A DNA stretch of 61,976 nucleotides, filler included, from Hausera hauseri (taxonomy: Eukaryota), in NCBI GenBank assembly GCA_046269625.1. It is 10 parts of 10 records of this genome, joined end to end, with 100 filler letters (N's around TTAATTAATTAA, not from the genome) between each part and the next. Parts side by side here need not be neighbours in the genome. Positions count along the whole stretch, not along the records: positions 56,944 to 61,976 come from JBJURY010355488.1; 9 more parts are not named here. One strand, written 5' to 3'. Shown in pieces: positions 1 to 61,976 of the stretch (its first letter is position 1; each line of letters opens with the position of its first letter). The translations under genes were made by a program, and so were the position numbers. The notes under the pieces were generated by a model that had not been told where the DNA came from, did not search any database, and worked only from the letters and a program-made list of their open reading frames with translations.

Positions 1-179
1 TTTTGGGTGATTTTTGGTTTAAATAACAGCTGTTGACTAGGGTACACAATAAAATGAAAAATATTCGAAAAATCGAGTTTCTTCGAAAAAATTGGAAATC
101 GATAACTTTGATTTTATTTGATAGAGGACATTTTCCTGATTCCGGCAAATTTTATCGCACATTAATACGATGAATGGGT

Positions 180-3100
180 GCTGAGATATAACATTGTTGA
201 TGTGGATTGTTATTTCTTTTTCGTCCTTGAGAATGATGATGTTGTGAGAGTGTAAACGAATTACTTTGTAAGGGCCAACATACTAAAGTTGAAAACCATA
301 CGGCGTCTGATTCTTTAGCCATTCGAACTTGGCAGTATATAAATCGTCGGGTATTCAGGGTTTATTGCCGTGCAACAATCTAAAAAATGAGTCTTTTCTG
401 ATCTCAATGAAGTATCTCTAAGCCGCTTGTATGGTTTCGCCTGTAGGAATGTTGTCCAGTTCAGTCAGCTCGAATAATGGTCTGATAGAAGTACCAAATA
501 ATGCTGCTGCAGGAGAGCAGCCTGTAGAAGTAGATGGTGTGTTCCGCCAGCCAAGTAGAATGTACGAAGGAGTGTAGTCCAACTGCGATTGGACTCAGCA
601 AGGATTTTGAGAGACGTTTTCATCGTTTGTAAAAGCGTTCGAGAAAGCTGTTTGATTGGGGATGGTATGGTGTTGTGTGAATGTGGTTTATTCCCAATCG
701 ATTGACAAGAGCTTTAAACAGGTTGGATTCGAACTGTGGGTCTTGGTCCGAAATGATGTGGCGAGGTGATCCAAACCTGCTGATCCAAGTGCGGATGAAA
801 GCATCTGCGATTGTTTTTGTGTTGGTGCTCCGAAGCTGGACAGCCTCTCGTCATCGCGAGGAACGGTCCATCATTGTGAGGATAAACTGATGACCGTTCT
901 CGAAGGGTAGTGCGCCTACAAGGTCAATGTGAACAGATTCAAAACGAGACGTGCGGGGAAAATGATATAGTGGTGACTTTAAGTGCTTAGTAACTTTGTA
1001 TTTTTGACATGCCACACACTGCCTAACTCATGCCTGCACGTCAGAGCGCATCGACGGCCTTACTACTTGGCGTTGTAAAAGTCGAAAAGTGGCCTTTGCA
1101 CCAGGATGGTGCAACGAATGGATGTTGTTGAATGCTTCTTTTTGAAGCGATTCAGAAAGGATGACTTTAAGATTATTAGGTTTGGAGGTGTCAAAGGCCG
1201 CACCGTCGATGGTTTTTCACAATTTAAAAGATTTAAGGATGTCAGGAGGTGGCTGGTTTTGTTGAAGTTTGGATTGAGGGAAAATTGGTGTAAAATCAAT
1301 CGAGCTGACCGATCAAGACAAAAAGTCAGCTACTAAATTATCCACTCCGTTTAGGTGCTTAATTACAAAGTTAAATGTAGACAAATACGATATTTGCCTC
1401 TCCTAACGTGGAGAAGGTGATTTCATGGTAAGAATTTGAAGCAAGGGCTTGTGATCCGTTTGTATTCTAAAGGTTCGTGCGGTTAGCAGATTCTTAAAGT
1501 GTTTTACGGCAAGGACCATTGCAAGCAACTCTCTGTCAAAGGTGGAATATCTTTGCTCTTGTGTGGTGAATTTTCGAGAAAAGAATTCTAATGGCTCATG
1601 GGATCCATTTTTGACTTGATAAAGGACAGCACCTGCAGCTGTCGTGGATGCGTCCGTGGTTAAGAAGAGTTCTGCATGGGAGTCTGGATAGGCGGGGATT
1701 TCAACAGTTTTTAAATTGTCTTTGAGATGATCGAAAGCGTTGACTAAGTCGGCAGTCTATTGAATAGGCTGTTTCTTCTTGCAAGAACTTAGTGATGCAA
1801 ATGGAGCGGTTAGAGTGGAGCAATGTGGAACGTACTTATGAATAAAGTGCAACGTTCCGAGGAAAGAACGCATCTTTGTTGATGTACATGGTAGTTGTAT
1901 GTTTTTGAGCTGTGTTATGCGTTCTGGCTGAGGTGAATGTCCGGAGGAATTAATAACATGTCCTAAGAAATTGACGTTGTGTTGAAAAAAGGAGCATTTG
2001 GAGAAATGGATTTGAAAGTTGTTTTGGTGCAAGCGTTGAAAGATTAAACATAAGTGTTCATAGTGTTGTTTGGAGGAAGATAATATAATTAGGATATCAT
2101 CAATATAGGGATAGGCGAAGTCTAACCCTGATAGTACTGTATCGATATGCCTTTGGAAGGTCTGGGAAGCGCTACGGAGTACAAAAGGCATGAACAGGTA
2201 TTAGAAAAGGCCGAAAGGTGTAATGACAGCCTTTTTCGGAATGTCTGCTGGGGCCACTGGAATTTGGTGGTATGCTTTATGTAAATCAATGCAGAAAATG
2301 ATGGTCGCACCATGGAGCCTGTGAAGGATATTGTTGATTAATTGTATAGGATACGCATTCATTGTTGTTATGTTGTTGAGTTGGCGGTAATCACCGCATG
2401 GGCGAAAGGTGCCTTCTTTTTTCGGAACCACATGCAGTGGCGAAGACCAGGGGATTTGGATTTTCTGATTATGCCTGATCTTTCCAGTTCGAGAAACTGA
2501 GCCTCCACTGACTGCATGCGACGAGGCCATAGCGGGTGGATCTTTTGACGTATTGGTCTCTAATGTGCTGTTACTATGTGATGAAAGGTGGATTGAGGTG
2601 TTACGAATGATTTGTCCTTCTGCAACAGACGTGTGCAGGAAGACGAAATGTATTGCTGTAGGTCAGAAGGCAACGATGAAAGTTATCCGATGGTGTAGAT
2701 GCATCGTGACTGTATGCAGTTGAGGTATGAGTTATAGATAAGGTGTGGTGACTGGGTGGTATTTGGTGCAAGATGTTCGTGTTGAAGATGGTGTTTTCAG
2801 CAGTGTTATTAGTAATAGGTGCCACGCAGTTGGCAATATCGTATCTGTCACTGTAGTAAAAATTTCTGTATAATGTATGATTATAAAAATAATTTAAATC
2901 GGAAGTCGTTTGCTTCAGTATTGACTTGTTGGAAGCGATCGTCGGGGTGATCACCGAAATGCTGATAATTTGATTAAGATTATTTTTGCACTTTAAGGAA
3001 CATCGCTTGCAATCTAAAAGTAAATTGTAGTGGGACATAAAATATGAACCCAATATAAGTGTGCGTACATTAACTACTGTAAATTTTCATATGAATGTGT

Positions 3101-4785
3101 TAAGGAGGTGTGGAAGTGTGAATGTTAATTTGGTAATTCCAAAAATTTGTAAAGGTTCACCAGACGCAGTGAACAGTTGTATTTTTGAGGTCAAATTGTT
3201 TTGGATGTGTTGTGTTGGTGGCAATAAGGAGATTGCTGCGCCGGTGTCTATAAGAAAGTTAATGTTTTGCTTTGTTAGAGTGACAACTGCTGCTTCCAAC
3301 GTGAATACAGCAAAAGAAATGTGTTGGCTAACTTTTTGCAGGTTAGTGTCTTTGCTAGGACTTGCCGTGTGTCCCAGCGACGAAATCAGTTTTTGTAGCT
3401 GGTGAGTTTTGCCTACTGTTTTGTGTGAACTTAGTAGTGTTGGTTTTATTGTGTGTTGTAGGTACAACCAGGTAGGAATTTTTGTGCTTTTGTGCAAAAT
3501 TTTGAGTGATAGATGCAAACGGTGTTGCTTGTATTAAAATTATGGGAATAAAATTTACAACCGATGCAGAATTTCTGAGCAATGTTTCCGAATTTGCTAT
3601 GATAATAGAAAACAAATGACCGCGCGGGCGAAGGTGACTCTCTTTGACGTTGATTAAATACATTAGGAGAAGCAGTCCTAAAAAAACCCCGTCGAGACAG
3701 CGTTAATTCGTTTAATTTTTCATTTATGTTGTTAATTGTATTCTGTAACTTTCCGTAACTCGTTGCGTAATTGCGCAATTTGTTGCTGCAGCATTGCATT
3801 TTGTTGTTGTTGGTTTGCTGTTAATGCTGCAGAGACAGTTGGTGTTGTGTATGAGTGCAGTACATCATATGCTTTGTCTGCCAGTTCGGCTAGTTTGTCC
3901 ATAGCTGTGCAGTTCTCGACCACGGTAAGCAAGGATCTTATTTGAAGGGGCCATGCATTTAGAAAGTATCGGCGAATAAGTTCTGGACTATGCTCAGATG
4001 TCACGCCAAGGGTGTTGAAGTGAGACAGAATTCAGAAGGCTTGTGAAGGCCCATGGCGTTGTCGTTAAAGAATCTTTGAATAATTGAATCGACTGACGGC
4101 TCAGTAAGCTTGAGAGCGGCATTGTAAAGTTGAGTATATAGGTCGGTGTGCTGAAGGATGTCAATGATATTGGTAATTTTAGTTTTGATGGAAACTGGTA
4201 AGTGAAAAAAGAGGCTGTTAGCTTTGGATAAAGAGTAGATGACGTTTTGTGATTGGAGCCAAAATTGGTGCAGTTTTAGCCAAGTTTGAGTAGAGTTTTG
4301 GCTGTCGAGGAAGTATTAGGTGCAGGGTGAATGCGTAAGGAGGGTGTGTTGTGTTGAAATGTTTGAAGCGCCTTGTTTGGGTAAATGAATGATAGGATCT
4401 GTGGTTTGGTGAGTTTGTCTGTGGTATCGATTGTGGGTGAAGAATCCATGACATCATGGATGCAGGAGTGAATGTGAGAGCAAACGCAAATTGTAGAAGG
4501 TTGGTGGGATCCAGCGAAATGCACAAAAGATCCATTGTATGTGAGGTAGAAATCAGATTAGTGAAGCAAGGTAGAGATGAAGGTGTAAATGGCTGCAGTA
4601 TGTAAATGTAATGCTGTGTATGTGTGCATATATTTGTTATTTAAAAAAAGATGGAGTAGAGAGAGGTTACATGCCCGGGACCGTTGTGGGGCGGCAACGA
4701 ACGGCGCCGTCTGACGTAATGACGCAAGATGAGCGGCCGGGACCTCAGCCTCACCGCGGCGGGTCCGAAATTTCGGGGTGATCGA
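180..4785 (-). mobile_element. Degenerate Ty3/gypsy LTR retrotransposon, CsRn1-like (UBL-gag-PR-RT-RH-IN), copy A
   Basis: Gag RRYFLNAWPLQIRSLL plus two CxxH-KF-A-C knuckles (3446-4004). Protease FLIDTGAAISLLP (~3240). RT PWSSPLHVVPKK/RPCGDYRQLN/IDLHKAYHQIP/YPYIDDILI (1757-2530). RNase H LTTDASTTAAGAVL and YSTFDRELLA (~1500-1680). Integrase HIDLVGALP and HIISDQDPQFES (~700-950). Many stops and frameshifts. Confidence 0.93.
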
Positions 4786-4897
4786 CTTCCTTCTCAAAGG
4801 TCCTACTCCAAAGTGCCAGTGCACAAAACGTCTTTTAGAAAATAAAATGCCAAAGGACTTACAGAAGGACTCAAATAGTTGAAGTATAACAGTAGTA

Positions 4898-5794
4898 CTA
4901 GGTATCATCATAACTGTTGCTTTGTGCCATTTCTGAACTTGGAACAGCAACCGGTGGTTGGCTATTTATATCTGGTTTAAAAACTGTTGGACACCTATCG
5001 CTTTCCATAGCTAATGAATTTATTTTCTTTTTCAATTGATTCAGTTTTTTAACGATCGTATTATATTCGGTTGTTGTCGATTCCAATGCGGTTTGACTTT
5101 CCTGGAATTGGTTTTCGTGCAATTCGATTTGGTTTTCTTCGGTTTTTCGAATTTCATTTGACGTACTCTCCTTTTGTGTTTTGACGTTAATTAGAAAATG
5201 AATTTGTTGGGAAACTTCCGGTTTCATTTTCATCTTTTGTTGTTTGGCTGTAATGTTTTCGTTGATGCCTTCGGGTAGTTTTAATTTACGCACGAACGAT
5301 AAAAGGGACATTAAAAGTTCTTCTAAACTATCGGCTTGTGATGACAGAGATCGTAAGGAACTAAGCCACGTTGAAATTGATTTTAGTGCGTCTAAATCCG
5401 ATTTAAAAGAAATCAACAAAGTCCTCGGCATAATGGATTGGGACAATGGACTAGCCAAGTGGCAGTTGTGCGGCAGCCATGGGAATTCCCAATTGTCAAC
5501 AAAACACTTTTTAATTCCAGAATCAAGTTTATCTTTTTCATTTAAACCATCACTAAAAGTTGGCCCGGAATCTTTGGGTAACATTTCACCTAAGAAAGAA
5601 ATAATCTTTTTTCGTATCTTTAACGTTGGGATACAAAGAAAATGCGGGATAAAAACAATTATACATTCCTGTCTTCTGTTTTTGAAAAATGGAGTCGTAA
5701 TGCCAAAGTTGTTTAAACGCTTCGATCTGTCAACAATTCTGTTGGACATACTTAATGACAGCAGAAATAAAGTAAAATACGCAATTTTCAACAT
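4898..5794 (-). CDS. Unidentified ORF with coiled-coil C-terminal half, between the FNDC3 copy and the gypsy leader
   Basis: 298-aa open frame with a heptad-like stretch (EIRKTEENQIELHENQFQESQTALESTTTEYNTIVKKLNQLKKK). No family recognised. Confidence 0.35.
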   Translation of the reverse strand: MLKIAYFTLFLLSLSMSNRIVDRSKRLNNFGITTPFFKNRRQECIIVFIPHFLCIPTLKIRKKIISFLGEMLPKDSGPTFSDGLNEKDKLDSGIKKCFVDNWEFPWLPHNCHLASPLSQSIMPRTLLISFKSDLDALKSISTWLSSLRSLSSQADSLEELLMSLLSFVRKLKLPEGINENITAKQQKMKMKPEVSQQIHFLINVKTQKESTSNEIRKTEENQIELHENQFQESQTALESTTTEYNTIVKKLNQLKKKINSLAMESDRCPTVFKPDINSQPPVAVPSSEMAQSNSYDDT

Positions 5795-5830
5795 CGTTTC
5801 CGATTTGTATCGTTGTTTCGTAACTCGTAA

Positions 5831-8614
5831 TTACCGAACCACCATTGCTTTCGGGCTTTCCCACACCAAATTTATGCCTCCCGGAATGAAGTTGCCACCT
5901 TTCGCTTTGAATCCAATGTCCTTACGCGGTGGTAGCGTTTGTCCAGACAGCATGGAGGCCAAATTAACGGTAATTGGGGAACAAGGAACGCCCGAGCCGC
6001 CAACTGAGGATTTTGCTGAAACTCGCACCAAAACTACTACCGGGTGTAAGATCCTTGCATATGTGTTGTCATTAGTTGCCCTCATAGTATGACACCCAAT
6101 CATGATCTGAGTCATCCATGTCGACATTGTTCGAGACTGATTTAGAGATATCTACGTTTACATTTATTTCTACTTTGAATGATGTGAATGGTAATCCTCC
6201 GTCGACTTCGGGAGTCTTCCAGACCTGACAGAATGATGTAGGGGATATCTTTCCACGAACACGCAGTTTTTGTGGACAACTCGGTAAATCTGGTTTCGTC
6301 GAGTGAATGACAACATCATTCCAATTACTTCGACCGCCCTGATTACTGGCGGCTAAATGGAATCGATAATTTGTATTCCGTCTCAAATTTTCAACGTAAT
6401 GCTCGATCTTGGATCCGTTGAAGACGGTAATGAATCCATAACCAGTGGCTCAGCCATCATTTCCAAACAAAACGTTTCATCGCATGGCCGTTTCTTCCAA
6501 GTAAGCAGTGAACCGCTGGCTTCAGCCCTAGCTAATATAGGTGGTTCTGGGGCTGATGAAGCAGTACCAGACGTTGTTGCAGATAACGGTTCACTCCATA
6601 AACTTTGACCGAAAGAGTTTATAGCTGATAGTCTGATAAGATATTCGGTCGATGCCTTCAACTTCAGAATCTTAAATGTTTTAGCATTTCCTCGGAATAC
6701 TTGAATATAGCAGTCATTATTCGAGTCAGCTGGCCGATATTACAATACAAATTCGGTGATTTTTGATCCGTTTTCAACCGGTGAATTCCATTTAACTTGA
6801 ATATAATTTCGACTTTTCGTTTGCAGAATGACAGGCTTCGGTGGGGTTGGTTTCGCGGGTAACGTTGTGAACTTGTTTGCAGGAAATAAGTTATCAGTAA
6901 TGTTATCGTAGATACAACACACTTTAACATAATGGTCTGTTGATGGTTTGAGGTCTTGCAATGATATTTCAACCGCTTCGCCGTAAAATACACAATTGTA
7001 TCGGCTGTCCGGATTTCTTTCGGCGAAGTGCAGTTGGAAAGTAAAGTCACCGGAGTTAATGGTGGCGACACAGTTATTTGGAACTTTAGGGCAAATGAAA
7101 TGAATTAGTACACTTCTGGCTTCGATTTCTGAAACCTCGAGCTTTTCAATAGTGTTCAGTACATCTCTGATTGCACGTTTTTCATTATCAGGCAATATAG
7201 TACTGACTTCATCAGCACTGAACAGAGGTGAACCACCTTGGTCATGAATGTAATGATGCTTGATTGAACAGGTACTGTTTTGAAACGATCTATTTTGATA
7301 TTTCGAGTAGTAATTGTGAGGTGAATACGATGGGAAATTCTCGCAGTAATTCTCATCTCGATTGTGATTACTGGAACCACCATTAGTAACGGACTTTTCG
7401 TGATAATGATATAGGTCGGTCGACGATGATTTACCACCGTCGTTGGAATTTGACGCAGAAAAAACTATTTGGGAAATCATGTGGCATAATTTCTGCTTTG
7501 GATAGTAAGATGAGTCGTCCCCCTGTGATGAATGATAGTACTGATGTTGAATACGAGGTTTTACAGTTCGCAGTTTGTTTTCTGAAATTGACTGAGTTAA
7601 TTGACTAGGCTGCTTTACCGAGTCGCCAGTGAAATTATTTGACGTAACACCACGATGGCTATTTGATAATTGAGAATTATTTGCATTAGTGATTGACGGA
7701 GGATTAGCAGAGTGGATAGGCTGCATGTGCGATGTGAGACATTGAGTCGGCTGATGAAGTGGACTCAAAATCACATGCGTAAGAATGCCATACTCATCAA
7801 CAATTTGTTGAACAATATGACCTGGTGGTACGTGCATGGGCACCGGGGTCGGTGGACCACTGTTTGGTACCATTCTCTTTGTTACCGGTACAGAAATATT
7901 TTGGATCTGATCACCAACCAGAATGGAAAACGTCTCTCCCAAATTGACGTGAACCATGACGGCATGTTCACCGCCAATTGCCGTAATATTGCCCGTGTTA
8001 TTTCCACCGGGCACGGCAAAACTCGAAGTGTTGATAATTGGTGGTGACACACTGAGTCGACTGCCACCTGAATTGTGGAAGTGTTGAACGGTATTATGGT
8101 TATGGACGAATGGTGGAGTCCCGTGGACAATAACTGGAGGTGACGCAGTTGTCATGTGAGTAACAGAATTGATTGCCGGATGGTCCTGGTTGGTGGTAAT
8201 GAATCCGTGGAATGATGCAGCGGCAGTGCTGGGATCCAGTGGATAAATTTGTGCATTAGGCAATGTCAATGCAGTCGGATAAATGGCAACCGCTCCACTG
8301 TCAGCCAAATTTAACACGGTCATGTTGAGACTCGTTGGTTGGACTGGGTGGTTTTGTGCGCAACTGGTTACATGAATATCTACAGAAAGACAGTTGTCGG
8401 GTTCATTTAAAGCATTTTCCGTTGTGAATTGTTCGTCAAAGGTCGACTCAACAAAGTTGTAATCAACAATCAGTGTTTTCTCGTTGGTAGAATTGTTATT
8501 GTTATTACGATTTTTACTGCACGAATTATCATTATCGTCAGTATTCGGTTCTTTTGATTTCAGGGTTGTTACAACTTTCTGTTTCGGAACGAATTCTTTA
8601 GCCGTTGAATTCAT
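5831..8614 (-). pseudogene. FNDC3: Intronless, frameshifted, 3'-truncated FNDC3 (miles-to-go-like) copy
   Basis: FNDC3 N-terminal motif VMVHVNLGETFSI...PMHVPPGHIVQQIVDEYGILTHVILSP, then successive FN3 repeats (LQDLKPSTDHYVKV, WNSPVENGSKITEFVL, STEYLIRLSAINSFGQSLWSEP, WKTPEVDGGLPFTSF) split over several frames. No introns seen. Confidence 0.85.
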
Positions 8615-11600
8615 AACACACTTTTTAAATGTTGAACAATTTGCAGTTTTCGATGTTACAGTTTGATCTTCTCTGATGACATTTTATCTGATGACATTTA
8701 TCATTTGGATATCATGCATTTATAAAACAATAGTTTTGTAAAGGCAATAACCATGTAATTATAGAACAATGTAAAGAAACGTTACCTTTTTCTGACACCA
8801 GATGTGATTCTGTATTATATCCGTTAATGAACAAAGAAAGTCTTCCAAGATTTGGATCAAAAAAAATATCTGAAAATAAAATTTCAGTATTGCAATATCC
8901 AAAGTTAAATTCAAATCTTTTAAACAGAAATGGCACTCTGAATCAAAACCAAAAAAAATTTCGACAAACTGACAAAAACAATATGATTCAAAATGTCAAT
9001 ATTTCAAAATTCCAATGCAAAAATGGCGAGTAAAGTTTTGAAAATTCATAGAGGCAAAAAATTATGTATTTATATCTTTACCATATTTAAGCAAATGTTT
9101 TTTTGTACATTTTGAGTAAAACAAATGAATTACATGCATAAAGAAAAGAACACGCCGGTTGTAATCAAACATTTTTTTTGATTTGGAAAGTACTATTATT
9201 TGACCCTTGCAACGGTATTTGATGATTTTAATGAAGGTGCAGGTAAATTTGGTCCCGTAGTTAATGATTATTGGTTTAGTGAATTCAATGCAGAGTTTGT
9301 CGATCGGGTCGTAATTGAGTTTATGTTCTTGGAAACGTTGCTCATTTTAGAAAGAGCAGTTTGGACTTTTAAAATTTCATCGTCTTTATACTGTAGCAGA
9401 CTATTTGTATCGACGATATCGTGAATAGATAATGCATTAGATTCGGCTTTTCTGTTAATTGTAGCGTAACGATAATTGTTCCGTCTCATCACTCGTATCT
9501 GTATGAGTTGGCCTCGATAATTCTCAATGATATTGGTTACGCCTTTCAAATCTTGCATGTGAGTTCTATGGGGTTAAATCAATTACCACAAGTCGAGAAA
9601 CAGATAAAGTAAATTGATTGTTTCATTTACAATTACGCGAAGATCAAAGATCAAATCAAAACAAACCGCGTAAAGCGAAATCATAAAAGGTAAAGGATTA
9701 CTATGTGATCATAGCGAGCTACTAAACTGTCTAGCAGTGACGACAGCTGGTCAATCAAAGTTACAGACCCCAAATAAAGTCCTAATGATTATAAGCAAAA
9801 TTCGACACGTTTATAACTATAATTAGGTCATAAAAAACTTAGAAATAATTAAAGTGTACACAAACGCTTCTTAAAACATGGTCCATGGATTACTACTTAA
9901 CGGTCCGTTTCGTAAATATAATGATGACGTAATTATATCAGAACAAAATGCGAAAACAAGTTGAATGTGAAGATTTAAAAAAGCTGTTGGTGCCACGAGT
10001 AAGAATATTGCAAAGATTTTTTGGGATCCATAGTCATAGTAAGTTTAATAATCGTTGGTTTAGTGTGGTGCCCACCGTTTGCACGCCCCGCGGCCGAATG
10101 GTTGGACGACGTCGGGCGCCTGTCATCGCTTTAATGGCGTCCCGGGCCTCGAACCGTACCAGTCTCTTGCGCCGGGTCCCGTTGCCGCGCGACGGTATGA
10201 ACACTCAACCCAGTTTTTTCTGGATGCTTCCTCGTTAGAAAAATATTTGTGGCTCATTGACATCAGGTGTCACATTTAATTCGAAACATTGTGGCGTGTC
10301 AGCAAATTATATGGACTTCGATGATTTTCTGCCGAACCTTCGTGTACAAAATCCTTCTTTGTCGAATTTTCAAACTCACTGAAACATAGATTAGTATCCG
10401 GTCGATTCAATCTCTTGAACAGATACGCTTGTCGTTTCACCAAATTACGTCCATCGTTGTCCAGGCTCTATGTTAATTTCCGGTGATTGTCGTGAGAGAA
10501 GGAAATACGATGATTCCAGTTCAGTGGATGAAATACAAATTCAACCAAGAAGCAATAAAATCCGTCTGGTTGACGAATCAACAAGTTCGGCGCAAACCGA
10601 TAATCTCGAAGTGAAGAAACAGCGAGTCTATCGAATCGTTGACAAATACTTTACCGAAGATCTGCAGCCAGTCCACGTCAGCGGTGATGGAACGTTGATG
10701 TGTCTGCCACGAGAAACCTTCAGCAGCGAATGTTACAATATCGCCAGAAGAGTTATTGAAAAATACAAACAGAGCAACAATATTTCCTCGGCCAAAAATG
10801 GGACCCGGTATTCCACTGCGCCTGTTAACTCAGTTCCGTCGTGACAGTCCACCGGCACTGGCTCTTTACAGTCCGTGATCATTTCATCTTGCATTTATTT
10901 GTAGGACTAATAAATTTACGAGTTTTCTACTTATGCCATGTGGTTTTGTGTATCTGTACTTCTTTTTTCGTACGTTTTGCGCGTTGTCTTTGTAAAGATT
11001 AATTTGTTTTTTTTTGTTATTTTGTATTCATCTTATTTTTATGCATTTTCTCTTGCTGACGACAGTGAAACCATGCAGAGAAAATAACCTTTAGATGTCA
11101 GATTAGACTTGGTTTATTTTAAGTTTGCCTTCTTTAAAAATGAGTATTGCAGGAGGAATATTAAATTGTAAAACGCTGCAATAGATAAATTGATTTTTAA
11201 CGTTGAATTTGTATAATTTAATTGTGAATGTTTATTATTGAGGATTGTTATGCTTATATTGTTGAAACACGATTTTGTTTTAATAAATTATTAATAAACT
11301 TTATGCGGATTTTTTTTTCAAATTTTCAACTAATCTTTTAGAATAACACAAACCAGTGACATCAGCACCAATCTCAACCTTTGTATTTAAATATCATGAC
11401 AGGAGAGAACAAATAATAATGGTCAGCTTTTGCAGTGCGTGATAAAAAAGATTGGGAGAAATTCCGCATGGCAGAATGAACGTGCTAAGGACCCTGCGGG
11501 TCGTAATCTGTTTATGAGGACAAATATATTTATCATCGTGGTGTCAGTTATCAACACTTTGTTGCATACGTGGATATGACCGTTACGATGGCTTCAATTT

Positions 11601-11888
11601 AGCCACGAGGCACATGTAAGAATGTCGGGGTTAGCACTACGCCTTTAAACTTCCCAAAGAAGTACGGTACTTGTTCACCGTTCTTGTGGATCGAAGTGTG
11701 TCAATCAAGGTTCGAACCTTCAGTATATGCATGTTAATTAAGCCATAAAAACAGTTAAGTCAATCCTGTGTTGTGTGTCAGCTGTACAAGTCGATTCTTG
11801 TACAAGTCGATTCCTCGTGATGCATACAATACACATTATTATAAAATTGCGAACATCGTGTCTGGGGACATTAATTTGAATGCTGGAT

Positions 11889-11957
11889 ACAGAGGGGAGA
11901 TTGAGCCTCAGACCATAGGACCGAAAGCGAGCGCACTAACCACTATGCTATCGCAGT
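11889..11957 (-). repeat. tRNA-derived SINE head / tRNA pseudogene
   Basis: Minus strand reads GCGATAGCATAGTGGTTAGTGCGCTCGCTTTCGGTCCTATGGTCTGAGGCTCAATCTCC: a Pol III A-box and degenerate B-box, no complete cloverleaf. Confidence 0.5.
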
Positions 11958-12879
11958 TCCCTTTATAGCATGTAGTTGACTACCTGAATTTTCACTAATA
12001 CTGTTTGGTTTTAAATTAACTAAAGTGCACATGCTTGATAAGGGCTCGAGATTCGCTACATCGTAACTTATTCAGTCTGTCAAGCCAAAAGACTGATGTT
12101 CAATTCTGTGACCGGTGCGTACCAGTTCTATAACTCTACATGGGAACCAGAGAGATTTTCTATACAATCAAACATGCATTTAATGGCACTACTGTCTTGT
12201 TTTCTGTATGTCTCTAAAAGCTATATTTTTGCTGGATACACAGCGAAGATATCTTTGAATTCCACTGATCTTATCCGACTTAAATATAGCTATCAATTTT
12301 TTTCCACGGCTCAGTACAAATGGTGCCTCCGAGTCATAGTTATGTGCAGCCAGTATTCAATTCTACTGAAGTTCCTATTTGAAAACAGTTCTACACAGGC
12401 TCTGGCACACAATTTACTTTCCCTTGTCACTTGTTGAGTTCTAAGTAGTACAGTATGTTATGTGGTTCATGTTTACTGTTGAATTTTAATGGCCTTCCCA
12501 TTTAGAGTATGTTTTGAGATACAATTTAAAGCTAAATAAAAAAACAAAACAAAAAAAACCACTTGATAGATTTTTATACTTACTGCAAATAATAAATCAA
12601 AAGCAGAGATATAATTCAATAAATCTGGATTACATTACGAGAAAAGCATCTCAGAGATTCAATTTAGGGCTTATGAGGTTTGAATAATGTACGACAATTT
12701 ACTGTCTGCCTTTGACAGTGGAAGAACTGAGACTGGCTGAAGCATTTTTCCCACCCCTCTCTGACAGTTAATTTAAGTCCTTTTTTAGAAATAAACAGCA
12801 CTTAATATAACCAAATGGGTGGATGAGTATTTTTGGGAAAATAATAGTTTTTATTTTAAAGTCTTTAGGCCAGTTGAGG

Positions 12880-12979
12880 NNNNNNNNNNNNNNNNNNNNN
12901 NNNNNNNNNNNNNNNNNNNNNNNTTAATTAATTAANNNNNNNNNNNNNNNNNNNNNNNNNNNNNNNNNNNNNNNNNNNN
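12880..12979. other. Artificial contig linker (also 17571-17670, 25679-25778, 30525-30624, 35183-35282, 40270-40369, 45552-45651, 50608-50707, 56844-56943)
   Basis: Identical 100-nt N-run/TTAATTAATTAA/N-run six-frame stop linker, nine times. Confidence 0.99.
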
Positions 12980-13397
12980 CACGAAAATAAGATTTACATA
13001 TGATTAGAAAATAAAGGTCACATAAGTTTATGCTTAATGATTTAAAATGCGATAATTCATTCCAAAAGCCTTTAATATTGATTATTACACATTGCGGTAT
13101 GCATCTAGAGTAAATTAAAAATGACTATATTAATTTTCATGTATCCGCATTCGCATATTTCCAGTAAACATATGTACTTTCATAATTTTTTCTCATTCTC
13201 ATATCCTCGGAGAGATCGCGAACACCCCTGTATATATCCAGGATGGTATCAATAAATTAGGAAAAATGAACTATTGATGTGAAAGATTTATTCTGATTAT
13301 AAGTAAGTATGTATAAAAGTAAAAAGTATGTACAAAACGCATGTCTGTTTACAATGGACATAGTGTCAGGTATCACTATTATAAATCCAGCTGACAC

Positions 13398-14400
13398 TTA
13401 TTCAATGTGTCTTCCTTTGATGGCCACCACGATATCTAAACTAGACTGGAAGGCGCTGCAAGCCTTGACAATGGTGTTCTTGTTTAAGCGTTCCATCATA
13501 TCAGCAACAGCGATCTTTTTGTCATTTGGGGTATTGTGGGGTACCTTTTTAATTTTTTTCAACAACACCCTACACACTATAGTCTAGGGGTATGTAGTCT
13601 GGATAAATTGGGGGCCACAAGTCCAGTTATCAGTGATATTGAAGATTCTTTGTAAGCCAATCCTGAGTAGTCTTGGTTTTGTGGGGAGAGGCGTAGTCTT
13701 GCTGAAACACGTATTTGTGTCTTGATGATGTTCATTAAAAAGGATTGATGATGTTCATTAGCACATTAATATAGGAGTGGGCGTTGATCATGAATCCTTT
13801 AGCAAAAAGTTTGGAGGCATTAAATCACCTTCACTGCTAATATCACTTAGAGCCATGATGAAGGAAGGAACTTTGGTGTACATGATAATGGGAATCTGTT
13901 TTCGTTTTTTGCGGTCGTTTCGCCTGTTCACCTTCTGAACCTGTTGGAAAATTTTCGCACCAAAGAAAATTTTTAAAATGCCTGCGGTTTTGTGTTTAAG
14001 GTTATTCATCAAAGCGGCAGCTTTAATCTCACGTATCTCCTTCATAACAATTGTCAAGAAATGAGCTGCTTGGAAGTCATAGGATTTCATGCCTAAATCA
14101 ACTTTCATCGTCTTATAGATGGCCTTGTGATGCACACCCATGTCTTTGGCCATGGAACGCGTGGACTTGACTGTTTTTTTTATTTTTCTGGAAAGTGCAG
14201 TGACGAACGTCTCATCCCGCTTGGTGTTTGAGCGGCAAGCGTGTTTATTTCATGAGGCACAAAATCTTTCGTGATTTTCTGCAGAATCGTACGTCTTTTA
14301 TCCGGTAAGCAAGGCTCTTCGGGAGCTTCAGAAAATCCTAAATTTCCATGGATGACCTTTCAGCTCGAAGAGTTATAATAATGGCAGCTCACTTATCGTA
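13398..14400 (-). mobile_element. Degenerate DD37D (maT) Tc1/mariner-superfamily transposase
   Basis: YVFQQDYASPH...LWPPIYPDYIPLDYSV with exactly 37 codons between the last two Asp; C-terminus KGRHIE*; internal stops. Confidence 0.88.
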
Positions 14401-14862
14401 TTTAGAGGCCAAATTTGAAAGAAGGAAATCGTAATAATAGCGTTTCTTCAAAGTATAACAATTAAATAGAATAAAATGAGCGTTAATCAGTAGTTTTATA
14501 AAAATGTCAATACTTACATATATCGTAAAAATTACTGGATCCAATGCCTGCACAGCAGCAGCTACCTTCTGTACTGTATAATGTCTTATAACTGTGGTAG
14601 ACGTTTGTTTTTATTTACTGGCACCACCTCGTATATATGGTGGATTGGCCACCCATGCAGAATAAGATATTTCGTTATATATCTGATAGAGTTCATCAAT
14701 GGCGAGGGGAATAATCATTCTTTTTATAATTTTATTTATAATACTTATCAAGTTTATTTACCAATTTATCAATTTTAGTCTACAGAACGTTTGTTCTACG
14801 GAACAAAATTGAAATATATTTATGAGCGAAATACTTAAGTACAAAAATTTGATAAGGCACAG

Positions 14863-14969
14863 TGTGGGGAAATAACAATTTACACAAGAAAATCTTTATT
14901 TCAAAAATTCAGCACACGCGTCACTTCACGTATTTAAACAAAAAATTAAACATTATCAATAGTCTTACA
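14863..14969 (-). repeat. Putative 107-bp 3' LTR (TGTAAGA...CCCCACA) preceded by PPT AAGATGGGG (14970-14978)
   Basis: TGT...ACA termini, internal AATAAA, purine tract immediately 5', located just after the integrase. Confidence 0.65.
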
Positions 14970-17570
14970 CCCCATCTTGTTATCTAAAACATCGTCTGAT
15001 AGCCATTCTCTGAAGCGACTTGGAGATTTTCATGTTTCTTTTGAACGAAATCCCGAGTTTTCTTCCATTGGACTTGTTCCATGCTGATGGTTTTGAGTAA
15101 TATTTGCAGGCCTGATGTGACTCACATGTTTGGGAAATACATCTGCCTCAATCGTCGCATTAGCATTTGTTAATTGCGTAATCTGCGCTTGTGGCCAAAC
15201 ATCTGTGCATCTAGTGGGGATCGATTTCACATAACATTGATCTCCAACTGTGAAACTGTCTTTATCGGATACGTTACTCTGATTCTGATTCAACAAATTA
15301 TTTTCCAGGATGCGCGATTTTCTCTTGAAAATTACCGTTGAGGGTGGATCCCCATTTTTGTTGGCTTGACACTGTACCAGAATACCATATCTAGAACACT
15401 TTTACAGACTCTCTCTGACATACGCTTGACCGTCCTATGACAACGTTCAAAATCCCATTACCTTAGGGCTTCATGGCGCAGCGGAAGTGCATCTTGATAT
15501 TCCGTTTATTACTCATCTCCGCGAATCTATCCGTTCTGAAACTCAAGTAATTATCAATTAATATCTACTTTGGAGGACGGAATTCCCTGATAATGCTACT
15601 AAACTGACATATCAAAAGATTTACTCAATCATTGACCAAATATCTCCATATCGTGCATCTGTTCAGCCCGTAGTCTATTACCGTCAGGAATCGATTTCTC
15701 CAGTAATGCGTCACGCCAACATCTAATCTTCTTCACGTGTACTGACTGTTTAATCATCCCTTTCCCCACACAATAGGATTCGGATCAATCGATAGACACT
15801 TCTGACAATTTTTAATTTCCCGGCGAATCTCGTCTATCGTCGCAGCTAAATTTGGCTGCGTCTCTTTCAAGACTTACTTTGCATTTTTCCTTATTGCATG
15901 AGCAACATAGTCGTAGGACGGTTGCTTCGCGTGCCTGTGCTGCACATTTTGAAATTCCAGCTTACAGCGATATTAACTCCTTTTATGACGGCTTCCAGCT
16001 CAACTATATTTATATGACTGACGTCTGTTTCCTTTCGTAGCCAGATTTCATCTTCGACAGTTTCGTTTCCCACTTCAATACACATTCCGGTTGTGAAACT
16101 GCTTGCGTTGTACCAGACTTTACAGGTTTTTAATACATCAACTTCCCATCTTCCACGTACTGGATCTTCCCTATGCACTTTTAATACTATTTCGCGAAGC
16201 CAATTCGTTGACCAACTTACTTGCCCAATTTAGTCCATTCACCGATTGTTTCAAAAAGCTGCACTAAGGTTTCAACCATGCACATATAGGGTAATGACCA
16301 ACCAATTTTCCACAAATAGAAAATACTTCTCACTTCGTCAATGAATCTGTTATGTAAGAAATCTGTATGACAAAATTATCCCGTTTCCACAAGATCGTAT
16401 TATTTCGATGACCAAGTCGAAATTCCAGAACTCTGTTATTGCATAGCTCGGTTGGCATCTTGCATTCGAGTCAGAATATTTCTAATCAGTCCTTTACTGT
16501 TACCTTGGTGATCGCGTCTTCATTTGCCTCCATATTATCAATATAAGAGTCCGTTCCTTCAGCCATCTTCGTATCAGTCATTCAACAATTTTTTATCAAC
16601 AATTTTTTCAATGATTTTCGGTGTAACGTTAATCCGCATCCCAAATTCGTTAAGCAATATCTATTTTTCTTGTACTGGACAGCTTGGTATTTCCACATTG
16701 AACTGTCTATATGAATTTTCATATATGTATCTCTAAGATCTAACATTTAAAGTTTATTGATCATCTTTCTCCATTTACATAATCTTTAATTGCAGGCTAC
16801 AGTTTTCCTCTTGTGCAGCAAAACAAAGTCATTTAATTTCCGATCATCTAACACCGGCCGAATTTTGTTTTCATTTTCTTGCATCATCCTCATTAACGGT
16901 AAAAATACCCTACATTTCCCGCTATAACGAAGCAACCAACTCTTATCCATCCACCATTCTATTTCTTTCTCAAAATCAATTACGACCCACTTTGGCATAG
17001 TGTAATTGCTTACGGTTCTGTGCAAACATAGTTCGTCTTCGGTATTCAAATTTTATTTAACGATTCGCGAACCAGACAAAAACATAGCTGTAAAATCTAC
17101 ATCTTCTATAACAATTACATTAGTAAATAGCGAAAGCCATTTCAACGAAAACTTTACCCAACGATACTTCGCCTCTCGAATTGATATTCAGGCCACCAAC
17201 AGCAGTCACAAAATTCATTCCTAACACTGCATCCACTCCAGGAAGAGATTTAACTACTGAGGAAGGAACTCTAACTTTCACATCTCCTACAATGACTTCG
17301 CAATTACACATTCCGGTGCTGTTCAGTATCTTCCCACTCATAACAGTCACTTTTTCAGGTCAAAGTAACAGTCTCGGTTTCCGATAAATTTTTGGATAAT
17401 AAAAGTATACGATCTACTCGTGTTAATCAGAGCTGGATTTCTAAAATAATTAATTGTACAATGACATATTGGTAGCTGAAGAGAATTATTGGTTGTGAAC
17501 CACCCCTGATACTCAAGGATATTTCCCGACGTCGTTTTCCTGTTTCCGTTCAGGGAAGTTTCTTTGCCAG
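14863..17570 (-). mobile_element. Degenerate gypsy-type LTR retrotransposon (PR-RT-RH-IN) with 3' LTR
   Basis: Protease region VKSLPGVDAVLGMNFV, RT LPLMRMMQENENKIRPVLDDRKLN, RNase H WYNASS...HINIVELEAVIKGVN, integrase remnants at ~15300-15800, then PPT and LTR. Confidence 0.8.
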
Positions 17571-17751
17571 NNNNNNNNNNNNNNNNNNNNNNNNNNNNNN
17601 NNNNNNNNNNNNNNTTAATTAATTAANNNNNNNNNNNNNNNNNNNNNNNNNNNNNNNNNNNNNNNNNNNNTTTCGATTCTAACCAAGGATATGTATTTAT
17701 ATATCAAGTTGTATCGTGAAAAATTATATATTTAAATTTTTATTTTTTTTG

Positions 17752-17810
17752 GAACTATATGACGGCACTACGTCTATAGTTCAATGAATATATTTATGGT
17801 TTTCTCTGTA
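17752..17810. repeat. Partial copy of the 22542-22630 MITE, internal segment inverted
   Basis: ACTATATGACGGCACTACGTCTATAGTTCAATGAATATATTTATGGTTTTCTCTGTA matches the reverse complement of the full copy. Confidence 0.85.
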
Positions 17811-19666
17811 CTATCCAAAATATGTTAAATCGATTTTTAAAAAGTATTACTAAAATATTTTCAAATGGCACATACTGTTGAAATAGGATATATATGAGGA
17901 TATAATTGAGTTTTTGAAAACCAGTAATTATTTTTTGATTAGACAGCGAGAACCCAATCAAAGGACAGGTGGTTTTACTAGAAACAATTAATTCTATTGG
18001 AATTTCTACCTTGATGTTAAATATTGTGTTGGTGTTTTGCCAATATTTATTTATTACTAAGAGTTGATTGTCGTTGAATTCAAAGGCAAAGCGAATTTTC
18101 GATAAAATGCTTCTAATCACGCAAACTAATGAAATTAAAAAAAACAAAATCTCCTTTTGAACTTGTTCAGTATCCCCCTTATATGGATGAATCAGCTTTC
18201 TAATAATGTGTAATTTAATGGTAAATTTTTGGGTTACATATTCATTGTATGCCGTTTAAAGTTGCAATAGATTGTCGATAAAAATAGATTGTACGATTAA
18301 AAATATTGGCCAAACCATTGACGAACATTTTATCAAAGCTCAAAACTATTATGGGTGGGTTTCATTGCGAATTATTTTAATATTAATATTTGAAATAAAA
18401 TTTACCACTTCCCTGATTTAAAACAAGTTTCACATTATGTCATTAGCTGCTTATAAACACACAGTAATGTTCATATTTAGACGACATTTAATTGATTCAT
18501 CAATCATATTTTAGTATGCTTTCACTGAATTACAAATATTTTTGGTAAACACAAATCTTCAGAGTATTTAAATAGATGTCAACTAGGATTTCTATCCGTT
18601 TTATATAAATGACCATTGTAACTAAAATCGTTTAAAATTTGTACATCAAAATTTACACCGTAAATGCTGTCAGCAAATCAAACGAAAGAAAACCCACTAA
18701 TTAATCAAAGAACAAAGTTTGAATTTGCTAGTGCATTTTGCATCTTACGGATTTCTAATCCAAAAAATGAAGATATTCTACAAAGAGACCTGTGATACAA
18801 TGATTTAATTATAATTACTTTGTAAATGAAGTTCATGGAATAATAATTATCTTGTGCCTAAAAATTCACTCATAATAAATACAGGAAAAATTTTAATGCA
18901 ACACAATTCCTATGAACATTAATTTGATAAATTAAATCAATTATGAATTATCGAGTGCTTGTAATATTCAAAACAACAATTTTTGTAATAAATAACATTG
19001 AACATAACCGATTTCGTTTTTAAATAGGCTGAGCATAAGCATTACTAAAAATATTACTTTAACTACAGTTTAAGAGTTTCATTAATGGTAAATGCGGGTT
19101 TATTGTTAATGTAAATGAAATATATTGAAAGCATAACGACAAACATAATTTCAACGTCATGTAAAATTTGTTTTAAAATAATGTAAAATTTCCAAATAAC
19201 TTATGACTGTTTATCTCAATAGTCCAGTCTAGGATTTGAAGAAATTCAGACAACGTAATGTTTGTAAAAATTATTTTGCTTTATTATCGATAGACATTTA
19301 GTGTCTCCCAAGAATGTAAAAACATTAATTGAATACTTGCGAACAAAGGATTCAGTAAAGAAAACTATTTTGCCATAAAATATTTTAACATAGTAAAACT
19401 TCTAACGTGAAATTAAAAATCAGTTTGTTCTAACATTACGAGAAATAATGTGACTAGAATTTCTTTTTGAAAATTAATTTGATTTTGGAATTATTTTTAC
19501 ATTTTTATCACGTTTAATATATTGCAACACAATAAACATATTACGTTTCGGTATATTTAACATTTAATATATTGCAAAACAATATACATATTACGTTGCG
19601 GTATATTGCGTAGAGTATATAAGGAAGTGTTTGTCACTTTTTACAACGACAAACTACAGAAGTAAA

Positions 19667-20829
19667 ATGGACAAACAACAGAAAGAAAACAACAATGTGG
19701 AGGAAGACATTTTTTATAATCCAGCAGATGAGTGTCGGTTGACACAATCGAGTGTACCAGATTATGAACCGGCACAGAATGGTAAGTATGTTTTGATAAG
19801 TAATGTTGAAAATAACTTTTGATTAGGCAAAGAACTTGAACAATGCAGCAATTTAACGCAGCAGTTAATCGAGACTGCAATGACTATTGGTATGTTATAA
19901 AATTATTATAAAGTAAAATAATGTTTAATTTAGACCCTGTTGATTTGGATGTTGCAGATATAAGTCAGTTGCGACAAGATATGGCACTGACTATATCCGA
20001 CAATGAAGAAGAGTTTGTGGCACCAGAGCCAGTGAAAAAGGTTATCAAGAGACTAGTTGAGCCAGCTAGTTTACAGGTCAGGATGACCAAAAAGAGGCAA
20101 CAAGAAGTGGAAACAGCCGAAGCAGAAGGTCGGAACACACAAGAAAGGAAAGAAATAAGGCAAAAGATGATTGCCAAATTTCATAAGGAATATGAGCGAA
20201 GAAGACAGAACAGGCTAAAGGGAAAGTTGCAAAGTGGTGAAGTTTTAGAGATGGTAAAGTTGGACAGCACAAATGAGCCCAAACTCCATGTTAACCTTGA
20301 AAAAAGGTTCGAGATCAGAACCAAAGTGCCGCAGAATAATGAATTGGAACGAAAATTGGAGGAAATGAAAAGACGTTATGAAGAAAGTAGAAGGGAATGT
20401 GAAGAGTTGAGGAAGCTGAATGAAAGACTGTCAGAGCAAAATGGACACTTCCAGAAGGTGATGGAAAATCAGGGGAAAGTGATAACAAAATATCGGAAGG
20501 AGGAACGGGAGCGAAAGGAGGAGGAGGAGAAACGTAAACGGGCTGAATGTACTAAATCACATGCATTAACAGTGTTATCTGAGTCATTTCAAATAGAATG
20601 TTTGGACAACAAGGAAGATTTTGGAATGATGGCAGTACCTGTGACCATGGACAAAGGAAATCAAGTAGAGGGAGAATCAGTACATATGGTCCCACATGAA
20701 GTTCAAGTGGGTGGAAGTGTAGAAGGATGGACATGCGTTGGAACACAAACAGAGAAGGAGAAGGAGAAGAAAGAGAATGCTGCAATTATTTACAAGAATT
20801 GCAAAATTGTAAATAAATACTGTAAATAG
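19667..20829 (+). CDS. Two-exon unidentified coiled-coil protein (~336 aa; exons 19667-19781, 19934-20829)
   Basis: TATATAA at ~19616, ATG at 19667, phase-1 G|GTAAGT...TTTAG|AC intron that restores the frame, E/K/R-rich heptads, AATAAA near the stop. Confidence 0.7.
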
Positions 20830-22541
20830 TGTTGTAAATAATATTTGTAAATAGATATATTTGTTTTTCTTGTTTATGATTTTGTCTTTATTGGCAACAG
20901 TTTATGGTTGAACAGTTGGAATGGATGCTGTCGACCATATAATGAAAACGTCGTATGTTATCTTTTGAATAAATACCGCATTTCCCTCGCTACCGTTCAG
21001 CACACCAATGACTTGCGCTAGATGTTCATATTAAAATAGAAATGGCTTATTTTGTTGCATATTTTGGTACAACACGCTGGTGAATGTAGAATAATGCAAC
21101 GAAACTGTAAAGACTACTGGGGGATATTGCACGTGCCAACATTTATCGACGTTAAATTTGGACACTAATTATTACACAGACGAATAACTTGGCATTTAAA
21201 ATAATATTTCAACAAAGAACATTTTGCCATCATCAAATAGGAGAATTGTCATTGTGTCAATAAGAAATCATAAAAATAAAATTATTTAACAAATAACGGA
21301 AGTTCATTTTCATTGTTGACAGAATTACCGAATAATCATCATTAACAATTTCTATATCCGTGAAAAATTAATATTGACAAATTCATAAAATAATTCCCAC
21401 ATTTACACCAGTTGAGATATTTTCCACTTATTAACTTACCAAATGATTCCATAAATAATCATTCATTAAACATACCAAATTACCAATGAAAAATGTCTTA
21501 CGATCTCAATAATTTCCATTGAATGTATCGAATTATCGTTAAACTTTCCATGATAATTCAACGCATGCAAAGATACCTATGATTGCAAATACTTGCTCTG
21601 TCGATGTTGTGCATATGAGTGTAATGATGGTAACTCAGAGTTCATCTAAAGCTACTGTATCTACTAATATATTGGAATGTATAATGCAGATATATTGACT
21701 ATGAGAAACAAGCAAATTATATTCCACTGTTGTGTTATCGAAAACCTTTCACAGAAAATCTATAATCTATCACAACAAAATAATGGAGAATAACGGAAGG
21801 TTTCATATTTATACACAAACAACAAAGACCGTACGGTGATTTCATAATAATAAATGAACTTTGCCATAGTTAAATAAATAACTTCAGATTCAGTTTAAAC
21901 TCTACCTAATGATGAATTCTGTCTGATAATAATACTAGCTAAAACAAAAATAGTATCGTATTTAAGCCAATCAAATTCCAGTAAAATGACTAAAATAGCC
22001 GATTTATATGTATTTCGTACTTACAATTCAAATGCAGAAATTTTGTCATTTAAATATCACGGATAAATTGTTAAATAAAGTCTTCTGAAATTACAAATAC
22101 AGTACTGAAATGTTCATTCATTCATTAACATTCGAAGATTGTTTTATTTAAAAGAAGCCGAACGTAAAATTACACTTTCCGATAGTAATAATTATAGACT
22201 ATTAGCATAAGAGTAACCATTTACCAGCTAAAAATAATCCATGAAATCTGGAAAATTCATGAACAAATAATGTAGTTCCCATGCAGAAAACGAATAACTT
22301 TAAACTGACAAAGTGATTCAACAGTAAACAAATTACTCATTAATAAAAGTAAAATACATTATGAAGTTAAATATAATCAAATCTTTAAAAATGTAAAAAT
22401 AATTCCAAAATCAAATTAATTTTCCTTAACATAAATTCATATAGTCTTATTAAAAATGGCTCCAATCAATAATTAAAAATAGTAATTAAATAGATATCCT
22501 ATTAACAATTTCCCTTAATTCAAAATAACAATCTAATCAAA

Positions 22542-22630
22542 TACAGAGAAAACCATAACTATATATTCATTGAACTGTAGACGTAGTGCCGTCATATAGT
22601 TCAATGAATATATTTATGGTTTTCTCTGTA
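22542..22630. mobile_element. ~85-bp hairpin MITE with TA flanks (Tc1/mariner-type)
   Basis: TA-CAGAGAAAACCATA..ATATATTCATTGAACT [21-nt spacer] AGTTCAATGAATATATTTATGGTTTTCTCTG-TA. Confidence 0.85.
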
Positions 22631-22665
22631 TGTACATAACAAAGTCAGAATGAGAAAAAAATTAC

Positions 22666-23557
22666 CAATGAAATTATTTGCTTCGTTGTAATAAGCACGC
22701 ATATCTTGCTTATTACAGTCAGCAGCTGAAAGACGTTTATAACAGAAAAGCTTTTCATGATATAAAGGAACGTTGACTGTAACATTCAGAATATGAGTTA
22801 TTTGCTTCTCTTGCAAAATATGGAGATTATTCGAATCCGTTTCATTGCCTATTGAAAAAGAAATTCATTTAAAAAATTAAATATTACCATCTACAATGTA
22901 AAAATATAGTTACGTAGTTACTAAAAACAGACGATACAATTATAAATCAATAGACATCCATTACGACAAATACGTGATAGTTTTACGATGGAAGAGTAAT
23001 AATAAAATTACCTAAGTAAAGAAACGGCAATATTTCTGTCATTGGAGAGTTAAGTACATCTGTTAATTTATTTAATTCATTTGTTGGATTGTAATGGTTT
23101 TCGTCAAATTTAATCTCAAGTATACCCGATATAATAATTTCTTTAGGTGAATATTTAACAAATTCTTCAAATCCTCCTAAACAAATAACTTTTTCATTAC
23201 CTTTTGTATTGAATGTTAATTTTATAACGAAGATAACAAGAACAAAACAACAGTACCTTTCAAGAAATAGACATCACTAAAACTACATTTGATACATTCG
23301 ATGAAATTTTTAATCAGTGCAGTTTTGTCTCCTTTTTGATTATAAACCACAATAAGATCACAACATTTTATCCGTTTTGAAAACGTTTTCCACTTTTTCT
23401 CTGCACTCAACATCATAGCTCGAGTAGTACAATTAAACAATCCAGCATCTTTCACGTGACCATTTTTAAACAATCGAGCTTCTCGTGTATCAATAAAAGT
23501 AATCGAATTTGATTTCAGTTTATCGACAACAGTCTGGGGCGTTATTTGAAAATTAAC
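22666..23557 (-). CDS. MAP kinase phosphatase (rhodanese + DSP domain), partial; exons 23557-23257, 23176-23012, 22848-22666
   Basis: Spliced translation FIDTR...GHVKDAGLFNC...VYFLKG|GFEEF...PMTEILPFLYLG|NETDSNN...ITHILNVT...YKRLSAADCNKQDMRAYYNEANNFI. GT-AG introns of 80 and 163 nt with consistent phase. Catalytic HCxxGxSR exon not found. Confidence 0.88.
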
Positions 23558-26284
23558 TGAAGAAAATTTACAAAAAATACTTTACCAGCAGTTAAAATCT
23601 GATGTATTTCGATTCTTTACAAAAACCTTTTCCGGATTGTAATTATTTTCAATTATTTTAAAAACTGAACGTTCCGATTCAATATCTCTTGTTGAAATAT
23701 TAAATTTATTTCCATTTATTGGATTTTCGTTTGTTTCTTTCTTGATTAATTCATATTCGTTCTTGCCGGATATATTTTCATTTCAATTATGTACATCTGT
23801 AACACTCATTGATAGAATTGATTAAATTCACGATGAAAAGATATCGTATGTCATAACTGCAGATTTAACATATTTTTGTTATTGTAAGTGTCACTTTTCG
23901 TCAGATTTTTGGCAACTTGTGGACTTAACAATATATAATTCAATTACCAATGGGTTGCCTAATTAATTTAGTATTTTTGGACTGATTTTGCTATAACATT
24001 TTATATGAGAAATATTTTTTCATTTCAGCGATGTTTTTTGAAACTAGTAAATGCTTTATGCTCGAAATAATCGTATTTTTAATTCAAAACGATGTGATAT
24101 TTATATGCATCATCATCAACAACATCATAGATATCATCGCTTTTTATGAAATATTAATTTGATGAAGTTTGGTGATTTTTTGATTTTAGCGTTACGAAAG
24201 CGGAAAAGTCATTTGATACTGCTAAATTATTTTGACTAATTAGCACTCACAAAGAGTATGAATATTTTCGTTCCTTTTCTCCAGCTAATATTCTTTTAAT
24301 ATTCGATTTATAATTATTTTTTTGATGACTTGCTAAAATAAACGAATATCAAATGAATATTCAGCCTATACTTTATGCTCAATGATGTAAATATGGGCAT
24401 TCCTGATATCCCAAAAGATATGAACCCCTAATGTTCCTCAGCTTAGACCAATTAAGGATTTTTGGTCTCATTTCAAACGTTTGGTCTACTCTAATAATTT
24501 TCAAGCCAAAAATTCAGATTCTTTGATAAGGAAGGCAAGATCAGTCCTCAGGAAAATACCTACATCTTCCTTTTATGGATGTGAATTGGTCAATTACAGT
24601 CCAATATATTTCATAATTCTTAGCACACTTATTCTTATTCTGAATTACTTTTCTTTTCATACGATTCAATTGTGTAACGTTTTAGAGCATGTATATTATT
24701 ATTTCAACTTGTAACTTTATTTAAATATTCATAAAAGAATGGCCAAAGGAAGTTTAACAAAAACATCTCAAATGATTAGAGTATTTAAAATCGAATACAC
24801 CTATATTATGCCATAGTCGTAAAATTGTCTTTTTGATACACAATTTTGCAAAATACAATAGAATTTCTTTATAACGACCTCGGAAACAAGAACAACTCGG
24901 TTATAACGAACCTTCAATGACAGTCCTAATGATTTCATCTATAAAAGTTGAGTGATGCGACATCTTGAATATATTTTATTCCGCCAAAACTTTCCTGCTT
25001 TTCAGCCGATCTTTAAATGTCTTAATCAATAGGAGTTCGCGTAACCTAACAATTTAAGCGTTCTACCTACCTGCAGAATTTGTAAATGTCTTTTTACCAA
25101 ACATGAAGCAAATAACTGCTTTCTTATAATAACCGGCTAACCTTGGTAGTCATGATAACAAACCCTGAATTCATTGTATGTTCCACAGACATAAATTCTC
25201 TCACATCCGATAAAATCTGTTTAATTCTTTCGAATTACAGCGTTGTAACAACCTTCCTGACGTTGTATGGTAATCCGGTGATGAAAAAAACCATTGCAAT
25301 AATCTGTTTCCAATAATCGCGACTAATATTCAGATGTTTCCAGCAAAGGCATCAACATTTTCTCCGATGCACAATTTTGCATTAACTAGTCTTGAGGACG
25401 CTTTGTAGGCGTTTAAATAAAATCTCGTAGTCTGAAATTCTGCTGCAATAAATTATTGGTAGACTTGAAATACATGGCTGTCGGGTATTACATTTGACGA
25501 GTCATTTGTTATGAATAATGCAAATATTTGTTGTGGAAATTGAATAAGTTAAATTAATATCGGTGGGATTTTTTATTTAGAAATATATTTATGTATTGCA
25601 GCAACAATGAGTGGATTGGGTACTACGAAATAATCCTGAAATTCATTGTAACCGATCGATTTTCTGAGCTCCATATTTNNNNNNNNNNNNNNNNNNNNNN
25701 NNNNNNNNNNNNNNNNNNNNNNTTAATTAATTAANNNNNNNNNNNNNNNNNNNNNNNNNNNNNNNNNNNNNNNNNNNNTCAGCCCTGTGTCTTCCTCATT
25801 ACACGTTCTATCCAACTGCCTTCTTCACCCATGAATGATGGGTTAACAACACTCCATTTTTTAAACTGGTAAATACTAAGATACTTTCCTCTTCCTTTAG
25901 TCTCATTTACAGTTTTGTATAGAAGTTTTGTAATATTTGTAAAGTCACTTCAAGCCTAAAGGTAGGTGTAGAGTTAATATGCACATTTTTCCTAAAAAGC
26001 GGCACGGCACATGATTGGATTATGTTGTCAGCACAACACCAGGCCATCTTTACATTCTTAGAGAATATCTCCGGTTCCAAATTTATGAGGGTGGGTGGAC
26101 TCCTGTAGTAATTGTGGTCAAAATCATTCAGCTGCTACAGCTGGAACTGAACTCACGACCATGTCATTGTAATGGAGTAACCTGTAACCACTATGCCACC
26201 ATGGTTAAACGATTTATAAACAATCTATACATGGATTTCAGTTTGGTTGCTTTTGCTATACTAAGTTGTTTGAAAACTTTACAG

Positions 26285-28164
26285 ATGAAGACACTGATTG
26301 CAGTAAAATTGGACACCGTGAAGATGATTGACTGGAACATTCAGGAAGCAGAGAAGTATTCGCAGTGGCTATTAGAACTGCTGATGAAGTAAGTTTTGTT
26401 TTTATTGCATTTTGTTTTGCTCAATCATATTTTTCTATCTCTAGTTTGTAGTACTATTCAAGGCTGAACTGTGATTTGTAAAATACACACTCAGAAAGTA
26501 ACAAGTAAAAACCTGGTCATTCTAACACCAGGTAGACAGTGCTGTTTCATTGAACAGCTTATTTCAAGGCTCAAACTACCATCCATATTATTTTGTCCTG
26601 CATCCTTGCATCTACACCTTTTCTCCACTAGCTTATAAATAAATAAAATACTACATGAACATAGAATAAACGCATTGTGTCTGCCTCCCTCATTAGGTAC
26701 GATCACATATTTCAGCCAATAAATGATGTGACATTTTTTTTTTCAGTGATGCTTATATCAGGTCTCTGCCAGCAGCTGTCTACTTTAAATTTGGAGAGTT
26801 TTGTGACTACATCATGTTATGCAATACTGTTAAAAATGATACGGAAGTAAGTATCTCTATTATTTTCTTTCTTTTTTATTTAAACCTTTTAATTTTTTGA
26901 CACTATACGGGCTAGTTGAGTAAGGTCATATATACTCTATATATCATCATCAATGTGTGGCATGTCCTTTGAGGAAAGTCACCCTCATCACAGCTCGTCT
27001 GAAAAAAAATTCTTATCCCTAGTCAGCTCGCCTACCTTTCTCAAGTTCATGATCAAAATCTCTTTGATTGTCTTGGTCGTCCCTTGCCTCGTGTGCCAGG
27101 AACAATACCTTACATTACCATTGTCGCCAGACCATCATGGCGTTTACCATGGCCAAAGTGTTACTCTGTGTATGTACATGTGTTTAATTCATATTTTCTT
27201 GTGGCTCAGTAATGTATATAATGGCAATGTGACTAGTTCAAAAGGCATCATCTTTTCAATGAATGTCATTATAACTATTCTACTAGCCGCAGCATTACAT
27301 TGGACAGTTACAGCATCTGTTCACCTATCTCTTCACTTTATTATGCCAAACTCCTTCTTTCTTCTAAGATCTGTTGTAACAGTTATTACTTTATCTGTAT
27401 CTTCACAACAGGTATACGGTGACACATTTGTCATTTCTTACTGTAAATAATTAATGGTTTTGTTTGGGATTTATAAAATGCACCCATAATCCAATTAATT
27501 TGTCACACAGGTTATGCAATGAGGCCTAGAGATGTTTATGTTTGGACTGATATGATGCTCCATAGTTTGCTGCAAATAAATATGAAAATTAAAATTTTTC
27601 CAGAGGCAGAAAAGGTGGCATTCAGTAGAATATGTGATAAGTACAACACATGATTTGTTGCCATAGATAACATTACAGTGTAATCTATGTGGTAGAAAAG
27701 GATAACGCTGACTCAGTATGACATGGAGAAGAACTCAACAAAAATACTATCAGTTAGGGGCTAGACATAGGATGCAGACAGAGGAAATGCTATAGGCCTA
27801 GATAATAAACACAAAATATTGTATGTAATCGGAATAGAGACATTACACCACAGATAGAAAAAAAATCTTGGTATAGTATGAGAGAGCATAAGAGAAAATG
27901 ATTGATAGTTTTCAGCATGAGTTAAACATAAACAAGCACTACATTTCTAAAGAAGGAAGCAACAAAATAACAGTTTGTTGTAGAGCAGCTCCTTAGTCAA
28001 CAGTTTGCTAGCCTATTTCACAATCAGCAGGTTATTACAGGCAGCTATTGTTTTCTTTGCAGGCAACTTTTGAGAAACTGAAAGAGGATCTGAACCATGG
28101 TGTTAACATTGACATGTCAGCCATTATGATTGACCCACCAACATTACCATTGCCTCTTGAATTG
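26285..28164 (+). CDS. Three internal exons of an unidentified host gene (26285-26388, 26747-26846, 28063-28164)
   Basis: Strong YAG acceptors and GTAAGT/GTATGT donors; phases join into an open frame MKTLIAVKLD...LLMNDAYIRSLP...NDTEATFEKLKEDL...PLPLEL. Confidence 0.7.
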
Positions 28165-28284
28165 GTATGTTTTATAGTAAAGTTATCTGACATTTCTGTA
28201 GCTAATTTATATTATGTGGTGAGTCGCAGACCCAACACACAGTCTTTTCACCATGAATGGTAAAAGGGGCCTCATTTGGTCCGG

Positions 28285-28412
28285 CCCCTCTTCTTCAACC
28301 TGTCCGGCTTGGTTGAACCTTCTGGTAGCAAAACTACTGTTGGCACAGCTCTCAGGGTCACTGGAACGTGCAAGCCCTCCCACCACTGCAAGGCAGTGAC
28401 ACCAACAGGATG
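28285..28412 (-). repeat. RTE-clade LINE 5'-end-like fragment
   Basis: Minus strand TCACTGCCTTGCAGTGG...GGGCTTGCACGTTCCAGTGACCCTGAGAGCTGTGCC...CCAAGCCGGACAGGTTGAAG resembles RTE 5' UTRs as recalled; not searched. Confidence 0.45.
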
Positions 28413-30298
28413 TTTATGTTTGATTACAATTGTATATTCAGAGATGTCAGTAAGAGAAGATAGGGTGTCTATGAGTTGCTCATGATCTTAGTGATTGATA
28501 GAGCTTTAATATGTTGATGTTGTTGATCTCCTCATGACGAGCATCAGCATCTTGTTGATGGGCCCTGAGCAAGGGCCGTAGTCCTAAAAAGAGCTACAGG
28601 AGTGGGTTTGTTGAACATTCCTTCTGTCCCAGTGGAGTCTAGTAGGGTGGACCAGGGTCCTGAAGGCTTGAGTGCTATGCTTGGCCTCCTAGGAGTGACC
28701 CACTTCTCAATGTGGGTACTGTGGGCGATCCTTGCATCATCAGCCAGAGTTGCCTCTGTTTCCAGGACGGACCACACAGAGGTGATGCAAGGTCTTAGCC
28801 AGTATGTTGGTGCCTGGCCCTGACGTGATTGCAAAGCGATCTCACTTCTCACCGTCCCAGAGCTTTAATATAAAGACTTGTATTAATAGCAATTGCAAAC
28901 ATGAAGGGGCCACGAGATTATTTCCTGTCCATGCCCATTCTAGCTCTCTGTGATCCTGTATACATGTATCACAATTTGATATAGCATTATCACACTGTCT
29001 ACAAATATAGACTAAATTAGGCAGGAGTTGTAATAATTAGAAATAGTTTTAGATATTGAATACTGTTGTGCCCACTGAAGTGGTACTGAAACATTAAATT
29101 TCCTCAGACTAGGCCTCGGAATAATTAAGTGAGCTTGAAATGTTTTCTTTGTTGTATCTCCTTCTCCATATCATGAAATCATGTACCTATTTTAAAACAA
29201 CTATGGTTAGCTGGCACACAAGCTTGCAAAGTGAGAGCTTAGCCTGAGCTAACTTCTAATAACTGCCATTTGTTAATGATACTAAACTTAAAGCATACAA
29301 TGTCTTTATTTTCAAGCCAATAATAACTGAATATAAAGAGAAGATAGAAATTCCTGAGCTACTTGAATAGAACTTGAATAAACCTGACAGTGTTGGTGAT
29401 CATAAAAACATGATGATGATGTAGTCAGTACAACTCTTAACTGCCTTTCATCTGCCCATTAAAATCACTAGAACCAGTCCCAATTTGGTTATCTAATTAC
29501 CAGGGAAAAAATCTAGCCGTAGTGAGCTTAAAAATAATAATAATAATATTAATAATAATAGCACAAAACAAACATGACAAGTTTACCTTCATGTCTGCTA
29601 TGTCACTAACTTGTATTCTATATTTATTTTAAGTCATTTGGAAAGTATTACATGCCCCTTTTATGACTTTTTGTTTTAAACTAATTTTTGTTTTTCTCTC
29701 CCACTTTCCAGAACCCTGCAATGACATTTGATGACTAAATGTGCAGCTTTGTTTTCTACTACTCCAAGAGGTTACAGTCTTACTCATATCAGCTGAAGTC
29801 AATACACCTGTCAAATTTTCGATTCTACAACCACAGCATTAATTAACGTTTATATGGTTTCACATAAAATAATGATATACCAAAACCATTTTCTAAAAAT
29901 CATATTCTATTCATTAAATCATGATATCTCTTTCTCTTCTTCATTATCCTGAGCGCTGATATCAGCACCTCTCAATGTGATGTTGTAAAAAACAAAAAGT
30001 CTAAAAATAATCTTAACTAAAAAAATCAACAAAATGGACCAAGACATCACATGTAAATAACGACAATTCTTCATTTCTGGACATTTATTTAAATCTCTTC
30101 TCATAACAGTTCATCACAGCATTGTTGAGGGACCCCCCCCTCCAAACCCAACTAGAGCGTCCCACTCCAGAAAAAGACGACACAATGAACACACACACTT
30201 CTTATTAAGTTCTCAACTTTTTATGTTTACATAAAATATTAATAAATGAAAGTGATAAAAATGTCAAAAAGTATTAAACAGTAGTCTCAAAATGCGTT

Positions 30299-30524
30299 CC
30301 GCGGTGGCTGAGTGGTTAGTGCACTTGTTGCTGATTCTATCATCGGACCTCAGGTTCACCCAGCCTTAAATGGGTACCAGGGTAAAACCTGGGAAATAAA
30401 TGTGGCGAGAAAGGTGATGGTGTCCCTACTCACAAATCCAGAGCCTAAAAAAATGAAGGCACTAACATTTCATTCCCCTACGGCATTCACCAATGCTATG
30501 GGAGTTTTTTTTTTTTTTTTAGTC
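30299..30524 (+). repeat. tRNA-headed SINE with Nin-like central domain
   Basis: A-box GGTGGCTGAGTGGTTAG, then CAGGTTCACCCAGCCTTAAATGGGTACC (Nin-domain-like core) and a T-rich tail. Confidence 0.65.
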
Positions 30525-30929
30525 NNNNNNNNNNNNNNNNNNNNNNNNNNNNNNNNNNNNNNNNNNNNTTAATTAATTAANNNNNNNNNNNNNNNNNNNN
30601 NNNNNNNNNNNNNNNNNNNNNNNNACATGATCAACGAAAATGAAGGAAAAGTTGAATAAAGAAAAGGTTTAATGAATTTAATATCATTCACTGTCAAAAT
30701 TGAAAGACTTGACCCTATTCATCAGATAGAAGATATAAAGATGGAAGATACTCTTAGACCTTCGGATAGTAAATACTTCTAGATCGTATCACGCTTTTAA
30801 TAAGCATAATTAGAAAGGATTATTCCAGAAGATGATTATAATCGAGATCCAAAAGACTAGTATACACCTAAGAAGGAATACTATAAATAGATTATTTTCA
30901 TGTTTAGATGACATAAAGGTTATACATAT

Positions 30930-32631
30930 ACACATGTATATGTATGGACCCCTATCTGCAACATGAAAACTGGTGCCTCGATTGAGGACATTCACTCTAC
31001 TGTTTATATAAAACACACCTAATATGATAATGGACAAAGGTTTTATTACGTTGGATAATTTCAGACAATCAATACGGACCAGAGCAGTGTAATATATGCT
31101 TCGGAACACTGGGAAGGAGGTACTCGTTATTCCGCTGTACCCATATAATGTGCACCAGCTGTGCAGATAGCGGGCTGGCGAAAAACCAGTATTGCCCTTT
31201 CTGCAGACGAAAACCTACGTCGTACTAGTGCTGGGGAACCACCGTAGAGGTGATCCCGGACGGCGAAGAAAACGAAGATTTGACAGAAGATAATCCAAAT
31301 GACTTGTATATATTCGGACCTAATGGGCTGGTCTATATGAAATTTGATAATTGTCAATAAATATTACAAGATGCCTTAAGAAGATTAATAGAATAATGAA
31401 AAAGAAAAAGAGAAACTAATCGAACAATGAAAGGTAGAACGATAAAAAGGAATAAGAGTAATTGGATAAGTAATAACTTTTGAAGTAGTAAGTGGTAGTA
31501 GAAACACACTAAAGACTAAAAGAAATTGTATAATTAATCGGATTTGATTGTATTGATTTTAAAATGTATTATATGCCGAAAACTCAGTGGGAATCAAGAT
31601 GGAGAAAATCATTGTCCATTATGTAATTTTGTTGAGAAATTGGGACAACCGGAGGATTCATTCACGTGTGCCTATTGCAGGGAGGATACGGATTTGAGTA
31701 TGATGACGATGGACGACAATTGTTTCCTGTTATGTCCTATCTGTGCCCTGTCATGGGATGACATGGAAGAAATTAATGGATTAATCGATTTATGAAATTT
31801 GTGATAATAATAAAATATAATGATTGATGTAGTTGGCGAAATTTAGTTTTATTAATTGTAGAAACTTGCCCCATCTGCTTGGAAATGATAGCAAAGGAAA
31901 GGACAGTATTATTATGTCAACATCAATATTGTACTTCTTGCCTTGATACATAGATGATGGTGCAAAATACGTGTCCATGCTGCCGAAGATCATACATCTT
32001 TTGTTGGTTATGTTTCCAACTGATCTCGGACGATATAGTGGAACTCTCTTGCAAACACTCATTCTGTAAGGAGTGTATCAAAAACATGTCGAAGCGTACC
32101 AATTATGTCCATACTGCTTTGAAGATATAGAGTATTACACAACGGAAGGGCTGGTAGTATACCTAACTATTCTTAACCAACCATCGATGACACTGGTGAT
32201 TGACGAGGATGATGGCAGTTGGCCAGACGAGTGGAGAAATCCACGGCCATATATAGTTGTAGATTTCGATAACTAATTACTAATAAACTAGTATTTTTAA
32301 GTTGTTCATTTTGTTTTGTTAAGGTTTATTCTGAAGTACGAATCAAATACATATATTGAGCCATGGACTCCCAGTATTCTGTTACACCACAGCAATAAAT
32401 AGCTATACTATATATAACCCATACGGAACTTTTACCCCTGTAGGAAAGGATTGCGCTATCTGTTTGAGCGAGTATTCATTAAATCCAGTGGAACTGATCC
32501 CCTGCAGGCATCAATTTTGTCGACATTGTATAAGAGAATGGCTCATTAAGGAGAATACCTGCCCTGCGTGTCGCACTAATTATAAACTGTTCCAGTATAA
32601 ACATAGTTATTATACCATAAAGAATTTATAA
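30930..32631 (+). pseudogene. Decayed cluster of four C3HC4 RING fingers plus a Cys-rich segment
   Basis: RING0 CNIC..CTHIMCTSC..CPFCR (31088-31207). RING1 CPIC..CQHQYCTSCLDT*..CPCCR (~31867-31986). RING2 CWLC..CKHSFCKEC/frameshift/CPYC (~32002-32117). RING3 CAIC..CRHQFCRHCIREW..CPACR (~32452-32574). CxxC repeats at 31565-31745. Confidence 0.85.
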
Positions 32632-35329
32632 ATAAATTAACGTTGATGTTTAGTTAAATTGTTGTTGATTGATTATATTACACATTAACAGAAATGCAGA
32701 GAAGGAAAGAACAAAAATTCCGAACACCTAAACAACAAGAGTATGCGAAATCACCTCAACCCAATGCAGTACAAGATCTACTATATTATCAGAGTAGACA
32801 GTTCGGACCAGCGTCATTTATTAAAAGACGGATAAGCTACTCCAAGGCTATAGTACTAGACAACTCCATGAGAGATACGCAAAACAGAAATATATCGTTT
32901 CGGACATTTCTATATGTGCCCCCCTTCCTGCTCTAGAACACATCGAAGCACATTCCCAATCGCTATTCAAGAAACTCGTTAATTGTTGGCTTTTCGTTCT
33001 TGCCTTTTCTGCGTGTATACATTTTCTTCCATGTTCCTTTCTCAAACAAAACGCAACCATTCTCATTACTTATGCATTCTCATCCCCATCTTCATCACTA
33101 TCGTTTAACTGCTAATCACTCGAACAATGCCTGCATTATGTCAGCATTGTCCACTTTCAATAACATATCACCTTTCCAGTTGACCTTTTCATTTCTTATC
33201 TTTCCTTCATGACCAGGACTGGGTATGTCTGTACTATTTTATTTTTAAATATTTATTATCAGTCTTACTTAGCATGCTCTCTGTCATTACCAGCGAATGA
33301 TATCTACCCGCCTCTGAAAAAAATTGTCCATCCATTAACTGTTCTCCTCTCAATAATTCCTACAGATTACACATGTCAACTTTGGCCTCCTCTAAATTAG
33401 CCGTCTAAGACCTTCCTCATGTAACTCTGATTTCGTCTAATGCTTACTCAAAGCGCTGGTTTTAGACCTTTTTTGTTCACGTCATGTGAAGATCATGAGT
33501 TCTCCTGGCACACTAACCTATAAAGTTTCAAAACGGTGTGAGATCGAGTGATTGCGTGCACACACAGTTTGTCTCCGTGGTTAACTGGTTTTAGTGGTAC
33601 AACCATTGTGATGGTGTTTCCAGTATGTTAGTTGATATTTGGTTGTCATCGAAGCTTTTTTTTAAAACTGAAAAGTGAATTGTTTAGTATGTTTAGCTCT
33701 GATAACCCAGAATTTACAGCTCATATGTTACCTTAAGACAATAGTAACAAGCATGTACATTACAAAAAGTAATACTTATCTGTTGAGAAAACTAATCATT
33801 CTGAAAGAAGCAATTCTAAACAAAAATGTCTGCCTAGCTCTGACACCAAAATGAACAGATCAGGCTATTTGGATTGGAGATGAAAACAAAGATTAGTTGC
33901 CGATTTCAGCTCATGGCGTTTATAAAAATGCTTACAAATGGAAATGACAAATCTTAAAGATTTCCTTAGACTTTCGAGTTAGGTCATTAAAGGGAACTTG
34001 ATATCCGATCGTATTTTAATCCCTTTCCAAACTTGAGGACATCACGGCACAACCTTTTTCCCGCCATCTATGTCACCAAGCTTGACTGCGTGTCACCAAA
34101 TTTAATCGATGACCTTCCATGGAGAAAAATATCGACTCGTACACCTTCGACTGAATTATGGTGAACCACCACTTCTCTATTGGCAAAGAAAGTTTAGATA
34201 TAGCAGATGAAGCAGCTGAAAAACATTTTGCACTTTTAAACTACCATGCTCGGCTTTCGTCATTAACCAACATTAAAAGGAAACAAACGCGTGAGACGTC
34301 GTTGGTCTTTCAGTCACAGAGGAAATGCGTGTAGTCTTTAATTTCATCACGATTTGCATGTTTGTATCATAAACGACAAGCTCAAGTTTCTTATTATATT
34401 GTAAGCCAATAAATAGTCCGTTAAAACATGTTTAAGCTCTTGAATACTTGTATCTCGTTCCTTTTTTTCAAAATTAATATTGAGCGGCGTCAATTGTTTT
34501 TCCAGCACTACATAGTCACAAATATTTTGGGTCACATCTAGTGACGGCATACTGGTGTGTCGCCACACACAATGAGAAAAATTGGCTAAAGAGTGGTCAA
34601 TTTTGCTGGAAACCAAATACTTCTTTTCTAGCACAATTCTGTGTCTTAAATGTATGCGCGCTTGAATGTTGTGTATTACATTGCTGAACTGTTTTTTTTT
34701 GTTCACGTTTTCGTATTTAGGTCTGAATTAAAGTGTACAGCTTGAAAACGCTGTCAAAATTTTTTGCCACCTTGACATATTTTAATTTAAAACCAAAAAT
34801 AATTTTTAAGAAGATAGAAAAGAGCCAAACAAATTGAAAGAGTCTGAGTTCTTGAATTCCGTGAAAAGATCATGAATGTCATCCTTGATGAAAAAAAAAA
34901 TTAGAACTTGATTAGAACCCGTGGCATCAAATTTTTTTTTAGATACCAATGTATTTATAATCATAAAATATACATTGAAATCATTATTAATTTGTTTTAG
35001 ATCAATTATTATTCTCTGATTCTCATACGTTTTGTAAAACGATTCAGCTCCATACTTGTTACTTTATGACTGATGTCTTGGTTGATGAGTAACTAACTAT
35101 TTACACAGAACATCATTTAAAAGCTGACTAGACTATCCCTTTCAATACGTCCTGACATTAAATATCTGTAAACAATATCTGTNNNNNNNNNNNNNNNNNN
35201 NNNNNNNNNNNNNNNNNNNNNNNNNNTTAATTAATTAANNNNNNNNNNNNNNNNNNNNNNNNNNNNNNNNNNNNNNNNNNNNGGAATAGTATTTATAGTT
35301 TGTTGTTGTTGTGCAGAGTGATTTATTTT

Positions 35330-35745
35330 GATTCACTAAAACATTTATGTGGCTTTTAATTTGATTAATAATCGGTTCATAGTCCACTGTCCGAATACTG
35401 AGTACAACAATTTTTCCACTACAAAACACATTGACACAAAGTGGGAAAAGCAATATCATTCACAGTGCATGAAACAGTTCGGGTTCATACGTACATTCAG
35501 TGGCCATTGCTAATTTGTACAGATTGGGTGATGAACATTCTAACTGAGTCGTTACCGTTATTGATTGAATTTGATCAATAACAATTTCGAATAGCAGTAG
35601 TTTACTCTTACTGTCAGCTGTGATTGGTTTGCGACAACCCATAATACGATACCTTCCGGATTGAAATATAATGCATGTAAAATCCGGTGGACACTTGAGG
35701 ACCTATTGCCTTGGCCTCCATTGATTAAAAGATAGTCTGTTAATT
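35330..35745 (-). pseudogene. TBP-like (TATA-binding-protein fold) gene in a Polinton module, disrupted
   Basis: VLKCPPDFTCIIFQSGRYRIMGCRKP...IQSITVTTQL..PNLYKLA..TYEPELFHAL*MILLFPLCVNVFCSGKIVVLSIR mirrors both TBP repeats (ALIFSSGKMVCTG; IQNMVGS; YEPELFPGL; LLIFVSGKVVLTG). Confidence 0.75.
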
Positions 35746-35759
35746 TCACACTCGGTGAC

Positions 35760-35951
35760 ATGATTATGTTGCACGGCAAGCATTTCCTCATAACCGAGAT
35801 TACTTGATAGATGCATATCATGATGCTGTGAATAAGCCGCATGGATATCTGTTTACTGACTTTACACAACAGTGTTCCGATGACATGCGTGTACGAACAG
35901 ATATTTTCAATCCGAAAAGAGTATACGTTTATATACAAATTCGAAAATTAA
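35760..35951 (+). pseudogene. C-terminal fragment of Polinton packaging ATPase (A32/FtsK-like)
   Basis: DYVARQAFPHNRDYLIDAYHDAVNKPHGYLFTDFTQQCSDDMRVRTDIF. The P-loop part is missing. Confidence 0.8.
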
Positions 35952-35964
35952 CGAATTGAATGTG

Positions 35965-36131
35965 ATAAAATTAAGAAGTTCCGAAAAACAATTGTTAAAC
36001 GTAAAGCTGTCAAGCGGGTGTCCGGCAAGAAACGTGTCTCAAAACGAACCGCTACAGTCAAGCGGTTAATCAGTTCTGTTCTTCGAACAACAACTAGACG
36101 CCAATTACCTTCTCAGTGGCAACGGTTATAA
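35965..36131 (+). CDS. Short Lys/Arg-rich (protamine/H1-like) peptide, putative core protein
   Basis: KIKKFRKTIVKRKAVKRVSGKKRVSKRTATVKRLISSVLRTTTRRQLPSQWQRL*. Start codon unclear. Confidence 0.45.
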
Positions 36132-36164
36132 GCAACTACATCTCTGCATTAATACGTCCAAAAA

Positions 36165-36488
36165 ATGCGATTCAAACGTAATCAACAGTACTTTATTTCT
36201 TTGCTCAAGGCACCTACGAGACATAAGCGAAACATTCTGCGATCATTCCCGCAATTTTTAGTGGACGATTTGATGGAAATTTTGTACAATATCGTTGTGG
36301 GTCACGCTGACATTGGTAGTCGAAAGCGGAATTTACTAAAGTATCGAAAAAGACTCATTGGTCTTGCCAACTCTCGTAGTAAACAACTTAAACGAGAGAG
36401 CATGTATCAGCAAGATGGCGGATACTTTGGTGCAATTCTACCGATTTTCACATCATTATCGGGTGGATTCATTGGTGGAACCGTTTAG
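36165..36488 (+). CDS. Polinton/adintovirus small virion protein with QxGG-F/Y cleavage motif
   Basis: EILYNIVVG...LLKYRKRLIGLA...QQDGGYFGAILPI, typical of the small protein next to Polinton ATPase/integrase. Confidence 0.75.
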   Translation: MRFKRNQQYFISLLKAPTRHKRNILRSFPQFLVDDLMEILYNIVVGHADIGSRKRNLLKYRKRLIGLANSRSKQLKRESMYQQDGGYFGAILPIFTSLSGGFIGGTV

Positions 36489-36599
36489 TATAAACAATGA
36501 CGGTAAGTATGTGATGATTTAGCGATAGGGATGCATGGTTTTCATCATTTTGCCCCAGTTTACCGAATATTTTATTAACGTTTCATTCTAATTGCTGAT

Positions 36600-37660
36600 A
36601 TGCAAGCAAAAACGACATCATCGACGACAACGATTGGCGAAGTGTGGTTTAATCCACGTCATTCCGTCGGGTATACTGGCGTCGATAAACTGGCAAAGAC
36701 TGTCAAACAGACTCGGCAACAGACCGAATGTTGGCTCGGGAAACAGATAGCATACAGCCTAAACAAATCGATAAGAAGACGGTTTCCAATTCGTACATAC
36801 CGTGCTGCCGATGTAAATAATGTATGGCAAATGTATATGATAGAAATGATTCCGTACGCCACTATCAACGATGGCTATCGGTACATGTTGGCATGTATTG
36901 ATACGTTTAGTCGTTTTGCATGTACAATTTCTGTAAAATCTAAATCCGGTAAAGATATTGCTGATGCTGTTCGGACACTCATACAACAACACCAGCCGAA
37001 GCATTTACAAACGGATTTGGATAAGGAATTCTACAACGCCCATGTTGCAGCGGTCTTGAAATGGTTCGGCGTAAACCACTACTTGGTGTTTTCCTAATAC
37101 AAGGCTGCACTCGTTGAACGATTTAATCGAACATTGCGCAGTCGCATAAACAAATTCTTTACGATGAAAGGCAACCAACGCTGGGTTGATGTACTGCCGA
37201 ATATTATTCATGCATACAATCATTGTACACACCGTGGAATCAATGGAATGCGCCCAGTTGACGTAATCGATGATTTCAACATGTGCCTTTACAAAACCGA
37301 ACACCACAACGACAACAGGAAATTAAATGCAAGAAATATAAATTCGGTGCTTACGTACGTATTTCGAAAATAAGTACGACGCCATTCATTAAGAATTTTA
37401 ATCAGAACCGGAACGACGAGATTTTCCGCACTTCGGCAATCAATACAAAACGAACACCTGTCATGTACGTTTTAGAGGATAAAAACGGTGAGGAAATAAG
37501 CGGTAAATTCTACAAACAGGAACTGCAGGTACTGCCCCAGAAACCCGATGTGTATCGTATTCAGGAAATTTTACGTTCACGTGGCAAAGGTTCGAATAAA
37601 CAATATCTCGTCAAGTGGCAAGGATAAATTGCACCGAGTTGGATTTTTGCATCACAGATT
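36600..37660 (+). pseudogene. Polinton retroviral-type integrase with C-terminal chromodomain-like region
   Basis: YMLACIDTFSRFA, LQTDLDKEFYN, KAALVERFNRTLR, YNHCTHRGINGMRP, YRIQEILRSRG..YLVKWQG. Stops and frameshifts. Confidence 0.92.
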
Positions 37661-37662
37661 CA

Positions 37663-38698
37663 ATGAGCAGCAGCAGTATTTATTTGGTACTTAATAGTAA
37701 CAGATCATTATCACAACATGACGACAATGACAATACCGCTAAACAATTTACCATGCACTCGGACCAACCGGTCGATTTACGCCAGGGAGCCCGGGAAGTG
37801 GCTTTAACGGAATTAACATTTACATTTTCACCAATGACAATATGTCAGAACAGTGGTATTTACTTTACCCGACAAGAAACGTACCCTATTTCACGTCGTT
37901 TGCGGACATTCCGACACAATAACCGATATACTCTTCACAATTATTCGCGGCAACATTTCTCGGTTTATACCGTATGAAACTAATGCATCAAAATCCCACT
38001 GAAATGCAGTTTAAATCAGGCATGGGGTTTTCAATTAGTCAATGTACACTCAAAGCTTCTATGGCTAGGTGGAAATGTTATAATTGGTGAAAATTTGAAC
38101 CTTTCATCCAATGCGGAATCCGATATTATAATAAAGTGGATTAAGTCAGAATCCGTCTTCCGCTCATATATTGTACCACACGATTTAGTAATGGAAAAGG
38201 AACTAAAATTGTGTGCGTGCGTGAAGAAAACGGCTACATTAGCCGTAAAACACGTGAAATAGTCGCAGATTGTCATATTTCTATTATACTAGATGACAAT
38301 CTAATATATTTGCCTTTGATGAATTATACGCTCATAATCTGGGTTTTCCGAAACATGAATTCTATCAGACCAGTGCTGGACAATCTATTGTTGCCAAATA
38401 CAAACCACAACTCTATGGCGCATTTTATACAATCAACATTTTAACGGGTTTAACCGAATTCATACTTATTGGTGGAGAACGTAAACAACTGCTGCCTTTT
38501 TTCGAACTGGATTCTGCCACGTACAAAACATCGGGTGAAACTGTTCGTGTCAATATGCTCAGACCCATGTACTTATCATTGTCTCACAATACTGTTCAGA
38601 GTATTTCCGTGTATAGGCATGATGAATTTTTGGAATAAATTAAATTTCTGTTTGGGTCAACGACACATTTCACTTTACATTTTCGACGTCGTCGATAA
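37663..38698 (+). pseudogene. Polinton minor capsid protein (penton) 1
   Basis: IYLVLNSN..DNTAKQFT..PVDLRQGAREVALTELTF at the N-terminus and FTLHFRR at the C-terminus; frameshifted. Confidence 0.8.
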
Positions 38699-38737
38699 TA
38701 AACAAACTGCATAATCATCATTGACAACATTGTGAAT

Positions 38738-39838
38738 ATGAGTATTCACATGGTGTTGCCGAGCAACAGTTGTCCGACGACTCCTCCGAACAATTCCGCT
38801 AGTGAATACGTTGTATATTGGAACAATCCTTTGGATTTATCTGCTGGACAATGGGAGGTTGCACTGACGGAACTTAACTTCTCCTACGCACCGGTTACAT
38901 TGAAAGGTAGCATGAAAATAGCGTACAACAAGACTGTTACTGAAACCAAAACACATTCTTGTCCTCTGACACTTACTAACAATACAATATTGGTTGGAGA
39001 ATCGGTCATTTGCACAACTGCATCAAATGCACACGGTAAAATTGGTGTTTATATTTTAGAGCAACGCTTAGTTTTTCTGGCAAACTTTAAATTTACTGTT
39101 ACCTTTCCGTCCACTGAGATGGCGCAGAAATTTGGATTCTCAAATACAGAGTACAAAGGTCTAAGTATTAGAAGTAAAAATATAGTTTCTCCTAGATTAA
39201 GTCCCGTATATTACCAGACAACGGTGAAATTTACCTATACAGTACAAAGAGTGACAACGCCATACGTATCTATTGGAGACAATGTCTATTGAGAATCTGT
39301 AGCACAGCTCTGTCAACACTTTTCTTCTAGTAAAAAGTACAATGCGATATTTAAAGTTTTCGAGTCAGATGCAAATGGCTACGTTAAATTTAAACTGGCT
39401 AAGGATATTGTCGACATTTCATAGGATAAAGCTTTGGCCATGGTTTTGGGTTTTGAAAAACAGCGGTTTGAAACATAATATACGACGACAGGGGCGGAGG
39501 TGACAAATGTTGCAACACTCAAACCCAAACTGAAAACGGGACTAAGTCAAATATACATTTACGTGAACGTCACCGTACCGACCTTGGTCGCTGGAGTACG
39601 TGTACCGCTACTCCGTACAATTTATCCGGAAAGCAGCAAGTATACGGCCGGAGGCAATGTCACTGTCAAGTTCGATAATCCAATGTACCTTCCCGTGGCA
39701 TCTACATCTATAAACAGTGTTGAAGTGAATATCCGATGTGACGCGTGCTACCTTATTGAATTTCCGTAAGGTACCACAACCAGTCTAACTCTTCATTTCC
39801 GTCGAATCCAACAACAACAAAAACAACAATATGATTGA
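38738..39838 (+). pseudogene. Polinton minor capsid protein (penton) 2
   Basis: MVLPSNSC..NNSASEY..PLDLSAGQWEVALTELNF; IYIYVNV..VAGVRVPLLRTI..NPMYLPV..SVEVNIR..LTLHFRR; internal stops. Confidence 0.88.
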
Positions 39839-40118
39839 TTCTCAAATCGTATCCATTTACAGTAAACCGCAGCAGGGCGGTGAACTGCTGTATTTCGTCG
39901 GTAAACAGTATGGCTCTGGATGCTTGCGTACATTGGCACGTTTATCATTTCCGGTGTTGAAGCGTGTCGGTGCCGTGGTAGCAAAAACCGCACAGGACGT
40001 ACTATATGAAAACAAATCCATTTTACCATCACTGAAGGAACACACCTTGTCGGAAATAAAAGGCGCTGCATCGGGAGTCGTTGAATCAGTCAAATACAAT
40101 TCGCTGGCAGTGGCTTAA
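39831..40118 (+). CDS. Polinton/adintovirus core protein with cupiennin-like amphipathic segment
   Basis: QQGGELLYFVGKQYGSGCLRTLARLSFPVLKRVG, positioned between penton and major capsid gene. Confidence 0.75.
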   Translation: MIDSQIVSIYSKPQQGGELLYFVGKQYGSGCLRTLARLSFPVLKRVGAVVAKTAQDVLYENKSILPSLKEHTLSEIKGAASGVVESVKYNSLAVA

Positions 40119-40209
40119 TGACGATAAGAAAACGCCGTAGAGCATCATCGAGTTCATCAGCTATAAACAAACGTCGTCGTCGTACGATTTTCGATTGATT
40201 GATTGATTG

Positions 40210-40269
40210 ATGGCATCTGCAAAATCTGAATTGTGTATATTTGACAAAGCGACGCCACAAGTTGTTATT
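40210..40269 (+). CDS. Start of Polinton major capsid protein (cut by contig end)
   Basis: MASAKSELCIFDKATPQVVI matches the KSELDLF..PTQ N-terminal motif of Polinton MCPs. Confidence 0.75.
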
Positions 40270-40369
40270 NNNNNNNNNNNNNNNNNNNNNNNNNNNNNNN
40301 NNNNNNNNNNNNNTTAATTAATTAANNNNNNNNNNNNNNNNNNNNNNNNNNNNNNNNNNNNNNNNNNNN

Positions 40370-43345
40370 CCGTTTGGAAAGATAATATGTCCGAGGAAAT
40401 TAACGCGTTTCTGAAAGAAGTTACATTTCGCAAAATTTATCTGTAGGTTGAGCTGGTTAAGTCGTTTGAAGGTAGATCGTAGGTGTTCCTCGTGTTGTTT
40501 AACAGAAGAGAAGGGAATCAAGATATCGTCAATATATGGATGCGCCAAAGTGAAGTCTGAAAGGATTAAATCGATGTGTCGCTGAAAAGTCTGCGCAGAA
40601 TTCCGGAGACCGAAAGGCATATACAAGTACTCATAAAGACCAAAAGGTGTGGAAACTGCAATTTTCTCGATGTCTTCCCGTACGACAGGAATTTGGTGAT
40701 AAGCTTTGGCTAAATCAATTGTTAAATAAACTGAAGTAGTATTAAGCCTATGTAATATGTCTTTGACTAAGGGTAGTGGATATGCGTCCATTATGGTTAA
40801 AGTATTAAGCTGGCGGTAATCGTCGGATGGTCGAAAGGATTCATCTTTTTTTGGACAACGTGGAGAGGTGAAGGCCATGAGAATTTAGATCTGCGGACGA
40901 TACCTGAATGTTCGAGTTCCATGAATTCAACCTCAACTGCCTGCCTGCGACGCAGTGATAATGGACGGGCCTTTTATCTAATAGGCCTTTGATATCTTGT
41001 AATTATATGGTGGTAAATGCCGTTTACAGGAGTGAAGTATACAAAAAGTATGGATGAATTGCTGTAAATTGAGGGTAGTTGCTGGAATGTTGTGAGCGGT
41101 GATAAACCAAAGTTATTAGCAGTACTTGATATTTAGTGGTCAGTCGTTGATGAGCAATTGAATGTAGTTTGGAGTAGGGTGTTCGGGTTCGAAACCGTAT
41201 TTAAGTAAGTGCTGTTGTTCAATGATTTTACTGAAAATATCAAATCGTGAGTGTCGACGTTGAGCTGTCATCGGCTGTCGACATTGTCCGTTTTAAGCAT
41301 ACGTTGTTAAGCGTGATGGTTAATGGAATTATTATGAGTCACTGCGTTTTTTAAGATAGATACCTTACTTACTGTGGACTGTGTTGTCGTCGAGGTGCTA
41401 TTGTCGTTTATTCCTGTGCTACAGTCTACAGATGTATTTGATTTTAGGCAACGTCGGTTACAATCGACTAGTAAATTATAGTGCGAAAGGAAATCGGAGC
41501 CAAATATTGCCGTTTGGACCTTCGCGACTGTAAACGTCCAATGAAAGGGAGAGGAAAATTTTCGCAGAGTGAAAGATAATTTGCAGGTTCCGGCAATATG
41601 AAAAAGTTGACCTGAGGAGGTGTATAAGAGTTTTGTTTTAAATGAGGAATGCTGAACTTGGAAAAGAAAGTGGTCATGGTAAGATCGCTGCATCGGTATC
41701 GATGAGAAAATCTATCGATTGAATGTTAGAAGTCGAGATAGCAGTATTTAGTGTGAAGACTGCAAAAGAGGTGTGACGGCAAGCGGAATTAGATAAGTTG
41801 CCTTTGCCAGAATGTGCCGAAAACACTGGCGGCAAAATCAGTTTTTTGGATTGGTGAGTTAGCATGGTTACTTTATTACTTTAGGTTTATAGTTACAGCC
41901 TAAAATACAATTTCGAGCTCTAAATCCAAATTTTGCATGATAGATGCAAACTATGTTATCCGAGTGTAGATTCGACAAATAATATCTACATCTTAAGCAG
42001 CATTTATTTGCGTTGTTATTAAATTTGTTGTGGTAATAACATATAAATGACCGCATTGGTGACGGTGTTCGATTTCTGGAAGGCGAACGTGTTCGATGAG
42101 GCAAGGAAGCAATGCGTCGATGTAAGGAAAGGTCATTATGCTTATCATTGATGGTGTTGTTTATATGTTGTAGTGACACGTTTGCGGCGCCTAATTGGCT
42201 CAGTTGGTGCTTGATAGATGTATGTCGTTGATTGTCATCGGTAGTAATAGCTGCTGATATGATGGGTTGTGATTGGATTTGTAAGACTTCGTGTGTTTTA
42301 TAGGCCAATTCAGCTAGTTTGTTAAGGCTGTAGAATCTTCAACAACGGCTAGTAAAGCCCTAATTTGAATGGGTAAGGCATTAACGAAATGTCATCGAAG
42401 TAGATCCGGATTGTGTTCCTTAATGACACCTAAAGTACGCAAGTGAGCCAACAAGGTACGTAGGAAATCACTAGATTTTTGTGTCCCCACTGCATTTTCA
42501 TTAAAGAAGCGTTGTATTATCGAATCAATTGATGGTTCTGTCAGTTTTAACACAGCATTTAAGGGTCAAGGTGTTGAAAGATGTCCAATAAGTTATGGTT
42601 GAGGCTTTTATGGAGTTTGGTAGAAGGTAGAGTGGATTATGGGCTTTGGGTAACGAGTCTCTAATACCGTTGGATTGTAACCAGAGTTGGTAGAAGTGGA
42701 GCCAAGTTTTGTTAGAATTTTCATTGTCTATAAAATAATCAGAGCAATGTGGGGGTGTACTGATAGGATTTTTGTGAAAAGAATTTGCATCGGTTGAAGT
42801 AGGTGGATGATTTGATTTGGAGTAGTAGAGAATGAATTTGGGTTTTGTGGTCACCTTATCGGTGGTGTCACTGGGTGGTGAAGAAATCATACCGCCGCAA
42901 ATTCTAGGATGGATATGAATACATAGGTAGTAATGTAAGGACATAATGTGTGGTAGGTCAGTTAAAATGAAACCATTGTGAGTCAAATAAAAATCGCTGA
43001 AGGCGGTGGTATTATGAATGAAGGCATATAGTTGTAATGTCTCGATACATTGTGTGGTATGTATTGTCTGTATTAGGTTATTATTAACATAAAGGTAGAG
43101 GGAAAAGGGTGGTGATAGACAGTAAATCGGATAGTATGGTATCTCGATGGGGTTATCATTGTTTGTTTGCGACGATATGTTTGTTCCGTTGGTTGCTAAC
43201 AAATTGGATATTGCTATTGATGCATTACACAGAGTTTCATCGGAAATAAATCGGATTTTTCAGAGAATTTCGCTGGTCGTTAGCAAATGAGAATCGATAG
43301 TTCTATAAGTCTCGTTCTGCAGTGGTGCAACGGAATCACCGGCGA
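40370..43345 (-). mobile_element. Degenerate CsRn1-like Ty3/gypsy retrotransposon (UBL-gag-PR-RT), copy B
   Basis: Gag with ICYYHNKFNNNANKCCLRC and VCIYHAKFGFRARNCILGC, protease FLIDTDAAILP, RT DYRQLN/IDLAKAYHQIP/HPYIDDILI. Colinear with copy A. Confidence 0.93.
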
Positions 43346-43859
43346 CTTCCTAGCTGCCGGGATAAAACCCGTACAGTCTTTAAGAAGAACCAATTTGTGA
43401 TGTGGAAGGCAATTGAGGCGAAGGATATGGAGTAAACATGCCGTACACAGCAGAGCTGACGGATTTCATTCTTGTGAGCACGATGTCCTCCGATGGGAAA
43501 TTGCAGTTGGATTTGCCAACTGTGAGATTATTCCAGACTCCATGTGTGTCTATTTCGACAGCATAAAGTGTTAAAATAATATTTCTCTTTTTTAAATATT
43601 GCTGCGTAAATGAATCATCACTTAATACCATATTGCGTGATCTTTTACCAAGTGTGGATTTCTTGATAGATGCAACAGATGCCTCACTAGACAAACCATT
43701 ATATCCTCGAATAGTGCCTTCAGGCGTAGAATACAAACGAATCATCGAACTGGCAGATGAATTTGCTTTCGGGAAACTACCGGGTTTTTGCCATAGAAAA
43801 GAAAAGTAATTCGGGTCCAAATCATTGGACATGGTTCCTTTGTTATTATAATGAAAGTA

Positions 43860-45551
43860 TTCTAATCTTCAACACTAGCAGATTGTGCTAAATATTTCTT
43901 TTCTTGACGATATGAATAATTGCTTACTTTCAATACGTTGATTAGTCTTTGCATAATTTCATCGGGATGAAGAGGACTGGCTGTTTTCATGTTCCATGTA
44001 ACACGCAGACTTCGAGGTTTTATACTCGAATGTTCACAGGCGTCCTTGACGTCTGACTTCCTTAAAATTGGATAATCTGAATCACTGGAATTATCATCAG
44101 CATTTGTGTTTTTAAATCGTTCAAAGTATTCGGCATTTTCGAAAGCAAAGGCTCAAATTGACTATGCGGTCTCGTGTGATGTCTGGTTGATTTAGGCATT
44201 TTTGAGGCTAATCTGGTGAGAAAATTCTGCTGGACGACAGGTTCTGGACTGCTGAGACACAATGGATCGATTTCTGTCATTTGAGTAGCTGCAATGCTTG
44301 GAGTAGGGTTTTTGGACGTTACTAACTTTATGTCATTATGTGTGTGGATTGTATTTCGCTCTAGTGTAAAACGCGGGAAATTTGTATTGATTATGTTTTT
44401 CCCAGAATTCTGGTTTTTGACTTCCTTATCACCGGTCGCATGCTCGGACTTTGACAGTAAGAGTTCATTCAATGTTACATCCGGTTGTTTCGATTGTTTA
44501 TACGAATTGAAATCGTCATTTACTGAAGAATCAGTCTGACTGCTACCAGTCTGTAACGATTGTCCATACGTAGGCATTTTATTTTTCTTATAACGAGACA
44601 TGTAAGTTGTCGATGATTCACGAAGAACGTCATTGCTGTTTTTATATTGAGCACCTATTGCTTTTGATTTCTGATTACTTTTAGACGAGGTTGAAGCCTC
44701 CGCAATATTTATAACTGGACCGACAGCGGACATTTGTCCGGATGTATTGGATTTGGATTCATCGTGTAAATTTATTATGTCGGGGAAATTTAAACCTGTT
44801 TCCGTCACAGTGGACACATTAAGAGTAACATTTATCGCACATTTTTTGACATTTGAAACCTGATCGAGAAAAGATTTTTTCACAGACGTTTCATGAGAAA
44901 TGGACGTATCAATATTGACTTGATTCAATCGTTCAAGTATTTGGTCTAGATCGTCTTGATGTTTTGAATTTTTGTTTGTGTTGAAAGAATATTTTATAAT
45001 TTCATAGTATTCAATAGATCTTGAATTTTTTTATCTCCAGAACTGTCAATAGTGTCTAGACCGCCGTTTGTATTAACAAGTTTTAGGTTCACAGTTTTAT
45101 TGGACGTCACACGATTGGATACGGAAGAATAATTGTACGTTTGAGAATTTAAATTTGAATTTCCCGAGTCTTTAGCGATTTCTGGAGTTGTAACAGATAT
45201 AGATTGATGGGAATTTGATTGCTGTAATGAAAGGTTGCTGCCTGCTGTAGCATCAGTTGTTTCAAAAATTCGAATGATCACTTCCTAACAAATAATGTGG
45301 CCGTAAGGTTATTAAATCTTCTAGTCCTCAATGACTTAAAAATATCTTCCTTAGTAAACCCCAGTTTTGCATTTTCTCAATTCGAGCAATGTCATTGAAA
45401 TCTGTCGGAAGTTCCTCGTAAGGAAGTAATTTATTTGTATCAAAACCCATGTTTACCCAGGTGTCGTTCATAATATTTGTCAGCGATTGACGTTTCAAAG
45501 GATCGAGTACGAGCATTTTTCGCAAAAGTTTTTCCCAATCCGTTGACATGT
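43860..45551 (-). pseudogene. MARK: Intronless, disrupted MARK/PAR-1 kinase copy (kinase C-terminus, UBA, spacer, KA1 start)
   Basis: MSTDWEKLLRKMLVLDPLKRQSLTNIMNDTWVNMGF..LLPYEELPTDFND..RIEKM, and KA1 lead-in KPRSLRVTWNMKT..PDEIM. Frameshifts and stops; no introns over 1.7 kb. Confidence 0.88.
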
Positions 45552-45914
45552 NNNNNNNNNNNNNNNNNNNNNNNNNNNNNNNNNNNNNNNNNNNNTTAAT
45601 TAATTAANNNNNNNNNNNNNNNNNNNNNNNNNNNNNNNNNNNNNNNNNNNNTAATCCAAATTATTTATTTTGAAACAAATTTTCCAAATTCAAATCAGAT
45701 TTTCATTAAAAATTTAATCAAGTAATTTAAATTAAATGTTTTAATTAATTCCGAATTAAAATCTTAATTTAAATTTAAAAATGTTTCTGATTTAAATTTA
45801 GAACTTGTTATAGTTTTGAACCTCTAGTAAATGCATTTAATTGCAATATTATGTAATGCGTCATTATATTATTTAATGTTTTTATTAAGTTATTGTGTTT
45901 TATGTCATGCAGCT

Positions 45915-46868
45915 ATGTCTTCCAGGCGAAGGTTAACAATACAATAGCGTTGTATGATTGCGGTTAAGTCTCAGGAGAGATATTTCTACAGGAAAATAGC
46001 TGAATTGATGGGATGCATACTGTCAACGGTAAGAAGCATTATCAAAAAGCACAAAAGGACCAACTTTGTCACTGATCGCCCTCGCGAGGGTCGTCCAAGG
46101 AAAACCACAACAAAAGAAGATCGACTTCTCATTAGAATGTCTCTTGGTAACCGAAGATTAACATGGTCGGATGTCAAGTCAGCCATGCAGGAAAGCTGTA
46201 ACTTGGATCTAGCAACCTCAACTATAGGAAAGCGTCTCCAAATGTTGGCCTTCAGGGTTGAAATGTGACGAAGAAACCTCTTTCAACACATATACACCGG
46301 AAACGACGTTTGGAATTCGCAAGGGCTCACAAAAATTGGGACCTGGAAAAGTGGAAGAAGGTGGTCTGGAGCAACGAGAGCTCCTTTCAAGTGTTCTGTG
46401 GTGCTAAACGAGCCATAGTAAGGAGGCTCCATAGGACAATGCTCCATAGCATAAGGCCAGGATGGTGACAGCATGCCTCGAGGAAGCTGGCATATCGTTC
46501 ATGGATTGGCCTCCGCAGAGCCCAGATATCAATCCCATTTAGCATTTGTGGGAGATACTCTTAAAATGTTCAGGGCATGAAGGCCGTTTCAAAAGATAAT
46601 CCGTGGGGCATCTTACAGAGTGCTTGAAATGAGCTGTTTGTTTCATAGGCTGGTTGAGTCAATGCCACAACATATAATGGTCGTGATAGCCGCAAAAGGT
46701 GGCAACACTAAATATTAGTGAAGACTGAACAGTTTTGAACTTCTAAAGTGTTTTTTTAATAAACTGTGTATTGGATTGACTTTGTGAATGTTTTTACAAT
46801 AAAATTAATGTTATGATACAAAATCCTGTAAATTTTTTGTCTATGTGGGAAACTTAATACCAGCACTG
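45915..46868 (+). mobile_element. Internally deleted Tc1 (DD34E) transposon with right end
   Basis: PREGRPRKTT, KKPL, RLEFARAH..W..VVWSNESSF, WPPQSPDINPI*HLW, AKGGNTKY*; terminus ...CCAGCACTG followed by TA. Confidence 0.9.
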
Positions 46869-46979
46869 TATATTAGGAAATTCATAATACTTATTATCGT
46901 CCAATATTATTTTAGAAAACCATTTTCTGACAAAATATTTAGGTCAAATGATTTGGAATATACACCTGTATATCATACA

Positions 46980-47804
46980 ATGGTGAAACGAAATTTCAAA
47001 ACTGTCAATATAGACATAAAATTTGGAAAATCAAGTCCAACGGAAGCTCTACATTCTAATGAGGATAATAATGATAAATTTCATATATCTGAAATTAGAA
47101 ATGCTTTGCCAATTCAGGCTGCTGCTACTCGTACTATCGACAATTTATCTCAGCTTCCATTACATGGACCATTTGTCCTCGAAGTATCCAATGTAAACTA
47201 TTGTGCATCCGATGAAAGCATTTACAATCTGTTTAAAAGATTTTCTGTTAAATCTGTCAAATCTAGCCCACAAACAAAAGGAACTTGGTATGTAGAATTT
47301 TCAGATGTTGAAAGCTTGAGAAACTCGTTCAGTTTAAATGGAACTGATTTCGTGTCGCGAAAACTCAAATTAGCACTTGCCTCAAGTGATAAAGTTGAAC
47401 GGATATTTCGGAGTGGTTGTAGTTTTAAAACTTCATATTTAGCATCAAAATCATCAACAATTGTCAATGAAAAATGGAGGAAGGATGATTCTTTGGAAAA
47501 CAAAACAAAACAGTTTGTTGATGACATTAATGACTGGAGGCGCAAACCAGCACAACCAAAAATCGTCACAGAAAACGAAAGTTCCTTAAAAAATACAGAT
47601 AACAACATAGATTTTGATAATTGGCGAAAAGCAAAACCTCAGTTGAATGATGTAAAAACTCCTGATGTAACTAGAAACGATCAAAAATTAACAAGGAACA
47701 ATTTGGGAAATAAATCCAACTGGAAATGGAATTTTAATAAATGTGCCAATATTGATTCGGACAATATGACTTGGCGGAAGAAGCCCAATGCAGAAAAATG
47801 TTAA
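46980..47804 (+). CDS. EIF4B: eIF4B/eIF4H-like RRM protein, intact single exon (274 aa)
   Basis: LPLHGPFVLEVSNVNY..WYVEFSDVESLRNSFSLNG..RKLKLALA (eIF4B-type RRM), repeated D-x-WR motifs (DDINDWRRKP, DFDNWRK, NMTWRKK), AATAAA at 47821. Confidence 0.75.
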   Translation: MVKRNFKTVNIDIKFGKSSPTEALHSNEDNNDKFHISEIRNALPIQAAATRTIDNLSQLPLHGPFVLEVSNVNYCASDESIYNLFKRFSVKSVKSSPQTKGTWYVEFSDVESLRNSFSLNGTDFVSRKLKLALASSDKVERIFRSGCSFKTSYLASKSSTIVNEKWRKDDSLENKTKQFVDDINDWRRKPAQPKIVTENESSLKNTDNNIDFDNWRKAKPQLNDVKTPDVTRNDQKLTRNNLGNKSNWKWNFNKCANIDSDNMTWRKKPNAEKC

Positions 47805-49011
47805 TTGTTTTATTTTTGTTAATAAATAATTTTTGTTATTAATTCTGAGTTTAAATTTTAATTCAAAAATAAATTATACTCACATTAGAGATGTAAGTAA
47901 ATTCATGTTTGTCGATTTAACAGTTTGATATAAACGTTATTATCTCCATGTAATATAAATTAAAGATTTTATTTCAAATGATATTGTATAAAGGCGTTAT
48001 ATATATTGTGTGTTTCAAGACTCCACATAGGCTGAAAATTACACTGAGACATAAATAGACGGAAATTAATTATATGTAAATTTGTGAATTATTTTTGAAT
48101 ATTAATCGCCGAATTTTTATCGCTTGTTTATTTATTCGAGGCAAGGAAATAGAAATATTTCCTCAATATCTCTCATATCGTACTGAAACTTCAATTTCTT
48201 AATTCTCTATGTAATGTTTCTTAATGATACTTGTACATTATACAGTATAACATACTGACACTTATACATTATGCGACACATCGAATTGGTACTTGTATAA
48301 TTTATGTTCTAATTGGAATAATTATTATTTAATTATTGTTTTGATTAGTTAAATACTTTCCACTTCGTTATCAGCATTTGTACATTAAACAAAAATGGCG
48401 TAGTTACCCATTACGGGGTTTAACATTATGAAACAAGAAGACGTTTATATATAAACAAGGATTTATTACTTACACAAAATATTCACATAGTCATAGTCAT
48501 TTATTTTGAATTGTAAAATTTCGAATCACAAAATATAATTGTTAATGTCATCATTTTTGGATTGCAGCATGAATGTCAATGCATATACATTTTGGTTTGG
48601 TTGGGTTTAGATTTTCTAGTTGGGTTCAATTTGAATTTGATTTGAAATTTTGAATTTGTTATTTCGGATTTTTGGATTGGGTTCATTTATTACAAATCGT
48701 AACAGTGTCATCAGATTTCACCCGTATTTCTAAGAATTTCTCATGTGAAATATAAGGATGTTTGTTTCTACATACAATCAATGTTTGTGATTCTCAGTTC
48801 AAATATCGATATTTTATAAAGGTATTGAAATTGTAAAAGGTAAATTTTTTTTTTAATTTTCATTGAAAATATTCTATGAAAATAATTGTAGGAATCTATC
48901 TGGTGTGCCAATATAAATACGTAATTTATTGCAAAATATTTAGTAAAATGGATTGTAAAATATTATTTCTTGTTATTGATGTTCAGAAATGTATTATCAG
49001 TAAAGATGAAC

Positions 49012-50607
49012 TTATTCACCTGAATTTTTTCCTCCGCCAAATAATGCCAGTAAATCAGTGAACCAATCATTGTCGTACAAGCCATCCAATTGGTCAACAA
49101 TGGCCAGTCTTGTGTCTTCATTGAACAATCGAATAAAATTATCATTCGTTTTCAATTCATTCTGCAATTTTTGACAAAATTCATTTGTTTCATTGAGGTA
49201 TTTCTTCATTGCTTTCAATAGTTCTTTGATTTCCCTTACAGTTTGATTAGCTGTTTTAATTTCCGTTTTGGTCGAAATAATTTTTATTGAATTTATGATG
49301 TGAAAATTGATACCTATCTGATTGCTTTCATTAAAAAGCTTGTCTATTTCATTTCCGCATCGGGTTATTTCGGAAAAGTATTCGGGGAACAAAATGTATA
49401 AAATTTCTGTATTATTGATGTCGAATAATCGTCTTATAGTACAATCAGTCTCATAAATCTTGGTGGATAATTTATAAATCTCATCAAATGTGCTTTGGGT
49501 TTGAGCTGTGTTGTCCATTGATGTTGGTCGTTCAAGAATCGCATACTTTGTGTTGTTGTTCAACGAATATTTAACGATAAAACCAAATGTAGAACAATTC
49601 TCAGTCGATTCGATTAATTTTATTAATTTGACTTGGCTTTCCTCCATGTTGCCCTGTGTGAGTTCTTGAAAAAATTGCTCATCAATCTGTTTGACTTCAT
49701 TTATTTTCGTTAATGTTTCACTGAGAATATTTCTTAGTTTCATTTTCTGTTCATTACGTAGTTGAACAACGTTTAAAATTGATTTCAAAAATTTTTTACC
49801 CAATTCAATTCGGAATTCGTCCGCTGTCATTTCACATTGAATCTGTAAATCAGTTAAGTTATCACCGTTTGAACATTCATTAATCGGACAAATGTATTTC
49901 AATAATTTATTGGACGAGCAATTCGAGCAAACGAAATGAGATCCGCATGAAAATGTAAACGCACGTTCAGCAACACTCAAACATACAATGCAATGCTCAG
50001 TGGAGTCGGAGTAAAATTCTGATAAGGTATTCGATAATTCTGGAAGACCGAAGATTAGTTTCAAAAAATCTCTAAAGTATTTCTCTATTAGATTTACATC
50101 TCTTAACTTTGGTAATTGAACCAATCGGTTTACATTAGTATTTTCATTACTACTGACTTCGTTATGGTTTTGAATATTTTCATCTTTTTTGATGTCTCTA
50201 AAATACTTATCTTTATAATTATGAATTAAATTGAATTGCAAATGAATGTGTTGAATTTTGTAAAGTAGAATATTCAACAAATTCACTTTGATTAATGTTT
50301 CTTGATCAATTCTTTTGTCAAACCAGCATCCATTGAAATTGTTGCTGATGTGTTTAAAATTATTCTGAAATGTAGTACACATAGTTTCAAAATATTCATA
50401 ATTTGAGTTCAGCATATCGTCACTTAGTTCCAATATTTCCCGCACTACATTTGCAAATTCATTTTTTATGGACGAGATGTTTATTACCATGTTTCTGTTT
50501 CCATTGGCAACAAACATATCTTTCAAATTATTTTCATATGAATTGATTAACGTCATAAGCGGAATCATTTTCGTTGTCCATGTTTTAATTTTATCATAAA
50601 CATCATT
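49012..50607 (-). CDS. Large helical protein fragment with an internal RING-like finger (5' end cut by gap)
   Basis: More than 518 aa open; CIVC..SCGSHFVCSNC..CPINEC. The layout recalls RNF213-type E3 ligases but this is not confirmed. Confidence 0.6.
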   Translation of the reverse strand, partial: NDVYDKIKTWTTKMIPLMTLINSYENNLKDMFVANGNRNMVINISSIKNEFANVVREILELSDDMLNSNYEYFETMCTTFQNNFKHISNNFNGCWFDKRIDQETLIKVNLLNILLYKIQHIHLQFNLIHNYKDKYFRDIKKDENIQNHNEVSSNENTNVNRLVQLPKLRDVNLIEKYFRDFLKLIFGLPELSNTLSEFYSDSTEHCIVCLSVAERAFTFSCGSHFVCSNCSSNKLLKYICPINECSNGDNLTDLQIQCEMTADEFRIELGKKFLKSILNVVQLRNEQKMKLRNILSETLTKINEVKQIDEQFFQELTQGNMEESQVKLIKLIESTENCSTFGFIVKYSLNNNTKYAILERPTSMDNTAQTQSTFDEIYKLSTKIYETDCTIRRLFDINNTEILYILFPEYFSEITRCGNEIDKLFNESNQIGINFHIINSIKIISTKTEIKTANQTVREIKELLKAMKKYLNETNEFCQKLQNELKTNDNFIRLFNEDTRLAIVDQLDGLYDNDWFTDLLALFGGGKNSGE

Positions 50608-50707
50608 NNNNNNNNNNNNNNNNNNNNNNNNNNNNNNNNNNNNNNNNNNNNTTAATTAATTAANNNNNNNNNNNNNNNNNNNNNNNNNNNNNNNNNNNNN
50701 NNNNNNN

Positions 50708-51939
50708 GGAACGACTTAAGCACCCTAGATCGTTTTAAAGTCCAAAGTATAGATTAAAGACAAGATTGGGTGCTATTTAAGACGGATGGAACCGTTATAA
50801 AATCAGTAAAATAGCAAGTAGTTCTATGGAACACGAATAAACGAGTGATGAGCCATTGTGATCTTCCTTATAGGATGCCAGAAGGATGTTGTGTCATAAA
50901 TTATGGGAACACTTACACCTTCACGATACGAATGTACTACAAAAACTACGAACGCACACATTAGCACGATAAGACCGCAAGTAAAATTAGTAATACCCGC
51001 CAGAGAACGGGTCAATCCAACAGAACTCAGCGACATAGTACAGTCAACCTATCCGACAAAATGGGCGTTGAATGAAAACATAATCGGTATTTCAGAAGAC
51101 AAGAAAAACAAATGTATCCAAATAGATACAAAGGAGAGATCGCCGAGCAACCAAGAGATTTTAATCAAGTTTAACAAAATAAAGGAATTAAGTCCAATTC
51201 CCCATTATTGTAGCGTCAAGAACACAGATCTTAGGATCTCTTGTAAAATCTCAGAAGGCTATGAAAATAGGATTCATTTTGACCTCTAGGGAATTAAAAT
51301 AAATAAATCGAGCACTTATTTAGGAACATATTATCCGGACAATAGAATCTAGAAAATTGCAGTTGAAACGACGGTGATGAGACTGAATGTTCCAGTAAGC
51401 ATTATTGTTAGGCTTACTACGACGAAAAAGATGAACAAAAAAAAATTGCTTTAGATTCCTGTGAAATGCTGGGTACAGCAACGCAAAATAGTATTTTCGG
51501 TAGAAGAAAAGCTTTACTATGACGTTGAAATAAATTACCGTACGATGCATATACACGTAAAAATAACCTTACTGAAAACGCATACCACACCGAATGAAAT
51601 TCTTGAATACCAAAGACAGAGTACATAATACAAATACATGCGAAAGACCTACAGAGTCAAACCTTTGCACTACAAACCCTCGAGGAAATACAAGTAGCAC
51701 TACATGCAAGCAAAGACATGGGATATGATACAACTACAGACGTAGTTACTACAAAATCTAAAGGGCTGACTGCTTTGCGAATTATAATGATCGTAAGCTT
51801 GTCAACATTCGTGCTTATAATATGTTTCGCGGCTTTTCGATAAGTCACCAAAAATTGTTAGAATAAGCGTCCTAAAGTCATAAAACGGGAATTAAGGGTA
51901 TTGGGACCCCAAGAGTACATCTATGATAAAATAACCTGA
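50708..51939 (+). pseudogene. Envelope-like type I membrane glycoprotein, C-terminal part, disrupted
   Basis: Cys-containing ectodomain fragments, then hydrophobic IIMIVSLSTFVLIICFAAF (~51781-51837), a basic stop-transfer tail and a terminal YDKI (Yxx-phi) motif. Confidence 0.5.
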
Positions 51940-52038
51940 TAATCAGAGATCGGGCTATTCTATCATCAAACAAAGAATTGGTTTTGGTTCAAAACCACAC
52001 TTTGTCATAGGATTAACCCTTACTATTTATTTTTTAGA

Positions 52039-53815
52039 TTGGTAAGTATCCAGATGAATACGAAAAACGAGCGAGGTAGTATCGACAATTTTTGGCAAAA
52101 ATGTGCAAATGTGCTAATTTCTCAGTCCAAATCGATATTCCGAAAAATTAATAACAAACTACAATGGAAGAACTTCGTAGAGTATAAACAAACCAGTGAA
52201 ATTCCAAACAATCTTAAAGGAAGCACTGAACAAGATAGAGTAGTGCAATTATACACAATGAGAGAGGATAGAGATGCGAAAGCGTATGCCCTGAGACAAC
52301 TGATTCAATACGAACCAGTTTATTACAAGAATATATTTATTCACTTGGCTGACGGAGAAATCTATTACCGACTAAAGGATCAAGCTTGGGACTCTTCATA
52401 AGGAAGGCAATATCGCTACAGCACTTTTTTGATTAATAGAGGAGATTTCCATCACTGTAATTGCGAAATAGAGTTTTGAGATGGTCTACGAAAACGCACC
52501 ATTTATCCAAGTACCACAATTACGATTCGAACAGAAACCCATTGAAAAGGATCAGGACGAACACCTGCACTCCTTTAAACTAGTGCAAGATGCTGGAAAC
52601 TCCAGGATTATATCGCTGAATTACGGAGAAGGCGACAACGGAAACGACATTCCGATCGAAATATCCGTATGAGAAATGGGTGAAATTGAAATCTACTCAA
52701 AAATCATTAGCCCCAGAAAACGAATAAGAGATACCTACTTAGAGGTCACGCGAGTAAAGAAGGAACAACTAATGCACGGAAAAGATGCCGAACTAGTTAG
52801 TGAATAACTGATCCATTGTTTGTATGGATGCATCCTTGTTGGATATCAAGTGGAAAGAATCGTGGAAAAACTGAGATTATCCACCACCTATATAGCAGGA
52901 ATTAGAGAAATAGAGACTCATCGCATAATAATGGAGCAGATGAAACAAATTCTACAAGGAAGAAATGGCTACTTGCCGCCGACCGTTGAAGGCCAATTTA
53001 AATTAATGCTCGAAGCCATGAACGGAAAACATGTAAGACTAGGATGATTATTGACAGCTAGCCAACGCTCTCAGTATTTGCGAGACATATATGCATGATT
53101 AAAATGGGACCACGAATGGATCCGTCGCAACCAAAGTCAAAACTTACGGAGTTCTACTAGCCCAGAAGAACAAAGCTCCATATATAGAAGATATTTCAGA
53201 CCTTATTCCCCTATTAGAACTGTTGAACCAATACCAGAAGACAGCTATCGGATAATTATCCAAAAACCTGAATTGAAATCAATCATCACGACCCCAAGAG
53301 TGGAAAACGAACCCATCACTAGCCACGGTTCCAATTCAGAAACTATAAAAAGGAAAGATGGGACACAAAAAAGTTTTAAAACACCCGAAATTTCAGAAAA
53401 ATATCGAGAGAAGGACAATCACCCGAAAAAGGAGAAAACCGAAACCGTATTAACCGTCAATAAAAGAAAATTATCAGTTTATGAATATCCATTTAAAAAG
53501 AAGAACCGTGAAGAAGACAAAAAGAAGTCTAATAAGGAAATAGAATTACCCAAAATAAAGCAGGACCCAAAGAGAATGGAATTCCAAAACGAAACGAAAG
53601 TAATAGAGAAAAATCGTAGAACCATAGAAACCCCGAACCAAGCGAAACTAACACAATCCGAGAAAATCCAAAGAAAAGTTAAAACGCAGGCACCAAGGAC
53701 GAAGTCCGAAAATGATACTACGTTCACCGGAATAAATGTTCTGAAAAAGAAAAGATCACAAGGAAATATCCATTTGTCAACAAATAAAGATTACCCCAGA
53801 TTATTAGTTACAGCA
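52039..53815 (+). pseudogene. Accessory 'ORF-X', copy 1 (homolog of 59543-61960), 3'-interrupted
   Basis: Blocks shared with the other copy: FIHLADGE[IV]YYR, DEHL.S.KLVQD, HCLYGCI..GY.V, LLTASQRS.YL..IY..LKW[DE]HEW..RN. Confidence 0.8.
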
Positions 53816-56800
53816 AGTAGGGTAAAAATGGGGAGTCTGTCCCACCCCAGGGGGACGGTAATCGATAATTCAATTTTGCACATGTGCCAATCGAGAGTGC
53901 ACACTGTGTACTATCGATCGGTAGTGTGCTAGGCAACGGTGCCGCTAGGCACCGTTGCTATTCACATTTTTGCACATTTCAAAAATCGATCGCTGCACAT
54001 TGCAAAACTAATAGAATCGATCGGAACAAAGTGCTAATCGATAGTGCACATCATTGCTCATCGATTAGTGCACAGAGCAGGTGTGCAAGCTTGCAAAAAT
54101 CAATAATATCGGATTTCCGATATTTCTAATATTGACGATTAGCACCTGGCCCCGGGTGCAATCGAAAGGACGCATTATAGACTGTGTCAATGTGCAGTTA
54201 GAATTTAAAAATATTGATTGGTTTTCGAATAATTGCCAATTGGGACAGACTTCAAATCTTAAGGCAGATATTCAAAATTCGAATATTTTCGAGCTCGAAT
54301 ATCGTAGTTCGAACTATTTCAAAAATCTAAGAAAGGAAATCGATTCCTCATGTATAAAAACCCCCTTACATATAAAAATTATTTCACGAAAATGTACTAT
54401 ATATATACAAAATCAATATTTCGGATTAAGCAAAATGTGAATTTCAAGCCCAATGAAGCGGAAATCAATAAATCTTATAGCGGGGCTGGATAGGAAATCA
54501 TGTATGCTGAATTGGAATATGGCATCAAATATTCGAAATCGAGCTTCCAAGTCGAATATTTACCTATTCGAACTCGAATAATCGATCAGGCATGCATTAT
54601 TCGAAGAATCTGCTCAATCAAATTATGAAGACCCTTACAATGTCCATAAACGGCACTTGATTTTCTTCACCAAGTCGAAAAAACAAATATGACAATAACG
54701 ACTTTTATGGCAAAGGAAAATCGAGGGTTCAGTTCATATGTGTATTGCACATGTGCAATACACAATCCTCAGAATTGCCACAATACCATGAGGAGCTATA
54801 ATGGGCACAAATTCAATATGACAATCTATTATATCTGCCCAGGATGTGAGGCTGTATGTGATGGAGAATACATACAGTTTTGTGAAGATCACAAACATCA
54901 TTTGACTGACTTCGCATCAAAGTCAAAGAAGACCATCTTTATTGAACATAAGCCAGTTGCACAGTCTGCAGTACCACAACCTGTAGTACAACCAGATGCA
55001 GGACTAAAACGCGCATCAGGCGCATCAGGTGTAGCGGCTTTAACAAAAGTCAAGGACAGCGGCCATTTAATTCTGCAGCATAAAATAGGAAATGCCGCAA
55101 ATATGTCATTCATGCAACTGGTCAAACAACCATCAAGGAGTTCCTGGAGTACACAAAAGAAGAAACAGAGGGGATTCTTCAGGATATATGACTGAACTCA
55201 AAGCTATAAAGTCAATATGAAACTGAAAGTCACATACATCAATGTTGATGGCGAAGAGTCCAAAAGAGCCTTCAAGATCTGAAATAGGCCCATATTGGAA
55301 AACACCAATATAGTGGAATGGTCTAATCAGCAACATTGGAAGTTGATCCGTGAAGCCGATGACTGCCAGGATAAGAAGAGTGAATGGACTCTGGCAATCA
55401 TCAAGAGATTGCTTGTGTATGTTTACAAATACTTGTCCATGCGGAGCAGCTCCTATATACAGCTTCCGGAATGGATCGTAAGGAAAAAGGCATGCATCAA
55501 TGTTCTTAATGATGACAACAAGTGTTTCGTGTATGCCATTTTATGTAAACGCGTACGGGATCAAAAACATGCATCAGATCGAGTTTGGCTATATAAGGAT
55601 GTCAGCACAACTATGACTTCCAGTGTATCACATTCCCGCCATCCATAGATGAGATCAAGAAGTTCAGTCGAACCAACAATATATCAATCAATAACATTAT
55701 ATTGGATGAGGAAGATAAATTCTATTTCCTGCAGATATGTGATGATAAATTGGAATATCGTAGGGATCTGCTCCTACTAGACGATGGCGAAAAGAGGCAT
55801 TTCATCTGGATAAAGAACTTTGAGTGTCTAGTCAGATTCCAAATTACGAAACATAAGGAAAGAATCAAAGTATGTAAACGATGCTTGTCTCATTTCAGCG
55901 GCTAGTTAGTTGTAGAGAAGCTGAAGGAGCACAAGATGTACTGTAACAACAATTACTGTATCAGGCCAGAATTCCCCAAGGAGGACTACATTGAATTCAA
56001 GGAGTTCGAGAAGAAGATCAAGATCCCAATAGTTATCTTTTGCGATTTTGAGGCTATTCTGCGTCAAATTCAGATATGAGGTCCCAGTCATCAGCATAGC
56101 AGCACAACGGCATACCAATATCATAAACTCTCATCATATTGCATGTATGACAAAGGACTTGATAGTGAGCATTCCTGTTCAGAGGTCTAGATGCAGCAGC
56201 ACATTTCATAGAACGATACGGGATACATACTGGAGGTGGATATGGAATATCTGGCTTTCATCCACGCAAGGCATCAACAGCTGCCTTTCCTCCCTGAGAG
56301 CAGGCCTCCGCCCCATGAAATCAGAGAAAGCTGCTCTGCCATCTGGGTAGTAGGAAGAGGTATGTAGTTCACTACATTAATCTCCAGCATGCAGTTAGAC
56401 ATGGACTTCGTATCACAAAGATCCATAGCGCCCTTCAGTTCAGCCAGTCCATGTGCCTGCAGCCCTACATAGATATCAATACCAGTCTGCGGACTAATGC
56501 CAAGAAAGATTTTGAGAAGGACCAGTTCAAGCTTTACAACAATTCGGTCTTTGGCAAGATTATGGGGAACGTCGGGAACAGGATCAACATAGAACAGGTA
56601 TCTGACTGGAAGTGAGCAAAGAAGCTCATTCCCAAGCCCAATTTCCAGCAGCACCGTATATACTGAGAATTTGGTATGTATCCGTGTGCTGAAAACAGCA
56701 TTGGTATTCAACAAGCCTATATATGTGGTATGGAAATACTGGATCTATCAAAGACCTTAATGTATTATTACCACTACGACATCATGGTCCCCAAGTTCAA

Positions 56801-56843
56801 GTCCATGCAGCTCATGTATATGGATACTGACAGTTTCATCTAT
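53816..56843 (+). mobile_element. Polinton/adintovirus left arm: repeat-rich putative terminus plus deleted protein-primed DNA polymerase B
   Basis: SSYIQLPEWIVRKKACINVLNDDNKCFVYAI, FEKDQFKLYNNSVFGK, ILDLSKTLMY..HY..QLMYMDTDSFIY. Upstream non-coding tract starts AGTAG and is rich in ATCGAT/GTGCAC/TTCGAA. Confidence 0.85.
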
Positions 56844-57029
56844 NNNNNNNNNNNNNNNNNNNNNNNNNNNNNNNNNNNNNNNNNNNNTTAATTAATTAAN
56901 NNNNNNNNNNNNNNNNNNNNNNNNNNNNNNNNNNNNNNNNNNNTTAAACTTACTGTTCCATTCACTCGTAATAGTAACATGTGTGGTTGCTGTAATCATT
57001 CAGGTATTCAGTTAGCAAGATTTCATGGA

Positions 57030-58759
57030 CATGGCTGCACAAGAAACATTGAAGATTATTCTGATGCCAGAAAGTTCAGACGACGATGACGACATTGTCG
57101 ACGGAGATGAATGCATATATGAAGATTACACCGAAGAGCAGGATTAAAAGGCTGATGATGCCGAAAAAGTCAACAACAATTCCAATGATGTTTAAAGTGA
57201 TTCTAATGACGCTGAGAAAGGTCAAGACTGTTCAAGTAATGACAAAGATGCAGCAACAATGAAGATGAGTCAATGATAATGCTCTTTATGAAATAACAGA
57301 CCAAAGCAAATGAATATTCAGCGTTACCTCTCCTGACACGGTAATCAGTGATCATCAGTACCAACACAGATTAATCCAAGATGTCGAACACCTGTTCACA
57401 ACGTAGTACATCAGCAGTCAGGTCCCACTTGTGAAGTTGTAGAAAAAGCAGTAACAAATCAGGGTGCTTTCAACAGTTTTATAATACAAGACATGATTCA
57501 GATCGTTGTACAATATACGAATGAAGAAACATAAATGGTGTTACTACTTCTGACGGGCTTTTATCGTGGTCACCTAGAACTGATAATCCATCTTTGAAAT
57601 GTTTAACAAGGTGGACTCATCTTCGGTAGTAATGTCGCTAAATCGTTTTCAGTTACTGAAACGAATGATGCATTTTGATTCCAGGGACACAAGAGAGAGA
57701 TAGCGCTGACAGAAAGATAAGATGGTTCCAATAAGAAACATACATGACAAGTTCGCAGTTAGATGCCGAACATTGTACAAACCATGTCCTCAGCCCTGTA
57801 TTGATGAAAAGTTGCTTGTCAACCGTGGTTATTGCCCGTTCAAAATCTGCATCCCCGTAAGCCAAGGAAACATGGGTTGTATATGTGGGTTTGTTGTGAT
57901 GTTGATATATCATACGTGTGAGACTTGCAGAGGTATACCGACAAGCAAGGTCAAACACTGGAAGTAGATTAAGCAACAAGAGTAGTTCTGCAGCTGATAG
58001 AACCTAGGACTGGTTTAGGGCGAGACTGTACTGGAGACAATTTTTTCACATCACTCACTATGGCGAATGCTCAGCTAACCAGAGAGATAACCTACTGTGA
58101 AATAATCAGACATATTCGACACTTTCTTCCATCTGCCCTGTTGGACACAAAACAATGAAATATAAATTCGAGTTCTTTTACTTTTCTCGGCGACAAAACA
58201 GTAGTGTCATACATACCGAATCGAGAAAAGAATGTTTTACTCTTTTCAACGCAACATCACAATGAAGAAGTACATGATGAACGTGAAGATAAAAAACCGC
58301 AGATAATCCTCCACTACAATCGAACAAAAGGAGCAGTCGATAATGTTGTCAAATTTATCAGAACGTATTCATGCCAACGTAAATCACGAAGATGCCCCAT
58401 GATTTTTTCCATAACTTATTGGACATCGCTGCTACATTGCAGCCGTGGTTTCCTTCTCAGTAAATCCTGATTTCGACAAAGGTAAACTACAAAGCCGCTG
58501 TCTTTTCTGGAAAGACTGGCTATTGATATGATTGCTTTCAATCCATAATCGGAAAAATGACATTACAGATGCGATTACATTACCAGTACACATTCCTGAC
58601 TGGGTTTCAACAGCAACAAAACCAGCACGAAAACAAGCTCGTTGTACACTGTGTCCAAGATCAACAGACAGAAAGACTGTGGAAAGGTGCAGCATTTACA
58701 ACAGCAGCATCTGCAAAGACCATGCACGCAATGTATATAATCCACAATGCAACCAGTAG
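57030..58759 (+). mobile_element. Degenerate piggyBac transposase
   Basis: Acidic N-terminus; CIDEKLL..RGYCPFK; TGDNFFTSL; KNVLLFSTQH; KPQIILHYNRTKGAVD; C-terminal Cys-rich RCTLCPRSTDRKT..C...ICKDH. Confidence 0.92.
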
Positions 58760-59010
58760 CGAATGGATGTTTAGCACATGCAATCTACAGATTGTCACTG
58801 ATTGTGTACAGTACTGAACAGACACAAACACTGAATAAAACAGTTGTTACAGTTGTTACCGTCTCCCACTATAACAATATTAGATTCAATTTAGATTAGC
58901 TCTGTGAGCAGGTTAGTATTACTCGTTCTCGAGTAATCTGCTTGTGCCTTAAAAATTAAATACGTTAACTGTATACTGCGTGTACTGCGAGAGCCTAAAA
59001 ATGCTTGATC

Positions 59011-59550
59011 TGTTTACTTGTTTTTCGACTTAGCTATTAATTTTAGACAATGATTTTTCCCTTAGGGTACTACAAATCGTCCTTAAGGGACGATGGAAAA
59101 CTATAGAATTTTGAAAAAAATAAATGAATACGTAATAACCTTTATTTGACACGTGGACAATATGATGGCTTCAATCACGGAAAACAATACCTCAAGTCTC
59201 TTTTAATAGTGAAGAATATATTGCAATATATCGATTGACACAACTGATCACTGCGATCTTAAGTCGCAAGTTTTTTTGGTTCTGCCTGTTTTGTTTTCGG
59301 GGCTTACTTATATAAATCTCTGAACGGATTCAACTTTGATTTTTCCTAATTTACTCTGTGTTATAATTGAATTATTCAATTTAATCTTCATTAACCTACA
59401 GTAAATAAATTTGTAAACTGTAAACTATTCGCATATGATAAATTAGCAATCAGTTCATTTTTAAACTATAAACAAAACGGATATTTATCTAATTTAATTT
59501 ACGTACAGCCATAATTCAACTTTAGTTTCGATTATTGACCTTTTATGACA
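59011..59550 (-). repeat. Putative ~540-bp 3' LTR (TGTCAT...TAAACA) preceded by PPT AGGGAGGAAAAA (59551-59562)
   Basis: A pure purine tract abuts TGT; TATATAAG (~59310) and AATAAA (~59143) lie in the expected order. The distal end is tentative because no second LTR is present. Confidence 0.6.
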
Positions 59551-61960
59551 TTTTTCCTCCCTGAACGACATCCTCGGAAGTTCCTATTGCGTCAGAAGAG
59601 GTGGCGCCAATTGTCCTTAATGGTCTTAATTGATTCATTCTCTCGTTCAGATCGAATGAGGATTCTCGACGGTTTCGACTAATATTTGGGTTTGTTTCCA
59701 AATTATAACTATGATAGGATTTTATTCGAACGATGCGTGTATAATTTCCGTCAGAGTAGTACTTCAATTCTGTGGCCTCAGCTCGGCACACTTGACATGT
59801 TGTTTTTCCATTGTCAAGTGTCCACTTCTCTAGACAGTCTCGACAATATTTATGACGACAGCTTTTGTTATCTAGTATTACATACCCTTGTCTTAAGTTA
59901 GCTTCACAGACGGGACATTCATTATCCTCCTTGTCCCAATCGTCTCGATCTAAATCTACTTGAATTATCAAATCGATAGGCTCGAATACAAGGTCATCTT
60001 TATCTTGGTATAAGTAGCCATGAATCACTTTATGTTTGGGTTAATTGAGCTCTTACGTGGGTCACAATCCACTTGGATTAAGGTCCAGTCTGCCATAACA
60101 TTTTTGTCCACATCGGGGATATTTCCTTCTATCTTATACTTCTGATATTGTTTCTTCAGTAATACTCGGATTTGTTTGTCCACGGGAACTACTATTTTTC
60201 CTGTTCTTTTTGAGCGGAATATTGAAGTGAGATAGGCTCCGAGTCTAATGTTCTCCTATACATAGGTATTTTCGAAAACCTCTCTGGCTGGGGCAAGTTT
60301 GATGAAGAACATTGCTTCCTTTATTATTTTCTTACCGTAGTATTCTGTGGTTATCAACATTCGATGAAATTCTTGGCTTGTTTTAAAGTGTACATCCTCT
60401 TTACTTCGTTGTCCTATCAAGGCATTGATTTCCGTTATTATGGGATTCCTAATTCCCTTTTCAACGGTTCTATGTTTTGAGAAGTGCTTGGTTGATTCTG
60501 CTGGTTCTCTACTTCTTGTCCTTCGTCTGTTTTCCGCCTTTTGAATAGGTAGTTGTATATGGATAATGTTTTTCTGGGTTTGGGTTTCTCTTCTAATTTC
60601 ACCTTTTTAATTATTGTTGCTGGTCTTATTTCTCCTCTTCGTTCTTCTGGGGGCTTTGATGTTCCTTGTAGTATCTTTTCTTTTTCTTTAATTGTTAATG
60701 ATTCCATCCTGTTTTCGGTTCCCTGTTCTGGTACCGTAATCTGGCGACTATGTTTGTCTGTAAGCTGAATAGTTCGAATTGGGGAATAAGGTTTTATACT
60801 TCTATATTTTCCATCTATCTATTCAGGTTTTATAGAACTGTGTAGATTGTACGTAGGATTTCTATGGACCCATTCATGTTCCCATTTTAGTGTTATATAA
60901 ATTTCTTGTAAATATCTAGACCGTTGGCTAGCAGTCAGAAGTCTCGTAATCTTACTCGGATTTTTACTCGTAGCTTCGACGGTTATTTTGAAGAAAGCTT
61001 CTGGTGCCGTTGGTCGATTTCGTCCTTGCACGGTGTTTCCATCCGTTCTTGGACTACCGAATGGTTAGCTATTTCCCTAAGTCCGGCGATATTTGCGTCG
61101 GATATCCCTAATAGCTTGATTTCTCTTTTGACATTATATCCAGTTATTATGCATCCGTAAAGGCAATGTTCCAACTCTGAACGGACTTGTAAGATATTCT
61201 TTCCATTTATTAATTGGTCTTTTCTTAGACCAGTCACTTCCGCATGTGACTCCTGGCCGTGCTTTCGAGGGTTTATGATGGTTGCGTATAACTCGGATCC
61301 GTCTCTTTCTCGGATAAATACCTCAATCTGTATTTCATATCCATAATCTCCTCTACCATAGTTTGTAGCCAATATTCTTATGTTGCGACCGTCTTGGACT
61401 AATTTGTATGATTGCAAATGCTCATCTATTTCATCCTCTGTTGGAATTTGTTCGAATTGTAGGACTGGCAAGCCTAAGTTGCAGTCTTCTTTGTAGGTTA
61501 TTTCGAACATCAACTTGACGGGTAATGCTGTTACTCGGAATTCTAATCCGTAGTCGATAGTCTCTAGACCTTTTCCGCTTATTTTGAATGTGCTGAATCG
61601 GTATTGGCGCCCTTAATTTCCATCCCAGTGCTGATTTTTAATTCTATAGTAAACTTCTCCATCTGCCAAGTGTATGAATACGTTTTCCATTCTGATCGTT
61701 TTACTCTGGATTAATTCTTTCAGATCATATGACTTAGCCTGGTGATTATCTCTCATTGCGTATAGTGAAACCATGCGGTTATCTTCGGTAGTACCCTTTA
61801 GATCATTGAGTATGTTAGTTACTTTTCGGTATTCGACATATATTTCAGTTCGTAGTGCATCGTTAATTCGGCGGTATATCCCTTTTGATTTTGGAATAAG
61901 AACTATTCCATACTGTTGTAGGAATTTGTCAATCCTGGGTCGGCTGTTCGTACTTACCAT
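59543..61960 (-). pseudogene. Accessory 'ORF-X', copy 2, ending in a C3HC4 RING finger
   Basis: About 800 codons in fragments homologous to 52039-53500; terminal CPVC..SCRHKYCRDCLEKW..CQVCR; the stop codon lies inside the start of the putative LTR. Confidence 0.8.
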
Positions 61961-61976
61961 TCTGAAAGAAAATACA

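Follow-up and report, generated by a model that had tools for sequence, protein, structure and literature searches.

Two decayed LTR elements in Hausera hauseri, which by their sequence are CsRn1-type Ty3/gypsy retrotransposons, carry a segment of about 70 residues immediately ahead of Gag, which ends in an Arg-x-x-Gly-Gly tail (decayed in one of the two). This segment encodes protein in the reading frame of Gag and has evolved under purifying selection. We consider it probable, as judged from sequence, that it is a cleavable ubiquitin-like (UBL) leader, which would be translated in frame before Gag from an upstream start, and that a host deubiquitinase (DUB) cuts after the Gly-Gly.

The two elements, copies A and B, lie in a window of 61,976 nucleotides, the whole stretch of DNA that was analysed. 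It consists of ten pieces and nine identical 100-base N-linkers (12880-56943), with a 12-base core that has stops in all frames. Because the pieces are joined by such linkers, adjacency across them is meaningless. The window also contains an FNDC3-like fibronectin type III gene (6072-8683, minus strand, E 2.5e-11) and, just upstream of B, a MARK/Par-1 kinase gene (43900-45551, minus strand, E 1.5e-15). By these neighbours, the elements reside in an animal genome. A repeat pair (53033-53224 and 60768-60955) is 70% identical and lies in opposite orientation on different pieces, and a short palindromic repeat (17752-17810 and 22541-22631) is possibly a small non-autonomous element.

A and B are located on different pieces, both on the minus strand and both with a broken gag-pol. 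A extends from about 4790 to the end of its contig, B from about 43340 to 40370; contig ends cut the 3' ends of both. Their nucleotide identity is 66% across 632 bases around the RT. Pfam matched RVT_1 in both copies, and their translations read in the order gag-PR-RT-RH-IN. The following features were assigned:

4773..4784, minus: PBS-like site of A, weak, with 9/12 bases as in the CsRn1 tRNA-Trp PBS (pattern from the accessible part of PMC2582038)
4657..4772, minus: leader of A, GC-rich, with neither a stop nor an ATG in the segment's frame
4450..4656, minus: leader segment of A, 69 codons, with an in-frame stop at 4558-4560 and a decayed tail
4447..4449, minus: ATG of A that directly follows the tail position and opens the Gag part
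3385..4446 (ends approximate), minus: gag of A, with stops and frameshifts, a degenerate CHCC, and an A-run plus stop near 3394
100..3533 (ends approximate), minus: pol of A, broken and reaching the contig end; protease, RT, RNase H and integrase by reading
43330-43341, minus: PBS-like site of B, weak, 9/12 bases matching the tRNA-Trp PBS
43101..43341, minus: leader of B, with one in-frame stop (43260-43262) and without in-frame ATG
42891..43100, minus: leader segment of B, 70 codons, open, ending HIHPRICGG
41840..42890, minus: gag of B from the post-tail ATG, broken, with an A-run plus stop near 41846
40370..41839, minus: pol of B, broken and truncated within the RT by the contig end (RVT_1 E 1.7e-30)

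In the pol of A, RVT_1 was matched at E 7.9e-08 and 4.4e-13, and aspartyl protease matches were weak. In the gag of B, the CHCC motif is present twice in intact form, with starts at 42041 and 41948. The PBS-like sites were placed by position, since only 9 of 12 bases match in either copy and 35 equal or better sites exist on the minus strand of the window. At the gag-pol boundary of both copies, an A-run, a C and a stop (3385-3394 and 41837-41846, minus strand) resemble a -1 frameshift site. Upstream of A, a host-like ORF of 310 codons (4898-5830, minus strand) ends about 110 bases from the PBS-like site. In the public run X1, which contains the stretch and is possibly the window's own source, hence not independent, contig depth drops near 4880, suggesting that the 5' LTR of A is very short or truncated.

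The preliminary description of this DNA had read the segment in both copies, and its quoted strings are reproduced by translation, with X at the one stop in A. The colinearity that it noted is borne out: A and B share one frame with a single gap, and their local score of 95 is reached by 0 of 2000 shuffles (mean 31.9, maximum 61). The five alternative frames score only 27-42. Identity at codon positions 1, 2 and 3 is 0.52, 0.66 and 0.30, pS is 0.94 (synonymous sites are saturated) with a pN of 0.40, and 18 of the 25 identical residues are encoded by different codons. The same substitution pattern is seen in their RT and capsid pieces (pN 0.21-0.29). Because the alignment score and the codon signature arise in this frame only, the segment is protein-coding in the gag frame. 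The synonymous saturation further means that A and B represent separate lineages and did not both decay from a single recent element.

LTR elements have their packaging signals in the leader, and the segment could in principle be non-coding leader RNA whose ubiquitin-like tail is a chance reading. The missing ATG start, the stop and lost Gly-Gly in A and the packaging signals that such leaders hold would all be in keeping with this. Yet synonymous saturation and amino-acid conservation coincide in one of six frames, and the segment is open in frame in two unbroken relatives. The region is thus coding, as originally suspected, and we regard a non-coding leader as highly improbable.

The unbroken relatives come from protein searches. 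A profile of the A and B segments, run against 1.84 billion proteins with a threshold of E<=0.001, gave 1 match, P0004 (E 3.8e-4). P0004 and its cluster mate P0005 are chimeric gene models that combine DIS3-like and CNOT1 pieces with the segment and gag. Here, the unbroken segment ends in VHFRLCGG, followed by Ser and a full gag. Segment and gag of P0004/P0005, used as a query, gave 2 matches among 3691 candidates, including P0006 (E 6.7e-89), whose unbroken segment ends in LHISSRLLGG and is followed by Met and gag. The chimeric P0007 does not contain the Gag N-terminal region and was excluded from the counts. The segment is therefore present in 2 of 2 informative relatives, one of which was found by the segment profile itself. 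With two unbroken relatives carrying it, the segment is a family trait, as had been supposed. Searches with the B segment and the A gag fragment among longer proteins gave no match, which is weak evidence.

Pairwise identity among the four segments (A, B, P0005 and P0006) is 22-50%. All three in which the tail is not decayed (B, P0005 and P0006) retain R-[LI]-x-G-G. The residue three before the Arg is hydrophobic in each (Ile in B, Val in P0005, Ile in P0006), and A retains an Ile there. The residue following the tail is Met in A, B and P0006, i.e. in 3 of 4 lineages, and Ser in P0004/P0005. An invariant RxRGG, which the preliminary description had envisaged, is not supported, as Cys and Leu occupy the position of the second Arg in the unbroken relatives; the core reads R-[LI]-x-G-G.

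A is a decayed member of this family, with tail and frame broken. Four single-base differences had been counted between its tail and the proposed ancestral codons, which is arithmetically correct. From run X1, 890 contigs were placed on A (40 of 360 difference rows listed) and 592 on B (40 of 60 listed). In the tail codons of A, at least five places have another letter in 85-100% of the summed depth (6-10 contigs). Among the rows listed, 80-93% of the depth (22-25 contigs) differs at the stop in A, 2420.7 of 2515.9 at the Cys codon of B, and 41.4 and 48 of 53.5 at the leader stop of B. Since most X1 contigs differ, the tail departures and stop in A and the Cys codon in B are private decay, in agreement with the earlier proposal; the leader stop of B is likewise private to its copy. 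The Cys of B being private to the window copy, it provides no evidence for a family Cys. CpG transitions had been put forward as the cause of decay. This was rejected for lack of genome-level support, with a CpG o/e of 0.94 in the window, 0.92 in A and 1.13 in B; within the 214-base segment of A alone, it is just 0.35.

For the segment we propose a ubiquitin-type fold, to which low-confidence models and a language-model lead point. Two AlphaFold2 models both contain strand-strand-helix-strand (pLDDT 57 and 61), with the final strand missing; the order of elements in these low-confidence models is beta-beta-alpha-beta-beta. In model 2, five elements fall within about 1 residue of the spacing from the GG in ubiquitin. 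In a language-model atlas, the B segment lies near four ubiquitin-family cluster sets at 0.86-0.88, which rank under the 0.9 line and below three unnamed clusters and are thus a lead only. The unbroken P0006 segment had no usable match in the atlas.

No Pfam family matches the segments of A, B or P0006, and PDB sequence searches returned no ubiquitin-like chain. With the two low-confidence models, both of which are without the final strand, Foldseek matched nothing at E<=0.001. With the same low-confidence queries, VIA-align had no ubiquitin-family chain among the 50 matches listed, the best listed being at Z 4.6 (rmsd 3.3, 64 aligned) and Z 5.7 (rmsd 2.2, 52 aligned, a designed protein). In a comparison with 9 natural ubiquitin representatives, chosen among 117 segments from 121 loci, the alignment was confined to the 11-column tail; its probability was 1% and its score of 13.9 no higher than the mean of 14.4 for shuffled bodies. 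Global scores of the body against ubiquitin have z values of 0.5, 0.8, 2.6 and 1.5, where the control maximum is 1.9 (24 windows).

These results bear on a second alternative, in which the segment is a coding N-terminal domain of Gag that is not ubiquitin-like and either stays attached or is cut by the element's own aspartic protease, the Gly-Gly serving as a hinge. The absence of any sequence, profile or fold match to a UBL and the models without last strand would fit such a domain. Against it, the Arg five before the junction, the hydrophobic residue three further up and the Gly-Gly are kept together at 22-50% identity, in line with what SDE2 requires for its cleavage. Length and element order also suit a beta-grasp. 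We therefore consider this alternative unlikely.

For the cleavable UBL leader, cellular proteins offer a comparison. Ubiquitin, ubiquitin-ribosomal and polyubiquitin fusions share with the segment its length, its tail register and a Gly-Gly followed by Met. Membership in ubiquitin proper (PF00240) was rejected, as the domain body has no detectable similarity beyond the tail. An SDE2 origin of the leader domain is a possible lead. A gathering of SDE2 sequences yielded 13 loci, among them one real SDE2-like gene (L137), too few for a profile comparison. L137 (about 401-432, minus strand) is of eukaryote type, with a UBL, RLVGG and KGGFG, and is interrupted by a stop or intron; its record is titled as a bacterial genome chromosome, which points to contamination or transfer. 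According to the accessible parts of the respective papers, DUB activity cleaves human SDE2 after PRLCGG (PMC5131917), and L70A and R73A block this cleavage (PMC13572447). The leader tail keeps both of these positions (L70 and R73). As far as those sources describe SDE2, the likeness extends to an N-terminal domain of about 75 residues, an R-L-C-G-G end that is identical in P0004/P0005 and the hydrophobic residue three before the Arg. The released product differs: that of SDE2 begins Lys-Gly-Gly, whereas Gag here would begin with Met or Ser. SDE2 membership was rejected, since the GGKGG junction is absent and the junctions are GG|M or GG|S. The tail expected of a cleavable UBL, R-x-x-G-G with the upstream hydrophobic residue, is found in B, P0004/P0005 and P0006 and is decayed in A. 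Taken together, the segment is neither ubiquitin nor SDE2, and the mode of action predicted for it is that of a cleavable UBL.

Where translation starts is the next point to consider. The Gag of LTR retroelements normally starts at its own AUG and is trimmed by the element's own protease. As the preliminary description stated, the stretch from the PBS-like site to the first codon of the segment is free of in-frame ATGs in both copies. There is one in-frame ATG inside the segment of each (4629 in A, 42944 in B) and another just past the tail. The Met after the tail in 3 of 4 lineages means that Gag could start there. In this scenario, the segment would be a UBL, but most Gag would start at the AUG behind the Gly-Gly, and UBL-Gag would be a minor isoform or an uncleaved regulatory or degradation tag. 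It would agree with the Met following the tail in A, B and P0006, with A and B being without in-frame ATG upstream of the segment, and with canonical CsRn1 Gag, which begins at an AUG near the capsid domain. It is at odds with P0004/P0005, where Ser follows the Gly-Gly. In P0005 the tail ends at 706, residues 707-927 (221) are without Met and the next Met is 928, which implies that Gag is there translated through the segment. Moreover, B has eight out-of-frame and one in-frame upstream ATG that would hinder scanning, some of them possibly private decay. We judge a predominant start at the post-tail AUG improbable, to much the same degree as a non-UBL domain.

Under the favoured model of a cleavable leader, translation would begin ahead of the segment, probably from a non-AUG codon within the open leader or from a site 5' of the PBS, and one frame would be translated through the segment into Gag. 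The segment would fold as a ubiquitin-type domain, and a host deubiquitinase would cut after the Gly-Gly and free Gag. In this way Gag may acquire a defined N-terminus irrespective of where translation begins, much as in ubiquitin fusions and SDE2. The freed domain might additionally engage host DUBs.

Similar arrangements exist in other mobile or viral systems. Pestivirus ubiquitin-type insertions are processed by host enzymes. In cytopathic pestiviruses, ubiquitin or a UBL before NS3 likewise places a ubiquitin-type unit in frame before a viral protein, as described in the accessible part of PMC2850149. There, the insertions are recent and derive from near-intact host genes, whereas the retrotransposon unit would be old, highly diverged and fixed across lineages. 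A processing signal before a retroelement protein also has precedent, as 2A-like peptides begin some ORFs of non-LTR retrotransposons. These act by ribosomal skipping in the non-LTR class, whereas a host protease is proposed here for an LTR element.

Within its clade, the segment has a restricted distribution. CsRn1 elements are marked by the CHCC motif CX2HX9CX3C, and the accessible text of the paper on this clade, in which the word ubiquitin occurs 0 times, covers PwRn1 and AgCR (PMC2582038). Judged by that text, the elements described here resemble the clade in the CHCC and in gag followed by pol. The weak tRNA-Trp PBS-like site and a weak match to the DUF7041-type capsid N-terminus (P0006, E 0.012, 16.4 bits, under the cut-off of 28) may be further points of likeness. 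The elements differ from the clade in that the CHCC is doubled (in B, P0005 and P0006; degenerate in A), that the R-x-x-G-G segment precedes Gag and that there is no AUG near the PBS. Scanning metagenome contigs for the RT yielded 9 loci, with RT identities of 46-57% to six. In the two closest (57%), the sequence breaks off ahead of the Gag N-terminus. L002 (527-680), a close relative at 57% RT identity that is cut before the N-terminus, has a doubled CHCC. Among the six of nine loci examined, L004, L005 and L006 show the capsid start; in all of these a Met lies 5-38 codons upstream, and R-x-x-G-G ahead of the capsid is absent. The segment profile against the 9 RT loci gave a best domain E of 3.1. 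As these canonical loci lack the segment, it marks a sub-lineage and not the whole clade. No relative turned up when metagenome and viral contigs were scanned for the Gag pattern, or when viral contigs were scanned for the RT.

A UBL leader on a retrotransposon Gag is not reported in the accessible parts of the open-access literature, including PMC11354881; subscription journals, repeat-database entries or supplements may describe one. Because Pfam does not recognise the domain, repeat annotation would overlook it. More tentatively, we can imagine that an ancient UBL capture made Gag maturation dependent on a host DUB and on a non-AUG start, gating transposition, with the freed domain as a possible DUB decoy, although this fuller scenario is rather doubtful. 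If the leader is indeed cleaved by DUBs and fixed in four diverged lineages, these elements would pass the first maturation step of Gag to the host ubiquitin system. This would constitute a new point of host control or exploitation, which parallels the pestivirus insertions yet would be evolutionarily stable.

Follow-up and report, generated by a model that had tools for sequence, protein, structure and literature searches.

Proteins that work in a comparable way are encoded by viruses: RING ubiquitin ligases such as ICP0 of HSV-1 and IE2/PE38 of baculoviruses, and the dead oxygenase C16 of vaccinia virus, are all aimed at host defence. Among LTR elements, the closest described systems carry comparable domains or genes. 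The Juno/Vesta LTR retrotransposons of bdelloid rotifers encode a DEDDy exonuclease as ORF3 (PMC5408684), and these rotifer exonuclease ORF3s are echoed in PMC6338049. The giant gypsy elements Burro/GYPSM1 of planarians encode AIR1 with RING zinc-finger, MATH/TRAF, BIR and SUMO-like domains (PMC6431247). Gypsy elements of Phalaenopsis possess an ORF for an AlkB m6A demethylase, read as a counter-defence against RNA-level control (PMC9289625), and errantiviruses carry an env of the F or gB type (PMC13524379).

The DNA analysed here, termed the window, is a stretch of 61,976 nucleotides (N-spacers included) from Hausera hauseri that joins 10 unrelated contigs. The finding occupies the minus strand of the final part of contig 10 (56944-61976). 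The remaining contigs are AT-rich eukaryotic DNA rich in transposon remnants, from which an invertebrate host is probable; 0 tRNA genes were found in the whole window. We read the region, with a probability of roughly 0.6, as what decay has left of the 3′ end of an element present in many copies, of which the accessory gene, here called ORF-X, combines a predicted barrel, a dead DEDDh nuclease and a RING finger and likely encodes a counter-silencing ligase (Table 1). That the element is an LTR retroelement is very likely, because it presents a unique junction of polypurine tract and TG, a TG...CA segment, a very high depth that peaks at the LTR end, and a relative whose protein terminates in the same way. 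The piggyBac-type region at the other side is the flank where the element inserted and lies outside it.

Table 1. Features of the ORF-X element and its surroundings, in positions of the window.
Feature	Position	Strand	Basis
Broken type-I-like membrane protein gene, upstream of second ORF-X copy	50708..51940	+	Membrane span, ectodomain
Second ORF-X copy, divergent, broken, cut off before the RING	52054..~53815	+	44-48% identity
Decayed piggyBac-type transposase region	56944..58853	+	PF13843 E 5.1e-5, frames, depth 8-57 in X1
Putative 3′ LTR, 697 bp, TG...CA	58854..59550	-	Ends and depth
ORF-X pseudogene of ~800 codons with three stops in frame and three frame changes	59543..61960	-	Colinear with P0001
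Polypurine tract, 12 purines, within the last codons of ORF-X	59551..59562	-	TGT follows at 59550
C3HC4 RING finger	59786..59917	-	Eight of eight zinc ligands, RING spacing
Conserved pre-RING region, fold not recognised (approximate limits)	59930..60370	-	40-48% identity to P0001
DEDDh (ISG20/REX4-type) exonuclease domain, catalytic residues replaced, spans a frame change (approximate limits)	60870..61400	-	hhalign, profiles
Predicted double-stranded β-helix domain, 2OG-oxygenase/cupin-type (approximate limits)	61480..61940	-	Mapped from P0001 residues 54-210
Acceptor-like tract, AG, 4 nt, donor-like GTAAGT	61952..61972	-	Sequence

Analysis of the 3′ end bore out the polypurine tract running into TGT that the preliminary description had reported: in the whole window, a run of 12 purines followed by TG occurs once on the minus strand, compared to three times on the plus strand. 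The intact homolog P0001 terminates in the same VQGG-x-M-x-stop as ORF-X, a protein end which suggests that its DNA has the same overlap of polypurine tract and last codons. At the ends of the putative LTR, four of the five first bases are complementary to the far end. The depth in the public run X1, which sums all contigs of the run and is not a copy number, ranges from 707 to 11,200 over the 15 bins of ORF-X and reaches 17,760 in the LTR-end bin, compared to 8-57 over 11 piggyBac bins and 4.5 over an identical piece of unique DNA of 1050 bp; across the LTR end it drops from 17,760 to 18. Runs X2 and X3, labelled as other organisms, have the same depth shape at lower values. Such a contrast is the sign of a large repeat family, and the surplus at the LTR end is what would be expected from paired plus solo LTRs.

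The middle of the putative LTR (~59128-59463) has an X1 depth of only 62-66 in two bins and is shared by few run contigs; a rapidly evolving U3 would account for this, as would an insertion peculiar to this copy. Both the TATA at 59314 and the AATAAA at 59146 lie in these two bins, so neither is family-wide. The pair had been pointed out in the preliminary description, yet of 1000 dinucleotide-shuffled versions of the segment 350 contain it as well, and it was rejected as evidence. The hairpin downstream of AATAAA is not more stable than expected from shuffled sequence (z = -1.07). In X2 and in X3, a single contig extends beyond the LTR end, as would be expected of a 5′ LTR that leads into internal sequence; the continuation, of which ~30 letters are covered, is alike in both and has a primer-site-like start within a few bases of that end.

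The ~2.4-kb open reading frame of the preliminary description turned out to be interrupted: between the ATG (61960-61958) and the terminal stop (59545-59543), the reading frame on the minus strand meets stop codons at 61615-61613, 60821 and 60258 and shifts near 61030, 60450 and 60037, leaving 209 residues as the longest open piece. The copy in the window is a pseudogene and itself dead. ORF-X was nevertheless once a single gene, because P0001, an intact 870-residue homolog with a RING encoded on a 16-kb ENA contig, aligns in order with all four of its pieces at 34-48% identity. P0001 was the sole match among 1708 candidates in a homolog search of longer proteins; a search of near-length proteins gave 0 of 1360 candidates and missed the relative P0002 too, so that this search is insensitive. 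With the open 209-residue piece, phmmer against 1.84 billion proteins (representatives) yielded six hits, namely P0001, P0002, P0006, two multi-DEDDh proteins and one spurious S-layer protein. P0005 was dropped as spurious (S-layer/NosD). Two of the three stops, the ones among the sites listed, look private to the window copy, because the bulk of the X1 and X2 depth carries a different sequence there. Before its decay the protein was under constraint, as the copies on contigs 10 and 9 differ by a pN of 0.32 against a pS of 0.84 over 280 aligned codons.

ORF-X had been called unrecognised, but its N-terminal half contains a DEDDh exonuclease domain, as revealed by alignment to P0006 and by profile hits. 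P0006 scores above the Pfam cut-off for RNase_T, has all five catalytic residues (D, E, D, H, D) and shares both the N-terminal domain and the DEDDh domain with ORF-X, without a RING. Comparison of the ORF-X profile with P0006 by hhalign aligned 273 columns (95%, E 2.5e-8) that cover the N-terminal domain and the nuclease. A profile including P0006 matches ISG20L2 (2.6e-15), SDN1, PolC and ISG20, whereas the profile without it has PolC exonuclease as its best match (1.7e-4) and ISG20L2 as a weak one (0.015). Rows of the RNase_T clan from Atlas (0.85-0.89) count as no more than a lead. At the catalytic positions, the four ORF-X copies that cover them have A/A/A/S in the ExoI Asp column and Asn throughout in the ExoI Glu column. 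Three copies have M/E/I in the ExoII Asp column, where the window copy keeps an acidic Glu, and two have K/R and C/R in the ExoIII His and Asp columns, in a register that is gap-dependent. ORF-X is a putative DEDDh pseudo-nuclease, because the homology is present but the D, E, D, H and D columns are replaced. P0006, rather than a tree, suggests the order of events: an active exonuclease with the same N-terminal domain would have come first, and the loss of catalysis and the gain of the RING would have followed.

The N-terminal domain was approached through a structure model of P0001 built on an 8-row alignment, in which just two parts reach fair confidence, residues ~52-215 and the first 24 residues. 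The pLDDT is 58-87 per 10-residue block across the N-terminal domain, and mostly below 50 in the exonuclease and RING parts; the first 24 residues probably precede the true start. A single-sequence fold of P0001 was discarded at a pLDDT of 31. The structure search that the preliminary description had called for gave a predicted double-stranded β-helix fold, closest to Ofd2 (VIA Z 8.9, rmsd 3.8, 139 aligned), a score that barely exceeds the level of 7-8 described as common by the structure-comparison tool. ALKBH1 follows with a Z of 8.6, AlkB-like, prolyl-hydroxylase and cupin rows are tied within one Z unit, and the N-terminal domains of vaccinia C16 are among the rows at a Z of 7.3. No barrel subfamily has sequence support, E. 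coli AlkB being unmatched by the family profile; an Atlas search with residues 52-215 of P0001 gave no usable hit, and Foldseek no match in the PDB at E ≤ 0.001. The viral-library structure rows were not trusted, with an rmsd of at least 16 among the best 20. As for the HxD/E...H iron triad, no HxD/E is kept across the copies, and a 4-row alignment has one invariant His. The N-terminal domain is treated as a predicted barrel that is probably non-catalytic.

Downstream of a charged, poorly conserved linker and the pre-RING region, the larger piece of which has no Pfam match, ORF-X ends in the complete C3HC4 RING that had been described. Besides the full set of ligands, this piece exceeds the cut-offs of both PF00097 (30 bits, cut-off 21) and PF13639 (32.6 bits, cut-off 27.3), and PF00097 exceeds its cut-off in P0001 as well. 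Active RING ligases use a helix Trp and an Arg after the last Cys for E2 binding, and the RING of ORF-X retains both; the window copy is without the Pro before the last Cys pair. Nowhere are P0001 and the window copy better conserved than in the RING.

The divergent homolog reported on another contig was found again, on contig 9. On contig 10, the acceptor-like TTTTCTTTCAG occupies 61972-61962 of the minus strand and is followed by A-ATG, and the contig 9 copy has the same layout of acceptor, 4 nt and GTAAGT at 52025-52047 of the plus strand. The two copies have in common the pyrimidine tract, the AG, the 4 nt and the GTAAGT, so the previously noted acceptor followed by AATG holds for contig 10, but the ATG is absent from the contig 9 copy. 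P0001 and P0002 both translate through F-rich-(K/L)VS at the position of the splice signals, which would fit the same DNA motif. Taken at the level of sequence, the layout hints at spliced expression with a micro-exon or an alternative donor.

Directly upstream of the contig 9 copy lies a membrane-protein gene with a Cys-containing ectodomain, one span at 51781 and a short tail. The span comprises 19 residues with a mean hydropathy of 2.77 and forms a C-terminal anchor. An env-like gene had been described here; a membrane-protein gene stands at that place, a candidate env by virtue of its membrane span. Searched in its broken form with the 5′ end missing, it gave no match for four pieces in Pfam, three in the PDB and one in a protein search (0 of 366 candidates), and no homology to F or gB was detected in these three. 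The strand of the gene is biased towards A, as that of ORF-X is, so the gene probably belongs to the same element. On its downstream side, the contig 9 copy borders DNA with the remnant of a type-B polymerase (PF03175, E 4.6e-4, under the cut-off); most simply, a Polinton-like insertion cut the copy mid-gene.

We lean slightly towards a gene order in which ORF-X lies downstream of gag-pol and of the membrane-protein gene and is expressed through a spliced RNA. Contig 10 ends at 61976, 16 bases upstream of the ATG, and no reverse transcriptase, integrase, second LTR or target-site duplication is tied to ORF-X in the window or the scanned collections. Pattern scans with ORF-X and P0006 of sequence collections that do not include host DNA gave 5, 174, 15, 44, 54 and 84 matches, of which tblastn confirmed 0. 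Scanning viral contigs for the LTR motif gave 0 matches; three matches in metagenomes comprise only the 19-20 bp motif without ORF-X and were put down to chance. Among the public-run contigs, none spans the whole stretch of the element. The two gypsy remnants of the window (contigs 1 and 7) were rejected as the missing pol, because their strand composition (C 0.26-0.27, G 0.13-0.14) differs from that of the ORF-X element side (C 0.19, G 0.19-0.20). The reading as an LTR element is supported by the PPT-TG junction, the TG...CA segment and the depth, and that of a 3′ accessory gene with a RING holds; the copy at hand is a pseudogene.

In the proposed mechanism, the anatomy, the lost catalysis and the constraint are observed; binding, ligase activity and target are added by inference. 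The dead nuclease and the barrel may still bind RNA or single-stranded DNA ends, or act as decoys; the bound ORF-X would bring its RING to a host silencing or restriction protein, and the RING would ubiquitylate the protein thus reached for destruction. We propose this chain as a whole only tentatively, at somewhat less than even odds. A bolder version, possible but doubtful, is an undescribed retrovirus-like invertebrate lineage with the order gag-pol, membrane gene, accessory gene and LTR. Its accessory protein would be an RNA-sensing ubiquitin ligase that combines two host enzymes, both disarmed: an antiviral nuclease of the ISG20 type and a barrel of the oxygenase type. This ligase would dock on nucleic-acid ends or silencing complexes and destroy a host factor, and P0006 would be a still-active, RING-less forerunner.

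The absence of pol from what was seen leaves room for an unlikely alternative, a non-autonomous LTR element without pol, with a receptor-like membrane gene and ORF-X as its cargo, copied in trans by the enzymes of another family. The membrane protein matched no fusogen, the gypsy remnants of the window differ in strand composition, and the ectodomain, by eye, may have fibronectin-III-like motifs, which no search supported. However, neither contig extends to the expected position of pol, ORF-X was under protein-level constraint, and P0001, P0002 and P0006 lie on contigs of 16,242, 12,445 and 15,073 bp, long enough for a full element. Carriage by a Polinton/Maverick or an endogenous DNA virus, to which the polymerase remnant next to the contig 9 copy might point, is very unlikely: the break of that copy within the gene, right at the junction, is compatible with an insertion into the copy, the contig 10 copy has a PPT-TG...CA end without such DNA, and no relatives were found in IMG/VR, even though RING ligases and dead oxygenases (vaccinia C16) are common tools of DNA viruses. 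It is more improbable still that ORF-X belongs to a family of host genes or retrogenes. Relatives of each of the three domains exist in hosts, and P0004, a named insect protein with DEDDh repeats, is called an exonuclease (without a Pfam hit in this analysis); yet the depth is hundreds of times that of unique DNA, introns are lacking, the end is PPT-TG, and one 62-kb window holds two decayed copies, both amid transposon debris.

The main rival to the counter-defence ligase concerns function rather than origin, and we consider it rather unlikely. ORF-X would be an RNA-binding factor for packaging or trafficking of the element's own RNA, with a RING that controls only its own turnover or location. 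Dead DEDD domains that retain RNA binding are known from Maelstrom and EXD1, according to the available text of PMC5408684, and RNA-virus coat proteins are among the weak Foldseek rows for the barrel (E 1.8e-3). By contrast, the RING is conserved beyond what self-turnover needs, and P0006 is without one.

To our knowledge, the resistance of invertebrate LTR elements to piRNA and other silencing is largely an open matter, with few element-encoded suppressors known. A highly represented family that kept a RING fused to a dead nuclease under selection offers a direct and testable suppressor candidate, for which P0001 is a natural intact protein and P0006 a natural active-site control. If the counter-silencing reading is true, ORF-X would show a path from enzyme to pseudoenzyme to E3 inside a transposon.

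Compared to the viral proteins, ORF-X would be parallel to ICP0, IE2/PE38 and C16 in the way it works, as a parasite-encoded RING ligase or dead-enzyme decoy; they are DNA-virus proteins, and their homology to ORF-X is limited to the RING or the general fold. ICP0 presumably shares only the RING with ORF-X. The earlier analogy to an ICP0-like E3 is accordingly loose: the RING supports it, but the main anatomy of ORF-X is a dead DEDDh domain and a predicted barrel.

Among LTR elements, Juno/Vesta share with ORF-X a DnaQ-superfamily exonuclease as a separate 3′ accessory ORF of an invertebrate element, but their ORF3 is an RNase D-like DEDDy enzyme with intact catalytic residues that replaces env, and the word "RING" has 0 occurrences in the available text (PMC5408684). 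ORF-X, unlike it, is of the ISG20/REX4-type DEDDh class and has lost the catalytic residues; its nuclease domain is joined with a predicted barrel and a RING, and a membrane-protein gene precedes it. Burro/GYPSM1 are likewise invertebrate LTR elements, with env homology, domains tied to ubiquitination and a proposed interference with the host; these domains lie mostly inside a gag-pol polyprotein of ~5,000 residues, and neither an exonuclease-RING fusion nor a 3′ accessory gene built like ORF-X is described for them in the part of the article available (PMC6431247). The Phalaenopsis elements have an accessory protein of the 2OG-oxygenase fold, which in ORF-X is only predicted; their AlkB domain closely resembles the AlkB proteins of plants and shows activity in vitro (PMC9289625, available text), whereas the ORF-X barrel misses the metal motif. 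Errantiviruses are metazoan LTR elements with a membrane-protein gene in their 3′ half, in which they resemble the present element; they differ in that no F or gB homology was detected for the contig 9 gene. The terms "exonuclease", "RING" and "ubiquitin" have 0 occurrences in the main text of PMC13524379, nor are exonuclease or RING terms present in the available text of PMC12440569. We found no report of a barrel-pseudonuclease-RING fusion in the literature covered, while Repbase/Dfam, subscription papers and supplements such as the element tables of PMC13524379 lie outside that scope and may hold one. Altogether, each ingredient of ORF-X has a precedent in LTR elements, as far as the available texts describe them (PMC5408684, PMC9289625, PMC6431247), and ORF-X is a real feature of a kind already known, an accessory ORF of LTR elements, in which the combination of domains appears to be new.

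Protein searches with a piece of ORF-X, the broken accessory gene on contig 10, recovered proteins with different domain compositions. P0006, from an ENA contig of 15,073 bp, shares the N-terminal domain of ORF-X, lacks the RING and retains an intact DEDDh site; it is a candidate active relative. P0003 and P0004, the latter from the spittlebug Clastoptera arizonana, contain tandem DEDDh-like domains, up to four in number, with altered catalytic motifs in several of them.

The second, divergent copy of ORF-X is interrupted by the Polinton/Maverick-like DNA of contig 9, within which a YMDTDS motif lies at the end of the contig. The rve integrase on contig 6 is probably of the Polinton type. The RING-like cluster on contig 5 looks like virus or Polinton cargo, and its homology to ORF-X is limited to the RING.

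Other features of the window, with positions along the whole stretch
Feature	Contig	Position	Strand	Match or remark
647-aa intronless open frame	1	6740-8683	-	weak fn3 matches
36-bp direct repeat, two identical copies	3	17775-17810 and 22595-22630		spacing 4820 bp
Four RING-like motifs and more Cys pairs, clustered	5	31000-32620	+	short, broken, intronless frames
rve integrase, then weak chromodomain match	6	36579-37627	+	rve E 1.3e-9
Gypsy-type RT with open frames upstream	7	40370-45030	-	RT: PF00078 E 1.6e-30
RRM-bearing frame	8	46809-47804	+	RRM match
531-aa intronless frame, convergent with the RRM-bearing frame	8	49012-50607	-	weak RING match, coiled coil
Polinton/Maverick-like DNA with type-B polymerase remnant	9	53816-56843	+	PF03175 E 4.6e-4, below the Pfam cut-off

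Within the low-depth part of the putative LTR, TCAGTT occurs at 59247-59242 (minus strand), a candidate initiator that matches the insect consensus. The RRM-bearing frame is presumably eIF4B/4H-like. Between the two copies of the direct repeat on contig 3 lies a charged frame of 305 aa (19912-20829).

Upstream of the gypsy-type RT on contig 7 lie several open frames, 155-322 aa long, that were not recognised. Contig 1 likewise carries a gypsy-like remnant (~1400-4640), upstream of which sits the 647-aa frame. This frame, which resembles FNDC3, is possibly a host gene, captured or retroposed.
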